The position numbers and the translations under genes were made by a program. Under the pieces are notes generated by a model that was not told where the DNA came from, made no database searches, and worked only from the letters and a program-made list of their open reading frames with translations. Shown here in pieces: positions 1 to 64,000 of a DNA stretch of 64,000 nucleotides. Within the stretch, counting starts at the first letter, position 1; the number at the start of each line of letters is the position of its first letter. Source of the DNA: Paragordius varius (lineage: Eukaryota > Animalia > Nematomorpha); assembly GCA_964247055.1 (NCBI GenBank), contig OZ176053.1, positions 11,594,001 to 11,658,000 of the forward strand, given 5' to 3'.

Positions 1-2595
1 TAGTATCCTTGATATATGGTGAATGATAGGGACAGTAGTTTAATATTAAAAGCTGTATACCATTACGTGGCTTAAGAGTCATTTCGGATTTACTCAAATT
101 TAACTCAAAGAATATTGGTCGGTGATGAGAGTATTAGAAATTGACTGTTTATTAGCTTGGTAATGATGGGAATTTGTTTATGAGGTTATATCATTGGTTT
201 TCTAAAAAGAGTAAAGAATAGGTCATTTTTGGTTTTTAAGTTTGGCTGTGTTTAATGGTTAAATGTATAGTGGGTATATAATTAGTATATTCTAACAGAG
301 TATACACAAAAATATCTTGATGACTCTATATTTTTGGATATGTGGATTCTTATCATGCTTTTGGTTTATGACTTACTGTCGTTTAAATAAATTTACGCTT
401 GTGGTAATCTTCATGTTGAAAAATCGTAAAATTTGCATTAGGTTAAATAAATTTGGTCTATCAAATTTTATGATATACCATATTAAAAAGCAAAACAATA
501 TTTTCATAAAATTTTTTTAGAATTTTTGGCATTTTCTGAAATTGTTTTAAAAAACTGCGTCCAAAATCGGTAACAACCATATATATGTTTTATTAGATAA
601 TGTATCAGGCTTAAAATATTTTTACAAAAACGCATAATTTTCCAAAAATTTGTTTTTTAACAAAATTTCGTTGAACCGTGCTTCATACTATATTGAGGCA
701 TCATGGAAACGTTATTAAAACGAAGACATTATTAAAACACTTTTTCTATAAAATTCTATGATGCTGAACATTTACACGCTTTCGAATTTTAATTTAAATG
801 TTTGTTTGCTTTAAAATTTTTGTAAATTTTTGTAAAAAAACATAAATTTGTTAACATCTTGCAGAATACGGAATATTTTAATTAGAATTCTAGGTGATAG
901 AAATGTTTAGCTTCTAATAATATAGTAAAGTGTTTTTACAATGTCTTAAAGTGTTTTACCGTTTCCATAATTCCTCGAAATAGTATGAACTATGTGCTTC
1001 AATGAATGCATTTTTTGAAAACATTTTAAGTTGATATCAAATTAGCATATATTTAAATTTTTTATCACGCAATCTCGACATTTACTTTTAAGAGAACTAG
1101 CATATTTTTAAAGATTACAAAATTTGGGACTTTCTGAAACATAATTAAATTTTTCAAATATCGTTTAGCTTTTATATGTAGTTTATGATATATTTTAGTC
1201 ATCATTTTGGAATGAAACATTTTCATCAAAAAATTTTATTTAAAAAAATGTACGCAAAATTTTCCATACACTGATATGGAGACTTACCTTGGAAAGTTAT
1301 TTAAACTTTTGTGGTAAGTGCTCCATATCACTATATGGAAAATGTTGCGTACATTTTTTTAATAAAATTTTTTGATTAAAATGTTTCATTCCAAAATTTA
1401 TCAAACTACATATTAAAGCAAAACGATATTATATAATAATGTGAACTCCGAAAGTCCCAAATTTACTTCAAAAATAGGCGAGTTCTCTTAAAAGCAAATG
1501 CCGAGATTGCGCGATAAAAAATTTAAATATATGCTAATTTGATATCAACTTAAAATGTTTTCAAAAAACGCATTCATTGAAGCATAGTTCATACTATTTC
1601 GAGGCATTATGGAAAACGGTAAAACGCTTTAAGACATTTCAAAAACACTTTACTATATTATTAGACAGAATTCTGATTAAAATATTCCGTATTTATAATA
1701 ATGTTAACAAATTTATGTTTTTTTTACAAAAATTTACCAAAATTTTGAAGCAACCTTTAAATTAAAATTCGAAAGCGTATAAATGTTCAGCATCATAGAA
1801 TTTTATAGAGAAGGTGTTTTAATAATGTCTTCGTTTTAATAACGTTTCCATCATCCCTCAATATAATATGAAGCACGGTTCAACGAAATTTTGTTAATAA
1901 ATAAATTTTTGGAAAATTATGCGTTTTTGTAAAAATATTTTTAGTTGATAAGCCTGTACATTATTTAACAAAACATATATATGGTTGTTACCGATTTCGG
2001 ACGCATTTTTATAAAACAAACATTTTAGAAAGGGTAAAAATGCTAAAAAGATTTTATGAAAATATTGTTTTGCTTTTTAAATATATATCATAAATTTTGA
2101 TAGACCAATTTATTTAACCTAATGCAAATTTTACGATTTTTCTACATGGAGATTACCACAAGCGTAAATTTTTTTAAACGACAGTAAGTCATAAACCAAA
2201 AGCATGATAAGAATCTACATATCCAAAATATAGAGTCAAGATATTTTTTGTGTATACTGTGTTAGAATATATAAATAATATATCCATTATACATTTAACC
2301 ATTAAACACAACCTATGGAAAATACATTTCCTTGATGCCGAACTTAAAAAACCAAAAATGACCTATTCTAAACTGTTTTTATAAAAAACCAATTATATAA
2401 CCTGATAAATGCAAATTTCAATCATTACCTAGCTAATAAACAGTCATTTTTAATAATCTTATCACCTACCAATACTCTATGAGAAAAATTTGAGTAAATC
2501 CGAAATGAATCTAAAACCACGTTTCTACATAATGGTATACAGGTTTTAATATTAAACTACTCTTTCTATCATTCTACCATATATCAAGGTTACAA
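1..2595. repeat. Giant imperfect palindrome (foldback), arms 1-1288 and 1313-2595; the left arm may continue beyond the window
   Basis: The reverse complement of 1-20 (ACCATATATCAAGGATACTA) matches 2576-2595 (ACCATATATCAAGGTTACAA). At the centre, TTTCCATACACTGATATGGAGACTTACC (1261-1288) pairs with GGTAAGTGCTCCATATCACTATATGGAAA (1313-1341). Matches continue along the arms by eye. Same sequence family as the palindromes at 55.6-56.8, 60.3-61.4 and 63.0-64.0 kb. Confidence 0.92.
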
Positions 2596-2689
2596 CCGAA
2601 ATCGAACATATTCTCAACAATACAAAGTTAACTATATATAAGTCCTTTAATAAAATAATCTCACATATCATTTTTAACGAAATTCTAAA

Positions 2690-2945
2690 AGAAAGTGTCC
2701 CGAATTATAAAATTACATGTTCCTTCAATGAAACCTATATAGTAGAGCCTGGAATGTAGGAATGAACACGACCATTATATTCGTATCCGCAAACTTTCTT
2801 CGGGATTAGCCAAGTAATTCATATGGATCAAAAATCAATTCACATACCTTTGATTCATAATAAACATATCTGATTGCCACAAATGCCGCATCCGCGAGTC
2901 CAAAGAGATAAAAAATTTTGGACAGAATGGTGGATGCGGTCTTAT
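2690..2945 (+). mobile_element. Penelope-like element remnant (GIY-YIG endonuclease), copy 1
   Basis: Frameshifted translation gives KESVPNYKITCSFNETYIVEPG ... CHKCRIRESKEIKNFGQNGGCGL, resembling the PLE GIY-YIG motifs VYKIPC..C...YIGETG and KRKIREAIEI...NRDGG.L. Confidence 0.65.
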
Positions 2946-2999
2946 GTTATTTTCAATACAAGATAATTTCTGAACAACTATAAAGTTAAAGCGGCCCTT

Positions 3000-3330
3000 C
3001 AACAAATTAATCTCTCCTATCAGCGCTAAATAAAAAATTTCAAAAGAAAGTCTCCGCATTGCTTATATATAGCATTGCCTGTTTCTGCTATGTTTGACAC
3101 GGTAGAACCAACATTACCAATATATTCGTATACCTGTAAGCTTTCTTCGAGATTGACAGAACATTTTGTTCGTGATGATCAATCATCACATCTTCAACTG
3201 TAAAGTCATAATTAACATATTTCAATGCCACAAGCGCCGGATACGTGAGTCCATAGAGCTGAAAAATTCACCAGACTCAATCGTGAATATGGTGTCTAAT
3301 TATAACTTCAATATGGAATCCCATCCTACA
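3000..3330 (+). mobile_element. Penelope-like element remnant (GIY-YIG endonuclease), copy 2
   Basis: YSIACFC at ~3065, then SSRLTEH, CHKRRIRESIELKN, and LNREYG in a shifted frame. Multiple stops and frameshifts. Confidence 0.65.
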
Positions 3331-3699
3331 TTATAAAAGCATATTTCTGTTGTTTATTTCGTATTTTAAGTGAAACATCTCAGTTCTATATTATCAACAA
3401 AATCAACTAACCCTCGTCACCAGGGGTTTCCAAAACACCGCCCTCCGTTTTTAAATTTTTTTCTAAATTTGTCTATTCAATTGGTAGGAACTAGTAAATG
3501 TTTGTGTTTGCTTAGTCCTATATTTAAAATTACCAGTAAAGTCATATGTGTAGGACATCTCTGGTCAAAAAAATAAAATATTTTTTTACTTGTTATTTTT
3601 GTTGTTCTGAACAAGTCCATAAATTTATAAACGGAAAATAATAAATATTATAGTATAAATTAAGGCTTAATATATAAAAATGTTAAAATTTTTAAAAAT

Positions 3700-4680
3700 C
3701 CAAATAGTATTGAGTTTGGATGTAACAAGGCTTGTATTAGATTAAAAAAATAATGAGTTTGATTGAAAGAGTATTTGAATAAAAAATGTTGAGTGTGGAT
3801 AAAAGGCATATATAATAAAATACCTTTTATAATCGACGAATTAATTTCGTAAAATTAATTTCAGGGAGCTTTTATACCCAAAAAATTATAAATATGGCGC
3901 AACTTAATTTTGATTCCGGCTTTTGGGTATATTAGTAATTTGCCTTAAAAGTCTGCGATAGATATTATTTTAACATAGAAATTAGAAATGGTATTTATAT
4001 TATATATACCTTTTTCATTCAAAGTCAAAGTTAATTTAAGCTTTTACAACCAAAATTAATAATTCTTCAATCAATCTTAATATTTCCAATCTAATACAAA
4101 TCTTTTTTATCAAGCTCAAAGCTTATTTTAATTAAATGAAAAATTTTTAGAATAATTTTAAAGTATTTAGATGTTCTGCTGAATGCATAATTATCAAGGT
4201 CTACGTTTAAAAAAGAGATAAAAAGTATAAGTTTAAAATAAATATTTTTAAAAAGTTAAATATCAATTAAACGTTAAAATGATTTAAATTTAAATAAAAG
4301 TTTAGTTAATTAATATGGTGTTGTTTTGCTAGAAAAAGTGTTCCGTTTAATTGGATGTTAGTCTGATGAGAATATATCGAGTTACCAAATGGAATATATA
4401 TTAATACTGTTACACATATCGTGTAGAAATTATCGTCTCTGTAAACTTTAATTTTAGGATGTTATAAACCCAAAAATTCAATAAAATATGGGGCAATTTT
4501 AAAGTTTTGATTCCGGCTTTTGGCTATAAAAACAATATGACTCAAAAAATTGAAGCGATAAATTTATTTTAACATAGAAAATGGAAAAGGTTTTTAATAC
4601 CTTTTTCATATATTTTAACATTCAAATCTATACGTTTTCAACCAAACTAAACAATTTTTAACCATAATCAATATTTCAAT
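3700..4680. repeat. Degenerate inverted (3700-3770 vs 4065-4130) and direct (3870-4060 vs 4460-4680) repeats
   Basis: TTTTGATTCCGGCTTTTGG occurs at ~3908 and ~4505, each followed by ATTTTAACATAGAAA. CAATCTAATACAA at ~4088 is inverted relative to TTGTATTAGATT at ~3731. Confidence 0.55.
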
Positions 4681-4789
4681 CAATTTGTTACTTTTCTAAT
4701 TAAACACAACACTTATATTATTTATCCAAAACCAACTTCTATTGTTTCACGCTATTCCAACTTTACAATATTATCTCATCATTAAATGT

Positions 4790-5100
4790 AAATTGCAATA
4801 ATAACCCAAACTTTTATTTTTTAATGAGTTGAAATTTAATAAAATTGGATTTTAATATCGGAAAAAATATTCTGTTCTTGGATGAAAAAACTAATATAGT
4901 TCTACATATTTAGGTTAAATAAAGATAATAGGTTAAAATGATAGGATAGGTTTATGATACATATTTTGATTAATAAATTGTTATGCAATGTTTAAAAAAA
5001 ATTTTTATGACAATCAACAACTCTTGAATAGCTTATTGCATGTAGTCAATTATTTGATTTAATCTTTATAAGTAAAGGGTAATTTTGGCTAATTTGACAA
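4790..5100 (-). repeat. Fragment of the foldback family seen at 32410-33575
   Basis: TTTAGGTTAAATAAAGATAATAGGTTAAAATGATAGGATAG (~4908) matches the reverse complement of ~32885-32930. AATAACCCAAAC (~4799) matches the reverse complement of ~33015-33030. Confidence 0.55.
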
Positions 5101-5769
5101 ACTAGCCTGATTTTTAAATATAAAAATATATTATATGAATATATTTCTTCGATATAAATTTGATGAAGAAAAAACAACTACATTAGATGTTAGTTTTGAA
5201 ATTTTAAAAAAATTAAATTGAATATTTTGGCGCAACTTAAGTTTTTGATATACCTTAATTTCAGGGAATGATAAACTTTCTGAATAAAAAGCCCATCAGT
5301 GTCTTTACATATTGTATATGCATTAGAGGTTATGTAAAAAACTATACGTACCCGCTATACAAATTACCTATAAATATATTTTTATATAAAGCTTTAACCA
5401 TTTTATTTGCGCGATAGTATGGGTCACATTTATATGATTTAGAAAATAATAAATCTCTCATTTACCGGATAATGGCCTTTTCTAGGCATATATTTCACGC
5501 TCAAATGCTATTTTTTACACTTAATAAATATTTTTTGAGTATTTGATCATTTTTGTAACCTCAATTTTAATGATACAAATTTTGAAATGAAGGATTGTTT
5601 AACAAATAGTAAAAAAAAATAGAACTCATTCAAACCGCAATATATCTATATAATACGGTAATCATTGGACTGAGGCTCATAACTATAGAATGATATATGA
5701 TTGATAACCATTCATTTTTGGATACGCCGTTTTGTTTAAATTTGAAAATCAAGCCTCAAATAAAAAAGA

Positions 5770-6905
5770 AAAAGGTAAAATATAATAATTTTTGGGTACG
5801 GAAATATTTGGGATCAATGAAAAATGACTGTAAAAATCTTGATTAAATGAAATAAAAGGTAAATTATGTTATTTTTAGGTTACACACAAATTTTGGATAA
5901 AATCATATAAAATAATTTCATAAATTATGATGATTGATTGAGAAATCGGCATATATATAAAAAAAGGTAAAATATAATATTTTTTTACGATTTTTTTAAA
6001 TATGAATGAAGGAAATGATTTAAGGCTTCAGGTTAGAGCCTTAATATGAGTAAAAAAAGGTAAAATTTAATATTGTTTAGGTTATGGAATTCGGAATATT
6101 ATTGAAATTATCTAAAGAATTAAGAAAGGTCAAATAAATTGATTAAGTTTAATAAGAAAGACGAGGTAAAATATAATATTTTTAGGTTAAGGCAATATAT
6201 TTTAAATATTATTATCAATGAATATTTGTAAACTTTTGAAGAATTTAACTGATCAATTATTGGTAACAGCATCGAAATGAAAAAAAGGTAAAATTAATAT
6301 TTTTTAGGGTACGCAACCATATTTTAAACATCATCAAATAAAAATTTATTGGTCGTTAGGTGGATCAAACATTAATAGGAAATAAAAGGGAAACTCTAAT
6401 TTTTGAGGATATGGCAATATCTTATATATTAATGAATAAAATAATTCAATTTATTAATTGATTAATAAAGGGATCAAGCAACGATAAAAAAGGCAAATTA
6501 TAACATTTTTTAGGTTTTGCACATATATAATATAATTTAACCATATAATGGGTAATGATGGAATCGGCATTTATATCAAAAAAAAGGTAACATATAATGT
6601 TTTTTAGGTCATGGAATATTTTATATCAACTGAAAAAGTTTGAAGCATATGACTGTCGTCAATAAATGGAAGAGCTTTTATATAAAATATTATATTTGTT
6701 ATTTCAACAAATTTGTAAATTAAATAAAATAACTTAAAGAACTTAACTGTAATATATCAATCGAGCATCGATTGATAAAAAAAGTAAATTATAACATTTT
6801 TTAGGTTGCACACACATATATTTTTTGAATAATATGAATTGAAATGGCTACAATTGAGAAATCTACACTTAAATGAAATAAACGGTATAATATAATGATT
6901 TTTAG
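5770..6905 (+). repeat. Degenerate ~100-bp tandem array (~11-12 units), each unit carrying an AAG|GTAAA...TTTTTAG|GT cassette
   Basis: Cassettes start at 5775, 5859, 5967, 6060, 6166, 6288, ~6388, 6493, 6587, 6784 and 6885. Spacing is 84-122 nt, with one double interval. Confidence 0.85.
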
Positions 6906-7057
6906 GTTACGCAAATATTTTGTAATATTATCGAAGTAAATTTTTTAAACAATACAGATAAAAGTTCAACTTGTTTAATAATCAAAGGGTTTCTTTCTTT
7001 CAAAACCTCCAAGTGTCGAAAACGACAATGGATAAATCAATCAATATGAAAGAAAAA

Positions 7058-8050
7058 GTACAATATTGATTTTTAATTTTAGTGTATTTATACTAAAATA
7101 TTTGAAATAATTGAAGGATATAATAAAAATTCTGACTGTTGATCCTTATTGAAAGAAAATGTGAAATTAATAACAACAAAAATCAGAATAATTATACAAA
7201 ATTAGAAAAAGTAAAAAAAAGCCCGATGCCAAGAAAAAAAGGTATTTTAAATTTTTAGTAATCAAAGAAGCGTTTCAAATACAATTTCAGAGTAAAAATT
7301 AAATTTGAAAAAGATACCTCGATCTTGGCAGAAATGGATTTACAAGAATTTTAAAATCGTTTGACATAAAACCGAACTCGAGGTTAATTTTGTTTTTAAA
7401 GTAATAATTAATTATTTTTACCAAATTATTTAAATGATAATATATTTTTTGAATTTCAGAGAAAACGTATTGGTCCGTATCCTGTTATTGACTTATAAAA
7501 AATCTATCAAATATTAAATATGGAATTTGGTTAAAACAATTTTAGCAGAATATACCAAAACGGTACATAAAAAATGGTTAGCAATGTAAATTAGACAATA
7601 TAAATAGAAAAAACTATAAATTAGCGATTATAATTTATCATAGCCTAATTTCAGGATCTAAACCGATGTACAGCAAGCTAAATAATGTCCATAATTTAAA
7701 ACTTCTCGTGATGGGTTTTATTGTATAAAATTTTTTGATGGAAGATTATTATGATTAGAGATGCTGGCCTCCAATATTTGTTAGAAACGAAAGCTCCACA
7801 TAAGAGCTGTCAAAAATTACGCAAACAGAAAAGTTTAATCTCCCCTCTTTATAATTTAGATTAGAGATATATGAAAAGAAGAATACGTAAATCGAACTGA
7901 TGAAAAATTATGTGTTACTCGATTCTCAAAAGGCAAAAAAAACACATGATTATATGTAACATTTTTAAATATCCGAAAATAAATAGATGGAAGATTATAC
8001 ATTAATTTGAAAATTTTGCAAAATCGATAATATATATATGCATATTTCCA
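7058..8050 (+). pseudogene. Possible decayed spliced gene with LRR-like motifs
   Basis: Splice-like GT...AG segments at 7058-7082, 7242-7258, ~7383-7459 and ~7562-7655. Translated pieces KRYLDLGRNGFTRI and LNNVHNLKLLVMG resemble LxxLxLxxN, but there are many in-frame stops. Confidence 0.25.
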
Positions 8051-8226
8051 GATGTATGATAGCCGCCTATAATAATAGCTTATTTCAATATTTTTCGAGC
8101 TATTAACTATTTATATTCATAACCAATAAATAAAAGATAACATTGTCATAGTATTAAAAAAATTTAAATTTATATAGTAATAATTTATTGCAGCATGATT
8201 TTCATTACGTGAAGTTATTTAATAAA

Positions 8227-9352
8227 TCAGGAAAAATCTAGACCAATACCCATTTGTAAACCGGGATACAACCTTTAAATATATTAATAATTATATAAAA
8301 TTAAATTATTAGAAAGTATGGCCTTTTACCATGATGATGCTAATACCAAAATTAATGTTGTATTGAGAATTCAACACAAAACATTTTTTCAATTATCTTA
8401 GACAAATTTGTTTACTTAGATTTCATGAATACATAGTAAATCTTGATTTGTAAAACTCACAGTTATATATTCCCAAGCATTGATAAATTATTCAATAAAA
8501 TCGAATATTATTTTAAGATCTAAAAAAAGTATTATAAAACCCTTTTTATAATCAATAAAAAATAAAATTATGATGATACTTGTCAGTTGCATGAGCTTTG
8601 GTAAATAAGCAATAATTGAATTCACATCTTGCCATATTACCAAAATTAAGGACTAACCCAACACCAGCACTTATACGCAAATGATCATATAAAATGGACC
8701 AAACTTTCCCTTTCATTTCGGACAAATTTATGGGTGACATTGAATCTTGATCAATTAAAAATTATATGAAATATATATTATTATGTTTCCATAAATAATT
8801 ATTCCATTAGGCTCGAATAAAGGGCATAGGTATAACAATATTTTCACTTGCATACATAAAATATTACTAATAAATAATTTAATTAATATACGTTAATGAC
8901 TGTAACTGCTTATAGTGATAACTAGGCAAAATCTTTAAACTTTGTATAAAATTAGCATAATAAAAACGGATAAAACGTAAATTTAATATTGAAAAATGGG
9001 AAATTTTATATCAATTGTTTTTGTAATCTATTTTAATTATAATGCTAAAACCAATTTGAAACAAACGGTTAAATTCATTTTGTTTGGTTTCAACCGGATG
9101 TCAAACACATAAATAACTTACTGATGCATATTATTATTTTAATAAAAACCTTGGGCCTTTCCTCCAATAAAGTTACCGACAGAACCTGCAGTAACATAGG
9201 CATGTAAACGAAGAAATTGAGCTAAACCCATTTGAGGCCTTTTGTGTGGCACTGGCAGCTCCTTCGAAACGGGACTAGAGAAGGAGGGAATGGGTGCGTA
9301 TAAATGCAATCCCAATTGCCAAAAAGAATCTACACCTAAAGCATGGCCTAGG

Positions 9353-9392
<40 letters not shown>

Positions 9393-12300
9393 AAAAATAT
9401 ATTTCAGAATTTGTTTGCGATGCAAATATTACAATTTAATCATCCGAAAAAAATTAATAAACGAATATGCTACCAAAGAATTTAAAAATGAATGATGATT
9501 GCAATAATTAAAAAAGAAATAAACGCGCCATATATTTATAGAGTTAATAGTGCTAAATTTTAATATATCATTTATAGATATTATCATTTATGAAAAACTT
9601 TAAAAATTATACCCATTTATGTTTCATCGCTGAAAATTATTTAAAATTTATTTCTTTGCAACTGTATATGTTTTCACTAACATTAAGAATATACTTTTTT
9701 TACTTTTTTGTCAAAAAAACTCTAAAAGATTGACTAAAAGTTAATGCCCAATAAAATATTCATTGGGGTGTATCTTTTAACGCCTGAGTAATATTAATTT
9801 AAACAAAAAACAAAATATAATAAGACAAGAGTAAATGGTTCTTTTGATTACAAAATTTTCAGCAGAATTCCGTGTTTTAGGCAAAAAATTACCTACCGTC
9901 TTCATGTGGCCCCAAACCGCCGAATGTAAAGCCTCTAAAAGAGAGTGGTCCACCCAAATAAAATTTGTCCATCATATTTAGACCATGACGTTGATCGAAT
10001 GGATGATATGACATGTTTGGAGATTTTGGGTCCTTATTCCCATTCGATAAAGAACTGTCGTTTTGATCACCAGAGACATCCTCCTTATTGAGTGAATCGG
10101 ATGACGGACCAACATTGGATGAGAGTACAATGAAACCACCATTCAATGTAAACTGTAAAACCTGAGATTGCAAAAAAATGTGTTAAGAAATTTAATTGTC
10201 AGCAATAATCAATCAATTTTTACGATAAGTTATAAATCTAAAATAGATATTATACTTGAATATTATAATTGGCTTATAAAATGGTGTTTATGAAAAATAA
10301 AATATTTAAATAATTTACATAAACTACATAATGGTTAATATTAAAAAAACATTGGATAAAAAGTATAAATCTAAAACCGAATTGAATATAGAGGGGATAT
10401 TGTAATGCAAAGTCCCTTGCGTTTTAACAAATGGTAGAAGACCGGTCATGCTATCAAAATTATCAGTTTTTAAGAGTTGTGAAATATGGTTTGTGGGTAT
10501 GCTAAATTCTTGTTCCACCTTTAAAAGCGTCCCATAATTAGGTAAAAATGCATTGTCCCTGGTGTCGTAAGTTAGATTATGCTAAAGTAAATATATATAT
10601 ATATATTGATATATACTGTTAAAAAACATGAAATTTTAAAAGGAAATATTTATTTTATTTAAAATATTGTACATCGCCCTCTACATATTTCGCTCATCTC
10701 TCAGGTAATATATGAATGGCGTGCCAACTGATTGTCTTATATGGAAACCATAGGTCAAGCCATTAGAGCAGATGCAAAAGAATTTTTCATCGGAGCGATT
10801 TTTAAGTATATGACTGATTTTGTTGTATGAGACGGAGCATTGCATGTAGCAAAATCATTTTGCCATGTTTTATGACCGATTCCGATCATTTTTTGATAAT
10901 AAAATGTTGATATTAACCATTTACTGGCGATAGCGTTGTGTATTAACGGTTCTTGAGCCCCATCAGACACAGAGCACAATCTTTTGCAGCGACTTGGCAT
11001 TGGTGCTGATCGGCTTGGCAGGGTTAACACCAATTTCTCCGCTGATCATAAGGTCATTTTATAATACCCGTTCCAATTCAATGAAAACTTCTTTTCGTGA
11101 TGTTGAAGCAGGATTTTACGAGTCCCTTTACAATTTTCGATATGACTCTAATTTAAATTGTGATAAACCTTCGTGTTTATCAATTTTATATTGCCGAAAT
11201 TAGAAAGAAGAGGCAGAAAAGTGTACAGGATTGATATTCAGAGGATGGATATCTATTGATCGTTTTTTGGAATATATGTAATGCATATGCCGATTGTTTT
11301 TATATTTAAGTTGGGTCATCATCCCACAATTCAAGCCTTTTATCGTTTTATTTATGTGTTCAACCAGAAAGCCCACAGTAAATCAAATCACATAAATTGA
11401 TTTCGCCTAAAATAGCATCTTATTTTTAATATTCAGTTATATGTCGAATTTCATGCTGACTTGTGGTTTATTGCATGATAAACAAAATCGGGTTTGAATT
11501 AGCGTACTTTTAATTGAGCTCTTTTATAAACCATAATATATTATGATACGCCTGGTATATATATGTGGGAATGAATAACATAATAAAAACTAGCATTTGT
11601 AACAATTAATAAATTTAATTAGCCAACACACAATATATTTTTATTTAAAATTCAATTATTATGATTATTATTTTTGCAAGAAATACAATAACGCTTATTT
11701 TAAGACATTGAAACGATAAAAAATTAAATAATGCATATAATTATTCGCATAAGCATAATGTAATAGGAGCGTATTTGTTCTTATTTGTATCCCTTATACC
11801 CTAAAATCTTTCTTACTAAATTTAATTATATTTATTTTATTCTTAATAATTTTATAATTTACTTTAAATGCAGTTTTGTATGATGATCCAAAATGAGTCT
11901 TGATCACATCAGGTAGCGGTCTTAACGTATCAAAAAAGGATGGCTTAGCTTCACGGAAAGAACCTTCCACACCAAATGCATATGAGAGGTGTTTGCTAAA
12001 AAAGCTCTATAATTCATTCAAAATTGGTTAACAACTACATAATACTTTAGATTTACATGTTAGCCATGATTTTTCAACAGAAAATCCATTTTAGGTTTTC
12101 CATATTTATAATTTTTTGGTCGATTGGTTCTGATTTCGATTTCATGTTTAAAATATATGAATTGTTAGCCCAAAAATATAGACATAAAAACAGCAAGCTA
12201 ATTTTATGTGCTATGCTTTTAAATTTATTTTAAAAAACAATATCAAAAAATAGGATTATAATCAAGAGAAAAAAACTTCCTCAACCCTTGAAACTATTGA

Positions 12301-13903
12301 AAACCGCGGTTCCAATTCTAAATTGTGAAACTTTTTTTAAAAAAATGATTTTTAGATTTATAAAAGGTTTAAAAATGGTTTGCAAAATTAATCCTTTTTA
12401 ATAAATATTTGGTATAGTTTTAAAAAAATATTAAATTTGAAAACGGAATTATTATTGACATTAGATGTTCAGATAACACCTGCAGTTTAAAATTATGACA
12501 ATTTTATTTAAAATTATTGTAACCCGATTTTACAATAAACAACGAATACAAAACATTCAATTGATTTACCATGTCTTTTGTAAACTAACATCATTTAACG
12601 TCTGAAAAAATGATTGTTTTATTTTGGATTAAATCAAAAAACGTGGGTGTTTTAAAAATGAGAACCCAATAGTATAAACTAGATAATCCTAATTATGTCG
12701 TAATTTTGTGACTAAAGTGTTATCATATTAAAACAAAAATTCTATTTTTACGGATTAAATATTTTTTAAAACATATATATTCAAACAATATCCAATACTA
12801 TTGATCGTACAATTGATGAAAACCCCTACACACACGTTTAATATTGATTACTAATATTGAAAAAAAGCACATTTATAGTCTCTTGTTATGAAGGTATAAA
12901 ACACTCGCCGCCCCAGAAATGGGAGTTATTATTAAAAAAATTGTCCAGTTAAGGGGAGTCCAAAACAATTTACCACCCATCAAAACTACTTACTTCTCTT
13001 TTTAACATTCCAGGTCCAGAATAATAAAAAAAAATTATGGTTATTGAAATAAAATTTATTACTATCTGATGAATTTATCAAAATTTTAAGAATACTCCTA
13101 TATGCCAGATATTCCAAATAACAAAATTATATTCCTAATTAAATCGGTTTTACATTCGAATATATGTATTTTAAAAAAATATTTAACCAGAATGATATCA
13201 ACTATATAACAAAAAACACATATGGTTACGTTTAACATAAGAACTAAGCCTTTCTCATCTTTCATTAGATTGGTCCATGGATATTCCAAAACATGGCTAA
13301 AAGCATTAAGTGATGCGCTATACATAATAAGGGATATATATTGTTTTATAGGATATATAAAAGTTTAAGATGGAACCTTGATAGAAATTTACCAAAAATT
13401 AGTGGTTTCTGCAAAGTCGCATTAAATCCCAAATGTTTCTGTGTATTTATAGATGCTGTAAAAGAAAATTGTTCACATTCCCCAGCAAAATTATTAATTT
13501 TTAAAAATGAAGACTAAAATAGATATTTATAGTACAAGTGATGAATCATAATTTCCAACTAGGGTGTTTAAGCCTGCCCCAATAACTCCGGGTTCTTTTA
13601 ATCGATATTCAATCATATATCCATCTAAAATAATTAATATAAAAAACCTTTATGCTTGGATAAAAATGATTGAACATCTGAAAAAGTTCCCAGTCGCCTC
13701 AAATTATCATCAACTTCGGATAACAATAATAAAAACTAAATATAATCAAAAACTACTTCAGTGTAATCCTTGGTCCCTATTAATTTACTTACAATTTTTG
13801 TCAAAAATTTGGAATTGGTTCGTTTGATACCACTAAAATCTATTCGATTTATAGTAATATCCTAAAAAAATATATAAAATCATACTTTTGAATCAAAAGG
13901 CAT
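8227..13903 (-). CDS. SAMM50: Sorting and assembly machinery component 50 (Omp85/BamA-family mitochondrial outer-membrane beta-barrel), 515 aa
   Basis: Exons (minus): 13903-13886, 13861-13757, 13735-13648, 13624-13536, 13513-13377, 13317-13230, 12006-11863, 10581-10378, 10161-9897, 9347-9150, 8745-8580, 8272-8227; total 1548 nt, all introns GT-AG, phases consistent. Motifs: POTRA DITINRIDFSGIKRT..RRLGTF, NTLVGN, YPWTNL..EKG, HNLTYDTRD..LP.YGTLLKVEQE, DKFYLGGPLSFRGF..GGLGP, LGVDSFWQLGLHLYAP, SAGVGLVLNFGNMARCEFNYC, and beta-signal LQMGIGLDF at the C-terminus (TGA). The start ATG (13903) and the exon 5 donor are the least certain points. Confidence 0.95.
9355..9388. repeat. (AT)17 microsatellite
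   Basis: Direct reading. It lies a few nt upstream of the SAMM50 exon 10 acceptor (..ATATTGCCTAG|GC on the minus strand). Confidence 0.95.
10610..11555 (-). mobile_element. Decayed mariner (Mos1-like) DNA transposon in SAMM50 intron 7
   Basis: TA|CCAGGCGTATC at 11557-11545 resembles the Mos1 TIR. Minus-strand pieces ELWDDDPT..KQSAYALH, ENCKGTRKILLQHHEKK, KPISTNAK.LQKIVLCV, NAPSHTTKSV and terminal GDVQYFK* follow mariner transposase order. Many stops and deletions. Confidence 0.8.
13514..13535 (-). other. 22-nt spliceosomal intron (SAMM50 intron 4)
   Basis: GTACTATAAATATCTATTTTAG; phase 0; in-frame TAA; removal gives GNYDSSL|SSFLKINN, gap-free against GNNEGSM|VLGLKLPN of vertebrate SAMM50. 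Confidence 0.9.
13625..13647 (-). other. 23-nt spliceosomal intron (SAMM50 intron 3)
   Basis: GTTTTTTATATTAATTATTTTAG; phase 1; retention shifts frame and gives a TAA. Confidence 0.9.
13736..13756 (-). other. 21-nt spliceosomal intron (SAMM50 intron 2)
   Basis: GTAGTTTTTGATTATATTTAG; phase 0; ends in an in-frame TAG; removal restores collinear spacing to RRLG. Confidence 0.9.
13862..13885 (-). other. 24-nt spliceosomal intron (SAMM50 intron 1)
   Basis: GTATGATTTTATATATTTTTTTAG; phase 0; contains an in-frame TGA; joins MPFDSK to DITINR. Depends on 13903 being the start. Confidence 0.75.
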
Positions 13904-14334
13904 GGCGTTAAACCCAGAAAGGTAAAACGTTATATGAAATTGATGTGCAATATTTTGCAGATGCACAATTGATTGAGCCTTATGTTATAAGCTTGTATCG
14001 GTTGTGAAACTATTATTCGCCGTCCTCATATCAAAATTTTCTTCTGACATCTAAGATCCGAATTGTGAGTGTGAAATAAACACATGCTAGAAGTTTCTTA
14101 AAGCTTTTTGAAGTTATTTATTCATTTATTAACATACGTTTACCTTATTGTATTAGCGCCTAAAAAATTCAGAAAAACGGGTACAAATAGGTTTTGAATT
14201 TGTTTTGCTTTTATATGTAGGTTATAGTATTTACTAATATTTTTCGGACTAATCCTTTAGCTTAAACTAAAAAAAATCTATTCAAATTTTGCCATTTTCT
14301 GACATGGAGGCGCTACCACAAAAGTGGAAATAAT

Positions 14335-14450
14335 GGGTGGAGTGATAGAAAATATTTTTGACTTAACTTGCGATTTTTTCAACTCATAGCTTGCTTTCAT
14401 GTGATAAAAAATAATATTAAGGCACTTAAGTCAAGGAAGAAAACTTGAAC
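14335..14450. mobile_element. Left-end fragment of a non-autonomous element with GTGATAAAAAA / ACTTAAGTCAAG subterminal motifs
   Basis: Its reverse complement matches 18920-19030. It shares ATGGGTGGRGTGATA with 18062-18076. Confidence 0.6.
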
Positions 14451-14495
14451 AAAAGGTAGTAAAAAATCATATGATTAAAATAAACTTGAAATAGG

Positions 14496-17441
14496 TAGGG
14501 TGACCAGACGACCCGTTTTTTCACACTTTGTCCCGGCTACGTTTTTGAAATGTCCCGCTTTTTCACGGTTATATAAAAAAAATTTAAAACATTTAATTTA
14601 ATAAAAAATTTATTTTTTTATTCGTTTAAATTTTTTATCATTAGTTATCTAAAAATCTATATCAATTTTGAATTATTTTTTATCTTTAAATCAAAAATAT
14701 TTATTTTTTTCGAATTTATATCATATGATTATACACTTTGCTTCCTACTCCTACTGAACATTATCAAAAAGAATTAATACCACAAATCGGTAACTTATAC
14801 TTTTACTCCAGGAAATTAATGTAATAAAATATTTTTTTATACTAATATTTTAGTTATATTACCTGCCAACATCATCAAATAGACAAATTAATACCACAAA
14901 TCGGTAGCTTATACGTTTACTCCAGAAAATTAAGATAATATAACATTTTTTTATACTAATATTAGGTTAAAAATATGAGTACTAAAAGAGGTTGTAAATT
15001 TAACGATGAATAACACTTCAATTCAAATTGGGATATCTAAATACCCCAGACTAAACTTAAATTAGGAATTTTAAAAAACTAGTGAAGGAAACGGTCCCAA
15101 TTCAAATCTATGCTTCTATCCTTATAAAAATTATATAAATACGCCAAAATATCTAAATAAAATTTTGTTTTGACCATGTCAAACTACTTCGACGCATTTT
15201 TATTTTACAAAATTTTTCGCAAAATTTCGTCTTCATTCAATTTTAAGGGTAATATTAAAGCTAATTTTTTATTAAAATACATCTAACATTGATAGAAATA
15301 GAAAAGGCAGATTTGATATTATTTTTCAATTTATCATTGCACACATGTCACGCTAATTTTTTGACTTTTGGTTTTAGCTTAAAATAAGTAATACCAGGTA
15401 TTTTTAAATAAAAATTTTTATATATTTCGGTTTATCAATGTTAAAAAAATGCAAAATTTTACCATGGTTTTGATTCCTTCCATATTTTCTATTGAATGTA
15501 ATTTTAGACAGGCCTGGAGTATTCTACCTTAATTTGATTTGAAGCACTAAAATGAATGTGTTGTATCTAAATGTTAATGAAATAATTCACTTGTTACATG
15601 TTCTTAATGCGAGGGGGAAATTACCCTAGTACATGGCGGCAAGCATGGTATTACAAAGCATCTGGAAACATAGAAACATAAAAATGTTTAGATATGGCTG
15701 CATCATCTTACAAAATAAGCGATTTTTATAGAAAAACCGCTTTTGGAGAGGAAGAAAAGAATTTGACACTAGCCGAAGGCGTATTATCTTTTCATGCCGT
15801 TAATCACAATCATTCCTTTATATCTATGGATTGTACCTCACAAGTTATTAATACCTTATTCAATAAAAAATTTACATGTGCCCGTACAAATGAAGCCATT
15901 GTATGTGTCCTTTCGCCACATGCATTTTCTAAAATACAAAAAGATTTGCTGAAAATTATTTCATATCGCCATACTCTGATGCATCAAATCACAAGGAACC
16001 AAAATTATTCCCACTTTAATAAGACATTTTGATTCAGAAACCGGAGTAAAAATTAAATATTTAGATTTTATTTCTCTACCCGGTCAAAATTCTGACTTAA
16101 TTTTTACTTCAATAATGTTCTAGAAAAAATTATTAAAAGACAAAATCATCGCATATTGCGCTGACAACACCAATACGAACTTCGGCGGAAAGGTAAGGAG
16201 AGAAACAAAAAATATTTTTCATATAGATAATCTTAATCAAAACATTATTGGCGTTAGGTGTGCAGCGCATATAATACACAACGCTATTCAAACAGCTTCT
16301 GATTTGTTACCCCTAGATGTGGAAAATGTAGTTGTTAAAATATACTATTTCAATATATACACGGTACGCGTTGAAACGCTTAAGGAATTTTGTGATGCAA
16401 AAGTTCAATATCAAAAAATGCTTGGATACTGTAAAACTCATTGGATCACTCTTCTGATAGCTATCGAAAGAATTTTAAAAATGTATGATCCTTTAAAATT
16501 TTATTTTTTTATCACAGGACAAATGTCCTACAACTTTGGAAAAGTTTGTTAAAAGTGATTCTTCAAAAATATGGTTAGAGTTCCTACTTAATCAAGCTTC
16601 TCTCTTTGAAAATGTTATTAAATTGATAGAGACAAAACTTCGGCAATCGAAGTAGCCAATGAAGTTAGTAACCAAAAAATCCAATGTCAAAAAAAATTAG
16701 AAAATAATTACCATTAACCATCCGCAATATTATAAATAAATTAGAAAAACAAGGCCTAATAAATCGATAAGATATACTGCACCATATAAAATATACAAAC
16801 TGTAAGATTTTTTGGAAGACTGGACGGTGCAATCAAGGAATCGATCATTTTCATCGGATAATTAAAACCAGAATTTAATTGGTGCGATATAAAAATCTTT
16901 TGATTACATCTGGATCTCCCAAATATTCCCAAATAATCTCTGGAGTATCATTAGTTAAAAAGTATATAATAATGAAAAGTTTAAATATAAACAACAGAAA
17001 TATGCAGTAGAAAAGAAATGGTTAGAATTCATCATTTTGAACCAAACTATGTTCCATACAATAATATTTTAAAAATGAGGAATTTGCACTATCTTTACCT
17101 GGAACCAACGTTGCTCTTGTTTTTCCCACAGTAAATCAGGTGTGGACATCGGAAAAATCAAATTTAAATGTTGCTTTAAAGGCCATTTTATCTGTCAAAT
17201 ATAATTTGACAGATTCTTGTGATAACTTCTACAATATTTTAAAAAATGATGACACTCTGCTAAAACATTCACTCAAATAAATTTACCAGGGAATAAAATA
17301 TTTTTTTATATTTATAATGAATTTGTGTTAAAAACTAATAAATAAATAAATATTTTGTATAAAAATTTTTGGTTCCCCCTTTCATGCCTCCCCTTTCTCA
17401 GATTTGTCCCGCTTTTTTCCTCAAAAAATCCGATCACCCTA
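14496..17441 (+). mobile_element. hAT DNA transposon, copy 1 (defective)
   Basis: TIRs TAGGGTGACCAGA (14496) and ..GATCACCCTA (17441). 8-bp flanks GAAATAGG / GGTATAGG (6/8 match). Subterminal GTCCCG motifs. Transposase pseudo-ORF from ATG 14975 to ~17280, including track ORFs 15694-16032 and 16304-16552. Confidence 0.9.
15014..15573. mobile_element. piggyBac-type MITE copy 1, inserted into the hAT transposase ORF
   Basis: CACTTCAATTCAAATTGGG start; right flank TTAA (15574-15577). The empty TTAA site is present in hAT copy 2 (52208-52211). Confidence 0.85.
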
Positions 17442-18066
17442 GGTATAGGACACACTTGACATATACAACTTGGAAAAATTTATTTTGGTAACTTTTTATT
17501 ATAATTAGGGTTTAATATGTAATTGGAACCTTTGATCTGTTTATTTGATAATTTTGGCTAATTTTACATATTCAACTGGTTGGATACAGAAGAGAATAAA
17601 ATGTATGGAAAAACTGTACAAAATGTTTTTAAATAGAAATTAAAGTATCCTATTATAATTTCCATGAACTCTTAAAATAAACATATGCAAAATTACAAGT
17701 TTGTTTTTAATTTATTTAATAGAAATTAATCCCACTCCGGGTAAAGTTTTTTTGTTTCATCAAAGTGCATCAAGAGGATGCAGACCCACGTCGCTATTTA
17801 CAGAAAACGTCTCATGCTACCTTTCACACCAGAATGCATCAATTACATCCCTTTGTTGTTTGGATATGGGTTGACTTATAGGCATTATTTTTTTAATATA
17901 CTTGTATCTAAATTTTAATAAGGGAAGGATAATTTTTGAAAATCTATAAAAAATATATATATTTTCAAAAAATTAACCATAATTTATAGATCAGGATTAG
18001 TAAAGACGAATTTAGGGTGCGTCCTATTGAATTAGGTGTGTTTTTTAACGTGCAACAATTTATGGG

Positions 18067-19032
18067 TGGGGTGATAAAAAAAGTCCCACTTGTAAATCAA
18101 GCGTACCAAGGTGAGCAAGTTTACTTAAGCCAGTAAGCGTACACTTGAATATCGGTGATAAAAAAACACTTAAGTCAAGTCTTTTGCCATTGAATGTAAC
18201 ATTTTTATGCCACCTAATTTGAACTTTACAGCAATTATTTTGATCATTTTCAGCCAAAATTTATGATATAAGGCACAAAAAAGATAAACAATTAATACAA
18301 TATGGCATTTATTAAAGTTTCTCAAACTCACTGGTACCTATCTAATTTAATATTATCGAATATTAAGCCCGGTAATAATTTTTAAGTTATCGTCGTTAAA
18401 ATTATCTCTATTATTTTACCTTACTACTCATTTTGTTAGTCCATTAATGGGAAGATGTTAATACAATATATTATTATTGATTATCCATTACATTAGAAAT
18501 AAATTTATGATGAAATAAATTCTTTATTAGTTAATAAATAGTGAAGTAATTTTTAGATTTTATTAAACAAAGAAATTTTACAATATTAATGTTTAATTTT
18601 AAGTAATTTAGAATCAAATTTTTTTGCGGGTTCACGGAATGAATGTATTTAGCACATTTTATACATTGTTCTTATATATTTGCAAAGTTATTCTAGAAAA
18701 TTTATCCTCTTTTGTATCCACGCACTTTGAATAGGTTTATTAGCCAAAATTTATTAGATATAAAATTTATATCATTAACTAAGGTTTTAATTACACATAA
18801 AGCCTAATTAACATCCATAAATAGCTTCCAAAATAATGATATCCATATTTTAAAATCTGACAAGTATGCCCCACACCACACTTGAAAAATCTATAAGTTT
18901 ATTTTATCACATCTGAATCAAGTTTTCTTACTTGACTTAAGTCGTCTAATGTTAAATTTTTTTTATCACATGAAAGCAAGCCATGACTTGAAAAACTTGC
19001 AAGTGAAGCAAAGAAAATTTTTGATCACCCCA
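18067..19032. mobile_element. ~965-bp non-autonomous element with TGGGGTGAT...ATCACCCCA termini
   Basis: 9-bp terminal inverted match plus repeated subterminal GTGATAAAAAA and ACTTAAGTCAAG motifs in inverted orientation. No clear TSD. Confidence 0.55.
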
Positions 19033-19129
19033 ATTATAGAGTACCACAAAGTAAATAAAATTCATAAATTAGGCATAAAACCAAAAGCACCATGATTTTC
19101 TTAAATTTTTCTTTCGTATATATATACAT

Positions 19130-19960
19130 CAGGTTATTTTTTATACACTCTAGGTCGCATTGTTATAAAAAAACATCTTTTTGAAAAATGTAAAATTATA
19201 AAATGACCTCATCTCAAACTTTTTTGCCGCCATATTTTATATATTTTTTACAAATTGCTATTTAAAAATGTAAACAATTAATTTTAAAAAGCTTTGATCT
19301 AGATTTTACCAGCAAAATCTTGATGTATTTATTCAGCTGTTCATTTCAATTGCGTTTTGGCGAACTGAAAAAAGGCATTTTATTTAATACATGAGAGCAA
19401 TGTTTGATAATTTAATTTTATATAAAATAACTTTCGAAACCATTTATTTACAATGAGCTCTGGAATATAAAACAACCCCATGTAAGACAGGACAAAAAAG
19501 TAAAAAGGTAATAAAGTGTTTGCCTTCCGTTACCTTTTGCGGTAGCGAGATATAAATAAAGTTATTAAGCCTAATTCAAAAATATTTCCTTTAGTTTTTT
19601 AGGCGCATCATACAAGTATTTTTTTGAAAAAATAAAATTGCATTACTCATCTTAAACTTTTGCCGTCACCTTTTCTTCTTCCAACAGGAAAATAGTATAA
19701 TATAGTTAATAACTTAAAACTTCCAGACTACATTTTACTAGCAAAAAGATTAATTTTGATTTTTATGTGGAGGTGTTCATTTCAATCGTGTTATGGACTG
19801 TCTCCATTTATGACTTAAAAATCACAAAAGTGTTATCTCTTTTATTTAATGCATATGAGCAATGTTTGATAATTAAATTTTAACTATTTAACCGTTGTTT
19901 ATTTACAAAATTGAGCTCTGATAAAACTACCCAAAAGGTAAACTAGGACAAAAAATTAAA
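19130..19960 (+). repeat. Two tandem ~460-bp degenerate units of a dispersed repeat
   Basis: CTCATCTYAAACTTT..GCCG at ~19207 and ~19647; TGTTCATTTCAAT at ~19338 and ~19774; GAGCAATGTTTGATAATT at ~19395 and ~19857. Confidence 0.7.
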
Positions 19961-20153
19961 AATTAATTAAAGGTTAATGAAGAATCGCCTTATTTTTAGA
20001 ACATAAGACAATTTTAAGTACATTTTTATTACAGTATGATCAATGTTTGTCTATTGTTAGATTGATAATACCCTAGCGGATATAAAACTATTTTGCTAAA
20101 AATATAAAATTTTGAAAGACAAGAAAAAATGGTATAACAATTTGTTGTTTTAA

Positions 20154-20698
20154 CACTTGGATAAAACACATCTCCTTCGATTCAAATTGGGGTAATTGGA
20201 TACCCCAGGCCTGTTTAAAATTAAATAATAAAAAAATATGGAACGGATTGAAACCATGGCAAAAATTTGCACTTTCATAACATTGATGAATTAAAAGATA
20301 TAAAAAATTTCAATCAAAACTACTTGATATTAATTTTTAGGTAAAACCTCAAGGTAGAAATTTAGTCCACATGACATGTGGGCACAAGCTAAATTTAAAA
20401 AGAAAACAAAATAAACCACTTTTTCTGTTTCTATCAATGTTAGATGTAATATAAATAAAAATTTAGCTTTCATTTTAGCTTTTAAATCAATTAAACACAA
20501 TATTTTGCAAAAATTAGGTGCCGAAGTAGTTTGATGTGAAACTTTTTTTAAAAAACCAAATTTATTTTGGCTTATTTATATAATTTTTATAGGATAGAAG
20601 CATAAATTTAAATTGGGACCGTTTCTTTCAGTAGTCTTTTTGAAATTTGATTTAAATATAGTCTGGGGTATTTATATACCCCAATTTGAATCGAAGTG
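20154..20698. mobile_element. piggyBac-type MITE copy 2
   Basis: TTAA|CACTTGGATA ... GAAGTG|TTAA with perfect TTAA on both sides. Confidence 0.9.
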
Positions 20699-21399
20699 TT
20701 AACCCTGCGCTATTGTATTAAAAATAAACCAGAATCGACAAATATTAGTGTACATACTATAGTGGCGTATTTTTTATGGCGAAATATTTCTAATCCATAT
20801 GTAACATGTGGGACTCAATATCAAGTGTGTTCTTTAAATTTGAATGATCAAAGACATATTCATAAATTTTCTAATTGGTTTTACATTTTATTATTTAAGG
20901 ATAAAGGATGGAACGTTAAACAATCCTTATCTATTACATTAGATAAGGTGTGGGAATATTTTCTTGCGGAAAAATATAATAGTGTCGTTTCATGTTTTGA
21001 AGAACATTACTTTTTACCGATTACGCCAAATTGCAATGATTGGCTCTACGCATCGAAACACATAATTAAAATTATAAATCCAAGTAATGATTTTATAATT
21101 TAAGAAATTTTATATTTGTCTATCTGTGATCTATCATCTGGTTCTGTCTTGGTTTATGCAGTTGATAGTGGTATTGATTCCTTATTGACCAATGAAAATA
21201 TTTTAAAGAGTAAAAGACTGAACAATAAATAATTTGAATTCTACTTACTTTTATGCTATTTCACAAATTTTAAATGTTATTACATAAATTTTAATTATTT
21301 TGCTGATAATAGAACATCTTCATAAAGATATACTATTTATTGATCCATTAGAATTTTTGTATATTTGCTGATTTTGGAAATAAAGATTATATACCCAAT

Positions 21400-22000
21400 T
21401 ATTATAATAGCAAAGATCGTTATTTATTGCTTTTTCGATATATTTTTTCCAGTTTATTCGATTGTAAGCGAGTGCTATTAGCTGTTTTAAAGAAAGATAG
21501 GTTTCTTTGGTTAGGTTTTCGATCCAGCGCATCTTGCAGCGTCCATGTTTACTGGATCCTTCGACCTTGCCTGTCATTTGTTGGAATTCCAATTCATTAG
21601 CTCTGGCAATGTGACCAAAGTATGATAATTTCATTTTGAAGCACATGCCGATCAGGTGTATCTCTGGATTTGTCAAGGATTACGGTGTTCTTTATTTTGT
21701 CTTTCCAGGTGATTTGTTGTATCTTCCGCCAGCACCACATTTCGAAGGCATTAATGTTTCTTTTGTCATCATCTTTATTGTCCAACTTTCTGACGCGTAT
21801 AGCATACTAGGGAATATTAAGCATTTATTATATTGTTTGAGCAATGCATTCATTTAATCTACAAAGGCATATAATTTTTTAACGCACTGATTTTGATATC
21901 GTTTTAACTGATTTAAGTATCTATGGAACACCATACTTTTTATATATTGTTTTCGCATAGTATTTAATCAAATTTATGACACATCATTCTGGATTTTCTA
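21400..22000 (-). mobile_element. 5'-truncated RTE-clade LINE fragment
   Basis: LIFPSMLYASESWT..KRNINAFEMWCWRKIQQITW and KLSYFGHIAR..GKVEG..GR..MRWIENL (track ORFs 21597-21785 and 21320-21676). Confidence 0.85.
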
Positions 22001-23920
22001 GATACTGCTAATGTATTTCATGTTTATTTACCGACACATATATTATGCTATAAATTGTATTAAGTGCAGCGTACAAATATTGAATTTTCTATTTTTCAGG
22101 TTAATGTTTGAGACTGACCTTTAAAACTCGTATTAGTTTGAATTTTTTTTATAGTGGCCATATTTATAATGAATTACTTTTGCTATATTCTAACTTGATT
22201 ATTCGCAGTTCCTTCATTCGCACTTTAAAATATGTTTTAAAAACACTTATATATATAACATGTCCTTGTTTATGATTCCAGAAATCAGTGTATCTCTGAC
22301 AAATTCATGGGACCATTAATGTTTATTTATGCAAGGAAATATGATAATTAATTATCCACCCTTATTTATACGTAATTTACCATTACCAAGATTTTATTAT
22401 TATTATGCCTTAAATTAATTAAATGTTTACTCATTTTTTGACTCGTCAGAATTTTAATGATGCTTGCTTAATTTTTTGGTTTAAAATTTAGACAAAAGGT
22501 AACTGATGCATTTATATATATATATATATCCGAATTATTTTTTTGCAAATTTAAGCATTGTCTCGATTGGATTTTTCCTATACCAGATATTTTTCTTTCA
22601 TCCCGATATAAGTTATCTTTAAGAGTAGAAATAAAAATATTAATTAAATTAGCATTTTATGGATTTAAAAGGTTGTAAGAAACATACTTTTCAAATTAAA
22701 TATTTTAAAATTCTTAAAAATATGCATTATTAAGAATATACAGAGCGACCTGTGCCGTTTAAATGTCCTTATTTCATTTATTAGCCAAATAGTTTTCGCT
22801 ATATAAGGGTTTCTATCAAACCAGTACTTGATATGAGCTCTGACAAACCGATTCGTATATAGTGTGAATATTCGGAACCCAATAAGTTTATTTTAATTTT
22901 AAGTTATTACAGATATCACATCCGCCCTCAAAAGATGTTTTTAAGCTCCATTCTAGAGTAAAAAAATGTGCCTATTCCTATCGGTATAATTCAGTTTTGA
23001 TATAAGGAAAAAAATCCGGGGTGTAAAAAATATCCTTATATATATATATATATAATTGTGATAAATGTATCAGAATTTTCTGGTGATTATGCGTGATGGT
23101 ACGAGGATAAAAAGTTATTAGCACTTTTGTTGTCCATATCGAAAATAGAAAAATTCGGTCATATTATGCTAAATAATATTGGGTCGTAGCAAAATACTCT
23201 TTCAAAAAAATCATCAAATAATATCTATATAATTACAAAGTATTAATTTTAGAAGATGGCTCTGATTGTTCGGACCCCTCTGAAATGGGTTAGGTTCCTT
23301 TAGATAAACCCAAATATTCAGATTGCGCGATATAAATTATCAATATATGGCTAAATTAAAAAAATATTTTTGATAGCCTTATCAAAAATTTTAATTTACC
23401 TTAATATATTATAAAATCACTCCTTCTCAATTAAATGATGCTAAAATATTTCTTAGAATTTTTAATAAACCATTTGTCAAATTTTATTTAATTTTATATA
23501 ATAAAAAATATTCGAATTCGAAGATGAACAAATATTTAAAGAGATAGAAATGTTCAGTGATCAAAATTTATGTTTTGCTTTTTACTATTTTCATTATAAT
23601 AATATAAAAAACGCCTCAACAAAATTTAGTTATAAATTAAATATTCATTTTTCCATATAAAATTTTCATAATCTAATTTCTCAGCATTTTTGCGTTTATT
23701 TTAAGTAAACTAGTCTATTTAGAATGAGATTTGTGGAGCGCACATAAATAAATTGTTTAAAAATTATGTTTGCATTTTAAATATAGTTTATGATATTTTA
23801 ATATTTTTTAAATGAATCATACATCTTTAACTAAATACTTAGACAGCTAATTTTAATATATTTGATAGAGTATTCCGATTGTATGATAAATTTATTTTTG
23901 CCATATCTCTATTGTTTTAA

Positions 23921-24494
23921 CACTTGGATACAACACATTCATTTTAGTCCTTCGATTTAAATTGGTATATAGTTAAATACCCCAGGCCTGTTTAAAATTA
24001 AATTCATTAAAAAATATGGAAGGAATCGAAACCATGGCAAAATTTTGCACTTCTATAACATTAATAAACTGATTTATATATAAAAAATTTTATTCAAAAA
24101 TACTTGATATTACTTATTTTAAGCTAAAACCGAAAGGTAATTTTGTCAAAGTAACATGTGTGCAATGGTAAAATTGAAAAATATTACAAAATAAACCGAT
24201 TTTTCTATTTCTTTCAATGTTATATGTAATTTAAATAAAAAATTAGCTTTAATAATACACTTAAAATTAAATGAAGACGATATTTTGCAAAAGTTTTTTA
24301 AATAAAAATGGCGTCGAAGTAGTTTAACATGGAAATTTTTTTTAAACAAAATTTTATTTTGATATTTTGGCATATTTATATAATTTTATTAGGATAGAAG
24401 CAATTTAAATTGAGACCATTTCCTTCAGGTATTTTAAAAATTCTAATTCAAATTTAGTCTGGAGTATTTTGATACCCCAATTTGAATAAAAGTG
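23921..24494. mobile_element. piggyBac-type MITE copy 3
   Basis: TTAA|CACTTGGATA ... AAAGTG|TTAA. Confidence 0.9.
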
Positions 24495-24539
24495 TTAATC
24501 TAACATTATTTAATTGTTTTGGATGGTAGGTTTTTTTTA

Positions 24540-26212
24540 CATTTCGATTCAAATTTGGGTATCTTACCCCACACAATTAAAAACTACTGAAAGAAACGGT
24601 ACCAATTTAAATTTATGCCTCTATCCCATGAAAATTTATATAAATCAATTAAAATATCTAAATAAAATTTAGTTGCGGAAAAAATTCCGTATCAAACTAC
24701 CTGGATGCCATTTTTATTTCACATCATTTTTGGTAAATATCATATTTCATTTCTGCTAAAATTAAGTTTACTTTTTTATCAAAATCACATTTAACATAGA
24801 TATAAACAGAAATAGTGGTATATTTCGCATTATTTTTACATTTAGATTATGCACACATGTCATGTTGGCTAAAGTTTTACCTTTAGGTTTTGCCTCTGAA
24901 TAGGTAATATCAAGTATTTTTAATTAAATTTTTTATTATATATCGGTTCATTAATGTTATATAAGAGCAAACTTTTTCCATGGTCAATTTATTCCATATT
25001 AAATTATTTGATAAACAAGCCGGGGATGGATGGATGGATCTCTGTTGTCAAGGGGTCCCTTGGCATCCCGTCGTGACGGGGTTTAGGTGTTTGATCATTG
25101 CATTGAAGGATTTTTTTGTTTAACCAGTCCCCGGCTTTTATGTTTTTGGACTGTAGGTCTTGGGTAATGTTTTTGTCCCATGTTATTGCAGGACGACCAA
25201 CTCTGTTTTGTTTGTTTGGCTTAAGGTTTGTTATATTTTAAATCCAATTATCGTTATCTAATCTTTGAATGTGACCGTAATAGCCAAGTCTACGGATTTG
25301 AATATATTTTGAGATTGGTAGGATTTGTTTATCATGAGAGATTGTTCGCTTAAATGTATTTATCATTTTTTGTTCCATATTATCCAGCATATTTTCCTGT
25401 GTTTTACTTATTTGCCATTCGCAAGCATAAGTTATAGTGGGTCTAACGCCAATTAGGTATATTTTGTTTTTTGTTTTTGTAGATATGTGTTTATTGGTAA
25501 ATATGTATTTATATTGGTTGTATCTACCCCAACCAATTCTTTTGCGATTTTTGATGGCTTCAGATGAACCTCCTTGAGCGGAAATGGTATCACCAAGGTA
25601 GGTAAACTTTTGTACTTTTTGAATTTCGATGTCACCTATTTTAAGGTAGGTTTCAGCTTTTATGGGTGGAATATATTGTTTGGATAGAGTACATGGGGGG
25701 CATATATAATTATTATTATTCCATTTAATCCCGAACATGGTTTGTGTAACCAGTATTGACACTGGATGGAGTTTAGTCCTACATTTTTTAGGCATGCGCG
25801 GCATGGGTATTTGATTTGATCGGTCTTTTTGTCGCCTGTTATCATAACCTTAGTTTTTTGAATGTTGATTGTGAGACCATGTCGCTCAAGGCAGGTTTTC
25901 CAGAGTTTGAACTTTTGACTGAGTTCGTTTAGATTTTCTGACGTTAACAATAAATCATCAGCGTAGATGAGCTAAGGAAGACCAGTACGGATCTCATCAC
26001 TGATGGTGTCTATTATTATGGTGAATAGAAGGGGGCTAAGAACAGAACCTTGGTGTAGTCCTGTTGTGATGTGGAATGGAATTGTGTACCCGAAATGTGT
26101 GTTAACACAGGTTTTACTGTTATCATATAATAACTTTATTGCATCTATGCGGGGGTATCTAATTACCCCAATATGAAGCTAAGGATTAAAATGAATGCGC
26201 TGTATCTAAGTG
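24540..26212. mobile_element. piggyBac-type MITE copy 4 (opposite orientation to copy 3), split by a LINE at ~25024-26150
   Basis: Starts CATTTCGATTCAAATTTGGG, breaks at AAACAAGCCGGGG (~25025), resumes GGGGTATCTAATTACCCC (~26152) and ends AAGTG|TTAA. Confidence 0.8.
25024..26150 (-). mobile_element. 5'-truncated RTE-like LINE with an (ATCC)n 3' tail and a Cys-rich PHD-like insert in the RT region
   Basis: GLHQGSVLSPLLF..IYADD..GLTINIQKTKVM, then YPCRAC..NSIQC..WLHKPCSGL..YICPPC, then FTYLGD.IS..GGS..AI..R. (GGAT)4 at 25024-25039. Confidence 0.88.
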
Positions 26213-26289
26213 TTAATCAATATGTAAATAAAACTCCACCAGAGATTGCTATTTTTAGTCTTAATGTTGAGTTGTGTCAAGTTTACGTT

Positions 26290-26410
26290 GGTTTCTTTTA
26301 GTATATTATCCATCCATCTTATTGTTCTTCGACCATTCGCAACAAATCCTACTTTGGACACATGAAATTATCATTGGAAAGGTCCTTGATGTTAAGAAAG
26401 CTTGTTGCAA
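26290..26410 (-). mobile_element. Short RTE 3'-end scrap
   Basis: Minus-strand translation ..GRRTIRWMDNILKET. Confidence 0.5.
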
Positions 26411-26510
26411 AAATATTAATAATAAATAATATAAAATACCTGTTGAAAATACGATTTTGATTAAAATAGCTCATTAAATGTACCTTTTTTTATAAATTCA
26501 ATCATTAAAG

Positions 26511-27020
26511 CAGTGGTACTCACCAAAAAAAATAAGACGGTCCAAATAAATTTTTTTTTCGAAGGCCATGAACGTTATAATAGCAACTATTCCATAACAC
26601 ATATGCACATATTCATACTCTACAGCACTCATTTTTTTGCGGATGGCATGTAAATCCAGCTAAGATTCGTTTTGCACCCTTTAGTTTAAAATATTTTGAT
26701 CAAAATTTTTTGACAAATTTGGTTTCGCCTCATGACAGGCCAATCTTAATACGTCTTCCATATGATCATCAGTTAAGCGATTTCTGTGCTCCGACAATAG
26801 CTTCGCCCTTTTTTGAATTACCGTGTACGGGCAACCCCGTGTAAATAACGGGTGAAAAATCGTGTCTTTGAGGCAATTACCGGAAAACGTGCTGGTCGAT
26901 TTCAAATATGATTTTTTTACTAGTTTCGATTGCGCCGAACATAGTCGGCTTACTTTTTAATTTAGGCTCTCTTTTTACCCGCTCCCCCCGTAAAATGCCA
27001 TTTTTTTCAAAAAACTAAAT
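26511..27020 (-). mobile_element. hAT (Charlie/Buster-like) transposon 3' remnant
   Basis: CAGTGGTACTCA terminus at 26511. Track ORF 26681-26905 contains RNRLTDDHMEDVLRLA...PNL, a hAT C-terminal dimerisation motif. Confidence 0.7.
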
Positions 27021-27589
27021 AAATTTTTGCCCAGGGTATGAGAACGTTAAAATTTTATGAAGATTCCAGGTATTCCCTGTTAAAAGGCAAATTTTAGTCC
27101 TGCGTTTCATTTCTGGGGAATTTGTATAATATTATTCTTTCCTTTAAAAGGGGACCACATATGATTTATTTTTATATCCCTTGATCCCAGCGGTGTGAAC
27201 ACAATTTGAAAATAGAACTTTTAACCATGATTCGTAAAACGAAGATCCTAAAATAAATACAATGATATTGGAATCTTTAATAAGGTACAGTTTAAATATG
27301 GTCAATTTCGAGTAAACATTATAGAGCCTAAGCAAAAACCCGTAAAAAAATAATTAATGTTTTTTATTATTTTTTTATCTCCATTAACTCTATATTTTGC
27401 AAATTATTAAGAATAATTATCGGTGAGATATAAATTTTCTATAAATCAGAAAATGTTATAGGAATTTAGAAAAAATGTAGATTGATTTTTGTCATTCTAA
27501 AAACCGAAATAATTCTGATAGATAATATCAACAAATATCCAAGTGTTACTTCGAAGAAACTATTATTTTTCTTTTATATTTGTCGGGGT

Positions 27590-28060
27590 CGTTAAATAAC
27601 TCGCAATCAATGGGGTAGAGAACTACAAAAGTTTAAAAAGCCCTGGTTTAGATAATTTAGTTATGTTTTTACAATTTGTGATTAAATTCTAAAATTGGGA
27701 CATCACCAAAACACGATTGAAACGAGCTGATATTAAATAATATAAGTCTAGTTTTTGTTAGTAAAATGTAGCCTGAAAGTTTTTTAAAGTTATTAATTTC
27801 TTTTCTAACCATAATATATATTTGCCTTTTGCAATGATAATAACAATTATAGAAAAAAATGCCGGCACAAAAGTTTGAGATTAGGATTTATCTACATTTT
27901 TATATTATTTGAAAAAAATTTTTTTGTTTGATGCGCCTAAAAGACCAAAGAAAGTATTTCAATCTCGCCTTAAAAGCTTAAATATTTAAGATAATAAAAT
28001 TAGAAATCGCTCTGGAACTACAAAAGGTAATCGAGTGTTAAAGTAAACTAGCCTATTTTA
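27590..28060 (-). repeat. Inverted copy of the 19.5-19.9 kb repeat
   Basis: TTTGATGCGCCTAAAA (~27928) versus TTTTAGGCGCATCA (~19597); CACGATTGAAAC (~27712) versus TTTCAATCGTG (~19780). Confidence 0.7.
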
Positions 28061-28637
28061 CAAGAGTGAAAAAATTTGGAACTTTTGGACCCCACGTGTA
28101 ATTTTAAAATGTTTTGTATTTTATTGGTTAATAATATATATTATGATATTTTTTGGAGAGAAGCACTTAGTTTTAACCAAAAATATTTTGTTATAAATAT
28201 ATGCACAAATTTCATTATTTTCTAATACGGAGCATATACTACAAAATTTTAATAATATGTAAGAGTCAATAACTGACATTTTGCCATCATAATAGTTATC
28301 AACAAGGTTTTTTTATGGACACTTATGATACAGTAGGACAGGTTAATATAATTAAATTTTAATCAAAACAACTTATATATCCATAGTTTATATTTCATGG
28401 GTGATTTCCCGAAAAATAATAATAACTGTTAATTATATAATTTGCAACAATTTATTATTAAAATCATTTATTCGACATCTAATTTTTTTAATTCATCGTA
28501 AATAACTTTTTATCTTGAAATGACTGTTTAAAACATATAATGTTAATCTGTTAAAATTATATCCTTTTACAGTTTATTGCTGCCAATTATTAATTTGATT
28601 AGGCTCTCTAATATTAGTAATCAATTAAACTTTTTAA

Positions 28638-29141
28638 CACTTGGATACAACACATTCATCTAAGTCCTTCGATTTGAATTGGGGTAGTTGGATACCCCAG
28701 CCTGTTTAATAATTAATATTAAATAAATATGGAAGGAATAGAATTGGCAAAATTTTGCTATTAAAAAACCGGAATATATAGAAAAACTTTATTCGTAAAC
28801 GACAAGTTTTTAATCAACGTGACATGTGTACATTGGCCAAATTGAAAAATAATACATAAAATACTTTTTCTCTTTCTATCAATGGTATATGTGTTCAATT
28901 TATTAGCATTTATTATACCTTTAATAATAAATAAACACAATATTATGCCAAATTTTGCAAAATAAAAATGGCGTCTAAGAAGTTTGATATAGAACTTTTT
29001 TCAAAACAAAATTTTTATTTCAATATTTGAGTTTATTAGATAAAAGCAACAATATTAATTGGGACCGTTTTCCTCTGTAGTTTTTTAAAGGTATTGAATA
29101 TTTGTCTGGGGTATTTAGATACCCCAATTTGGAACGAAGTG
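28638..29141. mobile_element. piggyBac-type MITE copy 5, ending 52 nt before the ATP7 ATG
   Basis: TTAA|CACTTGGATACAACACATTC ... GAAGTG|TTGG (right TSD degenerate). Confidence 0.88.
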
Positions 29142-29193
29142 TTGGTTTCACATTGCACAATGCGTTAATTTCACATGTAAAATCAATCGGAGT

Positions 29194-32100
29194 ATGGATT
29201 TAAAATGCAATATAATAATAGAGGGAATGACTTGCGCCTCTTGTGTAAATTCAATCGAATCTCATCTTAAAAAATTAAATGGTTTTGGTTTTATCATAAT
29301 TTTAGGCATTAAATCCGTAAAGATATCATTGATGATGGGAAAGGCAGAAATTATTTTCAAAAACTCCGATAATTCTCGATTAACGCCCAAATATGTAGCT
29401 GATTATATAACCGATATGGGTTATTTGGCTAAAGTCGCTCCTGAAACTAATTATAATATAAATACTTCGAATTCCGAACGCATGCAAATTGAAATTTTAA
29501 TATATGGAATGACATGTTCATCCTGTGTTAACCAAATTGAATCAACCGCTATGAAGCTTCCTGGAGTGGAAAAAGCTACTATTGCTTTAAGCACAAATAA
29601 GGGAATTTTTCTAATCGACACTGCAGTGACAAACCCTGAAAAAATAATAATGTCTTTGGATGTAATTTTATTATTTTAATTTATTTATTTTAATAAACTT
29701 TGCGTATAATTCATTTAAGCAATACAAATTTTTTTGTAAAATTATATTTATTCGTTTTAGGAAGCAGGTTGGAAATGTGAACTCATTCAAACAAAAAATG
29801 TATGGATAACTTTATTAAATTATAGATTAATCACACAAAAAATATTAAATCCTTGAGCGTCCCTAAAACTTCGAAAAGACCCAAAACATATCGGTAATTT
29901 TCCAACTAGCAATCGTTGTGCCAATTTATTATAAAAAACTTTTGAAATAATCACGTAAAATTGTAAATTATGCTCATGTTTTTATTTACAAATAACATTT
30001 TATGGTAATTATTGAATGGTGACCGTGAATAATTCATTTTTTTAGCGTTTATAATAATTCTTTTTTTTTACTTTTTTTAACATTTGTAGCAATACATCAT
30101 TGCAAATAGCTCAACACGAAACCGCCGTTTGGAAACGTTCCTTTTTAATTTCGTTAGCTTTTGGACTTCCTGTCATAATTGTTATGTTTGTGGGCATGAT
30201 TAAAGAGGGCGGTCATACTCATCACATGAACAGTAATTTGCACATTAAAGCCATTTTGCCTGGCCTTAGTTTGGATAATTTGTTGCTTTTTGTCTTTTGT
30301 ACACCAGTGCAAGTAATTTTATTAGAAATATTTAACTTTTTTATTATTAGTAGTAGTGTTAAACTATTTAAAAAAAAGTTATAAAATATATGTTTTTCCG
30401 CTTTATGTAAATTATTTTTGTTTAATTTTTTAAAATGCGGAAGGAAATCTGCCCCAAATTATAGAAGTTTGTTATATGACAATTAATATACATTAAAGGA
30501 TTTACATATAAAATACACTCTACAGCACATTTTTCTGCCAGTCTGGTTTTTTGCATTCTCTTATCTAACAGTAAATCTGAATTAAAAATTATGATTCTAC
30601 CAAAGAATTTTTTATAATTAGATTTTTTTGTTTATGCGCTCTCTTTATCAAAATAATAATAATTGTACACAACAAATTCCCATTAATATAACATTCTAAA
30701 GTGTAAAAACTCTATAAAAAGCTCTCTAATAAGTTTTACATAATAGTTAATATTTGAAATAGGAAGCGACAAACCCGCGAAGCGGGATCGTTTTTTTCAA
30801 TTATATTATAGAAAGTGGACGTAAATAGCTGAAACTTTATGTAGATGGCAATAAAAATCAATATAACACAAAATAGTTTTTATGATTAAAACATATGTTT
30901 ATTTATTACTTTTATGTTATTAAAAACAGCCATTTTTAATCTCAAAAATTACCATCTCATCATAATAATTGTTTTCTTTCGAAGGCTTATAATTTAAAAT
31001 TTTAAGGCTTGATATGAAGTAATAGGTTTTCTTGATTTTTATAACTATTTTGAATAAATTTACAGTTTACTATGCATTTTAGTAACCATTAGGGATAATA
31101 ATTTTAATAATGAGTTTTATTACAACTTAGAGCTTTTTCAAAGATTTTTATTAAATTTTATACTAATGTAACCCTAATAATTATATCAATATTGCATGTT
31201 CGAATTGATTTGTCTGTGAAAATTTTTGATTTATTTATGAGTTGAGAATTTTGACCATATAAATACATTTAAATTTTACAACAGATTAATTTAAATGACC
31301 ATTCGAAAGATTCAGTAGTTTGCGCTCTTTCGAATGTGATACTTGGATATATATATTTAAAACTGTTTATTTTAAAAATTTCGAGTTTGATGTTAAATTG
31401 TTCATTGAAGTTGTCCCAAAAGGAACGTCTCTTGTAGTTGTTCATAACGCTCTATTATGAGTGTCTACAACTAATTGTGTTTAGTTGTTTTCAGCTAGTT
31501 TTATGGGGTCTGTCCGCTTTAGGTGTGGTGTCCACTTTGTAATGTAGCATGTGGATTTTAGTATGTGGGGCGGATTTCTAGGATATATGTGACCTTACAT
31601 CCTAACCTACCCATTTGGATGATATCGGCTATTGATTTTATTTTTAGCACAGTGTGGGAGTCATGGTTCGTTGTGTAATTATTAAACTTCTTGTTTGGGA
31701 TCGTTCAAATATATTGTGTTTAAAAGTTTGCGTTCTGATTGAAGTAATATAGCGTTGAGCGTGTTTGTCAGAACCCAATGTTTCCGATCCGTATTTTAAC
31801 ACCAGTTGAATCGCTTTGGGTAAAAATATGGTATATTGCGAGCTTAATATATCTGTTTAATAGAATAGTTTTCGACGACTGCAATTTTTTCAGAACTGAG
31901 CTATGCGATGCTTGACAATTTCTTAGAGTCCTCCACCTGCTTATACCTTATCTCCCAAATAAACAAAGTCAAGTGTCTCAATCCCAAACTTCCAAACTTG
32001 TTGAGATAACGTAATTAGGAATCGGATCTCTCAGCCTTTTTGGCTTATAAAATTTAGGTAATTTACTGGGAGGGTTAAGAGGTTAGTACATTTTTTATGT

Positions 32101-35100
32101 AACCAACATTTGCATTGGGAGCATTTAATCGAATTGCTTTTAAGCTATTTGCTTGCCGCATTTCAGATTTAATGTTAAATCTGGGCCAAAATTTTTAGAT
32201 AAACCTTTATAAAAACTCTTACAACAATTTTCAGATATACTATTTTTAACGTTAATGAAATAAATTATAAATTCATAAAGGCACTTAAAAAGTCGAAATT
32301 TGTGTAAAAATATGCTCGCTTTTCACTAATTATAGCCAGTTATCATATTCAGTAAAGAGCATTGTTATTGGCTCAAAATATCTTTGCTTTTTCTTGCAGT
32401 ACCGTATACGCGCTATCTGGTATACCATTTTTCATGTAAAAACATTTTTACAACCAAAGGCAACATTTTTCAACCTAACTCAACATTTTTACAACCGAAC
32501 GCAACATTTTTTCACATAACAACATTTTTTTCAGGTAAAAACAACTATTTTTTTTTAAAATTAATACTTTATGACAATTTAATTATTAGGTATTTATTTA
32601 ATTTTAATTTAATATAATAAAATTTTAGCGTTGAATTATGATTTATTGTTTCATCAATATTTTAGAGTAAATTGATTGATTTCAAACATTTTAATTTTGC
32701 CCATAAATTGCATTATTTATTTATATTGATTATTTTTTCTTTATAACTTTAAAATCGCCATAATCAATTTATACAATTTGCACTTCAAGAGTGTCCTAGA
32801 ACATTTAAAATTGGTCTTTAAATACTTCAAGCCTTTAATAGTTTAATTTTGATTCTAACTTTTAATAAAACAATAAAGTATTTATCTATCCTATCATTTT
32901 AAACCTATTCTCTCTATAACCTAAACTTTTAAATGAATACCAATTTTTTTAGAGAACCATATATCCTTATTTTTTTCTATAATTTTTTTTAATTATATTT
33001 AAAAATATCTAGGTTTTGTGGGTTATTGATTGTAATATTTAGTTTAAAACATTAATATGTTTATAATATTGTTAAATTAAAGAAAATTACAAACAAATAA
33101 AGTTGTTTTACTATGAAAATGTTAATTTAAAAATAATAAATAAAGATATTAGTTGAAATTAAAAAAATGTACATAAAAAATAACGGTTTTATGCAAACTG
33201 CAAAAAATGTAAGGACCAACTTTAAGGACATCTTTAAATCTTTAAAGATACTCTTGAAGCGCAAATTGTATAGATTGATTAGGTGAAACTAAAAAAAAAT
33301 ACTATAAATAAATTATGCAATTTATGGGCAAACTAAAATTTTAAAAATTAATCAATTTGCCATCAAATATTGATGATAAAACAATAAAAAGCATATTTCA
33401 ACGCCAAAATTTTATTATTAGTTAATAAAAATACTTAATTAAATTGTCATGAAATAAAAATATTCTTACTGGTTTTTGCTTGTAAAAATGTTATGTTGCC
33501 TTTGGATGAAAAAAAGTTGTCTTTGGTTGAAAAAAATGCTGTTTTTGTAAAATATTGCGCTTGCTTGAAAAAATGATATATATTAAAAAGAAAAATTAGC
33601 AATGTATTATTACTTATATTGAATTAATAATATCCAATTCATCAATCAAAAATTTTATACATTTCACATGAAACATTAATAAACTTATCTCATATTCTAA
33701 TTTATCTTTTATCAACGTGTTGTTCTTTTCAGTTTTATGGGGCCAAACATTTCTACAAACAAGCCTACAATGCCTACAAAAATGGTCGTAAAAATTTAAA
33801 TATGGATACTTTAGTTGTGCTTGCAACAACCATTGCATACGTTTATTCAATAATGGTCACCCTCATATCTATGGCGGTTTCTGGCTTTAGGGTCAAACAT
33901 AGGTTAGTATTTATTTTCAAGGTAAATTACAAAATCATCATTTGTTTAGATTAGGCGATTAAAAGGTTTATTACCTTATATTTTATAAGGGTTTTTAACA
34001 ATAAAAAACTGATAACATAATGTGTTTTTGCACTTTTAGATATTATAAAAAATTGAAATATTCTGATTGACCATTGAAGTCATTTATAGAGAGACACACT
34101 TGGCAATACCTAGTTTTAGTTTTTTTTGTACATAGATTGCATGGTGACAAAAAAAGTGACAGCATATATTTAACGACATTTTTTGATACACCACCCATGC
34201 TTATAATTTTTGTAACGTTGGGCCGATGGCTAGAATGTATGGCTAAGGGGAGAACATCACAAGCCCTAACCAAACTCGTCTCATTGCAACCACAAGAGGC
34301 CACTCTATTACACTTTGAAAATGTAAATTATTAAAATTAATTAATTATATGAGTTTATGATATACATATATTATTTGTATTTAATCCCATTTTGTTTTTC
34401 CTGTGTTAAAATTTTAGGTACTATAACACTAGACAACAAATTTTTCTGCCATTCGAGTTTTTTGCATTTTTTGATATTTAATATCATTTTAACAGTAAAT
34501 CTGAAATAAAAATTATAACTCGTTAGAAGAATTTTGTATAATTTGATTTTTTGATTATGCGCCCTCTTTATCAAAATTTTACTAAAAAATGTTTTTCTTT
34601 GAAAATATACAAGTAATGCCCATTTGTAATATATCATTCGAAAGAATATTAAAAACTCTATAAAATGTATAATATGTATTACATCGACAGTTAATATTGG
34701 ACACAAAGAGCAACAAACGCGCGAAGCGAGAGCATTTTTTTTAATTATTATATTTTTAAAACTAATGGATGAAAATAGCTCAAACTTTGTATAAATGGAG
34801 ATGAATGTCCAAAAAAGATAACACAAGAAAGTTTTTTTTGATTAAAACATTTTTTATTGCTTTTATGTCACTCAAAACAGCCATTTTTAAGTTTTTTGTT
34901 TTTTAAAAATTACCATCTCATCAATATTAATTTATTTACTTTACAAGGCTGATAATTTCGAAAATTTATAGATAAAAACAAAGTTCAATGTATTTTTAAT
35001 CTTTCATAGCCATTATGTAAAATTTACAGTTATAACTATGGATTTTAGTATCCACTAGGTAAAATATTTATGATAATAATAATTTTTATTAAAAAAGCAA

Positions 35101-38100
35101 ACCAAAAGCTTTTCCAAACTTTTTTTTAAATTAAATACTAAACCCTAATAATTATATTAAAATAATTTATATGATTTTCAAATTAGTTTGTCTGTGAAAA
35201 TTCTTGACTTATTTAAGGATTGAAAATTTTGACCATTTAAATCCAAATAACTTTTACATCCGATTCATTTAAATGACATACTACCATTTAAAAGATGCAG
35301 TTTTTTGCGCTCTTTCGATTGATATAAAATACATGGCTTCATATCAACTTCAAATTTTCGAAATTTCGAGTTTAATGTTAAATCGGGGCCAAAAATTATC
35401 GATAAACTCTAATATAAAAAAATTCTTCCATGTAAGAGCAATTTTCTTTTCGGATATACTAATTATGTACTTTAATGAAATAAATAATAAATTTACAAGA
35501 ATGGCAGTTAAAAAAAGTTAAAATTTGTTGTCTAGTGTAATTAAAGTTTTCTATATATGAATAACATGGGTCTTCCGGATAAAATTTATCAGTACTATAT
35601 GATCGGTTTAAAACTGCAATTAAAATTTTATTGTGCTAAAAAATAACTAATAAAAGCTCCTATTTCTTTGTTTTTTTTATGTTATTTTGCCTAATTTTAT
35701 GAAAAGTAAGACACATGGGAAAAATGAGACTAAAATTTCGAAAAATGATAAATTAGTTTTTTTTAACATAAACATGTATTTTTGAATAACGAGTCAATAA
35801 ATAAACATCACGGGAATTAATCAATTCTTCCATAAGAAATTAAATTTATACCGACTATATATTTAAATACGTTCAATAAAATCTAGTTATATTCCTAAAA
35901 AATACATTAACCTACCACTAAATTTTATTTTACTCAAATCTTAATTTTAAGAAATATCATTATTGACTGGGACCCACTCTATATGTATATTTTTCAAATT
36001 TAGAATGATTCCCTTGAATCCAAAGACTCTATCCATCCAAATTTAGATAAAATTAACAACAATATTCCAAATATTTTTGATGATTTTACGATCAAAGAAA
36101 CAATTGTAGACGTTTCTGATGTCAGGAGAGGTGATATAGTTAAAGTTTTGCCTGGCCAAAAAATTCCCGTGGATGGTATTGTAGTTTCGTTACAGTCTTG
36201 TTTTAAGGAAAAATGTGAAAACGCTTTTGGTAAATATTTATATTTAGTTGTTTTATTTTTAACCAATCTATTATCTTAATTATTTTATATAATACTAAAT
36301 GTCGGTTATAATGTTTTGTAAATTGTATATATATAGCGACTGTTTAATTATTTATTTATATAATCAAAAATTATTTAGAATATTGGGCAAAGCAAGCACT
36401 AATTAAATTATTACCTTAACCCATTTACATTTTAACCTTATCGAATTATTGATTTATATATCTTGAATCCGATATTTTTGTATTATTCACCAAAGTATAC
36501 ACCCCATTACACTATTATTTGATATCTTACAATATTTAACGTTTTTATTTTGTTTTAATTTGGTAATAGCTTTTCTTTATTGCGTTAAATTTCATATTTT
36601 CCTATTATTTTCTGTGCAATACAATCAAATTATATACATAATATGGTAAATATATAGATGCAAAATCAACAAACTTTCTTCCCAGAGCACAGCCGTCTTT
36701 TTCGAATGTGCCTTTGGTTTCTAATCATACGGATGAAAGAACACATCAATATTATTCCTATGTTGACGAATCCCTTTTAACGGGCGAGCCTTTACCTGTG
36801 TTAAAAACAGAAGGTTTGTTCCTGACATAAATGTTTCTCAAATATTATACTTACGTATTTTTTATTTATAAATATTAAATATCCGGTATTCTACGGTATA
36901 TAAGCTTAAATATTAATTAAAATTTTGCGCTTACTATATTACTGTCGCTATTTCAATTTGTTAAATTTATTTTTCATTTTTTAACTCCTAGTGGTGGCAT
37001 TCTTTTATATTCTCTTGGTATTTATGCAATACAGTCCGTTTCGATGTATAAAAATATTATAAAAATAATTTTACACATCTTTAATTTAAAGGCTAAAATA
37101 TTTTTTAAAGATGTTTATATTGTTTTTATTTTGCAATCATGTTTTAATAATAACCTATAAAATATAGGTTCTACTGTAATTGGTGGTTCAATGAATCAAC
37201 ATGGTGTATTATACGTCAGAGCCACAAAAATTGGGGAAGAAACCGCCCTTGCACAAATTGTTAAGCTTGTCGAAGACGCACAAATGTCCAAGGTTATTTT
37301 ATTTCTTTATATAATTTCATTTCAGAATTATTAATGTTCACGGTATTGAAATAGCTTAATAATGAATTATATATATACCCTTTATAAAAATCTGTTTTTC
37401 AGTGGAAATATATATTCCAAAAATGTTTTTTTGTCAGTAACAAAGTGTTTTTTGCGCACCATAAAAAGAACCTTCAGATTTTTATATTTTAAAAACTAAC
37501 AAACAAAGTTAGTTTTGAATAAGTCAAAGTCATTTAAAATGTTTGAAAATAATTAATATTTTACCGTAAGGGCTCAGAAATTTTCCCAAAATAATTTTAA
37601 GTTAAAAAAACATCAAGTTTTTGCTAGATAAATATACTTTTAAATGTTAAAAACTTTAATTATTGTGTCATTTCATAATTTAATTCCAATCTCCGGAAAA
37701 TTTTATTTCACACAGGCTCCAATCCAAAAATTTGCAGACCGAGTCGCTGGAGTTTTTGTACCTTTTGTCATTACAGTGTCAGGTTTAACATTAACTGGTT
37801 GGTTCATATTTGGCATGATGGAAGCTGTAAATGTTGGATTTTCCGTAGCAAGCTTCTTTTCTGGACTAGAACAGGCCTTTAGGTATGTTGTAGTAGTTTA
37901 TTGAGTTATTTTGGCTTTTATAATTTATGTTTTTGCCGCGAACTATTAATTTGGTGTCTCTTTTATAGTTTAGTCCGAAATTGTTATTTTTTCCATTTGT
38001 GTATTTAACTATGACGATAATTTAACCCTTTTGAAACGGATCACCCATAGTTAGCGGAAAAGATAAAAAAAAGTTAATTTTTTATAATATAGTTTAAAAC

Positions 38101-41100
38101 AAATATATTGTTCAATATATGCATAATATATTTATTTTTATATTCGGCCATGAAACTAAATTTGAAATAAACCTTCACTAACAGCCATAATTCACATTAA
38201 TATGAAAAACTATTAACCTTCATATTTTTACATAAAAAAATTCTTTTCCTTATATAAAAAATATAGATATGCAATAACCGTCTTAGCCATTTCATGTCCC
38301 TGTTCATTGGGCTTGGCTACCCCGACAGCTGTTATGGTAGGAACTGGGGTTGGTGCCAAGAATGGCATTCTTTTCAAGGGCGGAGGCGAGACTTTGGAAA
38401 AGTTCAAGGATATTGGTATTGCTTTGTGTGACAAAACGGGAACATTGACATACGGTAAGTTAAATTTGGTAATTTTGGATTTAGTAAATTTGCTTTTTTT
38501 ATTTATGCAATATTTATTCTACATTTCAATGTAAATTACATTGACGTAGGCTAACTTTTAAATTTGACATCTTTATATATTGATATATTTAAATTTAATA
38601 AAAAGAGTCGTTTAAAGATTTTGTTTTCATCAAACATATCAAACATTATAGCAAAGAACACTATCCTGCATAAAATTTACAAAAATCCTATTTAAATAAT
38701 TTTTGTCATTTATTGCATCAAAATACTATTTTTAATTTCATTTATTTATTAACGGTTGATTATATGTGGATTATAAAATATATATTGTTAAACTAATTTA
38801 ATTTTTGGTGTTTAAAATAATACCCAAAACCCACGCCTCTAGATTTAGCCTGTTATAGTATTCACACAAAAATCTTTTAGCAATATAAATAAATCGCACC
38901 GATTTTTTGATCATATGTGTAAAAAGTTTTTTATGTTCACGTAAATAAAGGTAAACCTATGGTCTGCAAAATTATCAAATTTGTATCAGATGAAATTATA
39001 TCTTTGCAAAATATGCTATTATTCGTGGGCGTTGCGGAAACTGCTTCCGAACACCCGATAGCTTCTGCAGTGATTGAATACGTGGAAAAAGTTTTTTTTT
39101 TATTTTTACTACTTTCTTGCTCTTAAACAATGGATTGATAAACCTTTATAATGTTATTTAAGTTAAAAAATCTAGTATCCCATAAAAATTTACATATAAA
39201 TTTTAATAACATTAATATATTACATTTTTTAAAAGTTATAAGGCAGAATTATTATACATTGTACAATGTAATTAATGATATGTAAACATCTATAAACATA
39301 AATTGAGTTAAGATTTATATTATATTAAATTATATTTACATTAAAATTAAATTAATAAGACAAAACTAGCCATTTTAAAATATACATTAAACACTATCAA
39401 TTAACACTTTTCTAATGTTTTTGCCACCCTAAATACAAAATAGGTTTTGTTAATAAGATTTAAAATTTGGTCATCTAAATTTTTCCTTGTAATTAGACGT
39501 TTCAAATTAAATCACTCCGAGATTGGACCAATAATTCAGCTGTCATTGAAAACTTTAGTGCCATCCCTGGTTATGGACTTAAGTGTCGCATTCAATTGCG
39601 ACACGCTACAAATAATTTTTTAATTCCAAACAAAAATGAAACTTTGTCATTTAGTCCTCCCCTTATAAATATTTTTAATGATACGACGATGGAAACGAAT
39701 TTTATGCAAATTCCGAATACTTCTTTAAAAAACGAATTTAAAAATCAACATATAGTGAGGGATAATGTTGTAAAAGATGTGATATACAGTGTTGATGATA
39801 ATCCAAAACCTCCCAATACACTTAGTAATATTTTAAATATCTTTTTTGTTTTTCAATATACTGTTTTTAAAAGCCTTTTAGGATTTTGAAATTAAATAGT
39901 CATTAAAAATTATAAATAAAGGGAAATTTTTGCTAATTTTACATTCCATATATATTAAAATCCTGTTTAATAATATATTATCAAATCAAGTTTATTACAA
40001 ATTGTGTGTGTGTGTGTGTGTGTGAAATAGATTAGGGGACATCACGACTGTTGGAAACTAAATTAATATTTAATCACTAACTTCCTATAATATATTTTTT
40101 GTAAAAAATATGTATTGATTAAGGCATCAATGAAACTATCAATAATTTTCAAGCTGTTTTGATCGGTAATCATGATTGGATTGAACAAAATGGTATAACG
40201 ATTCCAAATCAATATGAAACCTTAATACGATCAAGACAAGAGAATGGCGAAACGCTTATTTTTATGGCACTAAATGGTATAAATAAAACTTTTTTATTTG
40301 AAACAATTAATTATCACTCTATTCTGGTTAACCAAAAAAGTGGTAATTTGCCCTCATTGATATATATTTTCTCCAATTTTAATGTTTCTACAGTTAATTA
40401 TGATCAGGTTGCTTTTTTGGCAGTATTCACTTTTATGTTCTTCAAGCGAAATAGCTAACGAATCAGACAATCTTTTGATTAATGTTCAACCTAATTACAT
40501 ATTTTTTGTTTAGCTAAATGGCCTCCTTACCATTTGGGTGAAAAAAATTATAATAATCCAGGCGATTAATCTGTTAAAGTATAATATTGATATGTGTAAA
40601 TTCGGTTGTTTTTGGTATCTTTAATTTTCCCATTATTGTCTTGGCAAGGATCATTCTAATTCAAATAATTTATTTATTTTCGTTGGCTTGACTAGCATAT
40701 GATATCAGAATAGTACATTGGCAATTTTGTTCCTTTCTTTTGTTTGAGTCTGAGATCTCTTAATGTTCCATTAGGTAACTTTTTGTTAGAGATCTTGCTT
40801 GCTGTTATTCTATCCTTTAGATTGAATTTGTTGATTATATCAATAATTGTATGCCAAGTAGGCAGCAATGTGTACCAGATTTCCATATAAAGTTTTCATT
40901 ACTTAAAATTTCATTTATTAGTGAACAGTTTGTATGGACTCACTCTTCGCATTCATTACTTTTAATATACTCGATGCTCAAATCCTATATGACATAATTG
41001 ATCATGTCTTTAACTGATTTACTTTCCGAATAATTTATTGAATGGCTAAATATATTACATCAATACACTACTGATTCAGTAACACTATTCTCATTCAGTT

Positions 41101-43705
41101 AGTATTAAGCTTTACAAGATTTCATTCTCATTCTTTTTTAATAACAACAAAACAGATATTATTATGGGGTATTTTAAAAAAAGTTTGGCATTAAATTAAT
41201 TGGAAACAAAGCAACAGCCTTAACCTAGGTTCGTAGCTGAAAATTGAAATTTTATACTACAAATGTGTTAAACTGAATCTCATTATATTTAATAAATGCC
41301 TGCTCTGGGTGCACGGAAAATGCTTACCACGAAAAATTAAGTTTAAACTGATGAGTGTAATTAAATAGTTATTAATCAACCTAAGAATACCAGCTACACA
41401 ATAATAAATTTGGCCCTTTTAGTCTTTATATAATTTTAATTAGTAATTAATAAACAATAAATTCGGATAACATATTACATTTTGTATACGATAAAATTAA
41501 TGACATACAAAATTAAATAACAGATGCATATTTTAACTAGTTAAGTTAAACCCTTCTCTTAATTCATTCATTTATAGATCGATTGATTTGTGCAGTAAGT
41601 GTATCGGATCAAATTAAAAAAGAGGCGACCCTGGCTATTTATGCACTCCGTAAATTAGCCGGTCTTGATGTCATGTTAATTACCGGGGATAATCGTGTAA
41701 CGGCAAACGCTGTAGCTAAACGGTTAGGTATCAAGGGTGTTCTTTCCCAAGTCCTACCCTCCAACAAAGCTAAAATGGTCAAAACTCTCCAGGAAACTTA
41801 TAGGGCGGAGAAACGACTTTCTAGTATGTGTATAAAAATTATTTTGTTTTTTTAAATAAATTTAATAATTTGATTATGCTATACTTTTAAATAGATTCTA
41901 GAACCAAAAATTATAGTTACCTATCACGCGGTGTAAGGTACCTCCGTAAAATTGGAATGACATTTTGCTCAATCATACGTTGTCGGAGTAAAGGAACGCA
42001 GGTATGATTGTGAAAAATTCTACTAATATAGAAAAAAATAATTTGTGAAAACGACATAATTTTGATATTTATTTAATTTCCGATTAATTATTTTCATTGA
42101 ACAAACAATTGTAGACAAAAAAAGTTATGATGATAGGAGATGGTATAAATGATTCTCCTGCCCTTGCTCAAGCTGATATTGGAGTTGCTATTGCTAGTGG
42201 TATAAATTATCATAATAAAATAAAAATTTTATTGTATATTATAAAAATATCCAATTTAATTATTATTCATATTTTGCATTTGATTTAATTTTTTCTAAAT
42301 ATTATCTAATTAATTTATATATATATGATGAAACTTAAATTATTGGTTAACTTTCCAAAGATATTAAATATATATATATAATAAGATTTCTTATAAAAGC
42401 GCGCCATGTTAAACCTTCATATATACTATTATAAATCCATAATTATCTGCATTATTCTATTGTGAAATACATATATGTTTATCTATGTGTTGGTTATTTG
42501 TGTTAAAAAATTTTCAACAGGCACAGATATTGCTATCGAAGCCGCAGATGTTGTCCTTATGAAAAATGATTTATTGGACGTTTATTCGGCTTACATGTTA
42601 TCACAAACTGTCGTTTCCCGCATAAGGCTAAACTTTTTCTTTGCTTCAATATATAACCTCCTGGCCATTCCCATTGCATCGGGTATTACTTATAATTTTC
42701 GATATTTATATATAATATATTTTAGTATGAAATTTTTTGTAAAAAAAAAAATTTTGTCTTGTATATAAAGTATGGGTTTTAACTTTGATTATTGCAGTTT
42801 GTCGCTCAAATTATTACTTAAATTGTTTAGAAAATCTTATTTTTTTATTTATCCATAGTGTTTAATTATTTGTATTAAAAAAATATTTCTGAGAATTTAA
42901 ATTATCACAAAATTTTATGTATTGTTGTTTAAAACCATCATATGGTAAATTTAATGTACCATTAAAAAAATCAATTTAAATTCGACTCATATTAAACTTA
43001 ATTAAAATTTTTACTTTCTAAAAAAGTCAAAAAGTAATACAGTAGTATTTGTATAAACTTGTATAATTCGTTGAATATCTGTGCATGCATATGTTGCGAT
43101 CCAAAGACCCATTTTATTTTAACTTCGAAATTCGGAAAGTGTATGATGATCAGCATTAGCTAATTATTTATAGGCGTTGCTTATATATATAAAAAAGTGC
43201 TCATTATAATTGACACTTAATTAATTTACATGCGTTAGGTATGTTCACACCCATATTACAAATAGCTATTGCCCCATGGATGGGCGCTGCAGCCATGGCC
43301 ATTTCATCGGTTTCCGTCGTTTGTTCTTCACTTCTCCTCAAATTTTGGCGAAAACCAAATGCACACAACCTTGAAAACACATTAAGCTACCAACGTTACC
43401 TTAGAAATTTACAAAACACATATCATCTTGAAAACGAGCAACATTCTTTCAACACTGGAAAAATGTTGGATTCAACACTTTTTTCTGATAAAAATGGTAT
43501 CTCTTACGCTAAAGATAATGTATTGCTATCTTTGCCTACAACTCCTATGAGTTCTCACAATAAGGATAAAAGCAATATCGGTTATTATGTCAGTGAAAAT
43601 TCTACATCCGCTCCTGAATTTTATGAAATTGATTTAAGCAATGAATCATCCAAAGTACCTCTAAACACTGGGAAAGGAAAAAATTTGTCCTTTATAAAGG
43701 GGTAA
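29194..43705 (+). CDS. ATP7: P1B-1 copper-transporting P-type ATPase (ATP7A/ATP7B family), ~1226 aa
   Basis: Exons: 29194-29281, 29306-29661, 29761-29799, 29826-29893, 30090-30312, 33733-33902, 34136-34322, 36004-36229, 36658-36813, 37168-37292, 37716-37882, 38267-38454, 38951-39090, 39497-39824, 40124-40276, 41578-41823, 41895-42001, 42115-42199, 42521-42682, 43239-43705; total 3681 nt, all GT-AG, phases consistent. Motifs: 2x GMTCx[57 protein letters not shown]. An alternative join 36188/36686 is also phase-compatible, and the 3' end may be spliced further. Confidence 0.96.
29282..29305 (+). other. 24-nt intron (ATP7 intron 1), in frame and stop-free
   Basis: GTTTTGGTTTTATCATAATTTTAG; phase 1; removal gives LKKLNG|IKSVKISL, the usual HMA spacing. 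Confidence 0.75.
29800..29825 (+). other. 26-nt intron (ATP7 intron 3)
   Basis: GTATGGATAACTTTATTAAATTATAG. The phase-0 donor at 29799 cannot join the phase-2 acceptor at 30090 unless the 68-nt exon 29826-29893 is used. Confidence 0.78.
30516..32305 (+). mobile_element. CACT-ended non-autonomous element, copy A (ATP7 intron 5), interrupted by an RTE
   Basis: Collinear with 34427-35537 (e.g. TAACAGTAAATCTGAA, CTCTTTATCAAAAT, CGCGAAGCG). Right end degenerate. Confidence 0.75.
31399..32167 (-). mobile_element. 5'-truncated RTE fragment with a 13-bp target-site duplication
   Basis: Flanks TTTGATGTTAAAT (31386-31398) and TTTAATGTTAAAT (32168-32180). Minus-strand pieces [13 protein letters not shown] and LVLKYGSET. 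Confidence 0.75.
32410..33575. repeat. ~1.2-kb foldback element with long degenerate arms and ~20-nt subterminal tandem repeats
   Basis: TTTTGCCCATAAATTGCAT (~32696) versus ATGCAATTTATGGGCAAA (~33315); ACAATTTGCACTTCAAGAGT (~32772) versus ACTCTTGAAGCGCAAATTGT (~33250); CAACATTTTTWCAACC repeated at 32440-32530. Confidence 0.78.
34427..35537 (+). mobile_element. CACTA (CMC/EnSpm-type) non-autonomous element, copy B (ATP7 intron 7)
   Basis: 17-bp perfect TIR CACTAGACAACAAATTT / AAATTTGTTGTCTAGTG, with a 3-bp TSD TAA on both sides. Confidence 0.85.
40003..40024. repeat. (TG)11 microsatellite
   Basis: Direct reading; lies in ATP7 intron 14. Confidence 0.95.
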
Positions 43706-45179
43706 AATTAATTTTTATGGTTTTTTTCATCGATAAATTGTTCATAGTAATAGTATTTTTTGTTATGAAAAGATATACTTTGATATACTTGACATTTTTT
43801 AGAATATATCATCCATCAAGAATTTGTAAATTCATTAGAGAGACTTTAATTTTAGCGGCAATGAATTAAAATATAAGTTAAAATAAAATATTATTTTTGC
43901 CGTTAGATCATCCAAAAAGCCTAATCAACGATATCTACATCACATATTAGCAAAGAAACCCTTTACATCCGGCGGAATTCGTATTTTATAATTTTTATAC
44001 TTATAAAGCTATATGTGCCAAATAACGTTAATACAATTTTTGTTTTAAATATTATTCGTACCAGGATCTCATGGCATAAATTTTAAATTAACTGAGGCCA
44101 TAATTTTACGCATATTTTGATTTTTATATACTAATTTACTCATTCATTGGGAATTTTTCAGCTAAAAACATTTTTCCCAGATTTTTTCTACTAAAATATT
44201 TAAAACGCAGTAAACCATAGCAATAACATTGTATAAACTTTTCACAAAAAAACGATGTTTTAGTTTTCATATTTGTATATATATAGAAAATGGAAAAGCA
44301 AACGCCCTAACAACTTACTCGAAAAGTATAATGGGCTCCGCTCTAACCCTAATGACTTATTTTGATAATTTAACCTCCCCTCATTTTTTGAGAGATCGCA
44401 ACAATAATAGTAATTGTTATGAACGGTTAACTCTTTCAGATTCGGATAGTGCCAATAATGAATCTTACGATTCCGATATTTAACAAATCTTATTATGCCA
44501 TACATATCAAAATTTTTAATTCTAAGATTAGTTGAAATCTCAAACATTCTTCTTTTTATTTACTATACTAGTGGGCATTATTTTTCTAGTATATATAATG
44601 ATATAAATATTTTATGTAATCTAAATGATATAATAGGAATAAATCAATTTTATTGAATTAAAGTGTTAGCGTGTTGGATTAGAAATACAAATAAGGATGG
44701 TTAACTTTAGCAACCAAATATTTGAATTACACGCGTTAAGTTATGTTTTTGTATCGCTTTAAATTAAAACTATGTAGGCGGTATTGATCAAACTTAAAAA
44801 ATGGTTATGGTTTGACAATTTTTTTTTTCAAAATATTTTTTTATAACGACATTTTAGCCCTGTGAACAATTATATAGAGTTAGCAGATTACTAGTAGTTA
44901 TAAAATTAAATAAACTTTTAAAAGTAAAGATAATTAATTTATAAATTTTTATCCCTATTATTTAATATACTGCGCACTGGGGTATATATCCCATATAATA
45001 TATATGTTCTGATAAATAAATGTCTCACTTGTTGTTGTGATGTACTTATGTCGCGATTTTAACGAACTCTATAACATTGAAAATATATTTTCTCCACTCA
45101 TTGCTTATACCAAATCTATTGATTATTTCGGCTAATATTGGTTTGTTTTTTGAAAATTTTATCCATCCAGCCAATTATA

Positions 45180-45480
45180 CTTCGTCCTCTTTTACGGGTA
45201 CCTTTCACTCACAGCATCAGTGAATGACTTTTCGAGTGAGTTGGTTCTCATAATGTGACCTAAGTAAGAGAGTTTTTGGTGTATTAGGCTGCCAAGTAGG
45301 GATATTTTGGGATTCATCTTGTTTAAGATATGGTATTTTGTCTGACTAGTTTGTTTAAAGAAGTGTCCTGCCTGCATATATATTTTCAAGGAATTTATTA
45401 TTCATCATATTTTTTCAATGTCCACCAGCTTTCCTCACCTATAAGAATGTGGGGAAGTACACTGTGTTGTATTAATTGTT
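45180..45480 (-). mobile_element. RTE 3' fragment
   Basis: Track ORF 45192-45389 contains QKLSYLGHIMRTNSLEK, like the 3' end of the RTE at 48.2-48.7 kb. Confidence 0.75.
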
Positions 45481-46239
45481 CCACATCGATTGCAATATTT
45501 GCACATACTTTGATAAATTAAATTTGTGAAGGCTAAATGCTTCATTCTTAAAAAAGCTAATTGTTGATATGAATTTTTTTTCAATAAAATAGACAAGTAA
45601 AAACTGTCTCAATCTTTCTAATTTTACATCTGTATTAACTATGTCACCATCAATCCTTCAACTAAACTAAATGCGGCGCGAAACTTTTTTCGATTTGATA
45701 GACTATCTTGAGACCATTGTATATGCAGTTCTATAAACCCGGACTAATTGATTATACAAAAAAAGAAGAATTTAAAAAAGAAATATGTTTGTAAAAAGAA
45801 TTGATTGCGTAAAAATACATAATTTTTTATAACTTTTAAAGTTCTTAACTAAAATTCTCCAAATTTTACATGATATCAATAAATTAATTAAAAATAATAA
45901 TAATAATTTCTGTTTTGCTCTCTGTTTATTTGTTTAGCTATAAAGATAATTTAAAAATTAAGGCGTCAAAATTGGCCAAAACTGATTCATTCTCAATATT
46001 TTCGTAATAATGGCTTTAGAATTTTAAATTAAATCAATTATGTAAATTAGCCTGATTATATATTATTAAGGTGACCAGATTTTTTGAAGGAAAAAGCGGG
46101 ACAAATCTGAGAAAGGGAAGGGGGGTCGTTGGGGGGTACAACCAAAAATTTTTATACAAAAAATTTATTGTAATATTTATTTATTTTTAACACAAATACA
46201 TTAAAAATATAAAAAAAATTGTACCTCACTGGTTGTTTG

Positions 46240-47020
46240 TACGCTATTCAATAAATTTAGATGTGCACGAACAGAGGGTGAAGTGATTGTAATATTCTAG
46301 AAAAAAATAACAAGGACGAAATCATCACAAAGTTCGCTGGGTGATGCAAGAAGCGGCACAAAAAATATTTTTAACAATTTAGCGAATAATCTTAATCAAA
46401 ACATTATTGCCAGATACACAACGCTATTCAAACAGTACATATTTGTTACCCCTATAGATGTTAAAAGGCTTGAATATTGTAGAACTGTTGGGTAGCTCTT
46501 TTGCCAGCGATTGAAATATTTATAAATTGTGATCTTCTAGAATCCTATTTTTTATCAAAGGACAAAGGTCAAAATTCCAAGTCAAAAAAGGTTAGAAAAT
46601 AATTTTATACCAATACCTAATCGCAATATTATAAAGCATCCAGAAAAACAAAGCTCAATGAATAGCCAGAATAAAAAAAATGTTTAATTCAAACAAAAAC
46701 GATTATTTGGAAGACAAGACGGTGCACAATGACACTTTTTTATGTCTCGTATTAAATAAATAATTGAATGAAAACTTATATTATGGACAACCGAAAAAAA
46801 TACGTAGGATAGAAATGGTTAAAATAATTTTTAAACAAATTATGTTCCATACAATAATAAATTGTAGAATTTGCATTATCTTTACTGAAACACTGCTATT
46901 GAACGCGTTTCACAGTAAATTAAGTAAGGACACGGAATCAAATTTAAATTTTGAATAAAAGCCATTTTATGTGTTCAAATATAATTAGACAAATTATGAA
47001 GACTTATACAATATTTTAAG
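46240..47020 (+). mobile_element. Internally deleted, oppositely oriented copy of the same hAT transposase inside copy 2
   Basis: TATTCAATAAATTTAGATGTGCACGAAC (~46243), ATAATCTTAATCAAAACATTATTG (~46386), ATGTTCCATACAATAATA (~46842) and ATCAAATTTAAAT (~46937) match 15857, 16227, 17049 and 17158 of copy 1, in the same order and on the same strand. Confidence 0.8.
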
Positions 47021-48208
47021 TAATTTTGTTTATTTTTTAACATAAAAACTTTATAAATATAAGAAAATATTTTATTATTTGGTATATTTTTTGTTTGAGT
47101 GAATGCGTTTTAGCAGATTGTCATCATTTTTTAAAATATTGTAAAAGTCTTCACAAGAATTTGTCAAATTATATATGACAGATAAAACGGCCTTTAAAGT
47201 TTCAACATTTAAATTTGATTTTTCCTATGTCCACACCTGATTTACTGTGGAAAAAACGCGCTCAGTAGCAGCGTTGGTTCCAGGTAAAGATAGTGCGAAT
47301 TCCACAATTTTTAAAATATTATTGTATGTAATATAGTTGGCTTCAAAATGATGAAATATTTCCAACCATTTCTTTTCTACTTATTTTTCTTTTGTCCATA
47401 ATTTAAGTTTTTTAATATTGATATATCTTTTAACTAATGATACTTCAGAAAAAAGATCATTTTCTGAAAGATTACTTTTTGAGAAATTTTGGGAGCAGAT
47501 ATTATCAAATGATTTTTGAACATCGTACCAATTAAATTCTGATTTTATGTTATCCAATGAAAATGATCAATTTCATTGAATTGCGTTGTCCGGTCTTCCA
47601 AATAATCTTTACAGTTTGTATAAAACATTTTTATATGGTACAGGATATCTTGGCGATTTATTAAACCTTGTTTTTCTAAATTATTTATTGTATTGCGGAT
47701 GGTTAATGGTATAAAATTATTTTCTAATCGTTCTTGACATTGTAATTTTAGGTTACTAACTTCATTGGCTACTTCGATTGCGGAAATTTTGTCACCTTCT
47801 ATAAATTTAATAACATTTTGAAAGAGAGAAGCTTGATTATGTAAGAATTCTAACCATATTTTTGAAGAATCACTTTCAAAAAAAATTTTTAAGTTGTAGG
47901 ACATTTGTCCTGTGATAAAAAAAGATTTTAAAGGATCATACATTCTTAAAATTTTTTCGATAGCTGGCATAAAAGCTAAACAACGAGTTTCACAGTATCC
48001 AAGCATTTTGTGATATTGAACTTCGGCATTTTCCCAGAATTCTTTAAGCGTTTCAACACGTACCGTGTATATATAAAAATAGGAATAAATTTTAACAACT
48101 ACATTTTCCAAATCTAGGGGTAACAAATCAGCAGCTGTTTGAATAGCGTTGTGTATTATATGCGCTGCACACCCAACGCCAATAATGTTTTGATTAAGAT
48201 TATCTTTT

Positions 48209-51200
48209 GGTTGGTTGGTTTTTCCTAAGTCGTAAACGACTTTTTGGATATAGTTTTAACTATTTCTTTCCATTTTTTTCTATCTTTAACCGCTATATTG
48301 AGCTCTTTCAGTGTCATTTTGGTCTCTTCTTTTATCATATCCAACCACCTCATCGGTGGTCGGCCTCGTTTCCTTTGCCCTTCTACCTTCCCAAACATTG
48401 TATCTTTCTCCAGAGAATTCGATCGCATGACATGACCAAAATATGTTAACTTTCTTTTTAGAATTATCTCCAGTATGTTTGTTTTAGGTTTTATTTCTGA
48501 AATTAGATTTCCATTCTTAATTTTATCCTTCCAGGTGTATCCTAGCATACTACGCCAGCAGCTCCTTTCAAAAGCCATGAGCCTTTCTTTGTCCCTTTTT
48601 CTGAGAGTCCAACTCTCACATCCATATGTGGTGACCGGGAGAACAAACAGTAGAGTAATCTTTTTTTGGTTACCACTCCTACGCTTATGTTTTTCCAAAT
48701 CTTTATTAATTTAGTCATCGCTTCTCTACCCAATCCTATTCTCTTTCTGATGTCAGGAGTTGAAGACCCATCCTCTGAAATTATTGCGCCCAAAAACGTT
48801 AACTGTTTAACTATTTCTATTTCTACTCCTTCTATTATAATTGTAGGCTTTTTTCCTGTACATAATATTTTGGTTTTGTTAGGATTAAGCCTAAGACCAT
48901 ACCTCAAACTTTTCTTTCGAATCTCTTCAATCAATTCCTTCAAATCATTTGCACTTTCAGCTATAAGAGTGGTATCGTCTGCAACCCTTAAATTATTGAT
49001 TGTCCTCCCTCCTATTCTTACTCCAATATTTTTACCATCCAACTTCCTCATTATCATTTCTGTGCACATATTGAACAGATAAGGGGATAAGCAACACCCT
49101 TGTCTGACTCCTTTCAAGATTGGTATTTCGTATGTGTCCCCCGCTGGTGTTCTAATAATCGCTCTTTGTTTTACATACAGAGAGCTAATCAATCTTATTA
49201 ATTGAGACGATACCCCTACTAACTTTAATGTTTCCCACAAGGAGTCATAATTGAATCGAATGCTTGTCTGTAATCAATAAAACACATGTATAATTCTTTC
49301 TGGAACTCTTTTGATGTTTCCATTATCCTTCTCATGTTTGAGATATGGTCTCTTGTGCTTTTTCCCTGCATAAATCCGGCTTGATTTTCTGGTATTTCTG
49401 TCTGTATGATACTGTTCATTCTGTTTTGTATTACTTTTAGTAAGACCTTACTAGCGTGGCTAATAAGAGATATGTTCCGATAATTCTCGCATTGGAGTAC
49501 ATCTCCTTTTTTATATATTGGGAGATATACAGATGATGTCCAGTCGTTTGGCCACTCACATGTTTCCCACACCTTTTGACATAACTGGTGTAACTTTTCA
49601 ACGGGAATAGCTTTTATGAACTCTATTGGGATATTGTCTAATCCCATCGCTTTGTTGTTAGGAATTTGTTTTAAGGCTAATTCAACCTCCTCTCTTAATA
49701 TATCTGGATCACGTTCTTCTTCTTTTAATTGCAACACCTTTGCTTGAGGAGCCTGATAGAGTTTTTGGGTGTATTCCCTCCATCTTTCTCGTACTTCTGT
49801 TTGTTTGCACAATATGGTGCCATTCTCTTTTTTAATCTTTTGTGATGATATAAAAGGTTTATGAGTCATTTGCTTCAGTTTCTGGAACATTGGTTGCATT
49901 AATCCTTTTTTGTTATTTAATTCCACTTCCAGACATTGTTTATTAAGAAAATCTTCATACCTTCCTTGTTTGTCGTTGAAATTCTTTGTTATATAATTTT
50001 ACCATTTTATTATCACCTCTTGATTTAGCTTTTCTCCTCTTTTCTGCTATCTCTATACTCTTTTCTGATATCCATTTGTTATCTTTCCTCTTTATTCTCT
50101 GCACTTTTTCTTTTGCCACTTCATTAACAACATTTTTTATCGTTCCCCATAATTGTTCTGAGCTACATCCATTGTCCAATCTTCCTAATCTATCTTTGGT
50201 TTCTGTTCTAAAACTATTTGGAATGTTCCGAGTGTCATATCTGTATATCTGTTTAACCTTATTTTTAATTATTTTAAGTTTGATTTTGGTTATTATAAGC
50301 TCATGATCGCTAGAGCAATCGCTGCTTTTGCTTGTTTTGGTATCGATTATAGAGCTTTTCCATTTTTGAGGACACATTATGTTATCAATTTGATTCTTAT
50401 ATTTACCACATGGAGAGGTCCATGTGTATAACCTCCTATTGTGTTGTGGAAACCATGTGTTGGTTATCATCATCTCATTTTCTTGACAAAAATTGATCAG
50501 TGCTTCCCCGGCCTCGTTTCGTTCTCCCAATCCATATGGCCCGACTATTTGATCTACTCTACCTCTACCAACTTTACTGTTCCAATCCCCTCCTATGATA
50601 ATCATATCTCCTTTCTTCGTTTCATCCAAAACTATTTGCAACGTTGCATAAAAGTCCTCTATGTCTTCTTTGGGAGCGTTTGACGTAGGAGCATAGACTA
50701 CTATGTATGTAAATTTAAGTGGCTTGGCATTCAGCCTAATACTCATGATTCTGGGTGTATATGGTGTATAACTAATGAGACTTTTATTTAATTTGTTTTT
50801 TATTAATACTGCAACGCCTTCAGATTTCTGGTCATCTCTCCCCGATCTTAACAATGTATAATTTTCGTTTTGTACTTTCGCGCTACCTTTTTGCTTGGTT
50901 TCCGTTAGACCCAGTATATCTATGTTCAATCTTTCCATTTCCTTTTCAATTATCACCTGTTTGGTTGATGTTAAGGAACGTACGTTCCAGCATCCAACTT
51001 TGAAAAGTCTTGTTAAGTTCATATAGTAAAACTATTTTTTGGCAGTAATAAACGAGGGTGGTTTGCCATTGCCTTCCCTCTCACTTACCCTCTTTACAAA
51101 AAATAAATATCTAGAATAATTATTTAAGAGTAATCTTTATAAATGTTGTTAATTTGGATAAATTATAAATATTGATATTTCAATCTGTCTGGCAATCCTA

Positions 51201-51504
51201 AAAGAAAATATAAAGCAATTATGGCTAGGCTAGTAAAAATAAAATAATTAGGCACCAAGGAGTAGAGAAAAAAAAAGAGATCTGTATAACAATGATTTTT
51301 GATGACTTAAGAATTATGTTACTCTTTAAATTACATACTTAGCATACAAATAAAATAAAAACTCTACAAAACAAAGAAAAAGATTAATAATTACTAAAAG
51401 GAAACATATTTTTTAAATATATTTATAGTATATAATAAAATAATACTATCCATGAATATCTTGCCGCTTTCAATCACATGGTTTCATGCATGAAATACTC
51501 ATTA
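48209..51504 (-). mobile_element. Full-length RTE-clade LINE (APE endonuclease + RT), frameshifted
   Basis: 14-bp TSD TAAGATTATCTTTT (48195-48208 and 51505-51518). (AACC)3 3' tail. ORF pieces 49955-51022 (WNVRSL, LGLTETK, GDWNSKVG, QIDNI, SDH), 49225-49926, 48542-49240 (GVRQGCCLSPYLF, LRVADD) and 48225-48698. 5' UTR of ~480 nt with GGAAGGCAATGGCAAACCAC. Confidence 0.96.
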
Positions 51505-54500
51505 TAAGATTATCTTTTAATTTATGAAAAATATTTTTTGTTCCCCTCCTTGCTTTTCCACCAAAGTTCGTATTGGTGTTGTCAGCGCAATATGCGATAA
51601 TTTTGTCTTTTAAATTATATTTTTCTAGAATAAGCATTATTGAATTAAATATTATTTCTGAATTTTCACTGGTTAGGGAAATTAAATCTAAAATTTTATT
51701 TTTTTACCCGGTTTCTGAATCAAAATATCTTAAGTGGGAAATAATTTTGTTTCATGGTGTTTTGAAGCATCAGAGTATAGGGAAAAGAAATTAATTTTTA
51801 GCAAATCTTTTTGTATTTCAGAAAATGCATGTGGCGAAAGGACATTGCACACAATGGCTTCAGCCTTTGTACGGGCACATGTAAATTTTTTATGGAATAA
51901 CGTGCGAATAACCTGTGAGGTACAGTCCATAGATCTAACAGAATGATTGTGATTAACGGCGTGAAAGGATAACACGCCCTCAGCTAGCGCCAAATTCTTT
52001 TCTTCCTCTCTAAAAGTGGTTTTTCGAAAAAAATCGCTCATTTTGTAAGATGATGCCGCCATATCTAAACATTTTTTATGTTTCTGTGTTTCCATATGCT
52101 TTGTAATATCATGCTTGCCGCCATGTGCTAGGGTGAATTCCCCTCGCATATAAGACATTAAACAGATGATTCATTCTTTGTTTTTTTAATAAAAGGAAAA
52201 TCTTTCATTAATTTATCGTTGAATTTACAGCCTCTTTTTGTGCTCATATTTGTAAACTATCATTAGTATAATAAATATTATATTACCTTAATTTTCTGAA
52301 ATAAACGTGTAAGGTACCGATTTGGGTATCTATTTGTATTTTAAGCTACCGATTTGTGATTAATTTGGATTTTTAATAATGTTGGCAAGTAATAAAACTA
52401 AAATATTAGTATATGAAATATTATATTACCTTAATTTTTTGGAATAAACGTGAAAGGTACCGATTTGTGGTATCAATTTGTCTTTTAATCTAGAATTTGT
52501 GGTATTAACCTGGCTTTTTGATAATAATGACAGTAGTAGTAGGAAGGAAAGTGTATAGTCATATGATATAAATTGGAAAAAAAAATATTTTAAATTTAAA
52601 AATAAAAAATTTTAATTTAAAATTTATATTGATTTTAAACATATTTAATAATAAAAAACTTAAACGGATAAAAAAATTTATTTGTATTAAAAAAAATTTT
52701 TTTTATATAATCGTAAAAAAGCGGGACATTTTAAAAACGTAGCGGGACGCGGGACAAAGTGTGAAACAGCGGGACGTCTGGTCACCTTATATATTATACA
52801 TCTTGAAAAGAAATGTGGCATTTTTGTCTTTAAAAAAACCAGCGGGTTTGTTCGAAAAAATAGTCTTTACAATACCATTTATTTCACCAATTTTTGATAG
52901 TTCGTTGTCAAAATATAGAGAGACCTATTAAGCAAAATTTTTGGAAATCACATTATGATATAATTTCGTATTCATTCAAAAATTTTACAAATTTTCACAT
53001 GGGCCACAAATCATGAGTTTCATGTTTTATAGCGTAAACCCCGTATAAATATCTCTAGTAATACAACGATAATATAATACAATTTATGCCAATATATAAT
53101 TGTATTCATTAAAATTATGTAAAATCAGCAATAATTGAATTTCTCTAAAACATATATCTTGATTGCTACTGGTAATTTTGCTTCATGTATTGTTCATTAT
53201 ATACATAATTGATATAAATGAATATATTTTATCGTCTCGCCATATTTATTGTAGGCGCCTGACACGTACCATTTTATCCGAGTTATGCCAAAAAATATTA
53301 TTATTTTAATAAAAAAAATTTAATTGCTATAAAGTTAACCCAATACAATAATGGCCCCATGAGATATGCAGTAAATCGGTATATTTCCAAAGAATTTTGG
53401 TGTTTTAATACTTTCATATTTTCGAAAATTTTTAAGTAAAACCGAAAAAAATTTATATTAAATATTCAAGTAACGTTTCTTCTATTTCATTTCTAAAAAC
53501 TATTGATTCATTTTAAGCCTTAGATTTGGGGCCTATTTTATACAACAATATATATTACATATAAAAATTTATTTTAAATCAATTATATTTATAATTTATC
53601 CCCAAGTAAATTACAAATAAACAGGTTTTTTGCCCGTCTTTCAATATCGCCTTATAAAATAGTGTTTTGTATTCGTTTTCGTTTTACATTATATATTATT
53701 TGCACAAACATTTGATTGAATAAGTTACCTTTTTTTCTTTTAATTATTACAAAATACCAGGAAATTAAGGTTTCAGCCTGATGATATTTGCCACGTAAAC
53801 GATAAATATAATCAATTGATATGTTTTTTATATTTATATTTTTTTTTGGATATATACCTAAATGAAATTATTTTTTTACCTATTAATTCTGATTGGATTG
53901 AAAGTCCTTTCCGTTGGATGCAGTATAATATTAAAGATTAATTATCTGGAAAACTCTATTATATATGATGAATGATATTCAATTTTTTATTTAATCCAAT
54001 TGTTTTATTATAGATACAGGCCGGCATTCTGAAAGCGGTATTTTCATGACTTTTTTTAATTAAAAATTATTTTATTGTTAAAATAACAAAAATATTAAAT
54101 CAAAAGTTTATCATATATATATATATATATATTTATTGCCTCGCAAAATACGGTTATAATGACGAATAAATTTATTTGAGGCGGTCGCAATTCAAATCAT
54201 AACATGCCAAATAGGACTAAGTTGGAAGTATTCATTACAGTATGCATTTTAATGGTTGCTTATTTTACACTATAAGTAGGGCATTCCGCAACAAAGTAGT
54301 GTATGGAAAAACAACAAAGTGTTGAGTAAATAATTATTCCTTTCTTTATTCCATACATTCCTGTGTAGATTGTTCTACTATAGTGCGAAATAAGCACCAT
54401 TAAAATGCATCAAATTCTTTGAACATATCAAATTGTCCCTTGAACACTTCGAGTTGGCCCTTGCATGACATTATCTATTTTTATAATTACATAACAGAAA

Positions 54501-55604
54501 TTAAAAACATGTGTGTATGATATTATAATACAGCAATTACATACTAGCTATTTTGCTTGAAGCTACAATTAACATTAACTAGGTTTATCACAAAGAGTTA
54601 TAATTGTTTACAATTATATAGGTGCGTTTGTGTCTACGACAGTAGGATCTAACTTAACATATACCTATATAATATATCTAAAATAATTAAGATACCAAAA
54701 AATAAATATGAGAAATTTGCTTTTTGAAACTTTTTTTACCTTTGATCAAGGTAAAACTATGTGTTAGAAAGATTGTATTACTTGTTCGGTCGTATATAAA
54801 AAAATTGTCTAGCCTGAAACAGGGATGGACAAGCGGGCCGCATTTAAATGTATGGGTAACCATAGTATTTTATTGGCATCATGCATAAGATTACAAAAAA
54901 GTTCTTATTTTTTGCTAGTTGGTTGCCAGAATCTGGGGCTTAATATAAATTTGGTAAAAAATATAAATTTTTATTATTGTAAATAGCATAGTTGACGAAT
55001 ATTTGTATTTTCGTATTTTTCCAAATTTCTGGGCATATCCTATTTATAGAAAAGGATGATCGAAATAGATTGAAGTCATTTACAAAACATCAATCATAAT
55101 GTTATTTAAGTACAATAAAAAGACTTTAGAAAATCGTTTTTAATTAAACAAAAGCTTTTTAATAAAAATCTACCATTGGTTCAGGTTAGCCCTCCTATTC
55201 CAAAGCACCTTATCTTCCAAATAGTATCGGCTGTTAAAGTCGATAGCCACTTTGTAACGGATCTGGGTCGCATATTATTCTATTGGGACAATTTTTTATT
55301 CCAAATGCTCAAACTTATTTAAATGTTGCCATAAAATTGATTTTTAATATTTTTGATTATTTTGCTGATGTGCAATGTTTTTTGTTATAACGAACTTTGT
55401 ATTAAACTGACAATTTAAAGTTAAAAGATAAGATATTGACAACTTACTTTGTTAAATTTAAATGAAACATTAACTATTTGCTAATTAAAAATTTCGGTGT
55501 CAAACTAAACTACGCCAATTTTTTAATGGGCAATCATGTTTTTGTGCGTAGGGCTTTTGACAAATCTGGAATTTTGAATTTTATATATATGCAATCTACA
55601 AAAA

Positions 55605-56780
55605 ACTTACGAAATATATCTCTGATATGATAATGTATCAGGACTATCATAATGCTTTTGGTTTTGGCCATTACGAGTGATTAAAGAGAGTTAATCGCAT
55701 TTTGTGGTAGTGCTCCATATCAAAAAATGACAAAATTCGAGCACATTTGCAATAAAACTTTTTTGGTGAAATCTAAATGTTTCATTCAAAAAATATCATT
55801 AAAATATATCTAAAATACATAAAAAAGCAAAACAATATTTTGAAAAAATTTTAATATTTAGATGTGGGCTCCGATAACCCCAATTTTTTAATTTTTTAAA
55901 ATTAGCTAGTCCTCTTAAAACAAAAATGCCGGGATTGCACGTTAATTTTAAATATATGCTAAATTTTGACATAAATAAAAATATTTAACAAATGCATACT
56001 TCTTTCAAAAATTTATTTTGACATAAAAAAAATATTTAACAAATGCACACATAGTTCTTTCAAAAATTTATTTTGCCAAAATTTTATTGGAAAATTCTTC
56101 GTATTATTTTGAGTCATAATGGGAACGGTTTTAAAACGCTTTAGGATGTCATAGAAACACTTTTTCCATATGTTCGATGATGCTTTAACATTGAATTTAG
56201 ATGATATTATGCGTTGGTCTTTAAATTTATGTTAAATAAATATTGTTTTTTTTTTCAAAAATTACAAAATTAAGCCAACGAACCTTTAAATTAAAATTTT
56301 AAAGGGATAGGTTCAACATGATCAAACTATATAAAATAATGTTTTTATAATGTATTATAGCACTGTTAAACTTAAATTTTTGAAAAACTATGCGTGATTT
56401 TTGGTTGATATCAAAATTTAGCATGTATTCAAATTTTTTATTGCGCAATCCCGGCATTGATTTATTTTAAAAGGACTAGCCCATTTTAGAAGAGCAGAAA
56501 AATTTGGGACTTTAGAGACCCCCGTATAGAAATTTAAATTTTTTGAAAATATTGTTTTGCTTTTTAAATATAGTATATGATAAATTTTAGTGATATTTTT
56601 TGGATTGTAGCATTTTTGGCCAAAAAAAATTTATTCAAAAAAATTTGCGGAATTTTGCCATTTTTTGATATGGATAATACAAAAGTGCGATTAACACTAT
56701 TAAATTACTCATGAGGGCCAAAACCAAAAGCACCATGAGATAATTCTGATAGATTTTCCTATCAAAATATTTATATTTCA
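55605..56780. repeat. Palindrome within tandem unit 1 (arms ~430 bp, spacer ~330 bp)
   Basis: GCTTTTGGTTTTGGCC (55654) versus GGCCAAAACCAAAAGC (56716); GCCGGGATTGC (55928) versus GCAATCCCGGC (56445). Confidence 0.88.
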
Positions 56781-57309
56781 CCAGGTTAATTTTCTAAACC
56801 CCCGATTTTGGACGTAGGGTATAGATTAAGCTTCAAAAGTTTTGGTACTTTATATTTTAAAAATGTAACGGTCATAACTCAAGCACTTTAAAATACTAAA
56901 AATTATATTATATATGGTGGACTAGGTTTTTGGCTTAGTTAATTAAAGATAATAAAATTTTGTTTGATCCAATTTTTTTTATTATAGATACAGGCCGGCA
57001 TTCTGGAAACGGTATTTTTTTATATCATACCTTTTTTATATTCTTAAAAATTAGTTTTATTGTTAAAACAACAAATTAAATCAAAAGTTTATCATATATA
57101 TATTGACCCGCAAAATACGGTTATATTCGAATAAATATTTGAGGCGGCGCATGATTGCTTGCCAAATAGGCCTAAGTTAGAAGTTCTCATTCATGCATTT
57201 TAAAGATTTTGCTTATTTCAGACCATAGTAGGGCGATTCGCAACACAGTAGTGTATAGAAAAACAACAAAATGTTGATTAAAAATTATTTCCTTGCTTTT
57301 TTCCATTAA

Positions 57310-58418
57310 ACAATATAAATTAAATAAAAAACGAATGAAGAAACATCTGAAAGTAGTTCATGAAATAAATTATATGACAGAAGGTGATGGTCGAAAGCAA
57401 GCTGTATTTAATTTCTTAAATTTAGTTTTATAAATTTTGTTTTCAAGAAGAAATTAGCCAGAAACATTTAGCGAAATTTATTTTTACATCCTCAACTCTA
57501 AACATAAGTGAAAATAAACATTTTCGGAGTTTCATTCATTATTAAAACCGAATTATGCTAAAATAGAAAACAGATATCCAATGAATTACTAGATTCATGT
57601 GATGAAGATATAAAAATAGAAGTTATTGGAATATGTAAAAATAATATTTCATTAATCGTCGATCCCTTTACCAATATTCGTAGGGAGCAAATAATTAATA
57701 TTATTGGCCAAAGATCCTAAAAATCATTTTTTATTAACTATTGATACATCTTATCATAGTAAGACTGCCGAATATATCTATAACATATTGAAACCAATTA
57801 TAAAAGATATTGGAAATTTAAAAAATTAATGCCATTGTAACCGACAATGTAGCGAACATAAAGGCTGCTGAAAATTTGATTAATAAAGAGTATCCTAATA
57901 TAATATGGCATGGATGCCAATGTCATATAATAAATAATTCGATCAAAGAATATATTAAACTTAATAAGATTACATTTTAAATATAGGGAATACGATTATA
58001 TATTAAATCTAATAAATCGTATAAAATATTTCAAAGTATAAAAAAACTTTGAACCATCCTAAGTTAACGTTATGTTCATGGACAGTGACTCGTTTTAACA
58101 CAATTTTAATAATTAGAGCATAAATAGATTTTAATAAATCCATATTTTCTCGTTAGTCTTAGCTTTCTGTGATTTGAAACTTTCTATAAGTCTTTATGTA
58201 TGATTCCAGGAAAGATCGTTAATTGTAAAAATTTAAATTATCAGGATTGGTGAAAGTATAATTTTAAAAAAATATATACTTTATGTAAAAACCTTTTTTA
58301 TGTGATTTAATCAAGTATTTATGTATGTAGATATTTATTATTGGCAATAACATATGGTATGACCTAGGTCGGACCTGACCCCCTTTTTTTGAAAAAGGGA
58401 GTCAAAATCACAACTCTA
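57310..58418 (+). mobile_element. Decayed hAT transposon (DUF659-type transposase) inserted in tandem unit 2
   Basis: DPFTNIRREQIINI..TIDTSYHSKTAEYI..AIVTDNVANIKAAENLINKEYPNIIWHGCQCHIIN at ~57655-57935. Right end ..CACAACTCTA at 58418; left end not found. Confidence 0.78.
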
Positions 58419-60289
58419 GCCCTACTATAGTGTGAAATAAGCAACCATTAAAATGCATGCATACAAATAATAATTAAATATACTATATGTTTAAATTCCT
58501 TGAACCTATCAAATTGTCCCTTGAACACTTCAAGTTGGTTCTTAAATGTCAATATTTTTTTTATATTTTACATCTTTCTTTAGTATTTTATCATTCAAAA
58601 TTAACATTCATTTAACAATTCTTTTGTTTCGAAAGAACCTAATGACCAATATTATTAAGTTAGTTATTAACGAAAAAAATGCAATTAGTAACCCAGATTT
58701 TTAATTACACGTTAATGTTGTAAGATGGAATAAATTGTTTGATATAATAACCATTTGTTGGTTGTTTTACTCATACGCTAATGAGTTAGCAATTGCTAAT
58801 AAAAGATAATGTGAATTGGCCAGCATAAATGTGCATACTCTTTATAGACAAAGTATTAGATGTTTTTTTGCTAAAAATACAAAAAACTTTAGTAATGATC
58901 GCTTGAAATTTAATAAAAATTTAAAAATAAATAGTTATCCATTATTTATGATGTATCACAAATTGATACCATGTAGATTTCAGGATAAAATATATAGTAT
59001 AACGATAATTGCGGCTAAAAAGCTAAAAACTTAAGTTTTTCGATTTGTCAAAATCAAAAATCGCATTTTCGTCAAACATAGAACGAATGAAATTTAATCG
59101 AAAAACAACACGTCAGCGAAATTTATTAGTTATCATCATCTTAGGGTAATCCTAAGCGCAAAAAAGATTTAATTATTAAATATTTATTTTGGTTTACTAC
59201 TTCCTACATTTATATAATAAAAGTATCTGCATATATAATTATTTCGTTTAGGCGCCATGCCAGACGATGAAGATGAAACTCACATAGGTAACGATTTTTT
59301 AATTATTATTTTATATTATACCAGTAGAATATATCTAAAATAATTAAGATACCAAAAAATAAATGTGAGCAATTTGCTTTTTAACTTTTTTACTTTTGAT
59401 CAAGGTAAAATGTGTTAGAAAGATTGTATTACTTGTTCGGTCGTATATAAAAAATTTGTCTAACCTGAAACAGGGGTGGACAAGCGGGCCGCATTCAAAT
59501 GTATGGGAACCATAATATTTTATTGACATCATGTATAAGATTACAAAAAAGTTCTTATTTTTGTGCTAGTTGGTTGCCAGAATCTGGGGCTTATTCAAAT
59601 ATAAATTTCTTTAAAAAATATAAATTTTATTGTTTGTAAATTGCAGAGTTGATGAAAATTTGTATTTTCGTATTTTTCCAAATTTTTTCTGGGCAGATTT
59701 CAAGAGCCAAGTGCTGCCATTCTATTATCCTATTTATAGAAAAGGGTGATCGAAATAGATTGAAGTCATTTACAAAACATCAATCATAATGTTATTTAAG
59801 TACAATAAAAAGACTTTAGAAAATCGTTTTTAATTAAACAAAAGCTTTTTAATAAAAATCTCCCATTGGTTCAGGTTAGCCCTCCTATTCCAAAGCACCT
59901 TATCTTCCAAATAGTATCGGCTGTTAAAGTCGATAGCCACTTTGTAACGGATCTGGGTCGCATATTATTCTATTGGGACAATTTTTTATTCCAAATGCTC
60001 AAACTTATTTAAATGTTGCCATAAAATTGATTTTTAATATTTTTGATTATTTTGCTGATGTGCAATGTTTTTTGTTATAACGAACTTTGTATTAAACTGA
60101 CAATTTAAAGTTAAAAGATAAGATATTGACAACTTACTTTGTTAAATTTAAATGAAACATTAACTATTTGCTAATTAAAAATTTCGGTGTCAAACTAAAC
60201 TACGCCAATTTTTTTATGGGCAATCATGTTTTTGTGCGTAGGGCTTTTGACAAATCTGGAATTTTGAATTTTTATATACAATCTACAAA

Positions 60290-61400
60290 AAACTTACGAA
60301 ATATATCTCTGATATTAATGTATCAGGACTATCATAATGCTTTTGGTTTTGGCCATTACGAGTGATTAAAGAGAGTTAATCGCATTTTGTGGTAGTGCTC
60401 CATATCAAAAAATGACAAAATTCGAGCACATTTGCAATAAAACTTTTTTGGTGAAATCTAAATGTTTCATTCAAAAAATATCACTAAAATATATCTAAAA
60501 TACATAAAAAAGCAAAACAATATTTTGAAAAAATTTTAATATTTATATGTGGGCTCCGATAGTCCCAATTTTTTTGGTCTTTTAAAATGAGCTAGTCCTC
60601 TTAAAACAAAAAAGCCGGGATTGCACGATAATTTTAAATATATGCTAAATTTTGACATAAATAAAAATATGTAACAAATGCATACTTCTTTCAAAAATTT
60701 ATTTTGCCAAAATTTTATTGTAAAATTCTTCATATTATTTTGAGTCATGATGGAAACGGTTTTAAAACGCTTTAGGATGTCATAGAAACACTTTTTCCAT
60801 ATGTTCGATGATGTTCTAACATTGAATTTAGATGATATTATGCGTTGGTCTTTAAATTTATGTTAAATAAATATTGTTTTTTTTTTCAAAAATTACAAAA
60901 TTAAGCCAACGAACCTTTAAATTAAAATTTTAAAGGGATAGGTTCAACATGATCAATTTATATAAAATAATGTTTTTATAATATATTATAGCACTGTTAA
61001 GCTTAAATTTTTGAAAAACTATGCATGTTTTTAAAAAATATTTTTAGTTGATATCAAAATTTAGCATGTATTTAAATTTTTTATTACGCAATCCCAGCAT
61101 TTGCTTTATTTTAAAAGGACTAGCCCATTTTAGAAGAGCAGAAAAATTTGGGACGTTAGAAGCCCCCGTATAAAAATTTAATTTTTTTGAAAATTTTGCC
61201 TTTTAAATATGGTATATGATAAATTTTAGTGATATTTTTTGGATTATAGCATTTTTGGACAAAAAAATTTTGCGGAATTTTGCCATTTTCTGATATGGAA
61301 CACCTAATACAAAAGTGCGAATAACACTCCTAAATACTCATGAGGGCCAAAACCAAAAGCACTATGAATTCTGATATATTTTACTATCAAAATATATATA
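60290..61400. repeat. Palindrome within tandem unit 2
   Basis: GCTTTTGGTTTTGGCC (~60340) versus GGCCAAAACCAAAAGC (~61345); nearly identical to unit 1. Confidence 0.88.
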
Positions 61401-62989
61401 TTTCGCCAGGTCAATTTTCCAAACCCCCGATTTTGGACGTAGTGTATAGATTAAGCTTCAAAAGTTTTGGTACTTTATATTTTAAAATGTAACGGTCATA
61501 ACTCAAGCACTTTAAAATACTAAAAATTATATTATATATGGTGGACTAGGTTTTTGGCTTAGTTAATTAAAGATAATAAAATTTTGTTTGATCCAATTTT
61601 TTTTATAGATACAGGCCGGCATTCTGGAAACGGTATTTTTTTATATCATACCTTTTTTTATATTTTTAAAAATTATTTTTATTGTTAAAACAACAAATTA
61701 AATCAAAAGTTTATCTTATATATATATATATATATATATATTGACCCGCAAAATACGGTTATAATCGAATAAATATTTGAGGCGGCGCATGATTGCTTGT
61801 TAAATAGTCCTAAGTTAGAAGTTCTCATTATCATGCATTTTAAAGATTTTGCTTATTTCCTATAGTAGGGCGAATAGCAACACAGTAGTGTGAAAAACAA
61901 CAAAATGTTGAATAAAAAATTATTTTCTTTCTTTTTTCCATTCGTTCGTGTGTTTATTTAGGCGCAATTCCAGACGATGAAGATGAAACTCACATAGGTA
62001 ACGATTTTTTAAATATTATTTTATCTTATACCAGTAGCATTATCTAAAATAGTTAAGATATTAAAAAATAAATATGAGCAATTTGCTTTTTGAAACTTTT
62101 TTTTGATCAAGATAAAACTATGTGTTAGAAAGATTTTACTTGTTTGGTCGTATGTAAAAAATTTGTCTAACCTGAAAGAGGGGTGGACAAGCGTGCCGCA
62201 TAACATATGGGTAAAAATAATATTTTATTGAACATCACACATAAGATTACAAAAAAGTTCTTATTTTTTGCTAGTTGGTTGCCAGAATCTGGGGCTTATT
62301 CAAAATAATTTTGTTCAAAAAATATACACTTTATCAATTTTATATTTTTCCAATATGGGCAGGACTATCTTAAAAGCCAATTGCTGCCCTGCTTTCTATT
62401 ATCCTTATTTATAAAAAACGATGATGGAAATAGATTAAATTCATTAACAAAACACAATCATAATGTTATATAAGTACAATAAAAAAACTGATTTTTATTT
62501 AAACAAAAGCTCTTTATTAAAAATCTACGATTAGTTTAGGGTTGCTCTCCTATCCCAAACCAACCCCTTATCTTTCAAATAGTATCGGCTTTTAAAGGTG
62601 ATACGCCTTAAGCATATAGATACTATCTCCCTTATCAAATGTACCTACACTTTGTAACGGATCTGGGTCGCATATTATTCTATTTGGGCATTTTTTTATT
62701 CCAAATGCTGAAACTTATTTAAATGCTGCCATAAAATTTGTTTTCAATATTATTGTGCTGATGTGAAAACGAACTTTGAATTAAACTGACAATCTAAATT
62801 CATTAAGATTTTCACAACTACTTTGTGTAATTTACACGAACATTAACTTTTTAATAATTTTAATTATAAATAAATTAGAAAACATTTATTTTAACTGAGC
62901 CAATTTTTTAATGGCCAATCATGTGTTTGTGCGTAATGGGCTCTCAACCAATCTCCAAACTAATAATGAAATGTACACAAAAAAATAAC

Positions 62990-64000
62990 CTTCGATATAT
63001 ATTTTATAGTAGGAAAACGTACCAGGAATATGAAGGGCTTTTGGTTTTGGCCCTTTAGAATGTAAAGAAAGTAATTTTAAGTGCTTCATTAAAAAAATAG
63101 CGGTGCGCTCATTTTTATCAAAAAACTTTTGGTGAAAGCTAAATGCTTCGCTGAATAAATATTTTTAAATCTAAACTACATAAAAAACAATATTTTGTAA
63201 ATTAAATTTTTAGATGGGGGCTTCGAAACCAAATTTTTTTTTAAAATGAACTGGCTTTTTTAAAATAAAAGCAGAAATTCCGGGATGGCGCGATAAAAAT
63301 TTTAAATATATGCTGATTTGGATATCAAATAAAAATGTTTTTTGGAGATATGCATACTTTTTTAAAAATTAAATTTTTACCCTATTGAAGCATATTTCAT
63401 ACTATTCTGAGTCATGATAAATACGGTTTAAAATGCTTTTAGATGTCACAAAAACAATTTTACTATATGTTGGATGATGCAATTTCTACACCTCGGAATT
63501 TTGATTACAATATTCGTTCGTCTTTATTTATGTCAAAACAATATTGTAGTTTTTTACAAAAATTCACCAAAGTTTTCAAGCCGAGAAACTTTTAAAATTG
63601 GGAAGCGATAGAAATGTTCAGCATCCTCGATACATCGAAAAGTTTTTATAATTTATTAAAGCCATATTAAAGGGTATCCATTATGACTCAAAATAGTAGT
63701 TTCACTAAAATTTTGATAAAAATTAAATTTTTAAAAATGTGTGCATTAAAAATACTTTTATTTGATTTCAAAATTTAGCATATATTTAAATTTTTTATCG
63801 CGCACCGGCATTTGCGTTTCTTTTAAGAGGACTGCCCATTTTAGAAGAGCAAAAATTTTCTTGACTTTAAAAGACATCATCTAAATATTTATTTTTTTGA
63901 AAATATTGTTTTGCTTTGTATTTCTAGTTTATAATAAATTTTAGTGATGTTTTTTGGATTGAAGTATTTAGCTTTGGCCAAAAAATTTATTCAAAAAATT
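62990..64000. repeat. Palindrome within tandem unit 3 (more diverged, truncated by the window end)
   Basis: GCTTTTGGTTTTGGCC (~63039); CGCGATAAAAATTTTAAATATATGCT (~63289) versus AGCATATATTTAAATTTTTTATCGCG (~63776). Confidence 0.8.

Follow-up and report, generated by a model that had tools for sequence, protein, structure and literature searches.

The first four introns of the SAMM50 gene of the hairworm Paragordius varius are most probably genuine U2-type GT-AG spliceosomal introns of only 21 to 24 nucleotides (nt), clustered in the 5′ part of the gene that encodes the POTRA domain. According to this reading, to which we assign a probability of roughly 0.9, they are ancient metazoan introns that have collapsed in this lineage to near the physical minimum, while the seven downstream introns would have stayed at 59 to 1281 nt. 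An earlier note on this DNA had called four such introns of 24, 21, 23 and 22 nt, and both their coordinates and their lengths proved exact to the base.

The gene occupies positions 8227..13903 on the minus strand of the window (the whole 64-kb stretch of DNA that was analysed) and was modeled as 12 exons with a 1548-nt coding sequence, including the stop codon, for a protein of 515 amino acids. Exon 1 (13886..13903, 18 nt) encodes MPFDSK and opens with the first in-frame ATG; no other in-frame ATG precedes it, back to the upstream stop at approximately position 13987. The POTRA domain begins in exon 2 (13757..13861, 105 nt; DITINRIDFSGIKRT...), which is followed by exon 3 (13648..13735, 88 nt), exon 4 (13536..13624, 89 nt), exon 5 (13377..13513, 137 nt) and, beyond intron 5 (13318..13376, 59 nt, phase 2), exon 6 (13317-13230). 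The latter lies just upstream of the span 8273..13229, which holds introns 6 to 11 together with exons 7 (12006-11863), 8 (10581-10378), 9 (10161-9897), 10 (9347-9150) and 11 (8745-8580); exon 12 (8272-8227) closes the gene. All these features are on the minus strand. Introns 6 to 11 measure 1223, 1281, 216, 549, 404 and 307 nt, in agreement with the range of 59 to 1281 nt given in the earlier note, and removal of the four tiny and the seven longer introns yields a single 515-amino-acid SAMM50 without internal stops. A further intron of 28 nt after exon 6 (GTAACC...TATAG, approximately 13229-13202) was suspected and then rejected because, in the orthologue-guided exon chain, the partner of this donor lies 1223 nt farther downstream and no match is obtained with the 28-nt form. 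Similarly, an FWGG-like piece near position 12900 turned out to be a chance resemblance.

Several lines of evidence bear on the identity of the gene. Three exon pieces matched the Pfam Omp85 family with 19.6 to 23.3 bits each, just below the cut-off of 24 that applies to the whole protein, and SAMM50 exon pieces matched Sam50 in the PDB. For the short exon pieces at the N terminus Pfam was uninformative, and their identity therefore comes from the orthologue alignment. Over its full length (451 aligned columns), the model is 46% identical to XP_065324547, the RefSeq/ENA SAMM50 of Gordionus sp. m RMFG-2023 (the corresponding genomic locus carries the name Gordionus montsenyensis), and full-length alignments with SAMM50 of a mite, a sea star, a sea urchin, a moth and a tapeworm gave 27 to 33% identity. 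The model also contains the C-terminal signal GLQMGIGLDFS. As the earlier note had proposed, the gene is SAMM50/Sam50, which serves mitochondrial import; its product is a predicted member of the Omp85 superfamily of the mitochondrial outer membrane with an N-terminal POTRA domain and a C-terminal Omp85 beta-barrel. Protein searches placed it with the metazoan type, with Gordionus as its nearest relative. An exhaustive search with a 97-amino-acid exon returned 14 matches, one of which, that of Gordionus, was a full-length Sam50; neither the protein of Paragordius varius itself nor a relative closer than Gordionus was among them, and a word-indexed search with the Gordionus protein retrieved no further nematomorph Sam50. 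Within the 64-kb window we saw neither a second SAMM50 copy nor repeats of the long SAMM50 introns, and Tandem Repeats Finder detected no array at positions 5500-7100.

The anatomy of the four segments can be read directly from the DNA. On the minus strand, intron 1 (13885-13862, 24 nt, phase 0; GTATGATTTTATATATTTTTTTAG) runs from GTATGA to TTTTAG, intron 2 (13756-13736, 21 nt, phase 0; GTAGTTTTTGATTATATTTAG) from GTAGTT to ATTTAG, intron 3 (13647-13625, 23 nt, phase 1; GTTTTTTATATTAATTATTTTAG) from GTTTTT to TTTTAG, and intron 4 (13535-13514, 22 nt, phase 0; GTACTATAAATATCTATTTTAG) from GTACTA to TTTTAG. All four thus start with GTW and finish with WTTTAG, and their GC content is 9 to 19%, compared with 28 to 36% in the flanking exons, which bears out the earlier description of GT...WTTTAG segments of nearly pure A/T. 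The GT 5′ end and the AG 3′ end are common to all 11 introns of the gene, and the GTW 5′ site is found in tiny and long introns alike. Each tiny intron carries a run of 3 to 7 T residues before the AG and at least one A at positions −6 to −12, although four to five introns do not suffice to derive a consensus. The U12-type 5′ consensus RTATCCTT and the TCCTTAAC branch site occur in none of the four. A U12-type reading of intron 11, which begins GTATCATC, was likewise rejected; its Gordionus counterpart begins GTTGAG. In this AT-rich DNA the bare motif GTW..WTTTAG of 21 to 26 nt is common and only weakly enriched, with 54 occurrences in the window versus 40 ± 7 in dinucleotide shuffles; on the coding strand, however, four such motifs fall within 390 nt, versus 0.16 expected.

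None of the four segments can be translated through without damage to the protein. Intron 1 holds an in-frame TGA and an in-frame TAG, intron 2 closes with an in-frame TAG, and introns 3 and 4 shift the frame, so that retention of a single intron adds 2, 1, 13 and 9 stops, respectively. The earlier claim that each segment contains a stop or breaks the frame thus holds, as does the claim of gap-free alignment, since the protein obtained upon their removal aligns essentially without gaps to its orthologues. These observations support the view that the segments behave as obligatory spliceosomal introns; they are very probably genuine, and we infer that they are excised from the RNA.

Intron positions in other animals also support this interpretation. 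The Gordionus SAMM50 protein was mapped exactly onto its own genomic locus, and introns were compared by alignment column and phase. The phases are identical for 11 of 11 introns (0,0,1,0,2,0,0,0,1,1,2), and the column is identical for eight; the other three are offset by 1, 3 and 15 columns and lie in short or gap-rich stretches. Intron 1 coincides, within one alignment column, with Gordionus intron 1 (39 nt) and with intron 2 (798 nt) of the sea urchin Diadema. Exon 1 encodes only six amino acids and has the weakest homology support of all exons, and intron 1 is therefore supported chiefly by the start codon and by this positional conservation. Intron 2 shares column and phase with Gordionus intron 2 (42 nt) and with the sole intron of SAMM50 of the mite Tropilaelaps (1048 nt). 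Intron 3 has the phase of Gordionus intron 3 (10,955 nt) and Diadema intron 3 (710 nt), from which it lies three to six columns away in a gap-rich loop. Intron 4 matches Gordionus intron 4 (228 nt) and Diadema intron 4 (945 nt) in column and phase, its junction reading GNYDSSL|SSFLKI here and GNYDNSL|SSFLKI in Gordionus. The 59-nt intron 5 likewise shares column and phase with Gordionus (511 nt) and Diadema (8902 nt). Every intron position except that of intron 2 is found in Diadema as well. The positions common to Diadema (introns 1, 3, 4 and the later ones) and to Tropilaelaps (intron 2) would thus predate Bilateria, and the matches to Gordionus, sea urchin and mite argue that the four tiny introns are ancient ones that have since shrunk. 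At the same ancient positions, the first four SAMM50 introns of other animals measure hundreds to thousands of bases.

A comparable segment was found in an unrelated gene of the window, which encodes an ATP7-type copper ATPase. There, a 24-nt GT..TTTTAG segment corresponds to an exact 8-residue gap relative to those HMA domains of human ATP7B whose alignments cross that point. Many other introns of this gene span hundreds to thousands of nucleotides. In both genes examined, the tiny introns lie toward the 5′ end, and the 3′ TTTAG is kept in all five of them (four in SAMM50 and one in ATP7, a small sample).

In the literature that we searched, introns below 30 nt were reported among animals in myxobolid cnidarians and dicyemids only, with none described for Ecdysozoa or Nematomorpha. 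Such introns are known from the myxobolids Henneguya salminicola, Thelohanellus kitauei and Myxobolus spp. and from Dicyema japonicum (Hadjez et al. 2026, PMC13644364; Lu et al. 2019, PMC6736024). In these myxobolid and dicyemid lineages the median intron is 22 to 27 bp, the mean in Dicyema is 38 bp, and the genomes of two of them comprise about 67 to 75 Mb. They represent two parasitic lineages with small genomes and overall reduced intron sizes, and further lineages have been predicted (MBE 2026, PMC13644364). The earlier note had listed ciliates, chlorarachniophyte nucleomorphs, microsporidia and dicyemids as known cases but omitted the myxobolids, the record holders among animals. The hairworm introns resemble those of myxobolids and dicyemids in being GT-AG introns of about 20 to 27 nt at conserved ancient positions between conserved exons, with a 5′ site cut down to approximately GTa/GTW and a candidate branch A a few bases before the AG; in addition, the bearers are parasitic and the tiny introns tend to adjoin each other. 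In contrast to those lineages, 7 of the 11 SAMM50 introns measure 59 to 1281 nt, so that the gene shows no shift to a median below 30 bp, and several transposon fragments are present in the window, in line with the TE-rich genome described in the earlier note. Moreover, the tiny introns here occupy the 5′ part of SAMM50 and the lineage belongs to Ecdysozoa (Nematomorpha). The 3′ end also differs, with a clear TTTAG in our small sample versus a bare AG in Dicyema and in non-myxobolid myxozoans (PMC13644364).

Comparison with Gordionus montsenyensis revealed agreement not only in all 11 intron positions and phases but also in the GTW 5′ site and the A/T richness of the introns, and the two 5′-most introns of its SAMM50 are the shortest in the gene. 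However, the minimum there is 39 to 42 nt, and introns 3 and 4 measure 10,955 and 228 nt versus 23 and 22 nt here; a collapse below 30 nt is thus not displayed by Gordionus in SAMM50. Nematodes, the sister phylum, are rich in short introns whose U-rich 3′ end leads directly to the AG (UUUUCAG) and which lack a strong branch-site consensus; the intron mode of the Caenorhabditis elegans type is about 47 nt. Compared by description, the TTTTAG ends in the hairworm resemble a variant of UUUUCAG, whereas the lengths are about half the nematode mode. Introns of the ciliates Paramecium (about 25 nt) and Stentor (15 to 16 nt) and of the Bigelowiella nucleomorph (18 to 21 nt) are similar in size range, GT-AG ends and A/T richness; however, the introns of these nonanimal systems are uniformly tiny, whereas here tiny and kilobase-scale introns occur in one gene.

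An ordinary spliceosome would most likely recognise the tiny introns by pairing splice sites over the intron (intron definition). The signals used may be the reduced 5′ GTW and, at the 3′ end, a brief U-rich stretch that closes with TTTAG, together with a putative branch adenosine about 6 to 12 nt upstream of the AG. The main competing explanation accepts the introns as real but proposes specialised splicing, by either a modified spliceosome, as put forward in the earlier note, or a U2AF-independent, SPF45-like route. The note had argued that some 22 nt leave no room for canonical spliceosome assembly, an argument that, as worded there, finds no support. An SPF45-dependent, U2AF-independent route is reportedly used for short human introns, and this explanation would draw further support from a length far under the usual animal minimum, from the 5′ clustering in both genes and from the TTTAG end of all five tiny introns. 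Coping with both short and long introns is nevertheless normal in many animals, through intron definition and exon definition, respectively, and in SAMM50 the reduced GTW 5′ site is shared by long and tiny introns. Furthermore, introns as short or shorter are spliced with a conventional U2 in myxobolids and in the ciliate Stentor (15 to 16 nt), both of which keep the conventional U2 branch-site region; the spliceosome of Stentor is recognisably conventional, and U2AF1 and U2AF2 have been shown to be kept in myxozoans (PMC13644364). Because lineages with equally short introns retain conventional U2 and U2AF, a modified or dual-mode spliceosome is not required, and we regard specialised splicing as unlikely. 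A search of the full window against Rfam gave no match and thus no snRNA gene, and no splicing-factor gene was seen there.

Far less probable is the view that the locus is a decaying or nonfunctional SAMM50 copy, in which the segments would be small insertions or unspliced junk and no intact protein would be made. In its favor, we found no RNA support for expression or splicing of the gene: two runs of the same species labelled as RNA (X10 and X12) gave no match to SAMM50 even at 90% likeness, a k-mer search of sequencing runs returned DNA-like runs only and no RNA run containing the locus, the protein database held no transcript-derived SAMM50 copy, and a gap-tolerant scan of metagenome contigs for exon 4 followed by exon 5, with or without the intron between them, gave 0 matches. 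Run X6 had looked exon-enriched and was considered as RNA, but it covers intron interiors and is DNA. Contigs of the DNA run X1 also carry three residue-changing differences from the window in exons (V84I, Y39N and S216P). On the other hand, all four segments are bounded by GT..AG, which random insertions would meet in about 0.2% of cases each by simple composition arithmetic, and they occupy intron positions and phases of Gordionus, sea urchin or mite. The remaining 1.5 kb of coding sequence is free of stops over 12 exons, with no second copy in the window.

An alternative choice of splice sites is slightly less probable still. Junctions 3 and 4 could represent ordinary introns of 53 nt (other acceptor) and 46 nt (other donor), leaving only some of the introns ultra-short. 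With either alternative the frame likewise stays open. Such lengths are usual for short introns of the nematode kind, and introns of 39 and 42 nt are present in Gordionus SAMM50 itself. However, the two alternatives score 23 and 55 points lower and discard 10 and 8 residues (DGYMIEYRLK and VGNYDSSL, respectively) that align to residues conserved in Gordionus, mite, sea star and sea urchin. They also leave introns 1 and 2 unexplained, as no such alternative exists there. Among open-frame GT..AG options, intron 1 is the sole solution and introns 2, 3 and 4 are the best-scoring ones, the competitor at junction 2 being an 18-nt form with a lower score.

The earlier note had allowed for assembly indels. 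Contigs of the deep DNA run X1 (word depth of about 500) cross introns 1, 2 and 4 without any indel, which makes an assembly error unlikely: intron 2 is covered with 0 gaps and intron 4 with 0 mismatches and 0 gaps, and no indels are listed in 13514-13885. X1 may be the assembly's own sample and is thus not fully independent, and intron 3 is spanned by none of the listed X1 contigs. Intron 1 is covered gap-free by contigs of both X1 and X6, a DNA run of low depth that bears a different organism label, and both show T at its position +5 where the window has G. Hence, despite the AT-rich, low-complexity setting in which long-read indels are common and despite the negative RNA searches, it is hardly credible that the segments arose as errors of assembly or as long-read indels, which would not be 21 to 24 nt long, bounded by GT..AG and placed at orthologous intron positions, or products of programmed somatic DNA elimination instead of splicing, given that introns 1, 2 and 4 are present in X1 DNA and intron 1 also in X6 DNA and that the boundaries are not TA..TA as in sequences eliminated by ciliates.

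Taken as genuine U2-type introns, the four segments would add a third animal lineage to those with introns below 30 bases. To our knowledge, such introns were long thought to be absent from animals. A bolder, doubtful proposition is that hairworms possess a discrete class of introns of approximately 21 to 26 nt at gene 5′ ends, derived by lineage-specific collapse of ancient introns (one Gordionus counterpart measures 10,955 nt), existing beside kilobase-scale introns in a transposon-rich genome and served by a dedicated short-intron route.

Introns of 21 to 24 nt do not exceed the minimum length set by default in widely used RNA aligners and gene predictors, and genes with such introns would consequently be annotated as broken or missing. 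This bears on the published low gene completeness of nematomorph genomes: as standard aligners and gene finders mishandle tiny introns, some of the shortfall in BUSCO completeness could stem from faulty annotation. If true, the finding would place a third such lineage in Ecdysozoa, beside nematodes, and demonstrate that introns can shrink to an extreme without an overall compact genome. With 22-nt and 1.2-kb introns in one gene and an orthologous intron of 11 kb in a related hairworm, SAMM50 would offer a natural setting in which to study both the lower bound on intron length and the means by which a single spliceosome deals with sizes that differ 50-fold to 500-fold.

Short open pieces on the minus strand at 13514-13885 are split by four GT..AG segments, and the open pieces downstream of them matched both the Pfam Omp85 family and solved Sam50 structures. 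An exhaustive protein search with the 97-aa exon returned a single full-length relative, the SAMM50 protein of the Montseny horsehair worm, Gordionus sp. m RMFG-2023 (RefSeq XP_065324547/8, ENA CAK9292756). With this protein as a guide, and with the best-aligning GT..AG pair that keeps an open frame chosen at each junction, we obtained a 12-exon model that spans 13903 to 8227, whose 515-aa product is free of stops and whose introns measure, in order, 24, 21, 23, 22, 59, 1223, 1281, 216, 549, 404, and 307 nt. Over 451 aligned columns it shares 46% identity with Gordionus SAMM50, compared with 27-33% for SAMM50 of a mite, a sea star, a sea urchin, a moth, and a tapeworm. Together with the Omp85 and Sam50 structure matches, this identity bears out the assignment of the gene to SAMM50 in the earlier note, and the sizes of 59-1281 nt that the note gave for the other introns reappeared in the orthologue-guided model. 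The Gordionus protein was the closest among billions compared, and an identity of 46% places the window in a different nematomorph-like species, fairly distant from Gordionus. The window is AT-rich throughout (23-35% GC in 2-kb steps), in line with the 26.9% GC of the Gordionus genome, 64% of which is reported to consist of repeats (bioRxiv 10.1101/2023.06.26.546503).

The four tiny segments, all on the minus strand, lie at 13885-13862 (intron 1, 24 nt), 13756-13736 (intron 2, 21 nt), 13647-13625 (intron 3, 23 nt), and 13535-13514 (intron 4, 22 nt), in exact agreement with the lengths and positions first reported from the sequence. All four GT..AG segments have GTW at the 5′ end and WTTTAG at the 3′ end; their GC content is 9-19% against 28-36% for the adjoining exons. 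Each contains at least one A at −6 to −12 and a T run that leads into TTTAG. Retention of introns 1, 2, 3, or 4 singly introduces 2, 1, 13, or 9 stops, respectively, and the claim that their removal is obligatory thus held for every segment.

Alternatives at the four junctions were examined by enumerating all GT..AG pairs within 30 nt of each boundary. Junction 1 has only one open-frame solution. An 18-nt variant at junction 2 scored lower. A 53-nt intron at junction 3 (23 points lower) would remove 10 residues that Gordionus shares with other animals as conserved positions, and a 46-nt intron at junction 4 (55 points lower) would remove 8 such residues. The tiny intron was the best choice at every junction. 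The window has 54 copies of the bare motif GTW..WTTTAG at 21-26 nt versus 40 ± 7 in dinucleotide shuffles, which makes the motif weak evidence by itself; on the coding strand, four motifs cluster within 390 nt where 0.16 are expected.

Assembly indels could also have produced such segments. Contigs of the deep DNA run X1 (word depth of about 500) run gap-free across introns 1, 2, and 4, no listed contig crosses intron 3, and no insertions or deletions are listed in 13514-13885, which argues against this explanation; as X1 is possibly the assembly's own sample, the check is not fully independent. Intron 1 is also carried by run X6, a low-depth DNA run under another organism label whose contigs are 99-100% like the window. 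In both X1 and X6, position 13881 (C>A on the plus strand) replaces the G at intron 1 position +5 by a T without affecting the GT. The X1 contigs further differ from the window by residue-changing exon differences at 13765, 13586, and 11886 (Y39N, V84I, and S216P) and by two synonymous ones, which point to appreciable polymorphism or variation between individuals. Near-identical pieces of the SAMM50 locus occur in runs X5-X9 under five other organism labels, possibly through host-parasite co-sequencing, mislabelling, or close relatives.

We then mapped the Gordionus protein exactly onto its genomic DNA. Its 11 introns have the phases 0,0,1,0,2,0,0,0,1,1,2, the same series as in the window gene; 8 of 11 fall at identical alignment columns, and the other three, in stretches that are short or rich in gaps, are offset by 1, 3, and 15 columns. 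Introns 1-4 correspond to Gordionus introns of 39, 42, 10,955, and 228 nt, and the intron 4 junction reads GNYDSSL|SSFLKI in the window and GNYDNSL|SSFLKI in Gordionus. When the SAMM50 genes of a sea urchin (Diadema antillarum) and a mite (Tropilaelaps mercedesae) were mapped likewise, Diadema introns of matching phase were found at window introns 1, 3, 4, and 5-11, and the sole Tropilaelaps intron coincided with intron 2. Because the urchin matches 1, 3, and 4 and the mite matches 2, the aligned positions indicate that the tiny segments sit at intron sites predating the bilaterian radiation. Hadjez et al. validated myxozoan tiny introns with the same kind of positional argument (PMC13644364). 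The Gordionus gene (Gordionus montsenyensis, L001 3001-36209) extends over 33 kb, with introns including 10,955 and 13,119 nt, and every 5′ splice site in it is reduced to GTW, as in the window. Isoforms X2 and X3 in its annotation do not reach the last exon and are missing the conserved C-terminal strand GLQMGIGIDFS, which is present in isoform X1 and in the window model.

Two sequencing-run searches yielded no RNA run containing the SAMM50 locus, nothing in two RNA-labelled runs of the same species matched the gene, the protein collection held no transcript-derived protein from this species, and the metagenome contigs scanned had no match to the SAMM50 junction. It is thus from the genomic evidence that we infer excision of the tiny segments by splicing. 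The reduced GTW 5′ site is common to the tiny and long SAMM50 introns here and to Gordionus introns. The simplest reading would be ordinary U2-type splicing with introns recognised across the intron and a 3′ signal placed directly at the AG, as in nematode introns. The earlier note had proposed a modified or dual-mode spliceosome, a conjecture that intron shortness does not require: according to PMC13644364, myxozoans with 22-27-nt introns conserve the U2 branch-site region and possess U2AF1/2, and Stentor, cited there, has a functional spliceosome with introns of 15-16 nt.

A second host gene on the plus strand, encoding an ATP7-type copper ATPase, starts with an ATG at about 29194 and has exons to about 43700. 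A 24-nt GT..TTTTAG segment at 29282-29305, in frame and stop-free inside the first HMA (metal-binding) domain, coincides exactly with an 8-residue gap against those human ATP7B HMA domains that align across this site. About 500 nt after the first, at 29800-29825, a 26-nt GT..AG candidate restores the frame, and an intron of about 97 nt lies between the two. Both genes thus have tiny introns or candidates at the 5′ end and longer introns after them. Outside these genes, the window contains a non-LTR retrotransposon (47500-51100, minus strand) that has both endonuclease and reverse-transcriptase domains, and several reverse-transcriptase-like or transposase-like repeated ORF fragments, some in two copies, at 15682-16549, 55119-55319, and 59809-60009 (plus) and at 51473-52170, 21323-21806, and 25007-26178 (minus), so its earlier description as TE-rich is fair. 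Tandem Repeats Finder reported nothing with a score of at least 40 in 5500-7100.

According to PMC13644364 (MBE, September 2026), which compared 51 genomes, the only animals known to have introns below 30 bp are myxobolid myxozoans and Dicyema japonicum. A text search of two nematomorph genome preprints did not find the word "intron." We file the SAMM50 tiny introns with these known sub-30-bp animal introns. For the SAMM50 introns, the present analysis contributes an exact map of the orthologous introns of three other animals and a read-level DNA check. Distinctive here are the presence of tiny and kb-scale introns within one gene, the clustering of the tiny introns at the gene's 5′ end, and a length of 23 nt in the window versus 10,955 nt in Gordionus at one orthologous intron position.
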